Source: an uncultured Chloroflexia bacterium
GTDB taxonomy: Bacteria; Chloroflexota; Limnocylindria; Limnocylindrales; CSP1-4
Length of the DNA: 64,000 bases
Assembly: GCA_963752475.1 (NCBI GenBank)
Contig: CAVVYR010000007.1
Location: 576,001 to 640,000 of the forward strand
Direction of reading: 5' to 3'
A program made the translations under genes and the position numbers. This document shows, piece after piece, positions 1 to 64,000 of this stretch; the stretch's first letter is position 1; each line of letters begins with the position of its first letter. A model generated the notes under the pieces. That model searched no databases and was not told where the DNA came from. It saw only the letters and a program-made list of their open reading frames with translations.

Positions 1-8
1 GAAGCGCC

Positions 9-1043
9 GTGGTCGCTGAGGGCATGCGTTCGCTGCTGCCCGCTGATCTGGCGGCCGTGCCGGCAGTAGTGCCGAACGCAATGCTGGCGGGCACTCGCGT
101 GCTCACGACCGGCCACGAGAACCCGGATGCGGATGCCGTCGGTTCGGCGCTGGGCATCGCGCTCGCGCTGGAGTCGCTGGGGGCTCAGGTCGAGACCGTC
201 TTCGCCGACCCGGTGCCCGCGATGTACGACTTCATGCCCGGTATCGAGCGAGCCCGCACATCGGTCAGCGCGAGCCTGGACCCCGATCTCATCGTCGTGT
301 GCGATGGCGACCTTTCGCGGACCGGAGCCGTGCTGCAGGAGAACGCGGAGCTCTTTGGGCGCGTGCCCATCGTGAACATCGATCACCACGTCTCCAACAG
401 CGGCGAGCACGGCGTTGCCTGGGTCGATGCCGATGCGGCGGCAACCTGCGAGCAGGCCACGCTGCTGCTGCCGGCGCTCGGGCTCGGGTTCGACGCCGCC
501 GGTGGCGACATCGTGCAGCTGCTGACCGCGGGCCTCGTCTTCGACACTGCCAACTTCGCCCACTCCAACACGACCCCGCGCACGCTGCGCGTGGCCTCCG
601 AGCTGGTCGCCGCCGGGGCCGACCTGCCGATGATCGCCCGACGCATCTACCGCACCAAGCCGAACGCGCAGCTCAAGCTCTTCGGGCGCGTGCTCTCGCG
701 CCTCGAGACCTCCGTCGATGACCGGGTGACCTGGTCGGTCGTGACGCTCGACGACTTCGCCCGAGCCGGCGCGACGCAGGAGCAAGCCGAGGGCCTCATC
801 GACTTGCTGGGGCAGTCGGCCGGCGCGGACATGGCGATCTTGTTCAAGGATCTCGGTGATGGCGTGCGCATCTCCATCCGTACCCGTGATGGCGGTGTCG
901 ACGCCACACGGCTCGCGGGCGCCTTCGGGGGTGGCGGGCATGCACGGGCGGCGGGCGCCAGCCATGAAGGTCCGTTGGAGGACGCCCGTGAGGCGGTCCT
1001 GGGCCTGGCGGAGCAGTTGCTCGACGAGCTTCCCGCTACCTGA
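9..1043 (+). CDS. nrnA: DHH/DHHA1 phosphoesterase (NrnA-like nanoRNase/pAp phosphatase); start may lie outside the window
   Basis: HENPDADAVGS, NIDHH and C-terminal GGGGHARAAG motifs; directly upstream of truB. Confidence 0.88.
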   Translation: MVAEGMRSLLPADLAAVPAVVPNAMLAGTRVLTTGHENPDADAVGSALGIALALESLGAQVETVFADPVPAMYDFMPGIERARTSVSASLDPDLIVVCDGDLSRTGAVLQENAELFGRVPIVNIDHHVSNSGEHGVAWVDADAAATCEQATLLLPALGLGFDAAGGDIVQLLTAGLVFDTANFAHSNTTPRTLRVASELVAAGADLPMIARRIYRTKPNAQLKLFGRVLSRLETSVDDRVTWSVVTLDDFARAGATQEQAEGLIDLLGQSAGADMAILFKDLGDGVRISIRTRDGGVDATRLAGAFGGGGHARAAGASHEGPLEDAREAVLGLAEQLLDELPAT

Positions 1044-2017
1044 TGGGACGTCGCCGCCGCGATGACGGCCCGCGCATCGACGGCATCCTCGTCGTCTCGA
1101 AGCCGGCCGGGCCGACCTCTCACGACATCATCGACACCGTCCGTCGCCTGACCGGCGTCCGGCGCGTGGGTCACGGCGGGACGCTCGATCCGTTCGCCAT
1201 GGGTGTGCTGCCGGTGTTCATCGGCAGGGCCACACGTATGGTCGACTACCACCGCTTCGACTCCAAGGCCTACCGCGCCTCGGTCGTCTTCGGGGCCGGC
1301 TCGAGCACCGATGACATCGACGGCGAGATGACGCCGGGTGAGGCTCCCGTGCCCGACCGGGCTACGGTCGAGGATGCCCTCCCCGCCTTCCGCGGCGAGA
1401 TCGAGCAGATCCCGCCGGATCACTCGGCGGTCCACGTCGGCGGCAAACGAGCCTATGAGCTGGCACGGGGAGGGGAGAAACCCGAGCTCAAGCCTCGAAA
1501 CGTGACCATCCACTCGTTGGAGCTGACCGAATGGGACACGGCTGATGTCGATCGCCCGATGGCCGTGCTCGACGTCAACTGCAGCGCCGGCACCTATGTC
1601 CGCTCGATCGCCCGTGACCTCGGCCGGCAGCTCGGGTGCGGTGCCTATCTGGGGGCGCTCACGCGCACGGCCAGTGGTCCGTTCGAGCTGGGGTCCGCGC
1701 ACTCCCTGGAGCATGTCCGAGCCGAGCTTGCGGCCGGCAACCTTGAGTCGTTGCTGCTCTCAGCCGATGCCGGTCTCGATCACATCCCGATGGTGTGCAT
1801 CCCCGACTCCGATCGTGAGGCCATCGCCCGCGGCCAGATCATCCGCGTCCGCGGCGAGGTATCCGGTCCGGTCGACCCGGCGGTCGTCCTCGAGAGCGCC
1901 GAAGTGGTACGCGTGCTCGATGGGCGTGGATCGCTTGCAGCGATGGCCCATGTGGCCAAGGGTCGGCTATACCCTGACAAGGTCTTCATCACCCCGGAGG
2001 ACCTCAAGGAAGCATGA
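1043..2017 (+). CDS. truB: tRNA pseudouridine(55) synthase
   Basis: KPAGPTSHD, GHGGTLDPFAMGVL, CSAGTYVRS motifs. Confidence 0.96.
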   Translation: MGRRRRDDGPRIDGILVVSKPAGPTSHDIIDTVRRLTGVRRVGHGGTLDPFAMGVLPVFIGRATRMVDYHRFDSKAYRASVVFGAGSSTDDIDGEMTPGEAPVPDRATVEDALPAFRGEIEQIPPDHSAVHVGGKRAYELARGGEKPELKPRNVTIHSLELTEWDTADVDRPMAVLDVNCSAGTYVRSIARDLGRQLGCGAYLGALTRTASGPFELGSAHSLEHVRAELAAGNLESLLLSADAGLDHIPMVCIPDSDREAIARGQIIRVRGEVSGPVDPAVVLESAEVVRVLDGRGSLAAMAHVAKGRLYPDKVFITPEDLKEA

Positions 2018-2967
2018 TCGACTACGTCCGTGGCATCGACCGGCTGCCCAAGGACACCCGTCTGGCGGTCACCATCGGCGTCTTCGATGGCGTGCACCGC
2101 GGCCACCAGCAGGTCTTCAAGGTGCTGGAGGAGACCGCGCGCCGCGTCGGGGCCATGCCCGTGGCCGTGACCTTCGATCCCCATCCGGATGCGGTCGTGG
2201 CCGGCCAGGCGCCGGACATGCTCATGGATCGCCGCGAACGCATCGAACGCATCAGTCGCCTCATCGGTGGCTACGTCGTATTGCAGACCTTCGACGAGGT
2301 CTTCCGGCGTACCACGGCCGAGGAGTTCGTGGAGCGCATCGGTGGCGGCCGCAACCTGGCGGCGCTGGTGATGACGCGCGTCTCGGCTTTCGGGCGGGAC
2401 CGTGCCGGCACCGTCCCGGTGTTGCGCGAGATGGCCAAGACGGCCGACTGGGAGCTCGTCGAAGCGCCGACGCTCGACTCGGGTGGAGCGCGGGTATCGA
2501 GTGCCCGTACCCGTCAGCTGGTGGCCGAGGGCCAGCTGCAGACGGCCAGAGAGCTGCTCGGGCGGCCGTTCGCGCTGGTGGGCTCGGTGGTGCACGGTGA
2601 GCAGCGTGGCCGCGAGCTGGGCTTTCCCACGGCCAACCTCGACTTCGGTCAGCCGGTGGCGCTACCGCCAGATGGCATCTATGCCGCCCGTGCATCATGG
2701 GGCGGCCCGGCCGTGCTCGATCCCTTCGACATGGCCGACGCTGTCATCTCGCTCGGTACCCAGCCGACCTTCGGTGGCCGGGTGCGGCTGATGGAGGTCC
2801 ACCTCCTCGACCGCGACGAAGATCTCTACGGTAAGCGCATGCGCGTGCAGTTCTGCACCTTCATCCGCGGCCAGCGGCGCTACGACTCGGTCGACGAGCT
2901 CATCGTGCAGATGGGCCACGACGTCGACCGCGCCCGCAAGAAGCTCGACGCCTGCGAGGCCTGCTGA
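2014..2967 (+). CDS. ribF: Bifunctional riboflavin kinase/FAD synthetase
   Basis: IGVFDGVHRGHQ, GRELGFPTAN, EVHLLD; ATGA overlap with truB. Confidence 0.95.
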   Translation: MIDYVRGIDRLPKDTRLAVTIGVFDGVHRGHQQVFKVLEETARRVGAMPVAVTFDPHPDAVVAGQAPDMLMDRRERIERISRLIGGYVVLQTFDEVFRRTTAEEFVERIGGGRNLAALVMTRVSAFGRDRAGTVPVLREMAKTADWELVEAPTLDSGGARVSSARTRQLVAEGQLQTARELLGRPFALVGSVVHGEQRGRELGFPTANLDFGQPVALPPDGIYAARASWGGPAVLDPFDMADAVISLGTQPTFGGRVRLMEVHLLDRDEDLYGKRMRVQFCTFIRGQRRYDSVDELIVQMGHDVDRARKKLDACEAC

Positions 2968-3007
2968 GCCGCTGGATCACGACCTATCCGCGAGGGGACC
3001 GGACCGG

Positions 3008-3892
3008 CTAGACGAGGCGCGCCTGCAGTACGCGACAGACGAGGCGGGCGAGTGCCGTCGCCGAGGTCCCGTCAGGGTCACGCTCGGGCTCGAACTCGGT
3101 CACGACCATGCCCTCGAGGGAACCACGAGCGGCTAGGGCGACGAAGAGGTCGCCCAACACATCCACGCCGGGTCCGCCGGCAACGGGCGCACGCACAGCC
3201 GGGATGTCGGCCGGGTTCGTGCCGTCCACGTCGTAGACGATGACGAAGCGCTCACCCTCGACGAGGCGACCCGCGACCGCCTCCAGCCCGTCTCGCGCCA
3301 GTTCGCGCGCTCGGACGATGACGTTGCCGGCCTCGATCGTGTCCTGCACATCCGCGGGCCGGGCCGAGCCGACGCCGCGCTGGCCGACGTGGACGATGCG
3401 CCGCACCCAGCTCATCTCGCTCGCCCGACGCATGGGGCTGCTATAGCCGTGTGACTCGCCACCGACCTCATCGCGGAAGTCGAGGTGGGCATCGATCTGC
3501 ACGACCGTCACCGGACCATGATCACGCCAGCCGGCCACGAACGGCTCCGCCACCGAGTCGTCCCCGCCGAGGAGCAGCGGCATCGCTCCCTGGTTCACGA
3601 CCGAACTCACCGCGGTCGTGATGCGACGGCGGTTGCCCTCGGCATCGGCGCGAACGGTGTTGATATCGCCGCCATCGCCGACCAGCCGACGCCATGAGGC
3701 AAAGGGTCCATCGATATCGAAGTCGTAGTTGCCGGTGAAGAGTGCCAGTCGCCATGTCGCCGCCCGGAGCGCAGACGGGCCTTCGCTCGCGTGAGGATGT
3801 CGGTCTGGGTAGACCGTCGCCATCGCGGCTCCCAGTACCACCGCTTCACTCGATGTGGTGGGCGCTCCGACGCCCATGAACGTCTCAGTCAT
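3008..3892 (-). CDS. hutG: Arginase/ureohydrolase-family protein, probable formimidoylglutamase
   Basis: GGDDS, DAHLD, DVD metal-binding motifs; last gene of the hutU-hutH-hutI cluster; start set at MTETF overlapping the hutI stop. Confidence 0.65.
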   Translation of the reverse strand: MTETFMGVGAPTTSSEAVVLGAAMATVYPDRHPHASEGPSALRAATWRLALFTGNYDFDIDGPFASWRRLVGDGGDINTVRADAEGNRRRITTAVSSVVNQGAMPLLLGGDDSVAEPFVAGWRDHGPVTVVQIDAHLDFRDEVGGESHGYSSPMRRASEMSWVRRIVHVGQRGVGSARPADVQDTIEAGNVIVRARELARDGLEAVAGRLVEGERFVIVYDVDGTNPADIPAVRAPVAGGPGVDVLGDLFVALAARGSLEGMVVTEFEPERDPDGTSATALARLVCRVLQARLV

Positions 3893-5066
3893 CGGTCTCC
3901 CCTCCGTACCATGTCCACAGTGGCCGAACACCTCCGAGTCGCTGGACGAACGCCCCTTCGTGCTCGGCGTCCCAGGCGACGAGGTCAGCGTACGCCCCCG
4001 GCATGAGCCGTCCGATCTCGCCGTCGAGGCCGAGGGCCCCGGCCCCGCCGGCGGTCGCGGCCCAGACCGCCTCATCGATGGTCAGTCCGAGCACCGTCCC
4101 AAGCCCTACCGCGAGCGGCATCGACGGCTCACCGAAGGTGCCCGCGTTGGCATCGCTGGCCAACGCCACCGTCGCGCCGGCGTCGACCAGCGCCCGTGCC
4201 GGAGGCAGCCCGGCGCCCAGCATCAGGGCCGGTCCCGGGAGCAGCGTGGCCACCGTCGTCGAGTCGGCCAGCACCCGCGCGTCGTCCTCGGTGATCTGCT
4301 CGAGATGGTCGACCGACAACGCGCCCAGCTCGGCACCCAGCAGTGCCGCCCCCGATCGCTGCAACTGGTCGGCATGCAGCTTGAGCGGTAGCCCGTTGGC
4401 AGCGCCGGCTTCGGCGATGGCGCGGGTCCAGCCGAGGTCGAAGATGTCCGGCTCACAGAAGACGTCGATGTGGTCGGCGGCATCGGCCATCTCCGGCAGC
4501 GTCTCGAGGATGGCCTCGTGCTGCGTCTCGGCATCGGACTCGACAGGGATGGCGTGCGCTCCGAGGTGCGTCCGCCGCACACGCATCGGCAGCCCGTCGG
4601 ACGCCACGGCGATGAGGTTGAGCAGACGCAGCTCCTGGGTGGGTTCGAGCCCGTAGCCGGACTTGACCTCGATGGTCGTGGTGCCCCGGGCGAGCGCGGA
4701 CAGCAGACGCAGCCGCGTCTCGCGCACCAGCTCCTCATCGCTGGCCTCGACCGTGGCCTCGACGGTGCGCAGGATGCCGCCGCCGGCATATCGCTGGCCA
4801 CGGGTCCGGGCCGCCGCCTCGTCGCTCCGGTCACCCGCGAAGATGAGGTGCGTGTGCGAGTCGACGAGCCCCGGCGTCACGAGCGCGGTTCCGACATCCT
4901 CGACGATGTCAGGGTCTTCCGGCGCCAGTTCCCCCGGCCTGGTCTCGAGGATCCGCTCGCCCTCGACCACGAGCACCCACGGACCGTCGATGGCACCGGT
5001 CTCGCCCGTTCGCGCGCCGTCCATCGGCAGCAGGCGGCCCCGTCCGATGATCGCGTGCCGGTTCAT
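3885..5066 (-). CDS. hutI: Imidazolonepropionase
   Basis: PGLVDSHTH, TTIEVKSGYGL, KLHADQL, SVDHLE motifs. Confidence 0.93.
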   Translation of the reverse strand: MNRHAIIGRGRLLPMDGARTGETGAIDGPWVLVVEGERILETRPGELAPEDPDIVEDVGTALVTPGLVDSHTHLIFAGDRSDEAAARTRGQRYAGGGILRTVEATVEASDEELVRETRLRLLSALARGTTTIEVKSGYGLEPTQELRLLNLIAVASDGLPMRVRRTHLGAHAIPVESDAETQHEAILETLPEMADAADHIDVFCEPDIFDLGWTRAIAEAGAANGLPLKLHADQLQRSGAALLGAELGALSVDHLEQITEDDARVLADSTTVATLLPGPALMLGAGLPPARALVDAGATVALASDANAGTFGEPSMPLAVGLGTVLGLTIDEAVWAATAGGAGALGLDGEIGRLMPGAYADLVAWDAEHEGAFVQRLGGVRPLWTWYGGETDD

Positions 5067-6676
5067 CGCGGATCCGGTCCCAACCAGGAGGTGCTGACTG
5101 TGGCGGCTGCGCCGGCCAGGTCCACCAGCGCTGCCTCGTGCACGAGCCGATAGGCTGCTTCGAGGTCAGGCCCGGGCTCACGGTCCTCCTCGAGCCGGGC
5201 GATCGTCGCTCGGACCCGCGCGTGGGCTTCTGCCACGCCGACCCCGGGGGTGGTCTCCGGCTGCAAGTCGAGCCGCAGGTCGAGGCCCTGCGATGCGCAG
5301 ATGACTTCGATGGCCACGATGCGCTCCGAGTGCTCAAGCACGGCCATGGCGTTGCGTGCCGCGATGGAGCCCATCGAGACATGGTCCTCCTGGTTGGCCG
5401 AGGTGGGGATCGAGTCGGCCGAGGCGGGGTGCGCCAGCGTCTTCGATTCCGATGCCAGGGCCGCGGCGGTGTACTGCAGGATCATCAACCCGGAGTCCAA
5501 CCCCGACGAAGCACCCAGGAAGGCCGGCAGCCCGTCGTTGAGTCGCGGGTCCAGCAGCAGCGCCACGCGTCGCTCGCTGATGGCACCGATCTCCGCGATG
5601 GCCAGCTTGGCGTAATCGAGCGCGAGAGCGATGGGTTCGCCATGGAAGTTGCCACCGCTGATGACCAGGCCGCGGCCGGTGGCCAATGCGTCCTCGGGCA
5701 CGGCCCCACCCTCGGGGAAGACGAGCGGATTGTCGGTGGCCGAGTTGAGCTCGATGTCGAGGACACGACGGAGGTTGTCGAGCGCATCGCGAGCGGCGCC
5801 ATGGACCTGCGGCACGCACCGCAGGGAGTACGGATCCTGGACACGGTGGTCGTCGCCATGGTGTGCGGTCTGGATGGTCGAGTCGCGCAGGAGCCAGCGC
5901 AGCTCGGCTGCGGTCTGTACCTGGCCCGGGTGTGGGCGGGTCGACTGCAGCGCGGCCGAGTAGGCCACGTCGGTACCACGCAGCGCCTCCACCGAGATGG
6001 CGGCGGCCACGCTGGCGGTGCGCGCCAGGCGGTCGGCTCCGGCCAGCACCAGCGCGCCGATGGCGCCCATCATCTGCGTGCCGTTGAGCAGGGCCAGCCC
6101 TTCCTTGGGCTCCAGCACCAGCGGGTCGAGCCCTGCCGTCATCAGCGCCTGTCGTGCGGGCATGACAGCGCCTTCGACCTCCACCCGGCCCTGACCGATG
6201 ACCGGCAGCGCGAGATGGGCGAGGGGAGCGAGATCACCCGACGCCCCGACGCTGCCCTGCGAGGGCACGACCGGGTGGATGCGCAGTCGCAGCAGCTCCA
6301 GTAGCCGTTCGATGAGCTCGGGTCGGCAGCCGGAGTGGCCGAGGGCCAGCGTGTTGGCACGCAACAGGAGCATCGCGCGCACGACCTCGGTCGGCAGTGG
6401 TTGGCCCACGCCGGCGGCGTGGCTCAGCAGCAGCCGCTCCTGCAACTCCCGGGCGCGCTCGGGTGGCACGAAGGTCGTGGCCAGCGAGCCGAAACCGGTG
6501 GTGACGCCGTAGACGACCTCACCCGAAGCCACCAGTCGCTCGATGACCGCACGGGCCTCGGTCACTCGCCGGCGCGCGCCACCGTCGAGCACGGCATAGC
6601 GTTCTCCGCGCGCGACCGATTCGACGTCGGGGACGGACAGTTCTGCGCCGTTGAGCACGACGGGGGCAGCCGTCAT
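5063..6676 (-). CDS. hutH: Histidine ammonia-lyase
   Basis: [11 protein letters not shown]-forming [28 protein letters not shown]; start MTAAPV overlaps the hutU stop. Confidence 0.96.
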
Positions 6677-8337
6677 CGTTCGCCCAGCATCGGGATGGCG
6701 ACGCCGCGCTCGCGTGCGACCTCGACCGCCCGTTCGTAGCCGGCGTCGACGTGACGCACGACGCCCATGCCCGGGTCCGTGGTGAGCACGCGCTCCAGCT
6801 TCCGCGCCGCCAGGTCGGTGCCGTCCGCGACGGCGACCATGCCGGCATGCTGGCTGTAGCCGATACCGACGCCGCCACCGTGGTGGATGCTGACCCAGCT
6901 GGCCCCCGCGGCGGTGTTGACGAGCGCGTTGAGCATGGGCCAATCGGCGACTGCGTCCGAGCCGTCCTTCATGGCCTCCGTCTCCCGGTTGGGCGAGGCC
7001 ACGGAGCCTGAATCGAGGTGGTCACGACCGATGACGATGGGTGCGCTCACAGCACCAGAGCCGACGAGGGCGTTGAAGACGCCCCCGGCCAGCCGTCGCT
7101 CCCCGTAGCCGAGCCAGCAGATGCGCGAAGGCAGTCCCTGGAAGGCGACATGGTCCTGGGCCTTGCGGATCCAGCGCGCGAGCGATGCGTCCTCGGGGAA
7201 GAGATCGAGGATGGCCTCGTCGGTGGTGCGGATATCGGCCGGATCTCCCGAGAGCGCGACCCAGCGGAAGGGCCCCTTGCCTTCGCAGAAGAGCGGCCGG
7301 ATGAATGCTGGCACGAAGCCGGGGAAGTCGAAGGCGTTATCGACACCACCGGACTGCGCTTGCGCCCGGATGTTGTTGCCGTAGTCGAAGGTCACCGAGC
7401 CTGCGGCCTGCAGCTCGAGCATCGCACGCACGTGCGCGGCCATCGACCCGACCGAACGACGGGTGTACTCGTCGGGGTCGGCGGCGCGGAGCTCCGCGGC
7501 AGCCTCGAGCGTCAGGCCGGCGGGCACGTAGCCGTTGAGCGCATCGTGGGCCGAGGTCTGATCGGTGACGGCATCGAAGCGCTCGCCACGTCGCACCAGC
7601 TCGGGCTCGACCTCGGCGGCGTTGCCGATGAGCCCGATCGAGAGCGGCTCGCCGGCGGCAGCCGCCGCCCGAGCCCAGCGCAGGGCTTCATCGAGATCGC
7701 CGGTCGAGCGGTCGAGGTAGCGTGTGTCGAGGCGCTTCTGGACGCGCGACCGATCGACCTCGATGCAGAGAGCCACGCCGTCGTTCATCGTCACCGACAG
7801 CGGCTGGGCGCCACCCATGCCGCCGAGGCCGGCCGTGAGCACGACGCGGCCACGCAGCGTGCCACCGAAGTGCTGGCGCGCCAGCTCGGCGAAGGTCTCG
7901 TAGGTGCCCTGAAGGATGCCCTGGCTGCCGATGTAGATCCAGGAGCCGGCGGTCATCTGGCCGTACATCATCAGGCCGGCCCGCTCGAGCTCGCGGAAGT
8001 GCTCCCACGTGGCCCACTTGCCCACGAGGTTGCTGTTGGCGATGAGCACCCGCGGGGCCCACTCGTTGGTGCGGAACACGGCCACGGGCTTGCCGGAGGC
8101 CACCAGCAGCGTCTCGTCGTCCTCGAGCCGGCGCAGTTCGCGCACGATGGCGTCGAAGGCCTCCCACGATCGAGCGGCGCGGCCGGTGCCGCCGTAGACG
8201 ACGAGGTCGTCGGGTCGCTCGGCCACCTCGGGATCGAGGTTGTTCATGAGCATGCGCAGCACCGCTTCCTGCTGCCAGCCACGGCAGCTGAGCTCCGTCC
8301 CGCGAGGGGCCCGGACCGGTCGTGCGCCGCTGCTCAT
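6673..8337 (-). CDS. hutU: Urocanate hydratase
   Basis: [38 protein letters not shown]; AGGAGG SD before ATG at 8337. Confidence 0.97.
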
Positions 8338-8696
8338 CGTGTCGCTGCCTCCTGTCGCCGACAGCGTATCGCGTCGCTTCTCGCGGGGCTTGCCGTAGGC
8401 GAGCCCACCGGATACGGTCCGGCGCCACCCGCACCCCACGGTGACCCGCACCGCGATGTATCCAGGGAGAGCGCTCGAGCGGATCGGCTGGCAGGTGGCT
8501 GGCCGCACCATGGCTTTGCATGCTCGTCGGGAATCGGTCACAATGGTGGGCACGAACCGACGAGCGCCCGCGCATCTTCACTGACCATGCGGCGTTACGC
8601 CGGCTTCTAGTGTGGCTGTAGCACGGCCTATCCTGAGACTGTGTGCTATGCTGCCGCGCGTAACAGACAAGGTATATGGATAGGCTGGAGGACCAG

Positions 8697-8966
8697 TTGC
8701 CGCTTACGCGGGAAACGAAGGCAAGCGTCGTTGCCGACTACGCCACCAAGGAAGGTGACACCGGATCGCCGGAAGTCCAGATCGCGCTCCTGACGGAGCG
8801 GATCGGTGGGCTGACCGAGCATCTCCGACGCTACCCCAAGGATCATCACTCGCGCCGCGGCTTGCTCAAGCTCGTTGGCACGCGACGCCGCCTGCTTGCG
8901 TATCTCATGCGCAAGGACGCTGCCCGCTACCAGACCGTCATCGAACGGCTCGGCCTGCGCCGCTAA
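8697..8966 (+). CDS. rpsO: 30S ribosomal protein S15
   Basis: [23 protein letters not shown]; TTG start behind GGAGG. Confidence 0.97.
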
Positions 8967-9098
8967 GGCGAAACGGCCCTGGCGGGCGCGGCCCGCTCGG
9001 TATCGGCACATCGCATACGCCAGAAGACCTCGTGTGAGGTCAGCGTAGACAACAACCCAACGCGCCCCGGTCCGTCGGTCGTCCCCGTTGGAGGACAG

Positions 9099-11696
9099 AT
9101 GACGGTAACCACCCTTACGACCGAATTCGGCGGTCGCACGATCACCATCGAGACTGGCAAGATGGCCAACCTCGCTGGTGGCTCCGTGACCGTGCAGTAC
9201 GGCGACACCATGCTGCTCGGTACGGCCAACCGTGCCAACCCCCGCCCCGGTCTCGACTTCTTCCCGCTCACGATCGATTTCGAGGAGCGGATGTACGCCG
9301 CGGGCAAGATCCCCGGCGGTTTCATCAAGCGTGAGGCCCGCCCGTCGGAGGCGGCCATCCTCGCGTGCCGCCTGACGGACCGTCCCATCCGCCCGCTCTT
9401 CCCCAAGGGCTACAAGGACGACGTCCAGTGCGTGCTCACCGTGCTCAGCACGGATCAGGAGAACAACCCCGACGTCATCGGCACCATCGCCGCGTCGGCT
9501 GCACTGACCATCAGCGAGATCCCGTTCCAGGGCCCCATCGGCGCTGTCCGCATCGGCCGCATCGATGGCGAGTTCGTGGTCAATCCGCTGGCCAGCCAGA
9601 TGGAGGAGTCGGAACTCGACCTCATCGTCGCCGGCACCGCTGACGCGATCATGATGGTCGAGGCTGGCGCCAAGATCCTGCCCGAGGACGTGATGGCTGA
9701 CGCGATCATGTTCGGCCACGAGTCCATCAAGCCCGTGATCGAGCTGCAGGAGCAGCTGCGCGAGCTGGTGGGCAAGGCCAAGCAGATCCCCTACATCGAG
9801 CCGTCCGTCGACTCTGTCGTCGACTTCGTGGACGCGGTAGATGCGGGCGAGTCCTTCGTCGTCTTCGACACCGAGACGACGAGCAAGGACGCCAGGACCG
9901 GCGAGCTCGTCGAGATCGGCGCCGTGCGCCTCTCCGGCGGCAAGGTCACCGACACCTTCGAGACGCTCGTCAAGCCCACTCGCGGCATCGTCGGCAACCA
10001 GATCCACGGCATCACCAACGCTGACGTCGAGGGCGCGCCCAGCCCGGCTGAGGCGGCTGCCCAACTCCTCGACTTCGCCGGCGACGACATCCTCGTCGGT
10101 CACAACGTCGGCTTCGACATCGGCTTCATCGAGGCCGCTCTGGCGGACGGGACCCGCATCGAGCCGGGCACCTACCTCGACACGCTCGTGATCGCGCGTG
10201 CCGGCTACCCCGATCTTGACGCTCACAAGCTGGGCGACCTGGTCGAGTTCTTCGGGCTCGACGTCGATCCCAAGCATCGCGCCCTGGCCGATGCCGAAGC
10301 CACCGCGGCCCTGCTCCAGGGCATGGCCGAGGACATCCCCGTCCGCGTCAACGCGTTCAAGTCGGCCGTCGCTGACACGATCCGCATGCGCAAGGGCGGC
10401 GACAACAACGACGTCGCAGACGCCGCCTTCGAGGCTGCGCTCGTGGCCTCCGGCCTGTCGAAGGGCTTCACCACGTTGCTGCACAAGAAGACCGTGCGTG
10501 AGGTCACCCTGGCCGAGGGTATCCGCATCGATGGTCGTGACGTGGACACCATCCGTCCCATCTCGGTCGAGGTCGGCCTGCTGCCGCGGGCCCACGGCTC
10601 CGGTCTCTTCACCCGCGGTCAGACGCAGGCGCTCACCGTGGCCACGCTTGGCCCTTCGAGCGACGTGCAGCGCATCGACACCATCAGTCCCGAAGAGTCG
10701 AAGCGCTACCTGCACCACTACAACATGCCCCCGTACAGCACCGGCGAGAACAAGTTCATGCGCGGCCCCGGCCGTCGTGAGATCGGCCACGGTGTCCTGG
10801 CGGAGCGCGCACTCCTGCCGGTCCTGCCGTCACAGGAGGAGTTCCCCTACGTCCTCCGCCTCGTGAGCGAGTGCGTCACCTCCAATGGCTCCACCTCCAT
10901 GGCCTCGACCTGCGGCTCGACGCTGGCACTGATGGACGCGGGTGTGCCCATCAAGGCACCTGTCGCGGGTGCGGCCATGGGTCTCATCACCGACGGCGAG
11001 GACTTCGTGGTCCTGACCGACATCCTCGGCAAGGAGGACTTCTTCGGTGACATGGACTTCAAGGTCACCGGCACCGAAGAGGGCGTCACCGCGCTCCAGA
11101 TGGACATCAAGGTCAAGGGCATCAACGAGGACATCATCCGCCAGGGCCTTCAGAAGGCCTACACGGCGCGCATGACCATCCTCGACAAGATGACCGAGGT
11201 CATCGGCGAGGCCCGTGAGGATGTCAGCGACTTCGCGCCGCGCATCACCACCATCAAGATCAACCCCGAGAAGATCCGCGACATCATCGGCAAGGGTGGT
11301 GCCACGATCCGCAAGATCCAGGAAGAGACCGGGACCGAGATCAACGTCGAGGACGACGGCAGCGTCGAGATCGCCGCGGTCGACCAGACCAAGTCGGCCA
11401 AGGCCATCGAGTGGATCGAGTCGATCACCAAGGAGGTCGAGGTCGGCGGGCTGTACCTGGGCAAGGTCACCCGCATCATGGGCTTCGGCGCCTTCGTCGA
11501 GATCCTGCCGGGCAAGGAAGGCCTCGTTCGCATCGGCGAGCTGGCTGACTACCACGTCCCCACCGTCGAGGACGTCGTCCAGGTCGGCGACGAGATCATG
11601 GTCGTGGTCATCGAGATCGACCGCCAGGGTCGCGTCAACCTGAGCCGCAAGGCCGCCATGCAGCGGCACCAGGCCAAGGAGGATGCGGAGGCCTAG
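9099..11696 (+). CDS. pnp: Polyribonucleotide nucleotidyltransferase with an inserted DEDDh exonuclease domain
   Basis: PH1 (DFFPLT, GKIPGGFIKRE, DRPIRPLF), PH2 (RREIGHG, SNGSTSMAS, DFFGDMDFK), KH (IIGKGG) and S1; extra domain at about aa 253-408 with DTETT/HNVGFD/HRALAD. Confidence 0.97.
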   Translation: MTVTTLTTEFGGRTITIETGKMANLAGGSVTVQYGDTMLLGTANRANPRPGLDFFPLTIDFEERMYAAGKIPGGFIKREARPSEAAILACRLTDRPIRPLFPKGYKDDVQCVLTVLSTDQENNPDVIGTIAASAALTISEIPFQGPIGAVRIGRIDGEFVVNPLASQMEESELDLIVAGTADAIMMVEAGAKILPEDVMADAIMFGHESIKPVIELQEQLRELVGKAKQIPYIEPSVDSVVDFVDAVDAGESFVVFDTETTSKDARTGELVEIGAVRLSGGKVTDTFETLVKPTRGIVGNQIHGITNADVEGAPSPAEAAAQLLDFAGDDILVGHNVGFDIGFIEAALADGTRIEPGTYLDTLVIARAGYPDLDAHKLGDLVEFFGLDVDPKHRALADAEATAALLQGMAEDIPVRVNAFKSAVADTIRMRKGGDNNDVADAAFEAALVASGLSKGFTTLLHKKTVREVTLAEGIRIDGRDVDTIRPISVEVGLLPRAHGSGLFTRGQTQALTVATLGPSSDVQRIDTISPEESKRYLHHYNMPPYSTGENKFMRGPGRREIGHGVLAERALLPVLPSQEEFPYVLRLVSECVTSNGSTSMASTCGSTLALMDAGVPIKAPVAGAAMGLITDGEDFVVLTDILGKEDFFGDMDFKVTGTEEGVTALQMDIKVKGINEDIIRQGLQKAYTARMTILDKMTEVIGEAREDVSDFAPRITTIKINPEKIRDIIGKGGATIRKIQEETGTEINVEDDGSVEIAAVDQTKSAKAIEWIESITKEVEVGGLYLGKVTRIMGFGAFVEILPGKEGLVRIGELADYHVPTVEDVVQVGDEIMVVVIEIDRQGRVNLSRKAAMQRHQAKEDAEA

Positions 11697-11733
11697 CGCC
11701 TCGCGCCCCTGGCGCACTCACGCAAGCGACATG

Positions 11734-11770
11734 GACCGCCGTCCTCATCGAGAGGGCGGCGGTCTCGTTC
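11734..11770 (+). terminator. Probable intrinsic terminator after pnp
   Basis: GACCGCCGTCCTC-atcga-GAGGGCGGCGGTC 13-bp hairpin (one G-U) with a weak T tail. Confidence 0.55.
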
Positions 11771-12052
11771 GTCCCGTGTGGTCACCCGCAGTCTTGGGTG
11801 GCACCATCAGGGCCTTGTCCCCACCACAGGGCCGATCGACCGACCGGATGGCTTATCCGCTGGGCTCAGCCGCCGATCGGCCTGCCTCGTGGGACGAACG
11901 GCAGCCGAACGCTTCCTGCTCGGTCGCATGGCACCCCTGCTGGGAGAGCCGGGCCGCACCGGCGGATACTCGGTCGTTCGGCACCCCAGGTGGTTCAGCC
12001 AGGCGTCGAGGTGCCCCGGCATCCGCGGTGGATCCGTCGCCGGTCGGTCCGC

Positions 12053-13141
12053 TCAGTGGGCCGGCTCGGGCCCCTTGAGTGCAGCTTCGTAGACGTCGCG
12101 CGTGGCATCGGCCACGCGCTCCCAATCGAAGCGTGAGAGGTCGGCGGCGTTGTGGCGCCCCATGGCCTCGAGGTCCACATCCATCGCGGTTCGCAGTGCG
12201 CCCTCGAGGCCCTGCGGGTCGTCCGCGTCGTAGAGGATGCCGCCCTGCTCGTCGAGCACATCGGTGACACAGCCACGACGGGGCGCGATGACGGCCCGTT
12301 CGAAGGACATCGCCAGCAGCACCGAGCCGCTGGTGAAGATCTCGAGGAAGGGAGCGGCGACCACGTCCGCGGCTCGCAGGTAGAGCTGCAGGTCGTCGTC
12401 CTCGACGAACCCGAGCGAGAGATGGATGCGTTCATCGCCCTTGGCCGCGGCCGTCAGGCGTGCGGCGTAGGCACCGTCTACGGCCTGGCCCGCGATGACC
12501 AGGCGGGCGTCCGGCTCGTCGAGCTTGGTGAACGCCTCATACAGCTCCCACACGCCCTTGTAGCTGCGGACCCAGCCCACGAACGAGATGACCTTGGCCT
12601 CTGCGGGCAGGCCCAGCCGGTCTCGGGCCTCCTCGCGCGTGACGTCGTCGGCGTAGGCGCCTTTGTAGTGGCCGTGGGGGATGATGGCGATCTTCGCCCG
12701 TCCGGCCTCGCCGACGCCGAGCGTCTGGAGCAGCCCATCGGCGGCGGCACTGCAGTGGACGATGACCGTGTCCACCAGTTCGAAGAGCGAGCGCATGAAG
12801 GCCAGCTCGTTGGGATCCTCACGCCTGTCGTGGCGGAAGAGGTCGTGAGCCGTCCACACCAGGCCGATGCCACTGCGCTTGGCTAGTCGCAGCTCCACGA
12901 GGGTGCGTTTGGCTTTCACCCGGCTGACCTTGCTGCTCCCGCCGGCGATGTAGGGCTCGGTCCAGTGGATATGGAGGACGTCCGGTCGGCCGTGGCGCCG
13001 CAGCGCTTCCACGACGGGCAGCACGCGCCGCGATCCGGTGGGGTCGGCGCTGACGCTGACTCCACGCGACTCCAGCCCATCGGTGAGGGCGCGCTGGTAG
13101 GCATTGGCGGCCGAGTAGTCGGGCAGGAACAGGACCTTCAC
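12053..13141 (-). CDS. Glycosyltransferase family 4 (GT-B)
   Basis: HIHW, WTAHD, GWVRSYKG, TSGSVLLAMSF; GTG start at 13141. Confidence 0.85.
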   Translation of the reverse strand: MKVLFLPDYSAANAYQRALTDGLESRGVSVSADPTGSRRVLPVVEALRRHGRPDVLHIHWTEPYIAGGSSKVSRVKAKRTLVELRLAKRSGIGLVWTAHDLFRHDRREDPNELAFMRSLFELVDTVIVHCSAAADGLLQTLGVGEAGRAKIAIIPHGHYKGAYADDVTREEARDRLGLPAEAKVISFVGWVRSYKGVWELYEAFTKLDEPDARLVIAGQAVDGAYAARLTAAAKGDERIHLSLGFVEDDDLQLYLRAADVVAAPFLEIFTSGSVLLAMSFERAVIAPRRGCVTDVLDEQGGILYDADDPQGLEGALRTAMDVDLEAMGRHNAADLSRFDWERVADATRDVYEAALKGPEPAH

Positions 13142-13149
13142 TGGCTGGA

Positions 13150-14454
13150 TCAGACTCCGATGTCGTCGTACACGCGCAGCAGCTCCCGGGCTTGATGCTG
13201 CCATGCGTAGCGGGTTCGAGCAGCCTCGAGGCAGCGCATACGCAGTGCGAGACGCTCGTCCTCGGGGGCATCGATGATGTCACGGATGGCCCGGGCCACG
13301 TCGGCTGGATCGGTCGGATCGCAAAGCACGCCGCACCGGGTCTCGTTGACGATGGGGCTGATGCCGGGCAGCTTGCTGGCCACGACCGGCACACCCACGC
13401 CGATGGCGTCGTACAGCTTGGTCGGCGTGTTGAAGCGATGGTTCAACGTGTCGGGCTGGACCGGCATGGCCGAGACATCGGCACCTCGCGTCCACTCGGG
13501 GATCTCCGCCGGTGACACCGAGCCCGCGAAGTGGATGCGGCCGGCGTGCGGGAGAGCGGCCGCGATGGTGCGGTAGCGCTCGTAGTCCGGCCCATAGCCG
13601 GCGACCACGAGGTCCGCATCGTCGATGAGCGAGATGGCCTCGAAGAGCTGTCGCAGGCCGCGTCCGCGCATGACCTGGCCGATGTAGAGCACGATCCGCC
13701 GATCCCGCGACAGCTCGAACAGCGCATGGAAACGGTCGGTCCGCGCCACGTCGTCCGGTCGGACCTCCATCTCCAGGTCATCGACCAAGGCGGCGTTGCG
13801 GACGACGGCGTCGACGGGTCGCCCGAGCACGCGCTCGAGGATCTGGGCGTAGGGATCCGAGACGGTGACGACGGCGTCAGCCGTGCGCGCGAGCCGCTTC
13901 TCGTGGCGGCGGAGCAGTTGCTTCCACGGTCCCGGCAGGCGGGCCATGCGACCGGCCTCGCTGTCGATGTCGTTGGCGTCATAGACGATGATGCCTCCGA
14001 AGTGCTCGCGCAGCGACACGGCTAGTGAGAGGGTGATGACCGACTCGGCCTGCCACACGTCGAAGCCGTCGACCTGCTCCGCGATGATCTTCGACCAGGC
14101 CCGCGACATGCGCAGGTAGCGCAGGGCCTGGATCGCCCGACCCACGCTGTCGCGGACACGACGACGCAGGCCGCCGAGCCGTCCGTGCGGGTCGTCACCC
14201 GTCTCGGGCAGGCTCGGGGCCGGCAGCCACGAGAGCGGCTGCGGCTGACGGATGCGCGTGACCGTGTGGTGCTCGAGCTTCTCGGTCGTGGCCAGCCCGG
14301 CGCCCCAGCGGGCGATGACGGTCACCTGATAGCCGGCCCGACCGAGCGATTCGGCCGTCTTCCAGGCACGCGCGTCAGCCTCGTAGGTGTTGTTGATGAG
14401 GATGGCCACGCGGGCGGGTGCGTGGCGGGCGGCGGCAGCGTCGCGATTTACCAT
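13150..14454 (-). CDS. Glycosyltransferase family 4 (GT-B)
   Basis: DARAWK, IIVYDAND, YIGQVMRGRG, NTPTKLYDAIGVGVPVV; ATG at 14454 (the longer ORF is the antisense shadow of asd). Confidence 0.85.
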   Translation of the reverse strand: MVNRDAAAARHAPARVAILINNTYEADARAWKTAESLGRAGYQVTVIARWGAGLATTEKLEHHTVTRIRQPQPLSWLPAPSLPETGDDPHGRLGGLRRRVRDSVGRAIQALRYLRMSRAWSKIIAEQVDGFDVWQAESVITLSLAVSLREHFGGIIVYDANDIDSEAGRMARLPGPWKQLLRRHEKRLARTADAVVTVSDPYAQILERVLGRPVDAVVRNAALVDDLEMEVRPDDVARTDRFHALFELSRDRRIVLYIGQVMRGRGLRQLFEAISLIDDADLVVAGYGPDYERYRTIAAALPHAGRIHFAGSVSPAEIPEWTRGADVSAMPVQPDTLNHRFNTPTKLYDAIGVGVPVVASKLPGISPIVNETRCGVLCDPTDPADVARAIRDIIDAPEDERLALRMRCLEAARTRYAWQHQARELLRVYDDIGV

Positions 14455-14544
14455 TCCACGGTAGCGTAAGGAGCGCCGAGGGAGCGTAGTAGACGCGTTA
14501 TCATCGTCCCGTGCCCTCGATGGAAGATCCACAGGAATAGCACC

Positions 14545-15612
14545 ATGCCCATCGAGTCCCCCCACCGCCCCCTCACTGTCGCTGTCGTCGGCGCTACCGG
14601 TCTGGTGGGACGAACCATGACCGACATCCTCGCGGAGCGGGACTTCCCGGTCGGTGAGCTGCGCCCGTTGGCGTCCCGTGCCGGCGACCGCACCGTCCAG
14701 TTCGGCGGGCGTGAGTACCCGGTCCGGGTCGCGACCCCTGAGGCCTTCGAAGGCGTGGACATCGCCATCTTCAGCGCCGGTGGCGGGACGTCCGCGGCGC
14801 TCGCTCCCGAGGCCGCAGCCCGCGGCGCGGTGGTCGTCGACAACAGCAGCCAGTGGCGGATGGAGCCGGGCGTGCCGCTCGTGGTAGCGGGCGTCAACGA
14901 CGACGACGCCGCGCAGCACGAGGGCATCATCGCCAACCCCAACTGCTCCACGATGCAGTTGATGCCCTTGTTCAAGGCGCTGCGCGACAGCGTGGGCATG
15001 AAGCGCGTCATCGTCGACACGTATCAGGCCGTCAGCGGTAGCGGCAACAAGGCCGTGGTCGAGCTGGAGGACCAGGTCAGGGCCTTCGCCGCGGGCGAAG
15101 AGATGGAGGCCTCGGTCTATCCGTACCCCATCGCCTTCAACGTCCTGCCCCATATCGACGTCTTCCTCGACAACGGCTACACCAAGGAGGAGTGGAAGGT
15201 CACCGTCGAGACGCGCAAGATCCTGCACCTGCCGGACCTGCCGGTCTCGTGCACGGCCGTGCGCGTGCCTGTGGTCACCTCGCACTCGGAGGCGGTCCAT
15301 GTGGAGCTGCAGGGCTCCATGTCCCCGGACGAGGCGCGCGAGTTGTTCGCCGCTGTCCCTGGTGTGATCGTCAAGGACGACCCCGCCAACGACGTCTATC
15401 CGCTGCCTACCGACGGCGCCGGTGTGGACGAGGTCTTCGTCGGGCGTATCCGCGCCGACGCCTCGCTGCCACCCGGGAAGGGCCTGGCCTTCTGGGTCGT
15501 CTCGGACAACCTGCGCAAGGGCGCTGCCACCAACGCCGTCGAGATCGCCGAGGTCGTGGCCCGCAACGGCTGGCTCAAGAAGGCGTCCGAACGCGCTGCC
15601 GAGGTCGCGTGA
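14545..15612 (+). CDS. asd: Aspartate-semialdehyde dehydrogenase
   Basis: VVGATGLVG, IIANPNCST, YQAVSGSG, DNLRKGAA. Confidence 0.96.
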   Translation: MPIESPHRPLTVAVVGATGLVGRTMTDILAERDFPVGELRPLASRAGDRTVQFGGREYPVRVATPEAFEGVDIAIFSAGGGTSAALAPEAAARGAVVVDNSSQWRMEPGVPLVVAGVNDDDAAQHEGIIANPNCSTMQLMPLFKALRDSVGMKRVIVDTYQAVSGSGNKAVVELEDQVRAFAAGEEMEASVYPYPIAFNVLPHIDVFLDNGYTKEEWKVTVETRKILHLPDLPVSCTAVRVPVVTSHSEAVHVELQGSMSPDEARELFAAVPGVIVKDDPANDVYPLPTDGAGVDEVFVGRIRADASLPPGKGLAFWVVSDNLRKGAATNAVEIAEVVARNGWLKKASERAAEVA

Positions 15613-16343
15613 CGAGCGAGGAACGCGCTGCCGCACTGGAGGCTGTCGCGAGCGAAGTCCGTGACTGCACGCGCTGTCGCCTGGCAGAGGGCCGCACCAA
15701 GGCCGTCCCGGGGGAGGGCAGTCCCGAGACCGAGGTCGTGTTCGTGGGTGAGGGCCCGGGACAGAACGAGGACCGCCAGGGGCGACCGTTCGTGGGCGCT
15801 GCCGGCAACCTCCTGCAGGACCTGCTGGGCATGATCGGATGGAGGCGCGAGGACGTCTTCATCACCAACGTCGTCAAGTGCCGCCCGCCCAACAATCGCG
15901 ACCCTGAACCCGACGAGATCGCCGCCTGTCAGCCGTTCCTGCGGCGACAGCTGGAGATCCTCGACCCGGCGCTGCTGGTCACGCTGGGCCGGTTCAGCCT
16001 GCAGACGTTCATGCCTGGCGATCGCATCAGCCGCGTGCACGGTACCGAACGAGCCATCGACCCCGCTACCGGGGCCCGTGCCGCGACCGGCTACGCCCTC
16101 TACCACCCCGCCGCGGCCCTGCGGCAGGGCTCGCTCAAGGAGACGATGCAGCGCGACATGGCGCGCGTGCCCGAGGTGCTCATCCGCGCCCGAGCCGAAC
16201 GCGCCCCCGCCGAAGCCGCTCCCGAGTCGGAGCCCGAGACCACATCGCCGGCGCCTGCTGAGGCGTCACCGACCAATGAGAACCAGGAACCCCATGAGGA
16301 TGAACCCATGAAACGATCCGACGACCAGTACGGTCTCTTCTGA
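15609..16343 (+). CDS. Family 4 uracil-DNA glycosylase ([4Fe-4S])
   Basis: CTRCRL, GEGPG, KCRPPNNRDP, YHPAA; GTGA overlap with asd. Confidence 0.92.
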   Translation: MTSEERAAALEAVASEVRDCTRCRLAEGRTKAVPGEGSPETEVVFVGEGPGQNEDRQGRPFVGAAGNLLQDLLGMIGWRREDVFITNVVKCRPPNNRDPEPDEIAACQPFLRRQLEILDPALLVTLGRFSLQTFMPGDRISRVHGTERAIDPATGARAATGYALYHPAAALRQGSLKETMQRDMARVPEVLIRARAERAPAEAAPESEPETTSPAPAEASPTNENQEPHEDEPMKRSDDQYGLF

Positions 16344-18025
16344 TGGCCGTGAAGCGAGCTCCCAAGACGAGCCCGGAGGTCTTGCGCGTCGTACCGCTCG
16401 GTGGCCTCGGCGAGATCGGCAAGAACATGACCGTGTTCGAGTTCGGTGGCGAGATCATCGTCGTCGACTGCGGTCTGGCCTTCCCCGAGCCCGAGATGTA
16501 CGGCATCGACATCGTCATCGCGGACATCGCCTACCTGCGCGACAAGCGGGACCAGGTGACGGCCTTCGTCATCACCCACGCGCACGAGGACCACATCGGT
16601 GCGCTGCCGTATGTCCTGCCCGAGTTCCCGGGCGTGCCCGTCTACGCCTCCACCCTCGCGCGCGGCCTCATCAGCAACAAGATCAAGGAGCGCAAGCTCC
16701 GCAACAACCGCCTCGAGGCGCTCGACCCGGGCGACACGGTGGAGCTGGGCAACTTCGATGTCACGGCCTTCCGCATCGGCCACTCCATCCCCGACGCCAT
16801 GGGCCTGCGCATCAGGACACCGTTCGGCGACATCGTGCACACCGGTGACTTCAAGTTCGACCAGACCCCGGTCGACGGCAAGCCCGCCGACTTCGGTGAC
16901 ATCGGCCGCTTCGGCGCGGAGGGTGTGCTCTGCCTCATGTCCGACTCGACGCGTGCCGAGGCGCCCGGCTACACGCCCTCGGAGCGGACCGTGGGCGAGG
17001 CCTTCCACGACATCATGGAAGGGCTGGAGGGCCGCGTCATCGTGGCCACCTTCGCTTCCAACATCGCGCGCGTGCAGCAGGTCTTCGAGGCCAGCGAGAC
17101 CTTCGGCCGCAAGGCGGCCGTGTTGGGCCGCTCGATGGAGCAGAACAGCCGCATCGCCCAGGACCTGGGCTATCTTCGCCCACCCAGCACAGGCCTCGTG
17201 CCCAAGGGCAAGATCTCGTCGGTGCCCGATGATGAGCTGACCATCGTGACCACGGGTGCGCAAGGTGAGCCCATGGCCGGTCTTGCGCGCATGGCCAACA
17301 ACGAGAACCGCTTCGTCGAGCTCACGCCCGGCGACACGGTCATCGTCAGCGCCAGCCCCATCCCGGGCAACGAGGAATACGTCGCACGCACCGTCGACAA
17401 CCTCTTCCGCGCCGGCGCCAACGTCTACTACCACGCCATCAAGCGGGCGCACGTCTCGGGTCACGCCAGCCAGGAAGAGCTCAAGCTCATGCTCAACCTG
17501 ACCAAGCCCAAGTACATCATCCCCATCCACGGCGAGTTCCGGATGCTGGTGCAGCACGGGCGTCTGGCGCAGGAGATCGGCCTCGAGGCGGAGAACATCC
17601 TCATCCTCGAGAACGGTCAACCCATCGAGTTCCTGGCCGATGGCTCGGCGCGCCGGGGCGAGCCGGTCGAAGCCGGCCGTGTCTACGTCGACGGTGTCTC
17701 CGTGGGTGAGGTCGGTGAGGTCGTGTTGCGCGACCGCCGGGCCCTGGCCAAGGACGGCATGTTCATCGTGGTCGTGACCGTGGACAAGCAGCGTGGCCGC
17801 CTCGTGGGCCGGCCCGAGGTCGTCACGCGAGGCTTCGTCTCACCCACTGAGGAGAAGATCATCGCCGGCTCCGTCGAACGCGTTGCCAACGCGCTGCAGA
17901 AGCCCGGCGACCACTTCGCCGAAGCCGGCCTGCTCAAGGCCCAGGTGAAGGACAACCTGTCCGCCTACCTCTACGAGCAGACCCGTCGGCGGCCGCTCGT
18001 GTTCCCGGTGATCGTGGAGGTCTAG
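16343..18025 (+). CDS. rnj: Ribonuclease J
   Basis: PLGGLGEIGKN, THAHEDH, HTGDFK, HVSGHA, PIHGE. Confidence 0.96.
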   Translation: MAVKRAPKTSPEVLRVVPLGGLGEIGKNMTVFEFGGEIIVVDCGLAFPEPEMYGIDIVIADIAYLRDKRDQVTAFVITHAHEDHIGALPYVLPEFPGVPVYASTLARGLISNKIKERKLRNNRLEALDPGDTVELGNFDVTAFRIGHSIPDAMGLRIRTPFGDIVHTGDFKFDQTPVDGKPADFGDIGRFGAEGVLCLMSDSTRAEAPGYTPSERTVGEAFHDIMEGLEGRVIVATFASNIARVQQVFEASETFGRKAAVLGRSMEQNSRIAQDLGYLRPPSTGLVPKGKISSVPDDELTIVTTGAQGEPMAGLARMANNENRFVELTPGDTVIVSASPIPGNEEYVARTVDNLFRAGANVYYHAIKRAHVSGHASQEELKLMLNLTKPKYIIPIHGEFRMLVQHGRLAQEIGLEAENILILENGQPIEFLADGSARRGEPVEAGRVYVDGVSVGEVGEVVLRDRRALAKDGMFIVVVTVDKQRGRLVGRPEVVTRGFVSPTEEKIIAGSVERVANALQKPGDHFAEAGLLKAQVKDNLSAYLYEQTRRRPLVFPVIVEV

Positions 18026-18032
18026 CCCGCCC

Positions 18033-20516
18033 ATGGCCCAGCGCAAGAAGAGCACACGCAGCCGATCGCGTTCGAAGAAGAACCAGCAGCCGCGCGTCGA
18101 TCCGTCGACGCTGCGGTCGATCGCCGCTGTCGTGCTCATCGTGGCCGGGGTCATCACGCTCATCGCACTGCTGCTACCGGGCGGCGGCATCCTCAACGGC
18201 TACGTCGACGGCTTCCTGCGGCCGCTCTTCGGCCAGGGCGCCTGGCTGCTGGGCATCCTGCTCATCGTGGCCGGCGTGCTCGTGGAGCGTGCGCCCAGCG
18301 TCGACTACAGCTGGCTGACGGTGGCCCTCGGTGGTCTCATCGTCTTCGTCGGCGGCCAGGGCCTCATCCACCTCTTCAGCGGCAAGGGTGACAGCCAGCC
18401 GGACCTGGAGCAGGGTGGGGGAGCGCTGGGTCAAGCGCTCTCATCGGTGTTCTCCGACCTGGTCAGCCCCATCGGCGCCTTCGTCATCCTCGTGGGCATC
18501 ATCCTCGTGGGCATCCTGCTCCTCTTCAACATCACGCTCGTCGCGTTCGTGACACCGTTCGCCAATGGCGCTCGCAAGGCCTGGGAGATGTTGGTCGACG
18601 GCGTGACCAACACACAGGATGCGCTGCGCGAGCGACGAGAGGCCCGCGCCCAGCAGGCGGTGGCTGTGCCTGCCGCGCGGGCTGCGAGCCGCGGTCATCG
18701 GAGCATGGCCGAGGAACCCGCACCCGAGTTGCCGGCGCCGACTCCCAGCCCGGCACCAGTGAGCCAGACCGTTTGGACCGGCAGCAAGAAGAAGGGTGGC
18801 GCCAGCGGGGTTTCGGCCACACCGGTCGCAGCGCCCGCGGCCTCGGCGGTCGCATCCGACCTGCTCGCTGCGTCGGCCGCTGCCGGCACGGCCGCCGCTG
18901 GTGCCGCTGCCACCGCGGCAGGGCTCGCGGACGGGACGCTCACCGAGGCAGAAGAGGCGGCGCTCGAGAAGCCGGCGCTGGAGGACTACCGCAAGCCCGA
19001 GAGGAACGACCACCCCGACGCGGCCGAGGTCGCGCGCCTGCGGCTCCACCAGAAGGAGTGGAAGCTGCCCGCGGTGACGCTGCTCGACCCGGCGACCGAA
19101 ACCGCTGACGTCGAGCGCCACGATCACGAGCAGAACGTGCGCATCATCGAAGAGAAGCTGCGTTCGTTCTCCATCCCGGCCACGGTCGTGGGTACCAATA
19201 CCGGCCCCGTCGTGACCCAGTACGAGGTGCGGCCGGACGCACGCATCAAGCTCAGCCGGATCGAGGGCCTTGCCGACGATCTGGCCATGGCCCTGGCCGC
19301 TCGCAGCATCCGCATCGAGGCGCCCATCCCGGGCCGTGACGTGGTCGGCATCGAGATCCCCAACCACGCCTCGGAGATGGTCGGCTTCCGCTCGGTCTAC
19401 GAGGACGCGGACATGTCGGACGCCAAGTCCGATCTGCTCTTCGCCCTCGGCCGCGACGTCTCGGGCAAGCCCTATGCGGTGGACCTCGGGCGCATGCCCC
19501 ATCTGCTCATCGCCGGCGCTACCGGCTCGGGCAAGTCGGTCTGTGTCAACTCCATCGTCACCAGCATCCTCATGCGGGCCAGGCCCACCGAGGTGCGCTT
19601 CGTGCTCGTCGACCTCAAGCGCGTGGAGCTGGCGCCGTACGGTCGCATCCCGCACCTGCTCACCGACGTCATCATGGAGGCCCACGAGGCGCGCGCGGCG
19701 CTGGCCTGGGCGGTGGGCGAGATGGAGGAGCGCTACAAGAAGCTGGCCAAGTCGACGACCCGGAACATCGCCGCCTACAACGAGCGCTCGGACCTCGACC
19801 ACGAGGATCGGATGCCCTACATCGTGCTCATGATCGACGAGCTCGCGGACCTCATGATCCAGGAGGGTCGCAAGGTCGAGGAGCCGATCGTCAAGCTGGC
19901 CCAGAAGGCCCGCGCCGTGGGCATCCACCTGGTGCTCGCCACCCAGCGTCCATCGGTCAACGTCGTCACCGGCCTCATCAAGGCCAACGTGCCCAGCCGT
20001 ATCGCCTTCGCCATGGCCTCCAACGTGGACAGCCGCACCGTGCTCGACCAGCCCGGTGCGGAGGACCTCATCGGCCGAGGAGACATGCTCTACCAGCCGG
20101 CGGACCTGCCGCGACCCGTGCGTATCCAGGGCGTCTTCGTGTCCGATGCCGAGGTCAAGGCCGTGGCCGACTTCTGGCGCGAGCAGGAGCCCGAGCCGCC
20201 CTACGACCCGGGAGTCCTGTCCGGCTCAGGCGATGTCGACGACGCCGAGAACGGCGAGTTCGCCTGGCTGGCCAAGGTCGCGGAGGACGAGCTCACCCCG
20301 CGCGCCGCGGAGCTGGTGCAGCTCACCGGCAAGGCCAGCACATCGATGATGCAGACGAAGCTGAAGGTCGGCTTCAACCGCGCCAGCCGCATCATCGAGG
20401 AGCTCGAACGGGTAGGTATCGTGGGGCCGCAGGATCCGCGTAACCCGGCCGTGCCGCGGGCGGTCTACGGACCGGAGAACTGGCTCAAGGGGCCGGACGA
20501 CGCGGACCGTCTGTAG
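18033..20516 (+). CDS. ftsK: DNA translocase FtsK/SpoIIIE
   Basis: N-terminal TM helices, PHLLIAGATGSGKS, IDELADLM, LATQRPS, C-terminal gamma domain. Confidence 0.96.
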   Translation: MAQRKKSTRSRSRSKKNQQPRVDPSTLRSIAAVVLIVAGVITLIALLLPGGGILNGYVDGFLRPLFGQGAWLLGILLIVAGVLVERAPSVDYSWLTVALGGLIVFVGGQGLIHLFSGKGDSQPDLEQGGGALGQALSSVFSDLVSPIGAFVILVGIILVGILLLFNITLVAFVTPFANGARKAWEMLVDGVTNTQDALRERREARAQQAVAVPAARAASRGHRSMAEEPAPELPAPTPSPAPVSQTVWTGSKKKGGASGVSATPVAAPAASAVASDLLAASAAAGTAAAGAAATAAGLADGTLTEAEEAALEKPALEDYRKPERNDHPDAAEVARLRLHQKEWKLPAVTLLDPATETADVERHDHEQNVRIIEEKLRSFSIPATVVGTNTGPVVTQYEVRPDARIKLSRIEGLADDLAMALAARSIRIEAPIPGRDVVGIEIPNHASEMVGFRSVYEDADMSDAKSDLLFALGRDVSGKPYAVDLGRMPHLLIAGATGSGKSVCVNSIVTSILMRARPTEVRFVLVDLKRVELAPYGRIPHLLTDVIMEAHEARAALAWAVGEMEERYKKLAKSTTRNIAAYNERSDLDHEDRMPYIVLMIDELADLMIQEGRKVEEPIVKLAQKARAVGIHLVLATQRPSVNVVTGLIKANVPSRIAFAMASNVDSRTVLDQPGAEDLIGRGDMLYQPADLPRPVRIQGVFVSDAEVKAVADFWREQEPEPPYDPGVLSGSGDVDDAENGEFAWLAKVAEDELTPRAAELVQLTGKASTSMMQTKLKVGFNRASRIIEELERVGIVGPQDPRNPAVPRAVYGPENWLKGPDDADRL

Positions 20517-20637
20517 TTCGCGAATCTTCATCCACTTCGGTGTCCACGAACCGCTGATAGCGGGTAGACTGAACGCAACGTCGCGACTGCCGTGGTCGGG
20601 GCGCATGCCGTGATATGAGTGAGGGCTCCATCGCCGG

Positions 20638-22032
20638 ATGACCGCGCGCCAAGAAGCACGCGTCGGGACTCGAGCGACGAGCGGGGATACCTGGTCCTAC
20701 GAGACCCAGCGTGCCCCCAATGTCGGTGAGATCCTGCAGACCGCCCGCGAACGCAAGGGTGTAGATCTCGCTCGCGCCGAGCGCGAGACGAAGATCCGTG
20801 CACGTCATCTCATGGCACTCGAGGCAGGCGACCTCGCCGACCTGCCGGCTCCCGTCTACGCCAAGGGCTTCCTGCGCAACTACTCCACGTACCTCGGTCT
20901 CGATGCGGACGAGATGATCGACCGCTGGCGCAAGGAGATCGATCAGCCGCGTCGCGCGGACACCCCCACGGTCAAACCGCCGCCCCAGCCCATCACCACA
21001 CCCAGTCGAGGCCTCAAGCTGACCAGCGGCTTGGTGGTGGCCCTCGTGCTGGCCGCCATCGTCTTCAGCTTCGTCGGCTACGTGGGCCTGCAGCTCTTCC
21101 GCTTCACCCAGAACCCGGAGATCAGCCTCAGCGGTCCGGCCATCCGCCAGCTGCAGCCAGGTGACACGTTCGTCACGCTGCGCGGCGGGGGCACATCCAA
21201 CGCGGCCATCACCGCGACCGGTGCCGACACCGGCGAGGCGGAGCCGTTCCTGCGCACTGACACTGCCGATGCGACCGGCGCCTGGTCCATGAGCCTGCCC
21301 GTGAACAAGGGCGAGAATCACTTCACCATCGTGGGCAGGGACCCGGAGACCGCACGAGACTCCACGCCTATCCAGGTCATCGTGAGCGTCCCCGTGGAAG
21401 ACACGGCACTTCCCCAGGGCGACCTCGGTCCGGTGCTGCCGGAGGGCGTGGCCGATACCAATATCACGGGCATCCCCTCGGCGGAGCTGACGGTCACCGA
21501 TCCTGAGCAGGGCTACGTCACCGAGAACGGCCGGGTCAAGGTCGTGGGCACGTCCGATGCCGAGTCGGTCACGATCAGCTTCCGCTGGCGCGGCAACGTC
21601 GATGCCGAGAAGACGGCCCCGGCGGCGCGCGAGGTACCGGTCAACAACGGTGTCTTCCGCGATAGCTTCCAGCTCCCCAAGGGCAAGTGGATCCTCTACG
21701 CGGCAGCCTCGATCGATGGCGGTTACCCGGCCGTAGAGGAGCTCAACCTGCGCTCGCTGAACGACAAGATGGCCATTCGCGTGGAGGCCATCGACGGCAA
21801 GACCCGCGTCAAGCTGACCAAGCCCGATGGCCAGATCATCGCCGAGAAGATCCTCCTCCAGGACGGTCAGAAGAAGGTCTTCCGCGTCGATCCGGATGTC
21901 ATCCTGCGCGTGGGCAATGCCAAGGCCGCCAACGTCACCGTCGACGGCAAGAGCTACGGCGTCATGGGCGACAAGGCGCTGCCGGTCGAGTGGCGACTGG
22001 TACAGGGCAAGAAGCCCAAGACCCTCGACTGA
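20638..22032 (+). CDS. rodZ: RodZ-like HTH membrane protein with a long extracellular beta-rich region
   Basis: HTH (ETKIRARHLMALEAG...VYAKGFLRNYSTYLGLD), single TM helix, C-terminal LRVGNA motif; ftsK-rodZ-cinA synteny. Confidence 0.75.
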   Translation: MTARQEARVGTRATSGDTWSYETQRAPNVGEILQTARERKGVDLARAERETKIRARHLMALEAGDLADLPAPVYAKGFLRNYSTYLGLDADEMIDRWRKEIDQPRRADTPTVKPPPQPITTPSRGLKLTSGLVVALVLAAIVFSFVGYVGLQLFRFTQNPEISLSGPAIRQLQPGDTFVTLRGGGTSNAAITATGADTGEAEPFLRTDTADATGAWSMSLPVNKGENHFTIVGRDPETARDSTPIQVIVSVPVEDTALPQGDLGPVLPEGVADTNITGIPSAELTVTDPEQGYVTENGRVKVVGTSDAESVTISFRWRGNVDAEKTAPAAREVPVNNGVFRDSFQLPKGKWILYAAASIDGGYPAVEELNLRSLNDKMAIRVEAIDGKTRVKLTKPDGQIIAEKILLQDGQKKVFRVDPDVILRVGNAKAANVTVDGKSYGVMGDKALPVEWRLVQGKKPKTLD

Positions 22033-22046
22033 GCCACCAGACCGGG

Positions 22047-22535
22047 GTGGACCTCGCGTCACTGGCCGCCCGTCTCCAGGCCGTCGCGCTCGAACGTGGC
22101 GTCACGGTCGGTACCGCCGAGTCGTGCACCGGTGGGCTCATCGGCCACTCGTTGACGGCCATCGCCGGGTCCAGTGACTACTACCTCGGCGGTGTCATCA
22201 GCTACAGCAACGAGCTCAAGATGCGGCTGCTCGACGTGCCTGCCGAGTTGCTCGAGCGGCATGGCGCGGTCTCGGCGGAGGTGGCGCTGGCCATGGCGCA
22301 GGGCGCCCGCGAGAACCTCGGCTGCGACTACGCTGTGTCGGTGACCGGGGTCGCGGGGCCGGGAGGTGGGACCGGATCCAAGCCGGTCGGGCTCACCTAC
22401 GTGGCTGCCGCCGGTCCGAACGGTCACGAAGTGGCGGGACGCCAGTGGGACGGTGACCGGACGATGAACAAGGAGCGGAGCGCAGCGGCCGCGCTCGAGT
22501 CGTTGCTCGTGCTCATCGAAGAGGAGCGGCGATGA
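22047..22535 (+). CDS. cinA: CinA C-terminal domain / NMN deamidase (PncC-like)
   Basis: AESCTGG, YSNELK, GAVSAEVA, TGVAGPGGG, KPVGL. Confidence 0.88.
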   Translation: MDLASLAARLQAVALERGVTVGTAESCTGGLIGHSLTAIAGSSDYYLGGVISYSNELKMRLLDVPAELLERHGAVSAEVALAMAQGARENLGCDYAVSVTGVAGPGGGTGSKPVGLTYVAAAGPNGHEVAGRQWDGDRTMNKERSAAAALESLLVLIEEERR

Positions 22536-24019
22536 TCCGGGGAGCCGCCGACGTGGCGCGTGGTCTGGCGCCGGCCCGAGAGGCACGGCCGATCGCCCCG
22601 GGCGAGCGCATCCATGTCGTCGGAGCTGCCGGCGCGGGCGCGTCAGCCGCCGCGATCCTGGCCCATGCGGCCGGCGGCGCGCCTGACGGCTGTGACCCTG
22701 GGGCACCCACGCAGTACACGGCAGCCCTCGACGAGCGCGGCGTCCCCGTCGCCACCGAGCATGCCGCTGCCCACGTGACCGACGATCCACCGGCTCGCCT
22801 GGCGGTGACGAAGGCGCTCACGTCGGTCCAGCCGGATCATCCCGAGCTGGTGGCCGCGCGTGAGGCCGGCGTACCCATCGAGGCCTGGCAGCAGACGGTG
22901 GCCGACGCGGCGGCTACGCAGGGCGGGGCACTCGTGGCCGTTGCCGGCACGCACGGCAAGTCGACCTCGGCAGGGTGGCTGGTGCACCTGCTGGTGAGCG
23001 CCGGCCGAGACCCCGGAGCGTTCGTGGGCGCGTTGCTACCCGCCGCGCTGACCGGAGGGTCACCCGCGACCGCACGCTGGGGCGGCGGCGATGCCTTCGT
23101 GGTGGAGGCCGACGAGTACGCTGGCAACTTCGACGCCTACCGACCGTCGCTGGCGCTCGTGCTCAACGCGGAATGGGACCATCCCGACGTGTTCGAGGAC
23201 AGATCCGCCGTCGTGGACACGCTCGAGGCCTGGCTGCGCGCGCCCGGTGAGGCCGAACGCCGGGCCCTCATCAACATCGGCGATGCCGGTGGAGCCGAGC
23301 TCGCCGCGCGCCTGGCCGATTGGGGCGAGCGCGTCATCACCGTCGCGCCTGCTGGTGACGGTACCAGCGTGGGCTACCGCCTGAGCGGCTCCTTGCTGTG
23401 GCTCGACCGGCTGCCGGGCCTCGAGGCAGGTGTGGCCGCGCCGTTGCGGCTGGCGGGTGCGCACAACGCCGCCAACGCCGCCAGTGTGGCAGCCGCGGCC
23501 GCCGTCCTCGGCGTCAGTGCCCCACGGATCGCCGATGGCCTGGCCTCATACGACGGCGTCGGCCGGCGCTTCGACGTCAAGGGCGAGCACGGGGGTGTGC
23601 TCATCATCGACGACTACGGTCACCATCCGACGGCCATCCGGGCCACGCTCGAGGCCGTGCGGTCTCGCTACCCTGGACGTCCGGTGTGGGTCGCGCACGA
23701 GCCGCTGACGTTCCACCGGGCAGCGGCCATGCTCGACGATCTGGCAGCGGCGCTGGCCGAGGCCGACGGTGTCGTCATCGCCGACATCTGGGCCGGCCGG
23801 GACCCGGACACGACGATCGCCAGCGCGGCCGTGCTCGCGGAGCGTGTCTCGGCCGTCAGTGGCCGTCCCGTGGCTGCTCCCGGGAGCCCGGAGTCCACGG
23901 CCGATCACCTGGCCAGGGTGGTGCAGGCGGGCGACATCGTCCTGTCCATGGGCGGCGGTCGCTCGTACGTCATCGCCGAGCGCCTCTGCTCGCTCCTCGG
24001 AGGATCGAGTGACCAGTAG
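22532..24019 (+). CDS. Mur ligase (MurC/Mpl-like)
   Basis: GTHGKST P-loop, EADEY, DHPD, GVGRRF, DDYGHHPT. Confidence 0.85.
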   Translation: MIRGAADVARGLAPAREARPIAPGERIHVVGAAGAGASAAAILAHAAGGAPDGCDPGAPTQYTAALDERGVPVATEHAAAHVTDDPPARLAVTKALTSVQPDHPELVAAREAGVPIEAWQQTVADAAATQGGALVAVAGTHGKSTSAGWLVHLLVSAGRDPGAFVGALLPAALTGGSPATARWGGGDAFVVEADEYAGNFDAYRPSLALVLNAEWDHPDVFEDRSAVVDTLEAWLRAPGEAERRALINIGDAGGAELAARLADWGERVITVAPAGDGTSVGYRLSGSLLWLDRLPGLEAGVAAPLRLAGAHNAANAASVAAAAAVLGVSAPRIADGLASYDGVGRRFDVKGEHGGVLIIDDYGHHPTAIRATLEAVRSRYPGRPVWVAHEPLTFHRAAAMLDDLAAALAEADGVVIADIWAGRDPDTTIASAAVLAERVSAVSGRPVAAPGSPESTADHLARVVQAGDIVLSMGGGRSYVIAERLCSLLGGSSDQ

Positions 24020-24028
24020 AATGCTCGA

Positions 24029-24460
24029 ATGCCCAGTAACCTGACGCCCGGTGACGGGCAGGATCTATTCGCCCAATTCAAGCGTGCCTGGGAGGGCCGG
24101 GATCCCGACGCTCTGCTCGAGTTGTTCGCCGAGGACGCCGAGTACCGCATCGACCCCTTCCTGGAGCCGATGACGGGGCTCAATGCCATCCGCGAGCACT
24201 GGAACGGCGTGGTCGTGGCCCAGGACCACATCGAGTTCGATGCCGAGCGCGTGTGGGTCGTCGGCCGCACCATCCTGGGCAGCTGGCACGTGGCCCTCAC
24301 CGAGCGGGCCACCGCCGACCGCGTCCGAGTGCGCGGGTTCACCACCATGGAGCTGGACGACCAGGGTCGCATCGCGCGCATGCGCGAGTGGCCGGTGCGC
24401 AAGGTCGTCGGGATCGACAGCAGCTACAAGAAGCGCGCAGCCTCCGAGGCAGGGGAGTAG
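24029..24460 (+). CDS. SnoaL/NTF2-like protein
   Basis: FKRAWEGRDPDALLELFAEDAEY...GRIARMREW pattern. Confidence 0.8.
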   Translation: MPSNLTPGDGQDLFAQFKRAWEGRDPDALLELFAEDAEYRIDPFLEPMTGLNAIREHWNGVVVAQDHIEFDAERVWVVGRTILGSWHVALTERATADRVRVRGFTTMELDDQGRIARMREWPVRKVVGIDSSYKKRAASEAGE

Positions 24461-24464
24461 ACCG

Positions 24465-24962
24465 ATGGCCAGCAGCAGCACATTCGATATCGTCAGCGAG
24501 TTCGACCGCCAGGAGCTGGTCAACGCGCTCGACCAGGTTCGTCGCGAGGTGGCCACGCGCTACGACTTCAAGGGCTCCAAGGTCGAGATCGCGCTCGACG
24601 AGAAGAGCGTGACCGTGGTGACCGACTCGGAGATGCGCTCGGCCGCGGTGCAGGACCTCATCGGTTCCAAGGCCGTTCGCCGGGGTCTGTCGTTGAAGGT
24701 CTTCGACTGGGGTGAGATCGAGCCCGCCGGCGGCATGACCTTCAGGCAGGTCGCGGGCTTGCAGCAGGGCCTGCCGGAGGACCTGGCCAAGAGGATCACC
24801 AAGCTCATCCGCGACGAGTTCCCCAAGTGCAAGGGGCAGATCCAGGGTGGCACGGTACGTGTCACAGGCAAGTCGAGGGACGATCTCCAGGGCGTCATCG
24901 CCCTCCTCAAGGAGCGATCGGCGGATTACCCTGTGGCCCTGCAGTTCAAGAACTACCGGTAA
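24465..24962 (+). CDS. yajQ: YajQ-family nucleotide-binding protein
   Basis: FDIVSEFDRQELVNA, RYDFKGS, VRVTGKSRDDLQ, LQFKNYR; GGGGAG SD. Confidence 0.92.
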   Translation: MASSSTFDIVSEFDRQELVNALDQVRREVATRYDFKGSKVEIALDEKSVTVVTDSEMRSAAVQDLIGSKAVRRGLSLKVFDWGEIEPAGGMTFRQVAGLQQGLPEDLAKRITKLIRDEFPKCKGQIQGGTVRVTGKSRDDLQGVIALLKERSADYPVALQFKNYR

Positions 24963-24968
24963 GAGACC

Positions 24969-25061
24969 ATGATCGATACTCAAAGTCCGCTGATGCGGCT
25001 CATCCTCGCTGTCGTCGCGATCCTCATCGTCGCGTCCCTCATCTTCACCATGGTGTACTAG
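24969..25061 (+). CDS. Small single-TM protein, 30 aa (below the ORF-track cutoff)
   Basis: MIDTQSPLMRLILAVVAILIVASLIFTMVY fills the yajQ-to-TPP-enzyme gap exactly, with AAGAG upstream and GC3-biased codons. Confidence 0.6.
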   Translation: MIDTQSPLMRLILAVVAILIVASLIFTMVY

Positions 25062-25062
25062 C

Positions 25063-27183
25063 TTGACCGACCCACAGCACGACCAGACCTCCGCACCGAG
25101 CGAGCCCACCGAGGGCACGCCGGTTCCCGAGCCCGGCCCCGAGACGACGCCAGAGTCCCAAGCGGAGCCCCCGACCACGGAGCCGCAGACGGGGACATCG
25201 CCGGCCGAACCTGCCACCGCAGTGCCAGCTCCTGCACCCGAGCCCCCGACCACGGAGCCGCAGCTGGAGGCATCGCCGGCCGAACCTGCCACCGCAGTGC
25301 CAGCTCCTGCACCCGAGCCCGCTGCCGGGTCTGAGGGCGAGCCCGAGCCGGCACCCCAGCCGCAAGCCGATCCCGAGCCCCAGGCTGTCGAAGCCCCGAA
25401 GCCCGAGCCGGAGCCCGCGACCACCTCGGAGGCTCAGCCCACGACCGAGGACGAGCCAGAGCCGGTCGCGGAGCCAGAGCCTGCGCCGCCGCCTCCGCCG
25501 CCTCCGCCGGCGACCGTCCGCCGCACGGTCTCACAGGAGGTCGCTCGTCAGTTGAAGGCCGCCGGAGCGCGCTACTGCTTCACCGTGCCTGCCGAGCCCA
25601 TCCTGCCCATGCTCGACGACCTGGCCGAGGCTGGGATCCGCGTCGTGACCACGCGTCACGAGGGCGGTGCCGCCTTCATGGCCGAGGCGCTCTCGCAGGC
25701 GACCGGCCGACCGCAGATCGTGGCCACGTCTCGTGCCGTCGGTGCCGCCAACGCGGCGGTCGGCATCCACACCGCCGCCCAGGACTCCGCGCCGATGGTG
25801 GCGCTGATGGGCCAGGTCGACACCTCGGTCGCCGGGCGCGAGGCGTTCCAGGAATCGGACCTGGTCGGAGGTATCGGCTCGCTCGCCCTGTGGGCGGGCC
25901 AGATCGACCGACCCGATGACACGTCCACCGTGTTGGGCAAGGCCTGGCGCCGGATCAATACCGGCCGGCCGGGTCCGGTGCTGCTATCGGTGCCGGTGGA
26001 TGTGCAGACCGCAGAGGTCGAACTGCTCGACGAGCCCGCGCCCAAGCCGCCGGGTGCCCGTGGCCCCGCGGCCGACCGCTCCGCCGTGAGCCGGGCCATG
26101 AAGATGCTCGCGGCCTCCGAGCGTGGCGTCATCGTGGCTGGCGCGGGCGTGCTGCGCGCGCGTGCCACCAAGCGTCTTGTGGCGTTGTCGGAAGCGCTGG
26201 CCGTTCCGGTCGTCTCCGCCTGGCGTCGACCGGATGTGTTCCCCAATGACCACGTCAACTACCTCGGCATGGCCGGCTCGTGGGCGGCGCCGACCGTCGG
26301 GCAGCGCCTCGCGGATGCGGACGTGATCCTCTTCATCGGCACTCGCCTCTCGGAGATCACCACCGGCGGCTACGCCATCCCGGGGCCTGACACGCGCTGG
26401 ATCCACGTGGATGTGCAGCCCCGTGTGGCCCATGCCGGACTGGCAGCGCCGACGCTGTCGGTGACCGCCGATGCGTCGCGTTTCCTGGACTCAGCCTGGT
26501 CCGACCTGCGGGCCGCTGCGCTCGACAACGAGATGCGCAGCCGGCGGGAAGCACGCATAGCGGCCGATCGGGAGGCATACAAGGCCGCCAGCGACGTGTC
26601 CGAAGGGGAGTGGAGTGGCCCTGGGGCACATCCCGGGAAGATGCTCTCGATGCTGCGTGTCGCATTGCCGGACAACGCGACCATCGCCACCGACGCCGGC
26701 AACCTCGCGGGCTTCGTGGCTCGGGGCTTCAGCTTCCGGCGTGCCGGCACCTTCCTGGGCGCGACCTCGGGCACGATGGGCTACGGCCTGCCCGCGGCCA
26801 TCGCGGCGTCGCTCATGGACCCCGATCGCATCGCTGTCGCGCTCTGCGGTGACGGCGGGTTCTCCGCGACGATGAACGAGCTTGAGACCGCCGTGCGGGA
26901 AGGTGCGCATCCGATCGCGATCGTCCTCGACAACGAGCGCTACGGCACCATCGCCGGTCAACAGCTGAAGGAGGGCCGGGACACGCGCACGACCACCCTC
27001 GGGGCGGTCGACTTCGCGGCCGTGGCTCGAGCACACGGTGCGCTCGGATTCAGCGTCGAGGATGATGCTGGCTTCGAGACAGCGTTGCGTGAGGCCATCA
27101 CCTCGCGTCAGGCATCGGTCATCCACGTGAAGGTCGACCGGGCCTGGTTGTCGGCCGACGAGCATCCGCTAAGGGCTTCGTAG
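25063..27183 (+). CDS. Thiamine-pyrophosphate-dependent enzyme (acetolactate synthase large-subunit-like) with a Pro/Glu-rich N-terminal extension
   Basis: RHEGGAAFMAEA catalytic Glu, GRPGPV, GTMGYGLPAA, GDGG...N TPP motif. Confidence 0.85.
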   Translation: MTDPQHDQTSAPSEPTEGTPVPEPGPETTPESQAEPPTTEPQTGTSPAEPATAVPAPAPEPPTTEPQLEASPAEPATAVPAPAPEPAAGSEGEPEPAPQPQADPEPQAVEAPKPEPEPATTSEAQPTTEDEPEPVAEPEPAPPPPPPPPATVRRTVSQEVARQLKAAGARYCFTVPAEPILPMLDDLAEAGIRVVTTRHEGGAAFMAEALSQATGRPQIVATSRAVGAANAAVGIHTAAQDSAPMVALMGQVDTSVAGREAFQESDLVGGIGSLALWAGQIDRPDDTSTVLGKAWRRINTGRPGPVLLSVPVDVQTAEVELLDEPAPKPPGARGPAADRSAVSRAMKMLAASERGVIVAGAGVLRARATKRLVALSEALAVPVVSAWRRPDVFPNDHVNYLGMAGSWAAPTVGQRLADADVILFIGTRLSEITTGGYAIPGPDTRWIHVDVQPRVAHAGLAAPTLSVTADASRFLDSAWSDLRAAALDNEMRSRREARIAADREAYKAASDVSEGEWSGPGAHPGKMLSMLRVALPDNATIATDAGNLAGFVARGFSFRRAGTFLGATSGTMGYGLPAAIAASLMDPDRIAVALCGDGGFSATMNELETAVREGAHPIAIVLDNERYGTIAGQQLKEGRDTRTTTLGAVDFAAVARAHGALGFSVEDDAGFETALREAITSRQASVIHVKVDRAWLSADEHPLRAS
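25165..25320 (+). repeat. In-frame tandem repeat, 2 x 75 bp plus a partial third unit
   Basis: Units start at 25165 and 25240 and encode EPPTTEPQ(TGT/LEA)SPAEPATAVPAPAP. Confidence 0.9.
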
Positions 27184-27253
27184 CACTCGTTCCAAGGCTG
27201 CCTCCGAGCGTGTCTTCACGCTTGCTGTCGTTGCGCAAAGACACCAGCGGTGC

Positions 27254-27283
27254 CTGAACGCACCGCCCATCCGGTGCGTTCGG
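27254..27283. terminator. Hairpin between convergent genes, probable terminator
   Basis: GAACGCACCG-cccatc-CGGTGCGTTC perfect 10-bp stem. Confidence 0.5.
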
Positions 27284-27327
27284 TCAACAGTCCACCGTCG
27301 GGGTGGGAATCTGCGTCGAAGCTGGGT

Positions 27328-27843
27328 TCAGGCGGGGGGCTGGATGTCGCGGCGCATGGCTAACGCACCGAAGCGCGCGCCGGCCTCAGCATCCTGCCCG
27401 CTGCGGATGACCCCGAATCCGAGGTCGCGATAGAAGCGGATAGCGTCGTCGTTGGCGCCGTAGACCCACAGGATCGTCTCGGCCGCGTCCCAGCCACGAC
27501 CCCAGCTCTCGAGCGACTCGATGAGCGTGCGTCCGACGCCCAGCCGACGCACCGATGGGTCGACCCACATGCTGAACAACAAGAGCGTACCGGGTCGGCG
27601 CTTGCGGCCCTGGACCAGCCCGACCGGACCCTCGTCGGTCTCGGCGAGCAGCCACGTTCGGTTGTCGCCATGCGAGGACTGGCGCGCGCTGCGGTGCCAT
27701 TCCTTCTGCGGACGCCCACGGGCTTCCTCGAGCGGTTGTCCGAAGGCGTTCGGTGCATCCGCGATGCTCCGAAGGCGTAGGTCGCGCAGCGTCAGCCCGT
27801 CGCCAGGCCTGATGCGGCGGATGCGGACGACCGTGGCTTCCAT
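27328..27843 (-). CDS. GNAT N-acetyltransferase
   Basis: SMWVDPSVRRLGVGRTL (motif A), NDDAIRFYRDLGF (motif B). Confidence 0.88.
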   Translation of the reverse strand: MEATVVRIRRIRPGDGLTLRDLRLRSIADAPNAFGQPLEEARGRPQKEWHRSARQSSHGDNRTWLLAETDEGPVGLVQGRKRRPGTLLLFSMWVDPSVRRLGVGRTLIESLESWGRGWDAAETILWVYGANDDAIRFYRDLGFGVIRSGQDAEAGARFGALAMRRDIQPPA

Positions 27844-27874
27844 CTACCAACGGTAGCGGAGGCGCAGGGAAGTG

Positions 27875-28282
27875 CTACTCGACGGGTGCGCCGGCGCGGG
27901 CGAGGTCGGCGAGGCCACCGGCGTCGGCGATCTCCTCGATGTCGATGTCTTCCATCTGGGATGCGGCCTGGGCACTGCGGTTGCCGGATCGGCAGTAGAG
28001 GAGATACGGCTGCTCGGGATCGAGGTCCGCGATGCGCTCGGCGAAGTCAGCGCCGTTCACGTCGATGTTGAGCGCGCCTACGATGTGTGCCTCGTCGTAT
28101 TCGGCAGGCGTGCGCACGTCGATGATCATGTGCTCGCCGGCCTCGATGAGGTCGACGGCTTCGTCGGCACTTACGGTGTATGCGCCCGGCACCTCCGAGG
28201 AAGCGTCGCCCGAGTCGCAGGCAGTGATGGCGAAGACGGCGACGAGCGCGAGAACGGCGAGGATGAGCAAACGGCGTGACAT
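27875..28282 (-). CDS. Rhodanese-domain lipoprotein
   Basis: Signal peptide with ITAC lipobox; IIDVRTPAEY, HIVGA, YCRSGNRS. Confidence 0.85.
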   Translation of the reverse strand: MSRRLLILAVLALVAVFAITACDSGDASSEVPGAYTVSADEAVDLIEAGEHMIIDVRTPAEYDEAHIVGALNIDVNGADFAERIADLDPEQPYLLYCRSGNRSAQAASQMEDIDIEEIADAGGLADLARAGAPVE

Positions 28283-28527
28283 GTGAGTCCCCAAGGGTGG
28301 TCGGATTCGTTTCGTGGCTCCTATCATTCCACTAGTTGCGCAATCACGCAAATAGTGGTCGGACGCGCCCGTGCGGTGGCGATTCGGTGTGCTGGTGCGC
28401 TAGCGGTTCGGAGTGGCAGCACTCGGGATCGGGTCGCCTTCCCGGGTCGTGCGTTGGGTTCGCAGAGTCTGTCGGGGCTGGTTGGGACGAGGTTGCCCAA
28501 GGGCGAGAGACCTGCACAGCCGTGCCA

Positions 28528-30014
28528 CTACGAGCCGAGTCGGTCGAGCGCGCTGGGCAGTTGGAGGCGAACGTTGTTCGCTCTCTGCCGCCGTGGAGTC
28601 CATGAATGCGTGGGTTCTCGTGAGGTCGCGGTCGGCCGTTGCCCGAGAGGTGAAGTCGACCTGAGCCGTGTACCGATGGGCGAAGTCGAGTACCGCAACG
28701 AGCGCGTGGAAGTTGCCGCTGTTCGTCGCGTTCTTGAGCGCACTCAGGTACTCCCCACGGAACACCGTGGGGATGATGATCGGTATCTGCTGAGCCGCGA
28801 CCAGCTCTGCGTTCATCATCACACGCGCCACCCGGCCGTTCCCATCGAGGAAGGGGTGGACCTCAGAGACGAGGAACATCATGTACGCGGCACGCGCGAA
28901 CGCGTCTGCCAGCCCGCTCGCGAGCTCGTACCCGGCGCGTAGCGTGCCCTCGACAAGCTCCGGCGCTACGAACAGGGTCGCTCCGGCCCGATTGGCGACC
29001 GTCTTGAAGCGGCCCGGTGCCTTGTCGGGCCTGAAGCTTCATGATGCTTCGGTGTCTTGCGGTCAGGAGGTCGAGCAGCTCGTCAGCCGATCGTGGGACT
29101 TGTCGCATCTCATCGCGATCGGAGACGAGACGGTACGTGCCGAGGACGTCATGGGCGTCTTCTGGTCGGCCCTCGGGCATCTCCTCGTCGAACACGATCC
29201 GCGCTGCCTCATCGACCGTGAACTCGGTTCCCTCGATGTAGTTGGAGAAGTACGCCTCGTAGAACGGCAGGAACCGCCGCCGCTCGCGCAGGCCTTCATC
29301 ATCGGCGAGCGGCGCCGGTGCGTGTTCACTGAGCTGGGTCACACAGGCCTCGAAGAGCTCCACCCTCCGCGCGTCGTAGGCCTCGCCTCGTGCGCTGGCC
29401 TGCAGCGCGTCAGACATCTCAGGCGCCGCGGGTCCACTTGATAGTGCTGCACTGATGATGGCAGATAGCCGCTCGAACGCACGTGGACGTTCCAACAACC
29501 CTGACAGATCGCGCCCTTCATCTCGAATCCGATTGAGGCGCTCCTCGCCGTGCTGGGTGACGATGTCGACAACCCAGCGCTCGACCTCAGAGGTGGTGAG
29601 CCGACGCGAATCATCTCGCGAGAGGTTGTCGAGCATCCCGCGTGCTGGTGACGACAGATAGAATTCGTCGAGCTCGGCGTCGCCAGGCAGCGGCCCCGGT
29701 CCGCGACGCGGAAGGATGGACAGCCCGGGCAGCACATACGGCGTGCGGCGGGCATGATCGACATAGAGTCGCCCGCTGGCGTCGGGACATCCACTGCGGG
29801 CGGAAGCGTCGACGACGACTGCTCCAGGTAGCGCGTGGCCAAGGATGGCCATCCAGTTGCGGCGCACCACGATGTCGTCAGCGTCCGACGATGGGGTGTA
29901 TATGCCGTGGCCGATCCGGCGCAGACGTCCATCGTTGGCAGCGGCAGTCAGCGTCGCGTTGCGCCAGTCCGAGGCGAAGACGATGTCGGGCCAGCCATCG
30001 ATCGTGCGGGGCAC
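28528..30014 (-). pseudogene. Fic-domain protein (class II, AbiEi-like N-terminus), split by frameshifts
   Basis: SNYIEG inhibitory motif in ORF 28863-30014; HPFLDGNGRVAR in ORF 28400-28882; frames join near 29033 (RPDKAPGRFK) and probably near 28580 (NNVRLQLP). Confidence 0.75.
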
Positions 30015-30028
30015 CGGGACACTCCTGA

Positions 30029-30132
30029 GAGCAAGGTTTCACAGTAAATCATACGCTTAGAGTTCTTATAGCGCAAGGTATCGCGTATGAACATACGCTA
30101 TAGGACACACATACGACTTCTTGCGTAAGGTT
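30029..30132. promoter_or_regulatory. AT-enriched repeat/palindrome array upstream of the Fic gene
   Basis: GCAAGGT at 30031 and 30073 and CATACGCT at 30050 and 30092 (both 42 bp apart); perfect inverted repeat GCGTATG-aa-CATACGC at 30083-30098. Confidence 0.5.
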
Positions 30133-30357
30133 GCGCGCCACAACTATCGTGTCGAGTGTCGCGACCTCATCCGTGGCGCGGGCTAGGTGAGCGACGCAGA
30201 CACGGGCGCGCGGCGCGGCGCGGGTTTCGGCATCTCGGTGATGATCGGGACGCCGACGATGAAGGCGCCGCCGCCGTTGCTGCTGTTGCCGAGTCGCCCA
30301 AGCGCAACGTGGCGAGAACGAGCGCCACAGGCACGGGCGCCTGGATCACGCGCAAGG

Positions 30358-30459
30358 TCATGACATAGACACGGGCACCGTGAAGGGCATTGCGCCGACG
30401 ATGACCACGAGCGTTGCCAAGAGGATGATGAGGAGCGCGACGAGCACGAAGGACTTCAC
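30358..30459 (-). CDS. Small hydrophobic protein, 33 aa
   Basis: AAGGAG SD then GTG; MKSFVLVALLIILLATLVVIVGAMPFTVPVSMS. Confidence 0.4.
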   Translation of the reverse strand: MKSFVLVALLIILLATLVVIVGAMPFTVPVSMS

Positions 30460-30593
30460 AGGCTCCTTCATGCCTGCCGCTTCTGCAGTGTTACATAACT
30501 TACATTATCGGAAGTGATATCACGCCGCTGGAGCGTCGGTCCTGGTGTCTGCCCTGCTGCGCGCAGCGCGATCGACCCCAGTATCGTCGGTGC

Positions 30594-31496
30594 ATGACAC
30601 CTCGTCGCACGCTGGTCGTTGCGGGTGCATTCGGCATCGACACCAACGTCTACCCCGTCGGGGACCGTGTGGGCGTGGAGATGACGTTCGCGCATACGGC
30701 GGACGGCCTCGGGGGCGCCGGCTGCTACAGCGCCCTGGCTGCGGCCGCCTTGGGTGTCTCCACGAGGGCGATCGCGGCCGTCGGTGACGATCGGTTCGGT
30801 TCCTGGATCTGCGATGAGCTGTCGGAAGCAGGGATCGCGGTCACCGCGCTACACGAGCCGAGCGGTACACACCGTAGCGTGAACATCGTCTCGGCCGACG
30901 GTTCTCGGCGCAACTTCTTCGATCCACGGGGCCCCGACGGGACCGCCGTCGACCTCGAGGCGTGTCGGGATGCTCTGGAGGGCGCCGATGCGGTGCATGT
31001 TCACCTCGATGACTGGTGTCGGCGCATCCTGCCCGTCGCTCGTGACGTCGGAGCGGTCATCTCGTGCGACTTGCAGGATGTGGCCGAGCTCGAGGATCCG
31101 TACCGGGCGGACTTCGTGGCCGCCGCTGATGTGCTGTTCATGTCCGCGGCGAACCTCGACGACCCGGCGGGGGCAGCGCTCGAGCTCGCAGCGCGTCGTG
31201 AGGGCCGGGTCGTGGTCGTCGGTGCCGGAGTGGATGGTTGCCTGGTCGCCAAGGATCGGAACGTCGAGCGCTACGCGTCGGTCGATCTGCCCGAGGCGCC
31301 GATCGTCGACACCAACGGCGCCGGGGACAACCTCGCGGTCGGCTTCCTCGCGGCGCACGTGCTCGAAGGGTTGCCGATAGAGCAAGCCGCCTCGCTGGCG
31401 CAGCTGGGCGCGCGCTGGATCTGCTCCCAGCCGGGTGATCGCAAGCAGCCGGCTACACGAGAGCTACTCGCGAGGCTCGCGAGGTCGGCGCGCTAG
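30594..31496 (+). CDS. PfkB-family carbohydrate kinase
   Basis: GGAG, VGDDRFG, VDTNGAGD anion-hole motif. Confidence 0.88.
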   Translation: MTPRRTLVVAGAFGIDTNVYPVGDRVGVEMTFAHTADGLGGAGCYSALAAAALGVSTRAIAAVGDDRFGSWICDELSEAGIAVTALHEPSGTHRSVNIVSADGSRRNFFDPRGPDGTAVDLEACRDALEGADAVHVHLDDWCRRILPVARDVGAVISCDLQDVAELEDPYRADFVAAADVLFMSAANLDDPAGAALELAARREGRVVVVGAGVDGCLVAKDRNVERYASVDLPEAPIVDTNGAGDNLAVGFLAAHVLEGLPIEQAASLAQLGARWICSQPGDRKQPATRELLARLARSAR

Positions 31497-32290
31497 TCGG
31501 CCGCTGCCAGCACCTCGATCTCGATGGCGCCGGTGTTGCCGCCCGTCGAGGTCTCGACATCGAAGCGCAGCACCTGGGCCACGATGCCGACATCGGCGAG
31601 CCCGCTGAACGGTTCGTCGGCCATGAACGAGCCGTACTCGACGCCGTCCGCGACCACGCTGTAGCTTGCGGTCGTGGCCGAGCCATCGCTCATCGAGCGC
31701 GTCCGGAAGGTCACGTCGCCGATCGGGTGTGGCGTGCCAAGGTCGACCTCGATCCAGGCCTCGTCACCGTCGCCCTTCGACGACCACTCGGTCGTGGGAT
31801 CGCCATCGAACGCGTTCTCCGCGGCGAAGGCATCCGACCACTCGGAGCTCACGCCGGTGACCGTGGCGCCGAGAGCGAGGTTGTCCGGGCCCACGGGCGC
31901 ATCGGGCGTAGCGAAGGACATGACCTCACTGACGAAGATCGTCCCGTCGGTCGCTGTGCCCTGCAGGCGGTAGAGGTACGTCGTCGCCGGTTCGAGGCCG
32001 CCCAGAACGGGGCTGTGGTCGGCGTGGGCGCCACCGTCCATGTCGCTATCGACGGCGATGAGACCGAACGATCCGTCGGTGCCGTATACGACCGAGCAGG
32101 CGGCATCGACAGTCGTCTCGACCTCGAGGATGACGGCGCGACCGCTCGGGTCCGGCGTGATGACGACCTCGGAGGCGATGATCTCCTCGAAGTCCCGAAC
32201 GTCGGTAGCACTGGTGTAGGCCATGACCCCAAGGGTGAGCATGACCGCGATGGCGATCGCGCCACTGGCGCGACAAGCGGCTCTCCACAT
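31493..32290 (-). CDS. Exported protein with an FN3-like and a discoidin/F5-8 type C domain
   Basis: N-terminal hydrophobic segment; LEPATTYLYRL (FN3-like); NAFDGDPTTEWSS...WIEVDLG (discoidin). Confidence 0.7.
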   Translation of the reverse strand: MWRAACRASGAIAIAVMLTLGVMAYTSATDVRDFEEIIASEVVITPDPSGRAVILEVETTVDAACSVVYGTDGSFGLIAVDSDMDGGAHADHSPVLGGLEPATTYLYRLQGTATDGTIFVSEVMSFATPDAPVGPDNLALGATVTGVSSEWSDAFAAENAFDGDPTTEWSSKGDGDEAWIEVDLGTPHPIGDVTFRTRSMSDGSATTASYSVVADGVEYGSFMADEPFSGLADVGIVAQVLRFDVETSTGGNTGAIEIEVLAAAD

Positions 32291-32393
32291 GCAGGCAGCC
32301 TACAACGGCAGAGAAGAAGACCGGCTCACGCGACCCCGCGAGGGGAGTCCCCTGCCCCACTGTCCGTACGCAAAGACGGTCGGTCCGGGCTCA

Positions 32394-32680
32394 TCAGCGC
32401 TCAAGCTTCCGACGGATCCAAGCCTCGTAGCCCGGGAAGTAGCGCTCGATGACCGGCAGGTCGAACTGGCGCAGGATCGACTCCCGTGGCTCGCGCTCGA
32501 GGAGGAAGTCGAAGGAGGTCTCGACGAGCTCGTGTGGATCGTAGTAGCCGGGCGCCAGGCGGGCGAGGTCTTCGTGGCTGACGTTCACCGCGTGCCGCGT
32601 CGCGGCTCGGTCGGTACCGACCGCCACGTCGCAGATGAAGCCCTCGGCGGTGCCGCGGCAGACGACGTTGACGGGCTGGC

Positions 32681-32684
<4 letters not shown>
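32394..32684 (-). CDS. Small hypothetical protein coupled to hflX
   Basis: ATGA overlap with the hflX stop; GGAGG SD; globular composition (SFDFLLEREPRESILRQFDL). Confidence 0.7.
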
Positions 32685-33990
<1,306 letters not shown>

Positions 33991-33994
<4 letters not shown>

Positions 33995-34938
33995 TCGGCC
34001 CCAGCATAGTCGTCGCGGCCGATGTGCTCGAGCCAGGGGGCCAGCGTCCCCCGCGCCGCCGCCGCCGTTCCCTCGCCCGGCTCGAGCCAGGTGATGTCGG
34101 GCTCCGACCGGAACCAGGTGCGCTGGCGCCGGACATAGGCCCACGTGCGAGACGCATCGGTCGCCTTGGCGGTCTCGACATCGGAACGCCCCGCGAGCAC
34201 ATCGAAGGCCTCGCGGTAGCCCATCGCGCTGAAGGCGCTGAGGTCCTCCCGATAGCGTGCGCGGAGGCCGGCGGCTTCCTCGAGCAGGCCGCGCTCGAAG
34301 TGCTCATCGATGCGGGTCGCGATGCGTCGGCGGTGCTCGACATCGTCGAGTCGCAGGCCGAGCCACGTCACCGGCGCCGGGTAGCCTTCGGGTGCGGGTG
34401 GCACGGCGGAGCCGGTGAGCGTGGCGCGCTCCAGCGCGCGGATGACGCGACGGGGGTTTCGCAGGTCGATGACCTCGGCGCCCTCAGGATCGATGGAGCG
34501 CAGCTCGGAGACCAGGTGCTCCAGTCCATCGCTCTCGCTCCGTTCGTCGAGCGTCCGTCGCAGTCCAGGATCGCTGTCGCCTGCCCCGAGCGGGAGGCCA
34601 CGCGCGATCGTGCGCAGGTAGAGCCCGGTACCCCCGACGAGCAGACCGATGCCGCCACGCTCGGCGATGCCGTGGAGGGCGTCGAGGGCCGCGACCCGGT
34701 AGTCGGCGGCGGTGAAGCCTTCGTCGGGGTCCACGAGGTCAAGGCCGTGGTGCACGGCTGCCGCCTGTTCCGGGGCGGTGGGCTTGGCCGTGGCGATGTC
34801 CATGCCACGGTAGACCTGTCGCGAGTCGGCCGAGACGATCTCCGCTCCGGAAAGGCCCTGGGCAAGCTCGATGCCCAGCGCCGTCTTGCCCGTGGCGGTG
34901 GCACCCGCGATGACGATCAGGGGCGGCAGCTCAGGCGT
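33991..34938 (-). CDS. miaA: tRNA dimethylallyltransferase (start uncertain)
   Basis: GATATGKT, SADSRQVY, VGGTGLY, NPRRVIRALE, RRQRTWF. Confidence 0.93.
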
Positions 34939-36541
34939 GGTCGGCCCCTTCGATACGCCGACCCGAGAGGGCGTAGGCGCCGGCGCGCACGATCTCCACA
35001 TCGACCAGCGTCCCGACCAGCGAGTCGTCGCCGTCGAAGTGGACCAGCTTGTGCTCACGGTTGCGCCCGACGAGGCGCGGTCCCTGGGTCTGGGAGCCTT
35101 CGTGGTCGTGCCTGCGCGGCTGTCGGGCCTCATCCACGAGCACCTCGGTGTACCGGCCGACCCAGGCCTCGTTGAGCTCGCGCCCGATCGCCTCCTGGAC
35201 GTCCAGCAGCTCGTTCAGGCGACGCTTCTTCTCGTCGGTAGGCACGTCGTCGGGCAGGTGCGTGGCGGGAGTGCCCGGTCGCTCGGAGTAGGCCGCCGCG
35301 AAGACCTGATCGAAGCGCACGGTACGCAGCAGCTCGAGCGTGGACTCGAACTGGTCTTGCGTCTCGCCGCAGAAGCCGGTGATGATGTCGGTCGTGAGCG
35401 CGATGCCGGGGATGGCCGCGCGCAGCTTCCCGACGAGCTCGAGATAGGCCTCCACGGTGTACTGGCGACCCATCCGCCGCAGCACCTCGTCATCGCCCGA
35501 CTGCACCGGCAGGTGCAGGTGCTCGCAGACCGGATCGCACTCGGCCATGGCCTCGATGAGTCGCTCGGTCAGATCCCAGGGATGCGAGGTCACGAAGCGC
35601 ACGCGTGGGATGCCCGGGCGACCGTCGGGGTGACGGATGCCATCGATCGCGCGCAACACGGCGGCGATGTCCGGCCGGCCCGCGCGATCCTGGGCCCGCC
35701 CCAGCGTACGCTGGCTCTCGAGCGCGGCGAAACGCTCATCGGGCGGCAGGTCGTGGCCGTAGGAGTTGACGTTCTGGCCCAGGAGCGTGAGCTCGTGGTA
35801 GCCGGCCTCGGCCAGGGTCCGCACCTCGTCCACGATGTCGTCGAACGGGCGGCTGCGCTCGGGGCCGCGGGCGAAGGGCACGATGCAGTACGTGCAGCTC
35901 TTGTCACAGCCGTAGACGATGGGCACCCAGGCCTTGGCGCCGCGGCCGCGTGCGATGGCCCCCTCCTCCACCGCCGAGGCGCGCGTGTCGGGCAGGCGGT
36001 CGGCCGTGGCCGCGACGGAACGACCGACGCGTTCGAAGCCGGCCGCGCCGAGGGCGTCGGGCGTGGTGGGGCCGCCGAGGCCGAGCCGTGCGGTCAGCTC
36101 CGGTTCCTCGTCGGGCCGCAGGAAGAGATCGACGGCGGGATAGCGTCGCGGCAGGGTCTCGACGTTGTCCGCGCGGACCGAGCAGCCGGTGAGCACGACG
36201 CGGAGGGCGGGATTGGCCCTCTTCAGGTCGTTGATCGAGCCCATGCGCCCGATGACCTTGTTCTCTGCGGCCTCCCGGATGGAGCAGGTGTTGATGACGA
36301 TGAGCTCGGCCTCCTCGAGGCGGGAAGCCTCCTCACAGCCGGCCGCCAGCAGCGCTCCGGCCATCTCCTCCGAGTCGGACTGGTTCATCTGGCAGCCGAG
36401 TGTCCAGACGTGGAAGCGGGGCAGGACGGCGGCCTCGGTGCGGTACTCCTCGACTGAGGCATGGGGTCGCGACGGAGCACGGGGCTCCGCGGTCCGGGGC
36501 GGCGGGGTCTCGAGCATCGGCAGCTCGGCACGGGGTGACAT
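34931..36541 (-). CDS. miaB: tRNA methylthiotransferase
   Basis: TLGCQMN, NTCSIRE, GCDKSCTYC radical-SAM motif, LLGQNVNSYG, TRAM-like C-terminus. Confidence 0.94.
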   Translation of the reverse strand: MSPRAELPMLETPPPRTAEPRAPSRPHASVEEYRTEAAVLPRFHVWTLGCQMNQSDSEEMAGALLAAGCEEASRLEEAELIVINTCSIREAAENKVIGRMGSINDLKRANPALRVVLTGCSVRADNVETLPRRYPAVDLFLRPDEEPELTARLGLGGPTTPDALGAAGFERVGRSVAATADRLPDTRASAVEEGAIARGRGAKAWVPIVYGCDKSCTYCIVPFARGPERSRPFDDIVDEVRTLAEAGYHELTLLGQNVNSYGHDLPPDERFAALESQRTLGRAQDRAGRPDIAAVLRAIDGIRHPDGRPGIPRVRFVTSHPWDLTERLIEAMAECDPVCEHLHLPVQSGDDEVLRRMGRQYTVEAYLELVGKLRAAIPGIALTTDIITGFCGETQDQFESTLELLRTVRFDQVFAAAYSERPGTPATHLPDDVPTDEKKRRLNELLDVQEAIGRELNEAWVGRYTEVLVDEARQPRRHDHEGSQTQGPRLVGRNREHKLVHFDGDDSLVGTLVDVEIVRAGAYALSGRRIEGADHA

Positions 36542-36603
36542 CGTCAGTGCATGGTAGCCGCGGGTCGATTCGCATGACGAGGGCGGGTCGGTCGCGCCGC
36601 TCG

Positions 36604-37495
36604 CTAGGCTGAGCCCAGCGCCTCGAGCAGCCGCTCGCCCACGCTTGGCGGAACCAGGACGCTGGCCTGCGCCTCGGCATACGAGCCGGTGTCGCCGTGG
36701 TAGTCGGAGCCTCCGGTCCGCAGGAGGCCGCGAGCGTCGGCGAAGCCTGCCATGCGCTCGATCCGATCGTCATCCCAGTGGTGGTAGTGGACCTCGAGTG
36801 CACCCAGGCCCCAGCCCATCAGCTCGTCGATGACCTGCGGCTCGTCCGGAGCCCATGAGGCGTGTGCGAGCGAGGCGATACCGCCGGCCTCGGTGATGGC
36901 CTCGATGGCCGCGCGTGGACCGATGCCCTGCCGACGGACGTAGGCCGGCGTGCCGGGAACGAGGTAGCGGGCGAAGGCGTCCTGCACGTCGTCGGCATGA
37001 CCGGCTGAGACGAGCGCCCGTGCCACGTGGGGCCGGCCGAGTGCATCGATCCCACCCTCGACCTGTGGCAGGTGGTCGTCCACGGGCAGTCCCAGCTCGC
37101 CCAGTCGCTCGAGCGTGAGGGCGAGCCGCCGCTCGCGGGCGCCTCGCTGCTGCTCGAGCGTCGCTGCCAGCGCAGCGTCCTCAGGATCCATGCCGAACCC
37201 CAGGATGTGCAGCTCGCCGAGCCGCTCCTCGGTGCCGCCGACCGCCTCGATCTCGTCATCGACCATGGTGTTGATCTCGACGCCCACGATGAGCTGTGGG
37301 CCGGTGGTGCCGGGCATGCCGCAGCCGGCCGTGAGCATCTCGCGCACGCCGGCGAGCGTGTCGTGGTCGGTGATGGCGACGAGGGTCGATCCCCAGGCCC
37401 GCATCTGCTCGTAGAGCTCTGAGCGGTTCGAGGACCCCATCGGAGCGCGCGGTGTGGGTGTGCAGGTCGACGGTGTTGCGCCGAAGCGTGGTCAC
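36604..37495 (-). pseudogene. PHP-domain phosphoesterase (YciV/TrpH-like), 1-nt frameshift near 37424
   Basis: DLHTHTARSDG in one frame; AITDHDT, HILG, GRPHVA, AHA, GGSDYHG in the next; extra base in GAA CCG c TCA GAG. Confidence 0.75.
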
Positions 37496-38356
37496 ACCTC
37501 GATGATGCGGCTGATGCGCTCGATGCTGTGGGCCGCGCCCGTGGCCGGGTCGATGTCGATGAGCACGGCGTTGAAGAAGACCGGGCCCGAGCCCACCGCG
37601 AAGCGCGTGGGCAGCCCGTTCATGAAGCGCGGCAGGACGGTCTCGGGCTCGAAGCCGATGACGCTGTCGAGCGGCCCGGTCATGCCCAGGTCGCTGACGT
37701 AGGCGGTACCGCGCGAGAGCACGCGGTGGTCGGCCGTGGGCACGTGCGTGTGCGTGCCCACGACAGCGCTGACGCGGCCGTCGAGGTGCAGCCCGAAGGC
37801 CGTCTTCTCGCTGGTCAGCTCGCAGTGGAAGTCGACGAGTCGCACCGGCGGCAGCGAATCGGCACCACCGTCGAGCAGCTCATCCATCTCCGTGAACGGG
37901 TTCTCGATGGGGATCATCGTGCTCCGGCCCTGGGCGTTGATCGACCGCCACCTCCGTGCCATCGGCGGCATGGTAGGTGCCCCAGCCGTGGCCGGGCACG
38001 GCCCCGTAGTTCAACGGCCGCAGGATGCGGGGCTCGCCGTCGAGCTGCGGGATGAGCTCGCGCTTGTCCCAGATGTGGTTGCCGCTGGTGATGACGTCCG
38101 CGCCGGCGTCGAAGATCGCCTCCGCGGTCGACATCGTGAGACCCATCCCGCCGGCCACGTTCTCGCCGTTGACGGTGACGAAGTCGATGCCTCGCTCCTG
38201 GCGCACACCATGTAGCTCGCGTTCGAGCGTCTGGCGCCCGGGCTTGCCGATGGCGTCGCCGATCATGAGCACCCGCAGGACGCCGGGCTCGGGCAGCAGG
38301 GGCATCTCGGGCAGCTGGTCGGCCGCGAGCGTCCGGCCCTTGGCACGACGTGTCAT
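37492..38356 (-). pseudogene. ymdB: YmdB-family metallophosphoesterase, 1-nt frameshift near 37942
   Basis: IGDAIGKPG, NGENVAGG, TSGNHIWD, then DFHCE, GTHTHV, DLGMTG in the shifted frame; extra base in GTC g ATC AAC. Confidence 0.8.
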
Positions 38357-38402
38357 CGGTGTTGCTCCCTTGCCCCGAGCACGCCGCATGCTCGCGGCGG
38401 GA

Positions 38403-39935
38403 TCACTTGGCGTACTCGACCGAGCGTGTCTCGCGGATGACCGTGACCTTGATCTGGCCCGGGTAGGTCAGCGTCTCCTCGATCTGGTGCACGATGTCCC
38501 GTGCGAGGCGGCCCGATGCGAGGTCGTCGATCTCGTCCGGCCGGACCAGGATGCGGACCTCTCGGCCGGCCTGTACGGCGAACGACTTCTCCACGCCGGG
38601 GAAGCCTTCGGCGATCTCCTGCAGGTCTGTGAGCCGCTTCATGTAGGTATCGGTGGACTCACCACGGGCGCCGGGGCGCGATGCGCTGATGGCGTCAGCG
38701 ATCTGGACGATGGGCGCCTCCTGGCAGTCGTAGTCGACCTCCTGGTGGTGCGCCGCGATGGCGTTGACGGCCTTGGGCGAGAGCCTGTGCTTGGCCGCGA
38801 TCTCGGCACCGATGGCCGCGTGCGGCCCCTCGACCTCGTGGTCGATGGCCTTGCCCATGTCGTGAAGCAGGCCGCCGAGCTTGGCTGCCTGAACGTCGGC
38901 GCCGAGCTCCTCGGCGATGACGCCGGCCAGCATCGACGTCTCCTTGCAGTGGTTGAGCACGCTCTGTCCGAACGAGGTGCGGTACCTCAGCCGGCCGAGC
39001 AAGGTCAGGATCTCGGCGGGCAGGCCCGGCACGCCGCAGTCGTACGCGGCTGACTCGCCGGCTTCGCGGATGACCACGTCGACCTCGGCCTGGGCCTTGT
39101 TGACGACATCCTCGATGCGGCCGGGATGGATGCGGCCATCCTGGACCAGCTTGGTCAGCGCGAGCCGCGCGACCTCACGTCGGACGGGATCGAAGCCGCT
39201 GAGCATGACCGAGTCCGGCGTGTCGTCGATGATCAGGTCGACGCCGGTGGCCTGCTCGAGCGCGCGGATGTTGCGGCCCTCGCGGCCGATGATGCGGCCC
39301 TTCATCTCGTCGGACGGGATGGGCACGGTGGTGACCGTGGCCTCCGCGGTGTGGTCGACCATCACGCGCTGGATGGCGGTGATGACGACGTCGCGGGCCT
39401 TGTCCTCCGCCCCTTCCTTGGCCGAGCGCTCGATGGCTCGGAAGAGGCGCACGGAGTCCTTCTCCGCCTCCTCGCGAACCTCCTCCACGAGCTTGGACTT
39501 GGCCTCCTCGGCCGACAGGCCGCTGACGCGCTCGAGCGCGGCGACCTGCTCCGCCTTGGCGGCGTTCAGCTCAGCGCGCTGGTTGTCGAGCTCCTGTTCG
39601 CGGATCAACAGCTTGCGGTCGCGTTCCTCGAGCATGTCGGTGCGCTGATCGAGCTGCTCGTCACGCTGCAGCAGGCGTCGCTCGAGGTTCTGCAGGTCGA
39701 CGCGCTTGGCTCGGCCCTCCTCGTCCACCTCGCGCTGGATCTTGACCTGTTCTTCCTTGGCCTGGAGGATGAGTTCCTTCTGCTGGGCTCGCGCTTCGGC
39801 CACGATGCGCTCGGACTTCTCGTTCGCGGCCTTGATGGCCTGGTTCGCGACCATGCCGCGCGCGAAGAATCCGACAAGGAGCCCGCCGACGACCGCCAAT
39901 ACGATGACGACCGCCATGACGACGGGTTCGTTCAA
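38403..39935 (-). CDS. rny: Ribonuclease Y
   Basis: N-terminal TM helix, coiled coil, KH (KGRIIGREGRNIR), HD (LLHDMGK), ADAISASRPGAR. Confidence 0.97.
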   Translation of the reverse strand: MNEPVVMAVVIVLAVVGGLLVGFFARGMVANQAIKAANEKSERIVAEARAQQKELILQAKEEQVKIQREVDEEGRAKRVDLQNLERRLLQRDEQLDQRTDMLEERDRKLLIREQELDNQRAELNAAKAEQVAALERVSGLSAEEAKSKLVEEVREEAEKDSVRLFRAIERSAKEGAEDKARDVVITAIQRVMVDHTAEATVTTVPIPSDEMKGRIIGREGRNIRALEQATGVDLIIDDTPDSVMLSGFDPVRREVARLALTKLVQDGRIHPGRIEDVVNKAQAEVDVVIREAGESAAYDCGVPGLPAEILTLLGRLRYRTSFGQSVLNHCKETSMLAGVIAEELGADVQAAKLGGLLHDMGKAIDHEVEGPHAAIGAEIAAKHRLSPKAVNAIAAHHQEVDYDCQEAPIVQIADAISASRPGARGESTDTYMKRLTDLQEIAEGFPGVEKSFAVQAGREVRILVRPDEIDDLASGRLARDIVHQIEETLTYPGQIKVTVIRETRSVEYAK

Positions 39936-40090
39936 TTCTGCCTCCCGTCCGACCCGAGGGGCCGGAGGTAAATCAAGCTCTGTGGGTACGCCACCGCGAA
40001 GTGGCTGAGCGGCCTTACTCCCTTTGGCGCCGCTCGACCTGAACGGTCAGGTTAACCCTAGCGGTGCCCGGACAGGAGCGTCAAACACCC
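39924..40090 (-). ncRNA. Structured RNA between recX and rny (6S RNA candidate or rny leader)
   Basis: Long-range stem 40069-40078 with 39942-39951 encloses three hairpins; 6S RNA genes are often found upstream of rny. Confidence 0.4.
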
Positions 40091-40097
40091 CTGATGC

Positions 40098-40685
40098 CTA
40101 CTCCGGCTCGTCCTGCGCGACGGTCGAGGCGACCTCGTGGCAGACGTCCGGGCCGAAGCCGTTGCGGGCCAGGAGGGCGTACGCCTTCTGGCGCCGCCGG
40201 CGGGGATCGGACTCTCGTCGGAGGCTGGATGCGCGACGTTCGATGAGGTGGAACGCAGCGGTGCGATCGGGGTCTCCCGGTCCCTGGTCTGGTCCTGGAT
40301 CGGCGGCAGCCGCGGTGGCGGCCCGCTCGTCGAGCACGCCGCCGATGACGTCGTCCGGCACGCCCTTGCGCTGAAGCTCGCGCCGCAGGGCCACCGCGCC
40401 CCTCGGGCGGGCTCGATCACGGGATTCCACCCAGGCACGGGCGAACGCCTCGTCATCGAGATACCCGATCTCGCTGAGGCGTGCCACGACCTGCTCCACG
40501 ATGGCTGCGGGATAACCGAGGTGCACGAGGCGCTTGCGGGTCTCGTCCACGGACCGTGAGCGGACGGCCAGGAAGGCCGCCGCGGCCTCCATCACCGCAT
40601 CCGGTTCGGTGACCGCGGCGCGTCGAGCACGCCGTGCCTCGGCCGCCTCGCGGCGCTCTTGGGGCGTGCGTGCTCGATAGGCCAA
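40098..40685 (-). CDS. recX: Regulatory protein RecX
   Basis: FLAVRSRS, GYLDDEAFA, RGAVALRRELQRKGV, LARNGF; directly downstream of recA. Confidence 0.88.
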   Translation of the reverse strand: MAYRARTPQERREAAEARRARRAAVTEPDAVMEAAAAFLAVRSRSVDETRKRLVHLGYPAAIVEQVVARLSEIGYLDDEAFARAWVESRDRARPRGAVALRRELQRKGVPDDVIGGVLDERAATAAAADPGPDQGPGDPDRTAAFHLIERRASSLRRESDPRRRRQKAYALLARNGFGPDVCHEVASTVAQDEPE

Positions 40686-41771
40686 CTACTCGGCCTCTTT
40701 GATGCCCTCCACGGGGACGTCGATGTCGGCGACCTTGGCGCGGATCTGGGTCTCGAGTTGCTGCGCGATGTCCTGGTTGTTGCGCAGGAACTCCTTGGAC
40801 TGCTCGCGGCCCTGGCCCAGGCGGGTGTCGCCGTAGTTGAACCAGGCGCCGGACTTCGACACCACGTCGCTGGCCACACCGACGTCCAGCAGACCGCCCT
40901 CACGGGAGATGCCGGTGCCGTACATGACGTCGAACTCGGCCACGCGGAACGGTGCCGCGACCTTGTTCTTGACGACCTTCACACGAGCGCGGATACCGAT
41001 GGCGGCCTGGCCCTGCTTGATGGTCTCGATGCGGCGGATATCCAGCCGGACGCTGGAGTAGAACTTCAGCGCGCGACCACCGGGCGTGGTCTCCGGGCTG
41101 CCGAACATCACGCCGATCTTCTCGCGCAGCTGGTTGGTGAAGATGAGCGCGGTGTTGGACCGGCTGACGGCGCCCGTGAGCTTGCGCAGTGCCTGGCTCA
41201 TCAGTCGCGCCTGGATGCCCACGAAGGAATCACCCATCTCTCCTTCGATCTCCGCTCGCGGCACGAGCGCGGCCACGGAGTCGACGACGACCGCGTCCAC
41301 ACCACCCGAGCGGATGAGGGTCTCAGCGATCTCGAGTGCCTGCTCGCCGGTGTCCGGCTGGCTCACGAGGAGGTTGTCGACATCTACGCCGCAGGCGCGG
41401 GCGTAGGCCGGGTCGAGCGCGTGCTCGACGTCGATGAAGGCCACGACTCCGCCGAGCTTCTGGGCTTCCGCGAGCACGTGCTGACAGACGGTCGTCTTGC
41501 CTGACGACTCGGGGCCGAAGATCTCCGTGATGCGGCCGCGCGGGATACCGCCCACGCCGAGGGCCAGATCGAGCGCGATCGAACCGGTAGGGATGCTATC
41601 TACCTGCTGGTGCGTGTCCGAACCGAGGCGCATGATCGAGCCCTGCCCGAACTGCTTCTCGATGGACGAGATGGCAGCGGCGACTGCCTGTTTGCGCTCC
41701 TTGCCCTGGGCGTCTGCGTTCTTACCGATGTCGTTTCTCCCGGTCGACCGACCGGCGCTGGTGACGGTCAT
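40686..41771 (-). CDS. recA: Recombinase RecA
   Basis: [37 protein letters not shown]. Confidence 0.98.
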
Positions 41772-41821
41772 GCCAGTTCTCCTTCATGGCTGTCACCCGA
41801 GAGCCGGTCTGGCGAGTGGCC

Positions 41822-41980
41822 CTACTCCGGCCACTCCTCCTCGACCTTCGGCTTCCGCTTCGGCTTGATCACCTCGACGGTCGGCATCGGTGGCTGGGAG
41901 AGCGGCTCGATGGACGCTTTCGCCTTCTTCGACTTCTTGGGCTTCTTCGCTTCGCGGCGGGAGGGGACTTTTCCTGCCAT
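41822..41980 (-). CDS. Small Lys-rich protein, 52 aa (below the ORF-track cutoff)
   Basis: MAGKVPSRREAKKPKKSKKAKASIEPLSQPPMPTVEVIKPKRKPKVEEEWPE; GGAGG/GAGG upstream; AAG-biased Lys codons. Confidence 0.7.
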   Translation of the reverse strand: MAGKVPSRREAKKPKKSKKAKASIEPLSQPPMPTVEVIKPKRKPKVEEEWPE

Positions 41981-42027
41981 GTTCCTCGCGCCTCCATCTG
42001 GTGCCGCCTAGTCTGGGCGGCGGGGTT

Positions 42028-43215
42028 TCACTCGGACTTCACCCTCCCTTCGTCACGACTGTCAGCGCCGTTCGTGCCAGCTCTGTTGGCACGAAGCTGT
42101 CGCATCGTCTGGGGGAAGGTGCCGGTCCGGATCGCGGTCCGGATCTTGGCCATGAAGTCTAGGGTGAAGGTCAGGTTGTGACAAGTTGCGAGGCGATACC
42201 CGAGCATCTCGTCCGCCCGAAGCAGGTGGGCCAGGTAGGCCCGCGAGAACGAGCGGCAGAGTCGGCACGGGCATTCCTCCTGGACCGGCCGCGGATCGTC
42301 GAGGAAGCGCGCGTTGCGCATGTTCAGCCGGCCTTGCGGGACCCACAGCGTGGCGTTGCGCGCGACCCGTGCGGGCAGCACCGAGTCGAACATGTCCACG
42401 CCCGCATCGACCGCATCGAGCAGGTCCATCGGCGAGCCGAGCCCCATGAGGTAGCGCGGCCGTGGATCGTCCTCCAGCAGCGGCACCACGACATCGAGCG
42501 CAGCCCGGCGCTCGGCAGCCGACTCGTCCCCGGCCAGTCCGCCGATGCAGAGGCCATCGAAGGGCAGCGCCGCGATGGCCGCTGTCGACTCCGCCCGCAG
42601 GTCCGCCGCGAGGCCGCCCTGGATGATCCCGAACAGCGCCTGGTCCGGTCGCCTGTGGGCTTCGAGGCAGCGTGCCGCCCAACGATGAGTACGGGCGGTG
42701 GCCTCGGCCACCTCCCCGCGAGTGGAGGATCCCGGCGGCACCGGCTGGTCCAGGCAGACCGCGATATCAGACCCCAACGCCTCCTGGATGGCGATGGCAT
42801 GCTCTGGCGTGTAGTCGATGAGCGCACCGTCGAGGTGTGAGCGGAAACGCACGCCGTCCTCGGTGATCCTGCGCAGATCGCCGAGGCTGACGACCTGGAA
42901 GCCACCGGAGTCGGTCAGGATCGGCCGGTCCCAGTTCATGAACCGGTGCAGGCCGCCGAGGTCACGGATGCGCTCGTGGCCGGGGCGGACGGAGAGGTGG
43001 TACGTGTTCGAGAGGATGATCTGGGCACCGACCTCGTGGAGGTCGTCCGGATCGAGGGCCTTGACCGTGGCGTTGGTGCCCACGGGCATGAAGATGGGCG
43101 TCTCCACGAGACCGTGCGGCGTCTCCAGGCGCCCGGCACGTGCCCGGGTCCCCTCGCCTGCCGGATGTGTGACCTCGAAGCTGATGGGCGAGGTCCGACG
43201 CTCGACCGCCGTCAC
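42028..43215 (-). CDS. tgt: tRNA-guanine transglycosylase
   Basis: TPIFMPVGT, SNTYHL, TDSGGFQ, RYLMGLG, DMFDSV, CPCRLC Zn site; GTGA overlap with the permease. Confidence 0.95.
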   Translation of the reverse strand: MTAVERRTSPISFEVTHPAGEGTRARAGRLETPHGLVETPIFMPVGTNATVKALDPDDLHEVGAQIILSNTYHLSVRPGHERIRDLGGLHRFMNWDRPILTDSGGFQVVSLGDLRRITEDGVRFRSHLDGALIDYTPEHAIAIQEALGSDIAVCLDQPVPPGSSTRGEVAEATARTHRWAARCLEAHRRPDQALFGIIQGGLAADLRAESTAAIAALPFDGLCIGGLAGDESAAERRAALDVVVPLLEDDPRPRYLMGLGSPMDLLDAVDAGVDMFDSVLPARVARNATLWVPQGRLNMRNARFLDDPRPVQEECPCRLCRSFSRAYLAHLLRADEMLGYRLATCHNLTFTLDFMAKIRTAIRTGTFPQTMRQLRANRAGTNGADSRDEGRVKSE

Positions 43216-44030
43216 TGCGTGATCTGCGCCCGGCGAGCCGCCAGCGCGGCAAGCAGCAGCGCAGCCACGATGTAGCCGACCGACCAGAGCACCGCCGTAT
43301 TCGCCCCCAGCGTGGGGACCGCGTCGCCGAATCCGCCGTCGGTCAGTTCGTCCGTGGTGGCGATGACGGCGCTCGAGACCGAATACGGGAAGTACATCAG
43401 GACCTCGTCCAGCGTGGGCACGAGGCGCAGGAACGTCTCCGCGAAGTAGAGCGCGATGGCGGCGCCGATGCCCGCCAGCTGGCTCTTGAAGATCATGGCG
43501 ATGGCGAAGCCGATGGCGCCTGCCTGGGCCACGCCCAGCCACGTCCGGCCAAGGAGCTCGGGCAGCGTCGCGAGGGTGTCCGGGTCAGTAGCGCCGTCCG
43601 TGCTCACGCCGCCGATGTTGGCGGCCAGGAGCGCGGCGCCGACGCCGATGGCGAACGACGCCACCACGCCCAGCAGCAGGACGAGTCCGATCGCGAGGTA
43701 CGTCACGACCGTGTAGCGCACGCGGCTCTCGCCACGGGCGATGACCGCACGGATGGTGCCCCAGCCCCAGTCGGCACCGATGACCGCTGCGGCGTAGGCC
43801 GCAGCCAGCAGGCCGCCGAAGCTGAGCACGAAGCCCGCCAGCAAGGTGTAGGCCGTGGGGAAGCGCAACAGCACCTGGATCTGGAGCTCTTCCATGGCTT
43901 CACCGGTCTGGCCCACAGAGAAGCCCAGCGCCAGGAAGAAGAGCACGAGGATGGCCGCGAGGATGGCGAAGACGATGTAGGTCGCTGGTCGGCGGACGAG
44001 CTTGAGCAGCGACATGCGCAGCAGTGCCAT
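43212..44030 (-). CDS. ABC-2-type transporter permease
   Basis: About six TM helices; DWGWGTIRAVIARG motif. Confidence 0.82.
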   Translation of the reverse strand: MALLRMSLLKLVRRPATYIVFAILAAILVLFFLALGFSVGQTGEAMEELQIQVLLRFPTAYTLLAGFVLSFGGLLAAAYAAAVIGADWGWGTIRAVIARGESRVRYTVVTYLAIGLVLLLGVVASFAIGVGAALLAANIGGVSTDGATDPDTLATLPELLGRTWLGVAQAGAIGFAIAMIFKSQLAGIGAAIALYFAETFLRLVPTLDEVLMYFPYSVSSAVIATTDELTDGGFGDAVPTLGANTAVLWSVGYIVAALLLAALAARRAQITQ

Positions 44031-45022
44031 CAGCCGCGCTCCCCCCACCCGCTGTCGGCGGTCGTCGCCGCTGCCGGTGACGTGGCCGTGAGCGAGAGGA
44101 AGATCGACTCGAGGTCACTACCGGACTCGATGGCGCTGGCGTAGATGCCGGCCGCCGCAAGGGAGTAGTTGACCTCCGAGGCGCGCGTGGGGTCGATGCG
44201 GACGTCGAGCCAGCTGAGCCCGGGCGTCTCTGCGGGACGTGCCTCGACCGGGGCCCCCAGTGCGCCGAGCGCGGCCATCGCCGGCTGCAGCTCCACCTCC
44301 TGGACACGGGCCTTGACGTGTCCACCCTCGTTGAGCAGATCGCCGAGGTTGCCCTCACGGATGAGCCGCCCGCCGTTGACGATGCCCACGACGTCGGCCA
44401 GCTGCTGGACCTCCGGCAGGATGTGGCTGGAGACGAAGACGGTCTTGCCCTGTCGTGTCAGGTGCCGGAGCGTCTGACGCATGGCCACGATACCGCCGGG
44501 GTCGAGGCCGTTGGCCGGCTCGTCGAGTAGTAGTAGCTGCGGGTCTGAGAGGAGTGCCGCGGCGATGCCGAGCCGCTGCTTCATGCCCAGCGAGTAGCGG
44601 CCTGCCTTGTCCCGGCCACGATCAGCGAGGCCCACGAGGGCCAACACTTCGTCCACACGCGAGGCGGACACGCGGGCACCTGAGGCCGCCAGCGCCCGCA
44701 GGTTGTCACGGCCCGAGAGGTAGTCGTAGAAGACGGGCGACTCGACCAGGGCACCCACGTCATGGAGCAGGTCGCGCTGGCGCCAGGTGTACGGCTGGCC
44801 GAGGATCTCGATGTGGCCGGCATCGGGGCGGATGAGCCCGACGAGCAGGCGCATGAGCGTGGTCTTGCCCGCGCCGTTGGGGCCGAGGAAGCCGTAGACC
44901 ACGCCGCGAGGCACCGCCAGATCGAGCCCCTGCAGGGCAGGCCGGGAGCCGTAGTGCTTGACCAGGCCTTGGGTTCGCAGCGCGAAGCCACCGGCCGGAG
45001 GCACCGTGACCGTCGCCGTCAC
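44030..45022 (-). CDS. ABC transporter ATP-binding protein (exporter type)
   Basis: [34 protein letters not shown]. Confidence 0.92.
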
Positions 45023-46116
45023 GCCTGCGCCTCCGCTTCTGTCCGGCCTTCGCTGGTGACGCCGTCCCAGAGGCCCGGGTCTTCGCGCTCGGCACGCCGC
45101 GGCGGTGGGACCTCGTAGCCCATCACGCGCAGGTGCTCCCGCGCGAGCTCCGTGGCCACACGGCCCTGCGGAGTGCGATCGAGGAACCCGAGCTGCAGCA
45201 GGAAGGGCTCGTAGACGTCCTCGACGGTCTCCACGGACTCGCCGATGACGGCTGCGATGGCCGCGCCGCCGACGGGCCCCGAACCGAACTTCTGGATGAT
45301 GGCCGCAAGCAGCCGACGATCGGTGGTGTCCAGGCCGGCATCGTCGATGTCCAGCGCGGCCATGGCCGCCTCCGCCTGGTCTTGCGTGATGCGGCCATCG
45401 CCCTTGACCTGGGCGTGGTCTCGCGTGCGACGCAACAACCGGTTGATGACGCGCGGCGTGCCACGGCCGCGCGAGGCCAGCATCTGGACGGCAACCTCGT
45501 CGATCTCCACGTCGAGGATGCTGGCCGAACGGCGCGCGATCTCGGCGAGCTCATCATCCGCGTAGTAGTCGAGGCGGTAGACGGCGCCGAAGCGATCGCG
45601 CAGTGGGGCCCCGATGCGGCCGGCACGGGTGGTGGCGCCGACGACGGTGAAGGGCTTCAGCGAGAGTCGCAGCGAGCGAGCGCTGGGGCCACGGCCGATC
45701 ATGACGTCGATGGCGAAGTCCTCCATCGCCGGATAGAGGATCTCCTCCACCGAGTGGTTGAGCCGGTGGATCTCATCGATGAAGAGGACGTCGCGCTCCT
45801 CGATGTTGGTGAGGATGGCGGCCAGATCGCCGGGGCGCTCGATAGCGGGACCGCTGGTGGTGTGGATGTTCACGCCCAGCTCGCGGGCGACGATGTTGGC
45901 CAGGGTGGTCTTGCCCAGGCCCGGCGGACCGTAGAGCAGCACGTGGTCCGCGGCCTCTTCGCGCTTGTTGGCTGCGGCCAACAAGATGGCCAGGTTGTCC
46001 TTGACCTGCGTCTGCCCGATGTACTCCTCGAGCTGACGCGGCCGCAGCGACGACTCGACGGTGTTCTCCTCGAGAGCCTCTACCTCAGGCGAGACCGGTC
46101 GCGCGTCGTCATCCAT
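45019..46116 (-). CDS. ruvB: Holliday junction helicase RuvB
   Basis: [35 protein letters not shown]. Confidence 0.97.
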
Positions 46117-46124
46117 CGGGTTCG

Positions 46125-46162
46125 AGTCTAGCAGAGGATCGCGGATAATGGAACAGACGTTC
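46125..46162 (-). promoter_or_regulatory. Internal ruvB promoter overlapped by a LexA (GAAC-N4-GTTC) SOS box
   Basis: GAACagacGTTC at 46151-46162; TTCCAT-17 bp-TAGACT with extended TG on the minus strand. Confidence 0.7.
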
Positions 46163-46740
46163 TACTGCCGCAGGCTGCCCAGGGCTTCCTTGACCCGGTC
46201 CTCGAGCGAGGCGTCCGGCGGCAGCGCGGCCACTGCTTCGCGGGCCACATCGCGGCCCTCTCGCGAGCTGTAGCCGAGGGCTTCGAGCGCGGCCACGACT
46301 TCGGCCTCACCGCCCCCATCGCTGGTGGCGGCGGTGCCCGCGGCGTCGACCTTCTCCTTGAGCTCCAGCACGATGCGTCCGGCGAGGCGCTTGCCCACCC
46401 CGGAGACGGCGGTCAGCACCGCGTCGTCGCCCTGCAGGATGGCCAACTGCAGATCGGCCACCGGTCGCGACGAGACGATGGCCAGGCCGACCTTGGGGCC
46501 GACACCGCTGACGGTCGTGATGAGCTCGAAGAACGCCAGCTCCTCGGTCGTCCTGAAGCCGTAGAGGGCTTGCACGTCCTCACGCACGAGATGGTGCGTA
46601 TGCAGCTTCACGCGCTGCCCGGTGGAGACGCCAGCCAAGGTGGCCGGTCCGAGGTAGACGCGATAGCCGACGCCGTTGACCTCGAGCACGACGTCGGTGC
46701 CGCTGACCTGGGTGATGGCCCCGTCGAGCGAGGCGATCAT
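46162..46740 (-). CDS. ruvA: Holliday junction DNA-binding protein RuvA
   Basis: MIASLDG, VNGVGY, LYGF, VSGVGPK, ALEALGY. Confidence 0.95.
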
Positions 46741-47228
46741 GCGTGGACCGCCTTGTCCGGCGTCACCGCGTGCGCCGTGCACACGGCCACCGCGAGGGCA
46801 TCGGCCGCGTCGTCGGGTTTGGGCAGCTCCTTCATCGAGAGCACCAGCTGGACCATGCGCTGGACCTGGTCCTTGGGTGCGCGGCCGTAGCCGGTGACGG
46901 CCATCTTGACCTCGTGTGGTCCGTACTCGAGCACCGGCAGGCCGTGCTGGGCGGCTGTGAGCAGGACCACGCCGCGAGCCTGGCCCACGGCCATGGCCGT
47001 CTGCACGTTCTTGTTGAAGAAGAGTCGCTCCACGCCCACGGCCTCCGGGCGGTACGTCTCGATGAGGTCGTCGATGCCCTCGTGGATGAGGAGCAGGCGC
47101 CCCGAAAGCGGTCGGTCGTTGATGGTCTCGAGGCAGCCGTAGTCGAGCATGGTCAACTGGCTCCCCTGCCGTTCGACGACGCCGTATCCGAGACGGGCGG
47201 TGCCGGGGTCGATCCCCAGCACGATCAC
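46737..47228 (-). CDS. ruvC: Crossover junction endodeoxyribonuclease RuvC
   Basis: [27 protein letters not shown]. Confidence 0.96.
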
Positions 47229-47977
47229 GAGTCGGCGGCCTCGGCCAGGATCTCGTCGGGCAGCTCGAAGTTCGCGGTCACACGCTGGACGTCATCGCTG
47301 TCCTCGAGGGCTTCGATGAGCTTGAGGTTGGAGCGAGCCTTGTCGATCTCTACCTCGATGGGGGTGGTGGCCACCATGGCCAGCTCGGCCGAGTCGATCT
47401 TCACGCCCGCACTCTCGAGCGCTGCCTGCACGCTCATCAGGTCGGTCGGCTCCGTAGCGATCTCGAGGGGATCGGCTTCCGCGTCGACGTCGGAAGCACC
47501 CGCATCGATGGCCGCGAGGGCGATGTCATCGGGGTCGCCGGCGCCAGCCTCGACGCTGATCAGGCCACGCTGCTCGAACTGCCAGGCCACGCTGCCCTGC
47601 CCTGCCAGCTGGCCGCCGGCCTTGGAGAAGATGGAACGCACCTCGGCGGCCGTGCGATTCTTGTTGTCGGTGGCCGTCTCCACGACGAGCGCCACGCCGC
47701 CGGGACCGTAGCCCTCGTAGGTGATCTCCTCGTACTCGATGGCCTTGTCGCCGCCTGTCGCGCGTTCGATGGCGCGCTTGATGTTGTCCGCCGGCATGTT
47801 GGCGACGCGAGCCTTGTCGACCGCGAGCCTGAGGCGGTAGTTCGCGTCCAGGTCCCCGCCTCCTTCGCGGGCCGCGATGCTGATCTCCTTACCCAGCTTG
47901 GTGAACAGCGCACCACGCTTGGCGTCGTTGGCGCCCTTCTGGCGCTTGATGGTTGACCACTTGGAATGTCCGGACAT
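47225..47977 (-). CDS. yebC: YebC/PmpR-family protein
   Basis: [26 protein letters not shown]. Confidence 0.95.
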
Positions 47978-48088
47978 GACTCAAGGATTCTATATGATGG
48001 TCGCTACGAACCCGACTCGGTCGGCCCGAGGGACGAGGCCAGCCCAGATGCCTCCGCCGACCCCACTCGCCAATAGGGAGGTCAGCGC

Positions 48089-50161
48089 GTGCCGCACGTC
48101 GATATCTCGAAGCTCCGTAGCGTTGTGCTTGCCGGACATGCAGGGTCCGGAAAGACGACCATCGCCGAGCACCTGCTCCACAAGGCCGGCGTCATCAACC
48201 GCATGGGTTCCGTCAACGACGGCACCGCCTCGCTCGACTTCGAGCCGGAGGAGCAGAAGCGGCAGATCTCGCTCTCGCTCGCGGCCAACACCTTCGACCG
48301 CGAGGGCAGCCACGTCACGCTCATCGACACGCCAGGCTATGCCGACTTCGTGGGGGAGGTCATCAGCGGTTTCGCGGCGGCTGATGGCACACTGATCACG
48401 GTGGACGCCTCCGGCGGCGTCGAGGCCGGCACCGAGACCGCCGTGCGCCTCTCGCGATCGACCAACACCCCGGCCATCTTCGTCATCACCCGCTGCGAGC
48501 GGGAGAACGCCGATCCCACGGCCACGCTCGATGCGCTGCGCACGGAGTTCGGCAGCAAGATCGCGCCCATCCAGATCGCCATCGGCAAGGGGGAGACCTT
48601 CTCTGGCTATGTGGACCTGGTCCACGGCAAGGCCTACGAGTACTCGAACGGCAACCGTGAAGAGGTGCCGGTCCCCGAGGACATGGTCGATGAGGTCGCG
48701 ACCCGCCGCGAGCAGTTGCTCGAGGCCGCGGCCGACGCTGACGACGACGTGCTGATGAAGTTCCTCGAGGGCGAGGCAGTCAGCGACGAGGAGCTCGAGC
48801 TGTGCTTGCACAAGGGTGTCAAGGACTCCGTCCTGGCGCCGGTGATGGTCACGTCGGCCAACCAGGACGTGGGCATGAGCGCGATGCTCGACGCCATCAT
48901 CCGCTACCTGCCGACGCCGCTCGAGGAGCCGCCGGTCAAGGCCATCGACAACCGCGGTGACGAGGTCGAGGTCGGCGCCGATCCCGACGGTCCACTGCTG
49001 GCGCAGGTCTTCAAGACCACGGCCGACCCCTTCGTCGGGCGCCTCACCTACTTCCGCGTGTGGTCGGGCAGGGTCAAGTCCAACGACAAGGTGTGGAACG
49101 CTGAGAAGGGCGAGGAAGAGCGCATCCAGCAGGTCTTCTACATCAAGGGTGCCGAGCAGGAGCCGGTGGATGAGGTCCGCGCCGGTGAGATCGGTGCCGT
49201 GGCCAAGCTGGCCCACACCGTCACCGGCGACACGCTCTCCCGCAGGGAGACGCCGCTGACGATGGCGCCCATCGAGTACCCCGAGCCGACCCTGCCGGTG
49301 GCCGTCGAGCCCGCCAGCAAGGCCGATCTCGACAAGCTCTCCACCTCGCTCACCCGCCTGCAGGAGGAGGATCCTACGCTCAAGGTCGAGCGCAGCCCCG
49401 AGACCGGCGAGCAGTTGATGTGGGCCCAGGGTGAGAACCAGATCCAGGTCGCGGGCGAGCGCCTCACGCGCAAGTTCAGCACGACCATCGTGACCAGCCA
49501 GCCGCGCGTGCCCTATCGCGAGACCATCCGTGGCACGGCCAAGGTCGAGGGTCGCCACAAGAAGCAGACCGGCGGTCGCGGCCAGTTCGGCCACGTCTGG
49601 CTGGAGATCAGCCCCAACCCCGGTGGTGGCGTCGAGTTCGAGACCAAGGTCGTCGGCGGCGTCGTACCCAAGCAGTTCTTCCCCGGCGTAGAGAAGGGTG
49701 TGCGCGCGGTGGCCGAGAAGGGCCCGACCGCCGGCTACCCCGTCATCGACTTCAAGGCCAAGCTCTACGACGGCTCCTTCCACACCGTCGACTCCGACGA
49801 GCTGAGCTTCCGACTGGCCGGCTCGGCTGCGACTCGCAAGGGCATCGCCGAGGCCAAGCCCATCCTGCTCGAGCCCATCATGGAGATCGTGGTCCGCGTT
49901 CCCGAGCAGTACATGGGTGAGGTGAACCGCGACCTCAACACCCGTCGTGGCCGCCTCCTGGGCATGGACGCCGAGGGTGGTCAGCAGATCCTCTCGGCCC
50001 ACGTGCCGCAGGCGGAGCTGTCCACCTACGCCACGGAGCTGCGCTCCATCACCGGAGGTCGCGGCACCTTCAAGGCCAAGCTGGCGCAGTACGAGGAGGT
50101 GCCCTCACACGTGGCCCAGAAGGTCATCGACGAGCACACGGCCGAGGAGGAGGAGGCCTAG
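48089..50161 (+). CDS. Elongation factor G paralog (EF-G2 type)
   Basis: GHAGSGKTT, DTPGY, VPYRETI, KKQTGGRGQFG, DGSFHTVDS; located outside the str operon. Confidence 0.9.
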   Translation: MPHVDISKLRSVVLAGHAGSGKTTIAEHLLHKAGVINRMGSVNDGTASLDFEPEEQKRQISLSLAANTFDREGSHVTLIDTPGYADFVGEVISGFAAADGTLITVDASGGVEAGTETAVRLSRSTNTPAIFVITRCERENADPTATLDALRTEFGSKIAPIQIAIGKGETFSGYVDLVHGKAYEYSNGNREEVPVPEDMVDEVATRREQLLEAAADADDDVLMKFLEGEAVSDEELELCLHKGVKDSVLAPVMVTSANQDVGMSAMLDAIIRYLPTPLEEPPVKAIDNRGDEVEVGADPDGPLLAQVFKTTADPFVGRLTYFRVWSGRVKSNDKVWNAEKGEEERIQQVFYIKGAEQEPVDEVRAGEIGAVAKLAHTVTGDTLSRRETPLTMAPIEYPEPTLPVAVEPASKADLDKLSTSLTRLQEEDPTLKVERSPETGEQLMWAQGENQIQVAGERLTRKFSTTIVTSQPRVPYRETIRGTAKVEGRHKKQTGGRGQFGHVWLEISPNPGGGVEFETKVVGGVVPKQFFPGVEKGVRAVAEKGPTAGYPVIDFKAKLYDGSFHTVDSDELSFRLAGSAATRKGIAEAKPILLEPIMEIVVRVPEQYMGEVNRDLNTRRGRLLGMDAEGGQQILSAHVPQAELSTYATELRSITGGRGTFKAKLAQYEEVPSHVAQKVIDEHTAEEEEA

Positions 50162-50191
50162 CGCCTACCCTCACCCACACCGCGCCTCATC

Positions 50192-50228
50192 CGCCGGTCG
50201 ACCCCCGAGGTCGGCCGGCGTTCTTCTT
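50192..50228 (+). terminator. Intrinsic terminator after the EF-G paralog
   Basis: CGCCGGTCGACC-cccga-GGTCGGCCGGCG followed by TTCTTCTT. Confidence 0.8.
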
Positions 50229-50303
50229 CGTCCCCGCCCCCAGCGAGTAGCCTTCGCCAGGTTGTGGGGCTCGATCGGCATTCGTCGCCCCGGCCCTCCG
50301 GGG

Positions 50304-51683
50304 TCACGGGTCGTCACCCCACGGTGCCGCTCCGTCGTCAGTGTCAGATGTGCAGATGGCTTCGACCGAGCCACTCCAATCGAAGGTCCCAAGAAGCGTA
50401 CGTGTGGTGCGGATGTCCGTCTCATATTCGTCGACGGCAGGGACGTGCTCGGAGGCCAGGACCGTCTCGTGGCAGGCGCTTGCCTCCCCGGCGCGGTAGT
50501 ACGCCAGCTTGGCTGTGACCGCGACCTGACTCGGTTCGGTGGCCCAGTACACTCCGCCCTCGCCATCACGCAGCGCGCAGAGCCCCGACGACATCGCGGT
50601 CACCGCGAACGAGCCGTCGTGCTGGACCCAGACGACGTTGGCGCCGTTGATGGATTTGTCGTCCGTGAGCACGATGGGGGGACGTGCTCCGCAGATGATG
50701 GCCTCCTGGCTGCAACCCCCGGTATAGGCGGCCCATGCACCACGGAACGGGTCCGAGAGCGCGGCGGGCGCTTCACCCTCGACCTCCGGAGACGCGGAGC
50801 CGTCGGTGACCACGTACTGGAATATCGCGCTGTCGTGGTGGGACGGCCATTCGACCGTGACCAGCAGGGCATCCTCGGCGTAGGGCGGCAAGGGCGCGAT
50901 GCTCCCGCCGTCGTCGCAGGTCACCGAGATCGCGGTCGGCTCTGCCGCACCGCCGCTCGCAGCGGCCTCCGACCCTGCGGCCCCGCCGTCACCTGTCTGT
51001 GGCTCATCGCAGATCTCGGCCAGTGCGTCGTCGAGGCTCGTGGCATCGGCCCCGACGACCTTCCGTGCGATGGCTCGAACGGCTAGGTCCTTGCCTTCCT
51101 CCTTCAGCGCCTTGGCGAAGGCCTTGCGGCCGACCGACCTGATGGCCGCCCCGCTGAGGGTGCCCTGGGTGACGTAGATGAGAGCCAGCTCCGGGATGGC
51201 CTGCTTGACGGCTCGTTTCACGGCTTTGGCGAGCGGCTTCATCACGGATCGATCCAGGAAGCGACCGAGCTTGGTCATCGCCTTCTGATGGTTGCCTCTG
51301 ACATGTCGCAGCCCCTTGACGTAGGCCGCTAGCTGGGCGTCGACATGGCCATACATCTTCTCCACGGCCCGACGTTCACAGGCCTCGTCCCGTCCGATCT
51401 GGCGGAGTGCCTGTCGCTTCTCCTTGGCCAGGCGTTCACGTTCGAGCTTGGCCTCCGTGAGCTGGCCCTCGATGACCTCGCGCATGGTGCTGTCCATCGC
51501 CTTCCAGGCGGCGCCGGACGGCTGGTCGGCAGCGGCGATGATGGCCCGCGTGGAGATCCGGAAGGCGACCGCGTCATCGAGTGTGTGCCGTTCGCCGCGC
51601 TCGGCTGCCACGGTCACGCCCGGGAACGAGCCTGCCAGGAGCACGATCACGAGGATCATGGCGATCGGGTGACCTCGGTTCAC
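50304..51683 (-). CDS. Secreted hypothetical protein
   Basis: Signal peptide, basic helical N-terminal half, Cys-containing acidic C-terminal half; GTGA overlap with the upstream gene. Confidence 0.65.
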   Translation of the reverse strand: MNRGHPIAMILVIVLLAGSFPGVTVAAERGERHTLDDAVAFRISTRAIIAAADQPSGAAWKAMDSTMREVIEGQLTEAKLERERLAKEKRQALRQIGRDEACERRAVEKMYGHVDAQLAAYVKGLRHVRGNHQKAMTKLGRFLDRSVMKPLAKAVKRAVKQAIPELALIYVTQGTLSGAAIRSVGRKAFAKALKEEGKDLAVRAIARKVVGADATSLDDALAEICDEPQTGDGGAAGSEAAASGGAAEPTAISVTCDDGGSIAPLPPYAEDALLVTVEWPSHHDSAIFQYVVTDGSASPEVEGEAPAALSDPFRGAWAAYTGGCSQEAIICGARPPIVLTDDKSINGANVVWVQHDGSFAVTAMSSGLCALRDGEGGVYWATEPSQVAVTAKLAYYRAGEASACHETVLASEHVPAVDEYETDIRTTRTLLGTFDWSGSVEAICTSDTDDGAAPWGDDP

Positions 51684-52291
51684 GGCTGTGACCCCGCGGA
51701 CTCCTCGGCCTCGAGTGCCAAGGCTTCTACGTAGACCAACTCGTCATCCTTCATGCCCCAGATCAAGCGGTCGCCGAAGTACAGGTCACCGCCCTTGACG
51801 AGGTCCTTGACGGGTCCGCCGATGAAGTCGGACAACCCCGTCGCCGTCACCAGCTCGTCGAGGCTCATGAACGCCTCGAACACATCGGGGTCGTAGGGCA
51901 CCGGATCGGCGATCTGGCCTGGCGGGACCTCGACCGGCTCGCGGGAGATGAGTCCTTCGCCGGTGAAGGAGAACTCGAGCCCTTGGTCGTAGTACGTCCA
52001 CTGCTCGACCCTGACGGTGCGTGAGGCACCGTCGCCCGGGGCTTCCTCGTAGAACAGGATGGCGAAGGCGTCGGGCGGTCCGTGCTCCGAACGGATATCG
52101 GATCGGGCTCCCGAGCCGGCCTCCCGGTGGGTCGCGTCAGCCCCATGCTCTTCGGTCACCGGTTCGTCCTGGCCCATGACGGGTGCACTCGTCGACAGGG
52201 CTGCGACGAGGGTCAGGGTCACGAGAGCGACCATCGGACGCACCACCTCGCGGACGGTCGGCGCCATCAGGCTGTCCCCCACAGCGGTCAC
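51680..52291 (-). CDS. Secreted hypothetical protein
   Basis: Hydrophobic signal-like segment followed by an acidic globular domain. Confidence 0.6.
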   Translation of the reverse strand: MTAVGDSLMAPTVREVVRPMVALVTLTLVAALSTSAPVMGQDEPVTEEHGADATHREAGSGARSDIRSEHGPPDAFAILFYEEAPGDGASRTVRVEQWTYYDQGLEFSFTGEGLISREPVEVPPGQIADPVPYDPDVFEAFMSLDELVTATGLSDFIGGPVKDLVKGGDLYFGDRLIWGMKDDELVYVEALALEAEESAGSQP

Positions 52292-52336
52292 GTTGCCGCC
52301 ACAAGCGTACTCCTCGCGAGACGCTCCGCGTACCCC

Positions 52337-54016
<1,680 letters not shown>

Positions 54017-54164
54017 GCGGCTAGGGTAGCGACCCTCAGCCATCGGCCGCGTGAAGGAGCTGATCGACTGGACCGACATGCGAAGATGGCGCCTCTGTCG
54101 TGGCGTGGTGACGAAGCGGTCGTGGCCCGGCGACGAGTCGTTGGGGGACAGGAGGTAACGCACC

Positions 54165-55118
54165 ATGGGCCGAGCAGCGCGCCGTGTCGTCGATGTCACT
54201 ACCAACGTCATGCTCGTGCTGACCCTCGGGCTCGTCGCGGGCCTGACACCGGCGACGGCACAGGACGACGCCGATACGCTCGCGCTGGACGACCCGGCAG
54301 CCGTCGAGGCCATCCTCGAGGCCCTGGTCGACGAGATCGAACGGACGGACGCGATGCTCGAAGGATTGGAGCAGGCACGCCAACAGGGCTATCCGGCGTT
54401 CGTGCTTTCCTCCGGGCGAGTGATCGAGCTCCGGCCCGTCGAGGCCACCCTCATCGTGGCCATGTCCAGGAGCGGCGGCGAACTGCCCGCAGATCCGGCT
54501 TTGCAGTTCCGCCTCGCGGAGGCGTTCGCGTCGGCCCGGGACCGGGGCCGTGACCTCGACACAGGCCCGTGGGTCGATGACGTCACCAGGGAAGAGCTCG
54601 ATGCGTACTGGCAGCGTCTGGGGGAGATCTACGGCACGACCGAGGATCGACTGCGCGACCAGCGCGAGCGGCTCGTGGGCATGCTCGACGAACTTGGCAC
54701 CCTCGCCGAGGACGTGGAGGCGAGCGCCACGTCGGACGATGGCGATGGCTTCGGCGGTGCCCGGGAGCTAGCGAGCGCCGAAGGCCCCTACCGCGACAGC
54801 TGCGTGTTCCGGACCGGCTACTTCCTGGATCGGTCGCGGTTCCCGGAAACCCAGGTCGTCGCCTGGAGGCTCGACGACTTCGACCCGTCGCGTGCACGCT
54901 TCGAGTTCGCTGCCGCCACCCCTGACGAGGAGGCCGACGACCCGAGCCACCGCATCGAGAGGATGCGCCAGGACGTCGCCGCGATCGAGGAGGCCGCGGT
55001 CGTGTTCGACGGCGGCTTCGCCGGGTTCTGTGCGTGGGCAGCGTCGACCTGCCCGGACGCCAGCCCCAAGTTCGGCGGTGACCCGGTGTGTGAGGACGGC
55101 CGACCCGTGACCGACTGA
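54165..55118 (+). CDS. Secreted hypothetical protein
   Basis: GGAGG SD, signal peptide ending ATA-Q, acidic mature region with C-terminal cysteines. Confidence 0.65.
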   Translation: MGRAARRVVDVTTNVMLVLTLGLVAGLTPATAQDDADTLALDDPAAVEAILEALVDEIERTDAMLEGLEQARQQGYPAFVLSSGRVIELRPVEATLIVAMSRSGGELPADPALQFRLAEAFASARDRGRDLDTGPWVDDVTREELDAYWQRLGEIYGTTEDRLRDQRERLVGMLDELGTLAEDVEASATSDDGDGFGGARELASAEGPYRDSCVFRTGYFLDRSRFPETQVVAWRLDDFDPSRARFEFAAATPDEEADDPSHRIERMRQDVAAIEEAAVVFDGGFAGFCAWAASTCPDASPKFGGDPVCEDGRPVTD

Positions 55119-55146
55119 CGGCTCGGCCGCGTGTGAGATCCCCGTG

Positions 55147-55881
55147 TCATTCGACCGTGCCGGCAGCCACCGCCAGGCCCTCGGCCAGGCTGAAGGCGCC
55201 CTCGTAGAGAGCACGGCCGGTGATGGCGGCCTCGAACCCGCGAGCCGCGAGCTCGCGCACGTCGGACAGTGACGCGACGCCGGCGGAGGCGATGATGGCC
55301 GCTCCCGGCACGGCCTCCCGGACCGACTCGAGCAGCTCGTAATCCGGGCCGCTCATCTGCCCGTCGCGGGCGATGGCGGTGACGGCGAACCAGCGGACCC
55401 CCTTCTCGGCCAGCGTCTGCGCGAGACCGATGGCCTCGGCCCCGCGGGCGCCCTCGACCCAGCCGTCGCCCAGGGCCTGTCCATCACGCACGTCGAGCGC
55501 CGACACGATGCGATCGGGTCCGTACCGCTCTACCAGGATCTTGGCCAGCAGCGGGCTCGAGATCAGCGCCGAGCCCAGTACCAGCCGGTCGGCCCCTGCG
55601 GCGAGCCCCGCAGCCACGGCGTCAGCGTCGCGGATGCCGCCGGCGACCTGGCAGGGCACATCGACGCCGGCCACGACCCGCGAGATGACCTCCGCCTGCA
55701 TGGCCCTCCCCTCGCGCGCGGCATCGAGGTCGACGATGTGGATGCGCGAAGCGCCGGCAGCCTCGAACTCGCGGGCCACGGCCACGGGATCGTCGCCGTA
55801 CTCGGTGACCGCGTCATAGGCGCCCTTCGACAGGCGCACCACGCGCCCACCCAACAGGTCGATGGCCGGGATCAACTCCAC
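55147..55881 (-). CDS. hisA: ProFAR isomerase HisA
   Basis: IPAIDLLGGRVVRL, HIVDLD, GGIRD, TAIARDG, GRALY. Confidence 0.92.
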   Translation of the reverse strand: MELIPAIDLLGGRVVRLSKGAYDAVTEYGDDPVAVAREFEAAGASRIHIVDLDAAREGRAMQAEVISRVVAGVDVPCQVAGGIRDADAVAAGLAAGADRLVLGSALISSPLLAKILVERYGPDRIVSALDVRDGQALGDGWVEGARGAEAIGLAQTLAEKGVRWFAVTAIARDGQMSGPDYELLESVREAVPGAAIIASAGVASLSDVRELAARGFEAAITGRALYEGAFSLAEGLAVAAGTVE

Positions 55882-55900
55882 GCTCGGACCCCCCTCTCAT

Positions 55901-55938
55901 CGTTGTAGCGTTGTAGCATGCTACTATGCTAGCATAGC
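55901..55938. promoter_or_regulatory. Tandem palindromic operator between hisA and the his operon
   Basis: GTAGCATGCTAC (55913-55924) and CTATGCTAGCATAG (55924-55937) palindromes; CGTTGTAG x2; 8-bp periodicity. Confidence 0.65.
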
Positions 55939-55966
55939 GATACGGACCCACGCCCAGCAGGAGACC

Positions 55967-56278
55967 ATGAGCATCGACCCCACCGAGTGGCGCTCAGAAG
56001 ACACGAGCGACCTCCTCGACACCATCCTGGAGCTGCCCGACCGCGCCGCGGCCGAGCGTTTCTTCCGCGACCTCTGCACCCTTCGTGAGCTGCACGACCT
56101 GGCACAGCGCTGGCACGTCGTGCGCCTGCTCGACGCTGGACACCCCTACGCCGAGATCAGCCGCACCACCGGCGCCAGCACGGCCACGGTCACCCGCATC
56201 GCACAGTGGCTCAACCACGGCACCGGCGGCTACCGCGACGCACTCGACCGACTGAACACCGAGGAAACGAACAAGTGA
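55967..56278 (+). CDS. TrpR-like YerC/YecD (HisR-type) regulator
   Basis: FFRDLCTLREL, QRWHV, TGASTATVTRI, GTGGY; AGGAG SD; first gene of the his operon. Confidence 0.85.
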   Translation: MSIDPTEWRSEDTSDLLDTILELPDRAAAERFFRDLCTLRELHDLAQRWHVVRLLDAGHPYAEISRTTGASTATVTRIAQWLNHGTGGYRDALDRLNTEETNK

Positions 56279-57177
56279 TCGCCGACGAAGGACGTGTGAC
56301 CGCCTTTCCGGGCTCCGAGTCAGGCCGGCTTCGGCTGGCCATCCCCAACAAGGGCCGCATGCAGGGCCCCTCACTGCAGCTGCTCCACGATGCCGGGCTG
56401 CAGTTCGAGGACGGCACACGTGCCCTCACCGCCTCGGTCGAGGGCTTCCCGCTCGACATCCTCTTCGTGCGCACCGACGACATCGTCGAGTTCGTGGCCG
56501 ATGGCGTGGCCGATCTGGGCATCACCGGCACCAACCTGCTCTTCGAGGCCGGGGCCGACCTCGACACGCTGGCTGAGCTGGGCTACGGCTACTGCCGCCT
56601 GGAGGCCGCCGTACCCAACGAATCACAGGCGCAGGCACTCGAGGACCTCGCTGGGATGCGCCTGGCCACCAGCCATCCCAACGCCACCGAGAAGGTCTTG
56701 GCCGCGCGTGGTATCGAGACGACGCTGGTGAACGTGTCCGGTGCCGTCGAGGTGGCGCCCACGATGGGCCTCGCCGACGGTGTCGTCGATCTCGTCTCGA
56801 GCGGTTCCACGCTCAAGATGAATGGCCTTCGCTCGGTCGGCCCGCTGCTGGCCAGCCAGGCCATCCTCGTCGCGCGAAAGGACCTCACGCCGGCGGCGGC
56901 GGCGATCGTCTCGGAGGTGCGCACGATGATCGAGGCGGTCATCGCGGGCCGGGGCGTGAAGTACCTGATGATGAACGCCCCCGACGAGTCCCTCGAGGCC
57001 ATCGAGGCCATCCTGCCCGGGCTCGAGTCGCCGAGCGTGTTGCCGCTCGCGCACGAGGGCATGCACGCCGTGCACGCCGTGGTGGGCGCTACCGACGTCC
57101 ACCGCATCCTCGTCCCGCTCCGTGATGCCGGTGCCACCGGCATCCTCGTCATCCCCGTGGAGAAGCTCCTGCCATGA
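56275..57177 (+). CDS. hisG: ATP phosphoribosyltransferase (long form)
   Basis: LAIPNKGR, VRTDDI, GAVEVAP, DLVSSGSTL, C-terminal regulatory domain (LPGLESPSV). Confidence 0.94.
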   Translation: MIADEGRVTAFPGSESGRLRLAIPNKGRMQGPSLQLLHDAGLQFEDGTRALTASVEGFPLDILFVRTDDIVEFVADGVADLGITGTNLLFEAGADLDTLAELGYGYCRLEAAVPNESQAQALEDLAGMRLATSHPNATEKVLAARGIETTLVNVSGAVEVAPTMGLADGVVDLVSSGSTLKMNGLRSVGPLLASQAILVARKDLTPAAAAIVSEVRTMIEAVIAGRGVKYLMMNAPDESLEAIEAILPGLESPSVLPLAHEGMHAVHAVVGATDVHRILVPLRDAGATGILVIPVEKLLP

Positions 57178-58505
57178 CCGACACCGCCGCACCGACGCTG
57201 CGCCGCCTCGATCTCGCGACCGCGGGCGACGCCGAGCGCCGCGCCCTGACCGACCGGGCTTCGACGGCCACGCCAGACATCCGCGCCAAGGCCCGCGCCA
57301 TCGTCGACGCCGTGCGCGAGGGTGGCGATGCCGCCCTGCGGGACGCCAACGCCAGGTTCGGTGGTGGACTCGTGGAGCCGGCTGATGCACCGGCCCTGCG
57401 TGTCCCGCTAGAGGACCTGCGCGCCGCCCGGGATCGCCTGCCGACCGAACTGCGTGAGGGCCTCGAGCAGATGGCCCGCAACATCGAGTCCTTCCACGCG
57501 GCCGAGGTGCCGCCGTCCGAGCAGTGGGTGGAGACGGAGCCCGGCGTGAACGTCGGGCGCGTGTGGCGCGGCCTCGATCGCGTCGCCGCCTATGTCCCCG
57601 GTGGAACCGCCGCCTACCCGTCATCGCTGCTGATGAGCGCCATCCCGGCCCGCCTCGCGGGCGTGGGCACGTTCGTCGTGGCCAGCCCCGCCGGCGAGGG
57701 TGGCGCCCTCTCCCCCGCCCTGCTCGGCGCTGCCGGCCTGATGGAGGTCGAGGAGTTCTGGGTCATGGGCGGCGCGCAGGCCGTCGGCGCCCTCGCCTAC
57801 GGTACCGAGTCCATCGGCCGCGTCGACAAGATCGTCGGGCCCGGCAACGCCTGGGTCACTGCGGCCAAGCTGGAAGTGCTGGATTCGGTGGCCATCGATA
57901 TGCCCGCCGGTCCGACCGAGGTCATGGTCGTAGCCGACGACACCGCCGATCCGGTGCACGTCGCCGCCGACATGCTGAGCCAGGCCGAGCACGGTGCCGA
58001 CTCGCCTTCTCTGCTGGTCACGCCGTTCGCGGCCCTGGCCGATGCGGTCGAGGCCGAGATCGCGGCCCAGCTGCCGACGCTGCTACGGCGCGAGATCCTG
58101 GCGCAGGCCGTTGATGCAGCCGCGACCGTGGTCATCACCGCCGACATCGATGAGGCACTCGCCTTCGCCGACGAATACGCGCCTGAGCACCTCTCGTGCG
58201 TGGTGGCCGATGAAGACGCGGCGCTGGCGAAGCTCAGCCACGCCGGTTCGCTCTTCCTCGGCGCCTACGCGCCCGAGTCCGCCGGTGACTACGCCGCCGG
58301 TTCCAACCACGTGCTCCCGACCGCCGGTGCCGGCCGGGCCTACAGCCCGCTGGGCGTCGAGTCCTTCGGCCGCTGGATGCAGGTCAACCGCGTCACCCGC
58401 GATGGGCTCGCCCGCATCCTGCCGGCCGTGGCCGCGGTCGCCGAGGCGGAGGGACTCACCGCCCACCGTCGCGCGGTCGAGATCCGTTTCGAGGACCGGG
58501 GCTGA
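57174..58505 (+). CDS. hisD: Histidinol dehydrogenase
   Basis: YVPGG, GGAQAV, KIVGPGN, DMPAGPTE, SQAEH, APEHL. Confidence 0.96.
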   Translation: MTDTAAPTLRRLDLATAGDAERRALTDRASTATPDIRAKARAIVDAVREGGDAALRDANARFGGGLVEPADAPALRVPLEDLRAARDRLPTELREGLEQMARNIESFHAAEVPPSEQWVETEPGVNVGRVWRGLDRVAAYVPGGTAAYPSSLLMSAIPARLAGVGTFVVASPAGEGGALSPALLGAAGLMEVEEFWVMGGAQAVGALAYGTESIGRVDKIVGPGNAWVTAAKLEVLDSVAIDMPAGPTEVMVVADDTADPVHVAADMLSQAEHGADSPSLLVTPFAALADAVEAEIAAQLPTLLRREILAQAVDAAATVVITADIDEALAFADEYAPEHLSCVVADEDAALAKLSHAGSLFLGAYAPESAGDYAAGSNHVLPTAGAGRAYSPLGVESFGRWMQVNRVTRDGLARILPAVAAVAEAEGLTAHRRAVEIRFEDRG

Positions 58506-58506
58506 C

Positions 58507-59625
58507 ATGTCGCTCGAGACGACGGAGGCGCTGGTCGCCTCGTCCAACGTCTACACCTGGGAACCGCCCAACCGCGTCATCGCAGCGCGCTACGGGCTCG
58601 ACCCTGCGGACATCCTGCGCTTCGACACCAACACCAGCCCGGCGGTGCTCTCGTACCTGCCCGATGCGCTGGAGGGGCCGTGGGACCCGCCCCTGCACGA
58701 GTACCCCGACTCCACCTATGCGGAGCTGGCGGAGGCCGCCGCGGCCTACGTCGGGGCCGAGCCGCTCGAGATCCTCGTGGGTTGTGGCGCCGACGAGGTC
58801 CTCGACATCATCGCCAAGACGCACCTCGCGCCCGGGCAGCGCTCGGTGGTCCCGACACCGACGTACTCGATGTACGCGGTGCTGAGCGGCCAGCGCGATG
58901 CCGAGGTGATCTCGGTGGCGCGTGGGCCTGACTACCGCCTGGACGTCAAGGCCATGATCGCGGCGCTCCCGGGCGCGGGGGTGGTCTGGCTCTGCGTCCC
59001 CAACAACCCCACGGGGACCCCGGAGTCCCGCGACGACCTCGCGGCCATCCTCGAGGCCGGCGCGGCACTGCCCGATGGCGGGCCCGCCATCGTCGTCGAT
59101 GAGGCCTACATCGAGTTCCACGGGACGTCGCTGGTCGACCTGCGCCAGGACTACCCTGCGCTCATCGTCGTGCGCACGCTGAGCAAGGCCTTCGCCCTGA
59201 CCGGCCTGCGCATCGGCTACTGCGTGGCCTCGCGGGCGACGATCGAGCGGCTCGAACGGGTCCGCCCGCCCGGATCGCTCAACACGCTCTCGGCCAAGGC
59301 CGCCGCGCGTGCCCTGCGCCAGCCAGAGCTGGCCGCCGCCAATGCCGCTGCCCTGGGTGACGAGCGCGAGTGGCTCGGCACCCAGCTCACCAAGGCGGGC
59401 TTGCCGCCGGTCCCGAGCGTGACCAACTTCCTGCTCTGCCGCATCGGCAGCCCATCGGAGGCGGACCAGCTCAACGAAGCCCTACTGCGCGGTGGCATCG
59501 TCGTGCGCACCTTCGGGCCCGACAGCCCGCTCGCGGGCCACCTGCGCTTCACGGTGCGGAACCGTGAGCAGAACCAACGATTCCTGCAAGTCATCGAGGC
59601 CTGGTCGGCCGGGAGGTCAGCATGA
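58507..59625 (+). CDS. hisC: Histidinol-phosphate aminotransferase
   Basis: PNNPTG, VDEAYIEF, RTLSKAFALTGLRIGY. Confidence 0.92.
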   Translation: MSLETTEALVASSNVYTWEPPNRVIAARYGLDPADILRFDTNTSPAVLSYLPDALEGPWDPPLHEYPDSTYAELAEAAAAYVGAEPLEILVGCGADEVLDIIAKTHLAPGQRSVVPTPTYSMYAVLSGQRDAEVISVARGPDYRLDVKAMIAALPGAGVVWLCVPNNPTGTPESRDDLAAILEAGAALPDGGPAIVVDEAYIEFHGTSLVDLRQDYPALIVVRTLSKAFALTGLRIGYCVASRATIERLERVRPPGSLNTLSAKAAARALRQPELAAANAAALGDEREWLGTQLTKAGLPPVPSVTNFLLCRIGSPSEADQLNEALLRGGIVVRTFGPDSPLAGHLRFTVRNREQNQRFLQVIEAWSAGRSA

Positions 59626-60233
59626 GCGAAGCACGGACGGGCGAACGCGTCCGCGAGACCAGGGAGACGCGCATCGCGGTGAGCGTGAACCTCGACGGCA
59701 CCGGCGAGGCGGTCATCGCCACCGGCGTGGGCTTCTACGACCACCTGCTGAGCTCGCTCTCGCACCACTCGCTCATCGACATCGAGGTCAAGGCCGTGGG
59801 CGACACCGAGATCGACGACCACCACACGGTCGAGGACGTGGCCCTCGCGCTTGGCGGCGCCATCAGCGATGCCCTCGGTGATCGTGCCGGCATCACCCGC
59901 TTCGGCGAGGCGCGCGTGCCCATGGACGAGTCGCTGGCCGATTGTGCCCTCGATCTGTCAGGCCGTCCGTACGCGGTGGTCGACCTGCCCTTCCGGGCCG
60001 ATCGCATGGGCGAGCTCAATGCCCAGATGGTCGAGCACGCGCTCTACTCGTTCGCGCAGGCCAGCGGCACCACGCTGCACATCTCGGGGACGGGTCGCAA
60101 CGATCATCACCTCGCCGAGGCCGCCTTCAAGGCCCTCGCGCGTGCCCTGCGTACCGCCGTGACCCCAGACCCGCGCCGCTCCGGCGTGGCCTCCACCAAG
60201 GGCTCGCTCGAGCTCGATGGAGCGGCCGCATGA
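59622..60233 (+). CDS. hisB: Imidazoleglycerol-phosphate dehydratase
   Basis: RETRET, DDHHTVED, PMDE, NDHHLAEA. Confidence 0.96.
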   Translation: MSEARTGERVRETRETRIAVSVNLDGTGEAVIATGVGFYDHLLSSLSHHSLIDIEVKAVGDTEIDDHHTVEDVALALGGAISDALGDRAGITRFGEARVPMDESLADCALDLSGRPYAVVDLPFRADRMGELNAQMVEHALYSFAQASGTTLHISGTGRNDHHLAEAAFKALARALRTAVTPDPRRSGVASTKGSLELDGAAA

Positions 60234-60880
60234 CCGAGCCCATCCGGGTCGCTGTCGTCGACTACGGCGCCGGCAACCTCATCAGCATCCGCAACGCCCT
60301 GCGGCTGCTCGGCGCGGAGGTTCGCGTGGCCGAGAGGCCCGACCAGCTCGAGGGCGCAGAGGTCATCCTCGTGCCCGGCGTGGGTGCCAGCGAGGCGGCC
60401 ATGGGGCGCCTGCGGCGCCAGGGGCTCGTCGAGCCCATCATCGAGCGTGTCGGCGCGGGCACCTGGTTCATCGGCGTGTGCCTTGGGATGCAGCTGCTCT
60501 TCGACCGGAGCGACGAGGACGGCGCTCGCATGCTTGGCCTCCTGCCGGGCGACGTGAAGATGATCCAGGACGCCCCGAGCTTGCCGCACATCGGCTGGAA
60601 CACGCTAAAGGTCGCGCGTGAGCACCCGGTGCTCGAGGGCCTGGCCGACGGCACCCCGGCCTACTTCGTGCACAGCTACGTGCCGGTGCCGGCCGACCCC
60701 GAGGTCACCATCGCCGAGACCGAGCACGGCAGCCGGTTCACCAGCCTCGTGGCCAAGGACCGCATCATCGGTTTCCAGTTCCACCCCGAGCGCTCCGGCG
60801 CCGACGGCATCGCCATGCTGCGCAACACGCTCGGGCTCATCGCGGCCGATCGACCATCGGCCGTGGAGGTGACGGCCTGA
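60230..60880 (+). CDS. hisH: IGP synthase glutaminase subunit
   Basis: DYGAGNL, PGVG, GVCLGMQ, PHIGWN, YFVHSY, QFHPE. Confidence 0.96.
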
Positions 60881-61659
60881 TGCTGCTTCGACGTGTCATC
60901 CCCTGCCTCGACGTCAAGGACGGCCGAGTCGTCAAGGGCGTCCGCTTCGTCGACCTCACCGACGAGGGCGATCCGCCCGAGCTGGCCAAGCGCTACGCCG
61001 AGGCCGGCGCCGACGAGATCTGCTTCCTCGACATCACCGCCGCGCCCGAGGGCCGAGGCACGCTGCTCGACATCGTCGAACGCACCGCCAGCCAGGTCTT
61101 CGTGCCACTGTCGGTCGGTGGTGGCGTGCGCTCCGCACGGGAGATGCGGGACGTACTGCGTGCCGGTGCCGACAAGGTGGCGGTCAACACCGCCGCCGTC
61201 GACGATCCCGACCTCATCAAGACCTGTGCCACCCGCTTCGGCAGCCAGTGCGTCGTGATCAGCGTCGATGCCCGCCGGCTGCCCGGCGACCAGCCCAGGT
61301 GGGAAGTGGTCGTCCAGGGTGGGCGGGTGTCCACCGGGCTCGACGCCATCGAGTGGATCGAGCGCTGTGTGGCCAACGGCGCGGGCGAGGTCCTGCTCAC
61401 CTCGATCGACCGCGACGGCACGCAGGACGGGTTCGACATCGAGCTGCTGCGCACGGTCACGGACCTGGTGCACGTGCCCGTCATCGCGTCCGGTGGCGCC
61501 GGCACTCCGGCCCACATGACCGAGGCCGTCACCGCCGGCAACGCCGACGCGGTGCTCGCAGCCAGCATCTTCCACCGCGACATCCACTCCATCGACGCGG
61601 TCAAGGCGGACATGGCCGCCGCCGGGGTCCCGGTGCGGCTGACCGGAGGCAATGCTTGA
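60880..61659 (+). CDS. hisF: IGP synthase cyclase subunit
   Basis: [33 protein letters not shown]. Confidence 0.97.
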
Positions 61660-62348
61660 TGGGCTCCCGAAATCCCCGCGTCCTCGACCCGACCGCGATC
61701 GACTACGGTCCTGACGGTCTGGTAGCGGCCGTGGTCCAGGATGCCGACGACGAGCGGGTGCTGATGGTGGCCTGGCAGGACGCCGAGGCGGTCGAGGCCA
61801 CGCTCCGGACCGGCGAGGCGCATTTCCACTCGCGCTCACGCGATGCGTTGTGGAAGAAGGGTGAGACCAGCGGCAACACGCTCGCGGTGATCTCGATGGA
61901 GCTCGATTGCGATGCCGACGCCGTGCTCATCAGTGCACGGCCGGCCGGTCCCACCTGCCACACCGAGGCCCGCTCGTGCTTCGATCTGGAGCCTGGCGCT
62001 GAGCCGATCGTGCCGGTCACCACGAAGCCCCAGGACTTCGCCTGGCTGGAACGGCTGTGGGCCGTCATCGATGAGCGCGCCCGGACCCGTCCAGAGGGCT
62101 CCTACACGAGCAAGCTGCTCGACGAAGGCGTCGATGCGACCGCCCGCAAGGTGGCCGAAGAGGCCACCGAGGTCGTGATGGCGGCCAAGGACGACGACGT
62201 CGCCCAGCGCTCAGGCACGGACCGCCCGACCGACGAGCTGGCCGGTGAGGTCGCCGACCTGCTCTACCACTCGCTCGTGCTCTGCGCCGAGCGTGGCCTG
62301 CCGCCATCGGCCGTCATCGACACGCTGAAGGACCGTCACAAGGCCTGA
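61659..62348 (+). CDS. hisIE: Bifunctional PR-AMP cyclohydrolase/PR-ATP pyrophosphatase
   Basis: LWKKGETSG, DCDAD, GPTCHT, GSYTSKL, KVAEEATE, ADLLYH. Confidence 0.94.
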   Translation: MGSRNPRVLDPTAIDYGPDGLVAAVVQDADDERVLMVAWQDAEAVEATLRTGEAHFHSRSRDALWKKGETSGNTLAVISMELDCDADAVLISARPAGPTCHTEARSCFDLEPGAEPIVPVTTKPQDFAWLERLWAVIDERARTRPEGSYTSKLLDEGVDATARKVAEEATEVVMAAKDDDVAQRSGTDRPTDELAGEVADLLYHSLVLCAERGLPPSAVIDTLKDRHKA

Positions 62349-63232
62349 GCCAACGCCTCCTCGCTGCGCGCCGGCGTGTAGTAGCGGCGGTATTCGGCCG
62401 GCGACATCGAGCAGCTGCGCTCGAAGACCTTGTAGAACTGGCTCAGGTTCGTGTAGCTGACCGCGTGGGCCACTTCGGCCACGGAGAGGTCGGTGCCGAC
62501 GAGCAGCCGTTTGGCCTCGGTCAGGCGCACCTGGGTCACGTACTCCTTGAAGCCCACGCCGGTCACCTCCTTGAAGACATGACGGACCCGCGAGGGACTC
62601 ACGTGCACGACCTGTGCCACCCGTTCGAGTGAGATCGGCTCGCGCGCGTGGCGGTCGATGTACGCGAGCACTGGGCGGATGAGCTCTCGCCGTGCGGCTG
62701 CAGCACCGCCCGTGGGCAGCTGTCCGCTGCGCCGTTCACGGTTGACCAGGGCCAGTACCCGACGCAGCGTGGCGTCAGCCAGCTGGAGCTCCGACCGATC
62801 GTGGTGGTCCCACATCAGATGCAGCTCGTCGAGAGCCTGGGCCAGCTCGGCCGCGAGCGCGGTGCCGCCATCGATGCGCGATGAGGTGGTGGGATCGTCC
62901 GGACGGAAGGCGGCAAGGTAGCCGAGGTCGAACGCGCGGCAGCCCGGTCCGGCGATGAGCTCGGACCGGAAGAGCACCAACAGGAGGCGCATGGCCTCAG
63001 CGGCCGCGGCGTGTGCGACGTGCGGCAGCGAGTTGTCGATGAAGAAGACATCGCCCGGGCCAGCCGCCAGCTGCCGCCCACCAAGCCCGAACCGACCTTC
63101 GCCCTCGAGCACGAGCGCGATCTCCAGGTGGTCGTGCCAGTGCATGGGGTCGGCCGCACCTCGCACCTCGTACTCGAGCACGGCCAGCGGGAACCCGGGA
63201 TCCAGCTCCTGCTGCCAGACGTAGACGGCCAT
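62336..63232 (-). CDS. AraC-family transcriptional regulator with a cupin domain
   Basis: HWHDHLEI cupin; FKEVTG...RLTEAKRLL...SVAEVAHAV...SPAEYR HTH. Confidence 0.92.
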   Translation of the reverse strand: MAVYVWQQELDPGFPLAVLEYEVRGAADPMHWHDHLEIALVLEGEGRFGLGGRQLAAGPGDVFFIDNSLPHVAHAAAAEAMRLLLVLFRSELIAGPGCRAFDLGYLAAFRPDDPTTSSRIDGGTALAAELAQALDELHLMWDHHDRSELQLADATLRRVLALVNRERRSGQLPTGGAAAARRELIRPVLAYIDRHAREPISLERVAQVVHVSPSRVRHVFKEVTGVGFKEYVTQVRLTEAKRLLVGTDLSVAEVAHAVSYTNLSQFYKVFERSCSMSPAEYRRYYTPARSEEALAQAL

Positions 63233-63412
63233 GGCTGCACCGTTGCTCGTGGCAGCCGCATCGGACAGGGCCGCTTGGCGTGAAACGGGCCGGACCTCAG
63301 GACCGTGCAGCCGTTTCTGTCAGGACCGCGACCGGCTCTGGCATTGCCTCCGTCGCATGCTGGGTGGACCATCGGCACGACGACCCTACGCAGCCACATC
63401 GGGGGGACCGGC

Positions 63413-64000
63413 ATGGCATTCCCGCACCTCTTCAGCCCCTTGCGCATCGGCGACATGGAGCTGCCCAATCGCATCGTGCAGGTGCCCATCGACATCAGCT
63501 CGTCGCATGCCGACGGCGAGGTCAGCGAGCGCGATATCCACCACCACACCACCATCGCCAAGGGTGGTACCGGCTTCATCATCGTGGGCGCGACCTCGCC
63601 GCACATGGCCACCGGCCGGCCCACCGTCACCTGCCTGGTCGCCGACGGCGACAACTACATCCCCGGCCTCGCCCGACTGGCCGACGCCATGCACCGCTAC
63701 GGCGCCAAGTGTGCGGTGCAGCTGCAGCACCCCGGTCGTCAGAGCGCCATCCCGCGCTTCAACACCCTGGGCGCCACCGATCGCGTCCTGAAGCTGCCAT
63801 GGTCGGCTGGACACGAGATCGTGTACGAGAACGCCGAGGAGAAGGGCAAGGAGATCCGGGAGGCCTCGATCCCGGAGATCATGGAGCTGGTGGACCTCTT
63901 CAGCGAGGCCGCCTGGCGCGTGAAGCAGGCCGGGTTCGACGCGGTCGAACTGCATGCCGCGCACGGCTACCTGCTAAGCGAGTTCATGAGCCCGTTCCTG
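63413..64000 (+). CDS. NADH:flavin oxidoreductase / Old Yellow Enzyme family (3' partial)
   Basis: MAFPHLFSPLRIGDMELPNRIV, QLQHPGRQ, AGFDAVELHAAHGYLLSEFMSP; runs off the window. Confidence 0.9.
   Translation, partial: MAFPHLFSPLRIGDMELPNRIVQVPIDISSSHADGEVSERDIHHHTTIAKGGTGFIIVGATSPHMATGRPTVTCLVADGDNYIPGLARLADAMHRYGAKCAVQLQHPGRQSAIPRFNTLGATDRVLKLPWSAGHEIVYENAEEKGKEIREASIPEIMELVDLFSEAAWRVKQAGFDAVELHAAHGYLLSEFMSPFL

Follow-up and report, generated by a model that had tools for sequence, protein, structure and literature searches.

The rpsO-pnp Locus and the Domain Layout of PNPase

The window (the whole 64,000-nt stretch of DNA that was analyzed) carries a pnp gene directly downstream of rpsO (Table 1), the native setting already recognized in a preliminary description of this DNA made from the sequence alone. 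The product is a genuine single-chain PNPase with a complete DEDDh module between its PH domains; the preliminary description had placed this exonuclease at 9855–10325, which are exactly the positions of residues 253–409. Profile searches recovered the four domain types that it had listed for checking (RNase_PH, RNase_T/DEDDh, KH, and S1). RNase_PH (PF01138, E = 3.2e-51) and RNase_PH_C (PF03725) each match in two stretches, and the match to TIGR03591 (polyribonucleotide nucleotidyltransferase), which scores 953.8 bits (cut-off 525), is split in two by the insert. The RNase_T profile (PF00929) is matched end to end (positions 1–164 of 164) by residues 254–406 (E = 1.5e-30; 107.4 bits, cut-off 24). 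Pfam found no helicase domain (DEAD_2 or Helicase_C_2) and no polymerase, PHP, or GIY-YIG domain in the pnp open reading frame.

Table 1. Features of the rpsO-pnp region and the upstream DHH-family gene (positions in the window; aa, residues of the pnp product)
Feature	Position	Strand	Evidence
NrnA-like DHH/DHHA1 protein (candidate nanoRNase)	9..1043	+	PF01368, PF02272; followed by truB, ribF
rpsO (ribosomal protein S15)	8676..8966	+	Pfam Ribosomal_S15, E = 8.7e-35; adjoins pnp on its upstream side
pnp, 865-aa PNPase with embedded DEDDh module	9099..11696 (stop codon included)	+	Open reading frame, translation, TIGR03591
RNase PH domain 1, aa 1–228	9099..9782	+	PF01138 at 12–142, PF03725 at 145–208
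N-terminal helix/linker of module, aa 229–252	9783..9854	+	Not in canonical sister PNPases (f3/f5 alignment)
DEDDh (DnaQ-like, PF00929) exonuclease domain, aa 253–409	9855..10325	+	PF00929 match, fold model
ExoI, D257-T-E259	9867..9875	+	D257, E259 invariant in 104/104 full-length homologs
ExoII, H335-N-V-G-F-D340	10101..10118	+	H335, N336, D340 invariant in 104/104
ExoIII, H393-R-A-L-A-D398 (the "h" of DEDDh)	10275..10292	+	H393, D398 invariant in 104/104
Reduced all-helical domain, aa 410–475	10326..10523	+	AF2 secondary structure, pLDDT 83–96
RNase PH domain 2 with phosphorolytic site, aa 476–705	10524..11213	+	Second PF01138 stretch
KH domain, aa 717–774	11247..11420	+	PF00013 (KH_1), E = 7.4e-12
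S1 domain, aa 780–851	11436..11651	+	PF00575, E = 2.2e-16

The motifs LVGKAK, RREIGHG, SNGSTSMAS, and EDFFGDMDFK are all present in the translation; the last three lie in PH2 and are what we take to be its phosphate- and metal-binding catalytic motifs. Residues R559, R560, G563, H564, G565, and N596–S603, as well as D647, D651, D653, F654, and K655, are invariant in all 54 aligned sequences, and together with the Pfam and TIGR03591 matches they bear out the earlier reading of an intact phosphorolytic site, KH domain, and S1 domain. From residue 233 onward, the linker that precedes the exonuclease domain falls within PolC-type NCBIfam matches (NF001688, 233–414), and it contains a helix at 238–248 in the structure model.

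No promoter-like site was found within 8400–12100, folding of the rpsO-pnp spacer does not stand out from that of its shuffles (z = -0.33), and no Rfam match reached the gathering score anywhere in the window. Two 151-nt contigs from an RNA-library run (X7) are identical to positions 10371–10521 and 10578–10700; they are no evidence of transcription because DNA carry-over is possible and the DEDD segment is uncovered.

Predicted Structure of the Module

An AF2 model of the protein gives residues 240–480 a pLDDT of 83–96, and the module modeled alone reaches 89; the mean for the full-length model is only moderate (70.4), with parts of the PH cores at low confidence. Foldseek places the module next to the solved folds of Staphylococcus aureus DinG exonuclease, PolC, DnaQ, and epsilon (probability 1.00; rmsd 2.5–2.9 Å over 164–174 columns), and the full model recovers PNPases only. 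In the model the ExoIII helix extends unbroken as helix 395–430 and is followed by helices 437–451 and 455–473, so that the module is tied to the helical domain by a rigid helical connection. The helical domain itself appears to be shortened to this three-helix remnant (395–473), part of it having apparently been replaced by the module.

In solved PNPases the helical domain is reported to occupy the trimer face opposite that of KH/S1 and to line the pore leading to the active site (PMC2723993), and therefore the trimer should bear three hydrolytic sites on the helical-domain face. The side of the ring proposed in the preliminary description is thus supported by the model and by the geometry of solved PNPases. 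For self-association of the module, a complex prediction with three copies of residues 229–470 gave scores of 0.28 and 0.00, the mark being 0.42, and is no evidence either way.

Distribution in the Limnocylindria and the Phylum

The families of the class concerned (Chloroflexota records named Candidatus Limnocylindria) are labeled f1 to f5 here. Of 8000 candidates scored in a protein search, 423 matched at E ≤ 1e-3, and the best 120 all combine PF00929 with PF01138. When the class was scanned with residues 229–460 as the query, 385 of 401 genomes had a match (176/177 high-quality genomes), including every f1 (137/137) and f2 (16/16) genome and 143 of 153 in f4; the matches in f3 and f5 are the DEDD domain of DinG, outside pnp, in the four genomes checked. 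A contiguous match from the DEDD domain into PH2, sought across a phylum sample, was present throughout f1 (23/23), f2 (4/4), and f4 (16/16), and was found in neither f3 genome (0/2) nor in any other family (0 of ~355, by subtraction). The pnp product is canonical, at ~737 aa, in three f3 genomes (G001, G004, and G016) and one f5 genome (G013). The same architecture thus recurs in three families, and like the preliminary description, which knew of no such characterized PNPase, we found no PNPase with an embedded DEDDh domain described in the literature that we searched. The lineage belongs to the abundant uncultured Chloroflexota of soil and freshwater, and its insert-bearing members include streamlined genomes of ~1.1 Mb.

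Origin and Conservation of the Insert

The 22 inserts group together in a tree of DEDD domains (SH-aLRT 98), in a single clade that divides into f4 and f1. A tree of the PNPase C-terminal part, without the insert, recovers the insert-bearing clade (100) as sister to the canonical PNPases of f3 and f5 (100) within the class (96), all 26 outgroup PNPases being canonical, and the two trees are congruent. Almost certainly, then, the architecture is real and has a single origin, and one ancient insertion with vertical inheritance is indicated by these sequence comparisons. A complete DnaQ-like DEDDh module of ~185 aa (residues ~231–415) thus entered pnp a single time, where the helical linker has its N-terminal edge, in the last ancestor shared by f1, f2, and f4; its descent since then has been vertical, and purifying selection has maintained it.

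The alternatives of a chimera made in assembly or binning and of a late horizontal acquisition private to this genome are refuted on several counts and retain next to no probability; nothing was found in their favor. The junctions are the same in hundreds of independent assemblies, among which G179 and G090 are single-contig genomes, and contigs from other runs pass through both of them without a break or an indel, which together exclude a chimera. The codon style of the insert is that of its host gene, as had been claimed: the DEDD segment has a GC3 of 0.904 and the remainder of pnp one of 0.905, the module (aa 229–475) and the remainder correlate at r = 0.966 in their within-family codon fractions, and no step in GC was seen along the gene. 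The congruence of the insert and PNPase-core trees also stands against a recent transfer.

The DinG exonuclease of the class itself was considered as a source and rejected, its domain being a separate clade (SH-aLRT 99) in the other half of the tree, of which the backbone is weakly supported. An HMM of the insert scores these DinG exonucleases at 92–118 bits, below PolC exonucleases at 140–154 bits. Nearest to the insert in the tree are a 271-aa protein with RNase_T only and a 349-aa protein with RNase_T and YunG (SH-aLRT 85), followed by PolC-type and GIY-YIG-fused DEDD proteins.

The five DEDDh residues (D257, E259, D340, H393, and D398), together with H335 and N336, all numbered correctly in the preliminary description, are invariant in the 104 full-length homologs (104/104), and are kept even in f4 homologs with 37–40% identity across the module. 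Inactive DEDD domains usually lack these catalytic residues. For the closest pair dN/dS is 0.134 in the DEDD domain, 0.128 in PH1, and 0.171 in PH2; the ratio was read for this pair only, as dS is ~0.5–0.7 at every distance and the ratios of distant pairs are uninterpretable because synonymous sites are saturated. We regard it as highly probable that the DEDDh site is catalytically active. The invariance of its residues stands against a structural or regulatory domain without catalysis, such as a 3'-end or nucleotide sensor gating the pore for phosphate or NDP, or a docking surface that stands in for degradosome partners, even though the module takes the place of part of the helical domain, which is reported to affect PNPase activity and pore access (PMC2723993). 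We regard a silent role as very improbable.

Comparison with Known Systems

Canonical PNPase (TIGR03591; 5yjj, 3cdi, 4am3, and 7ogk) has the same order of PH1, helical linker (putative here), PH2, KH, and S1, shares the phosphorolytic motifs and the rpsO-pnp locus, and is 40–60% identical outside the insert; 5yjj aligns by query residues 7–245, on the PH1 side, and 461–855. The protein described here differs by ~185 extra residues, which form the DEDDh nuclease where the helical domain begins, and by an apparently shortened helical domain that falls under the cut-off of the all-alpha linker profile PF03726 (18 bits against 24.6, residues 459–481 only).

The top Foldseek matches of the module are DinG exonucleases (S. 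aureus 8zef/9ii8, with relatives in Listeria and Bacillus subtilis; E ~1e-11 over 203 aligned columns). Firmicute-type DinG has the same DEDDh motifs, and is likewise a hydrolytic 3'-5' exonuclease fused to a motor or processing enzyme of nucleic acids; its reported targets are ssDNA, rRNA precursors, and R-loop RNA (PMC12774634, PMC12525004). The host protein is PNPase here and an XPD-like helicase in DinG, and the pnp inserts group apart from DinG exonucleases, those of the sister families included. At the sequence level the best relatives are the PolC exonuclease, the epsilon subunit of Pol III, and PRK07883-type DEDD proteins (with GIY-YIG): the insert matches NF005906 (E = 1.1e-44), NF001688 (E = 1.2e-35), and 2p1j (E = 7.4e-24), fits the PolC fold with an rmsd of 2.5 Å over 164 columns, and has only PRK07883, PolC, DinG, and epsilon models among the best 25 of its 69 NCBIfam matches. 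In PolC a DEDDh domain is likewise set inside a domain of another enzyme; these relatives, however, are proteins of DNA replication and repair. Orn and RNase T share the DEDDh superfamily with the module and RNase T is among its Foldseek matches (E ~5e-8), but neither occurs in the best 25 of the 69 NCBIfam matches. Both are homodimers, in which the dimer builds the substrate site.

The eukaryotic RNA exosome pairs a PH-like ring with hydrolytic Rrp6 (DEDD) and Rrp44 (RNB), and the analogy with it drawn in the preliminary description stands as a principle, that of a PH-domain ring joined to a hydrolytic 3'-5' exonuclease. It is a loose one. Here the ring is predicted to be catalytically active and the nuclease is part of the same polypeptide, with three copies expected, and of the DEDDh type, whereas Rrp6 is DEDDy. 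On the exosome, Rrp6 occupies the cap side; the module is expected on the face opposite the RNA-binding cap, the side of Rrp44 and away from that of Rrp6. The assemblies are not homologous and the resemblance is at most convergent.

Other Nucleases in Insert-Bearing Genomes

The class scan for the helicase part of DinG gave strong matches in 51 of 53 f3 genomes and in the f5 genome (1/1), and elsewhere only weak ones (f1 1/46, f4 1/53; f2 0/7). The f3 proteins consist of a DEDD domain fused to an XPD-like helicase, an arrangement present in 53 of 81 genomes across the phylum. No DinG was found in G000, G038, G179, G011, G003, or G090. The insert-bearing clade lost DEDD-DinG on the branch where the insert arose, a coincidence that amounts to one branch (n = 1); DinG is also absent from insert-free Chloroflexota families (f18 0/7, f21 0/4, f17 0/2). 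Covariation of the insert with loss of RNase II/R was likewise considered and rejected: no RNB protein was found in 161 class genomes, and the lack is unlinked to the insert because it is class-wide and includes canonical f3 (0/53).

Beyond pnp we found no further PF00929 match and no PF01612 match in G000, absences that are provisional because this genome is 88.8% complete. The module is not always the sole domain of its kind, as additional small DEDD genes occur in G011 (one) and G179 (two, weak).

A built-in oligoribonuclease that hydrolyzes the 2–5-nt limit products beside the product side of the ring, the first possibility named in the preliminary description, would suit a module on the face that lines the pore to the active site, and would suit G000, in which neither an Orn/RNase T-type gene nor another PF00929 match was found; Orn is reported to belong to the DEDDh enzymes (PMC9779919). 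This idea is weakened because the NrnA-like gene in the window (Table 1) is class-wide with or without the insert (96/101: f1 29/29, f2 4/4, f3 29/33, f4 32/33, f5 1/1). The module is moreover of the PolC/epsilon/DinG type by its NCBIfam matches, RNase T ranks below DinG, PolC, and epsilon in Foldseek, and canonical f3 lineages get by without the insert. We consider a nanoRNA-finishing role improbable.

A role on the DNA side only, in repair, relief of replication stress, or proofreading-like editing of 3' ends, with PNPase serving as a scaffold already present at ssDNA ends and R-loops, is doubtful to the same degree. It would agree with the DNA-directed nature of the closest relatives (PolC exonuclease, epsilon, GIY-YIG-fused DEDD proteins, and DinG exonuclease), with the loss of DinG from the same clade, and with G000, G003, and G090, in none of which a free dnaQ-like gene was found; PNPase of B. 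subtilis is reported to act as a 3'-5' ssDNase with roles in repair (PMC2709576, PMC3241651). However, free dnaQ is missing from f3 as well, where the DinG copy is the only DEDD protein of G001, and proofreading is thus independent of the module. The KH/S1 channel of PNPase handles RNA, and DinG-type DEDD domains are reported to attack RNA also (PMC12774634, PMC12525004).

Proposed Function

Rather than either of these roles, we favor an active Mg-dependent, phosphate-independent 3'-5' exonuclease that would add a second chemistry for 3' ends which the phosphorolytic ring handles poorly or only given phosphate. Candidate substrates would be unprocessed 3' tails of rRNA and tRNA, RNA in RNA:DNA hybrids, and ssDNA ends, substrates of the kind reported to be attacked both by PNPase and by the DEDD nuclease of DinG from Firmicutes. 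The Listeria DinG exonuclease is reported to clear unprocessed rRNA and to act on both DNA and RNA (PMC12774634), B. subtilis DinG to degrade the RNA of hybrids and R-loops (PMC12525004), and B. subtilis PNPase to degrade R-loop RNA (PMC13251995). A second chemistry may suit this lineage, where no RNase II/R was found and DEDD-DinG disappeared on the insert branch. A general part in trimming 3' ends or in their quality control, with the DinG exonuclease replaced in part, is a possible role that we would stop short of calling probable. The explanation as a whole, a fixed ancient PNPase variant whose active hydrolytic exonuclease widens the reach of the enzyme, is the best available and is put forward tentatively, at not quite an even chance.

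A bolder version would have the phosphorolytic ring mechanistically coupled to three DEDDh sites on its exit face as a self-contained bacterial "mini-exosome." Ring and DEDDh sites would then pass on stalled, structured, or very short 3' ends, such that one polypeptide might take RNA from polymer to mononucleotides and also clear R-loop RNA in a lineage lacking RNase II/R and DEDD-DinG. It would then have converged on the eukaryotic pairing of a PH ring with a hydrolytic nuclease. We think this unlikely.

Implications

PNPase is among the most conserved and best-studied enzymes of RNA decay, and its domain plan is usually taken as fixed. In these Limnocylindria a second, hydrolytic nuclease appears to have been kept within it since before the families split, even in genomes of ~1.1 Mb, and the protein would give biochemists and structural biologists a compact exonuclease of dual chemistry to work on. 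Should its two activities cooperate, it would be a natural experiment on the division of labor between phosphorolytic and hydrolytic 3'-5' decay, on the purpose of the poorly understood helical domain and pore, and on whether PNPase and DinG-type nucleases can share substrates such as rRNA precursors and R-loops.

Domain composition and conservation

The 865-aa PNPase (P0001) comprises two RNase_PH and two RNase_PH_C domains, KH_1 and S1, with an RNase_T domain (PF00929; E=1.5e-30, 107 bits against a Pfam cut-off of 24) between its PH halves. NCBIfam calls the whole protein TIGR03591 (polyribonucleotide nucleotidyltransferase; 953.8 bits, in two stretches), and the best matches of the middle part are DEDD-exonuclease models: PRK07883-type (E=1.1e-44), PolC (E=1.2e-35), DinG (E=1.8e-30), and epsilon. 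These profile matches, which cover each of the four domain types expected, bear out the preliminary description of a PNPase with an inserted DEDDh domain, and all of its motifs and residue numbers proved correct in the translation and homolog alignment. The insert also has the codon style of its host gene, as had been claimed: its DEDD segment has a GC3 of 0.904 against 0.905 for the remaining pnp sequence, and codon fractions correlate (r=0.966) between the module (aa 229-475) and the remainder.

Features of the window and loci of short-frame modules in other genomes
Feature	Position	Strand	Remark
NrnA-like DHH/DHHA1, truB, ribF	9..2967	+
NrnA-like DHH/DHHA1 gene	9..1043	+	ahead of truB, ribF
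Histidine-utilisation block, four genes	3008..8553	-	between ribF and rpsO-pnp
Arginase-family gene	3008..4075	-
Amidohydrolase	3885..5066	-
Aromatic amino acid lyase/HutH-like gene	5063..6943	-
Urocanase	6673..8553	-
rpsO	8676..8966	+	precedes pnp ORF
pnp, 865-aa ORF	9099..11696	+	translation, Pfam
DEDD segment	9855-10325		exactly aa 253-409
RNase_T (PF00929)	aa 254-406 of pnp product		Pfam
KH_1	aa 717-774 of pnp product		Pfam
S1	aa 780-851 of pnp product		Pfam
GT4-family glycosyltransferase	12053..13204	-	Pfam Glycos_transf_1/Glyco_transf_4; downstream of pnp
828-aa ORF	13150..15636	-	downstream of pnp
Short-frame module	G152:C1:2220237-2220839		class scan
Short-frame module	G375:C3:1627007-1627624		class scan
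Short-frame module	G357:C71:4168-4779		class scan

As the HutH-like and urocanase ORFs overlap by ~270 nt when read from their longest-ORF starts and their Pfam matches do not begin until aa 102 and aa 80, translation probably initiates further in.

The residues D257, E259, D340, H393, and D398, together with H335 and N336, are invariant in 104/104 full-length homologs (121 proteins retrieved, less 17 partial ones outside 840-900 aa) and in a 13-row module alignment reaching down to family f4 at 37-40% identity. PNPase catalytic motifs are likewise invariant in 54/54 sequences. For the closest pair, both of one genus, the DEDD segment has a dN/dS of 0.134, compared with 0.128 for PH1 and 0.171 for PH2; the estimate rests on this pair because dS is saturated in farther ones. 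The module is most likely an active, phosphate-independent 3'-5' exonuclease; a module that has kept its fold and not its catalysis is possible at lower odds.

Recurrence in independent assemblies

Among 8000 scored candidates, 423 proteins match a query of aa 225-470 at E<=1e-3; a search for the architecture had been proposed in the preliminary description. PF00929 and PF01138 occur together in all 120 matches listed, the best of the 423; these are mostly 860-870 aa long and come from NCBI, ENA, JGI, and Logan assemblies, the named ones being Chloroflexota or Candidatus Limnocylindrales. Five short contigs with a Limnocylindria-type pnp (L067, L080, L089, L110, and P0082) are labelled Patescibacteria, Verrucomicrobiia, Polarisedimenticolia, Steroidobacteraceae, and Sulfotelmatobacter. 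Since L110 falls within the f4 insert clade of the DEDD-domain tree, they look like binning errors rather than transfers.

The source genome (G000; 4.25 Mb, 38 contigs, 88.8% complete, 5.8% contamination) has one pnp. Contigs from other public sequencing runs, compared over window 9600-10700, span both junctions, the PH1-to-module junction by records of X1 (9669-10021; possibly the source sample and hence not independent) and X3 (9666-9851), and the DEDD-to-helical junction by an X3 record (10092-10417). These contigs run through with no reported joint or indel.

The open frame that holds the module is short in three f1 genomes (429, 663, or 635 aa, where most others have ~860-1000 aa). A contig end, a frameshift, or an indel from sequencing could explain it; G152, one of the three, is a single-contig genome.

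Distribution and origin of the insert

Within the class Candidatus Limnocylindria, 385/401 genomes and 176/177 of high quality match the module (aa 229-460): all of f1 (137/137) and f2 (16/16; genomes ~1.1 Mb) and 143/153 of f4, with weak matches outside pnp (E about 1e-15 to 1e-24) in f3 (86/92) and f5 (2/2). Some unpublished genomes are included in these tallies and in those of the DinG helicase and NrnA-like gene below, and the conclusions are independent of them. In three f3 genomes (G001, G004, and G016) and one of f5 (G013), pnp is canonical (~737 aa), aligning to aa 1-232 and 448-855 only, and the DEDD domain lies N-terminally in a DinG-type protein of 890-1040 aa (PF00929, DEAD/DEAD_2, Helicase_C_2). 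Across a phylum sample of 401 genomes, a contiguous match from DEDD into PH2 (aa 246-520, E<=1e-30) was found only in the source genome, f1 (23/23), f2 (4/4), and f4 (16/16), and was absent from f3 (0/2) and other families (0/~355 genomes, by subtraction). The scan of named genomes agrees with the protein search on where the insert occurs.

When the C-terminal half of PNPase is used for a tree (50 rows, insert left out), the class comes out as monophyletic (SH-aLRT 96), with canonical f3+f5 (100) as sister to the insert-bearing clade (100), which splits into f4 (99) and f1-type (100). All outgroup PNPases (26/26) are canonical; one outgroup row, L150 (from G435), is unpublished and the conclusions are independent of it. 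In the DEDD-domain tree (95 domains) the 22 pnp inserts form a single clade (98) with the same f4/f1 split. The agreement of both trees with the distribution indicates a single insertion event, on the stem leading to f1+f2+f4, and vertical inheritance since. Derivation from the class's own DinG exonuclease was rejected on the DEDD-domain comparison.

Four non-PNPase relatives of the module (P0134, P0136, P0144, and P0157; 618-1631 aa) have tandem DEDD domains, the module being matched in 2-3 stretches.

Structure models

In the alignment, the linker from GKPK to RPDGR is ~85 aa long in the canonical sister enzymes versus ~250 aa in insert-bearing pnp. PolC-type family matches already start at aa 233, placing the module at roughly aa 231-415. 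The whole-protein AlphaFold2 model is of moderate quality (mean pLDDT 70.4, pTM 0.68), with aa 240-480 at pLDDT 83-96. It predicts a helix (238-248) ahead of the DEDD alpha/beta core, whose ExoIII helix runs on unbroken as helix 395-430 and with helices 437-451 and 455-473 forms a three-helix remnant of the helical domain. Folded alone (pLDDT 89, pTM 0.86), the module shows the same elements. Among solved structures it comes closest to S. aureus DinG (9ii8, 8zef), PolC (9qrn, 9qpc; rmsd 2.5 A over 164 columns), a Cas-associated DnaQ domain (8h2f), Pol III epsilon (2ido), and the T. maritima PolC exonuclease (2p1j); RNase T and Exo X come after DinG, PolC, DnaQ, and epsilon.

Two stretches in the RNase PH cores (aa 47-107 and 494-562) are modelled at very low confidence despite strong conservation, probably owing to the shallow, closely related 54-row alignment, and the whole-protein model is therefore unfit for ring geometry. 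The E. coli PNPase helical domain is described as lying on the torus face opposite KH/S1 and as helping to form a pore. This pore is a further way to the active site, believed to carry phosphate and NDP and not to be where RNA enters (PMC2723993). By analogy, a trimer would carry three DEDDh sites on the helical-domain face opposite KH/S1.

Other nucleases and the probable loss of DinG

In the source genome, pnp is the sole match to PF00929, and neither PF01612 (RNase D/NrnC-type) nor RNB was matched. RNB (RNase II/R) was found in none of 161 Limnocylindria genomes searched (112 of high quality), while 11/14 control genomes matched; a tie between this absence and the insert was rejected, the canonical f3 also lacking RNB (0/53), which makes it a class trait. 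PF00929 matches number one each in G090, G003, and G001, two in G011, and three (two weak) in G179.

The NrnA-like gene occurs throughout the class (f1 29/29, f2 4/4, f3 29/33, f4 32/33, f5 1/1), so a candidate nanoRNase is present with or without the insert; a module devoted to nanoRNA is a possible, less probable reading.

The DinG helicase part matches strongly in f3 (51/53) and f5 (1/1); the insert-bearing families have a single weak match in f1 (1/46), another in f4 (1/53), and nothing in f2 (0/7). Whole-DinG searches of six insert-bearing genomes (G000, G038, G179, G011, G003, and G090; G179 and G090 are single-contig) matched the pnp DEDD domain alone. As DEDD-DinG is present in 53/81 phylum genomes, it is probably ancestral and would have disappeared on the same branch on which the insert arose. 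This coincidence is that of one branch (n=1), and other families have neither DinG nor insert (f18 0/7, f21 0/4, f17 0/2).

Proposed function

The DEDD nuclease of Firmicute DinG is reported to degrade ssDNA and RNA and, in Listeria, to remove unprocessed rRNA (PMC12774634); that of B. subtilis digests the RNA strand in hybrids and in R-loops (PMC12525004). B. subtilis PNPase itself is reported to degrade R-loop RNA (PMC13251995) and ssDNA 3' ends (PMC2709576, PMC3241651). Because these activities overlap, PNPase and a DinG-kind DEDD nuclease share substrates, R-loop RNA and ssDNA among them; action on DNA only is possible with lower probability.

Full-text searches of openly accessible articles, exclusive of supplementary files, turned up no account of a PNPase carrying a DEDD domain within it, and automatic annotation names the insert-bearing proteins PNPase or 'DNA polymerase III epsilon subunit family exonuclease'. 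Two well-known domains are joined here in an undescribed, clade-defining, and evidently functional combination. Its substrate and any coupling with the ring we can only infer; as an active exonuclease, the module would let the PNPase particle trim or finish more kinds of substrate in a lineage where other 3' exonucleases are few.
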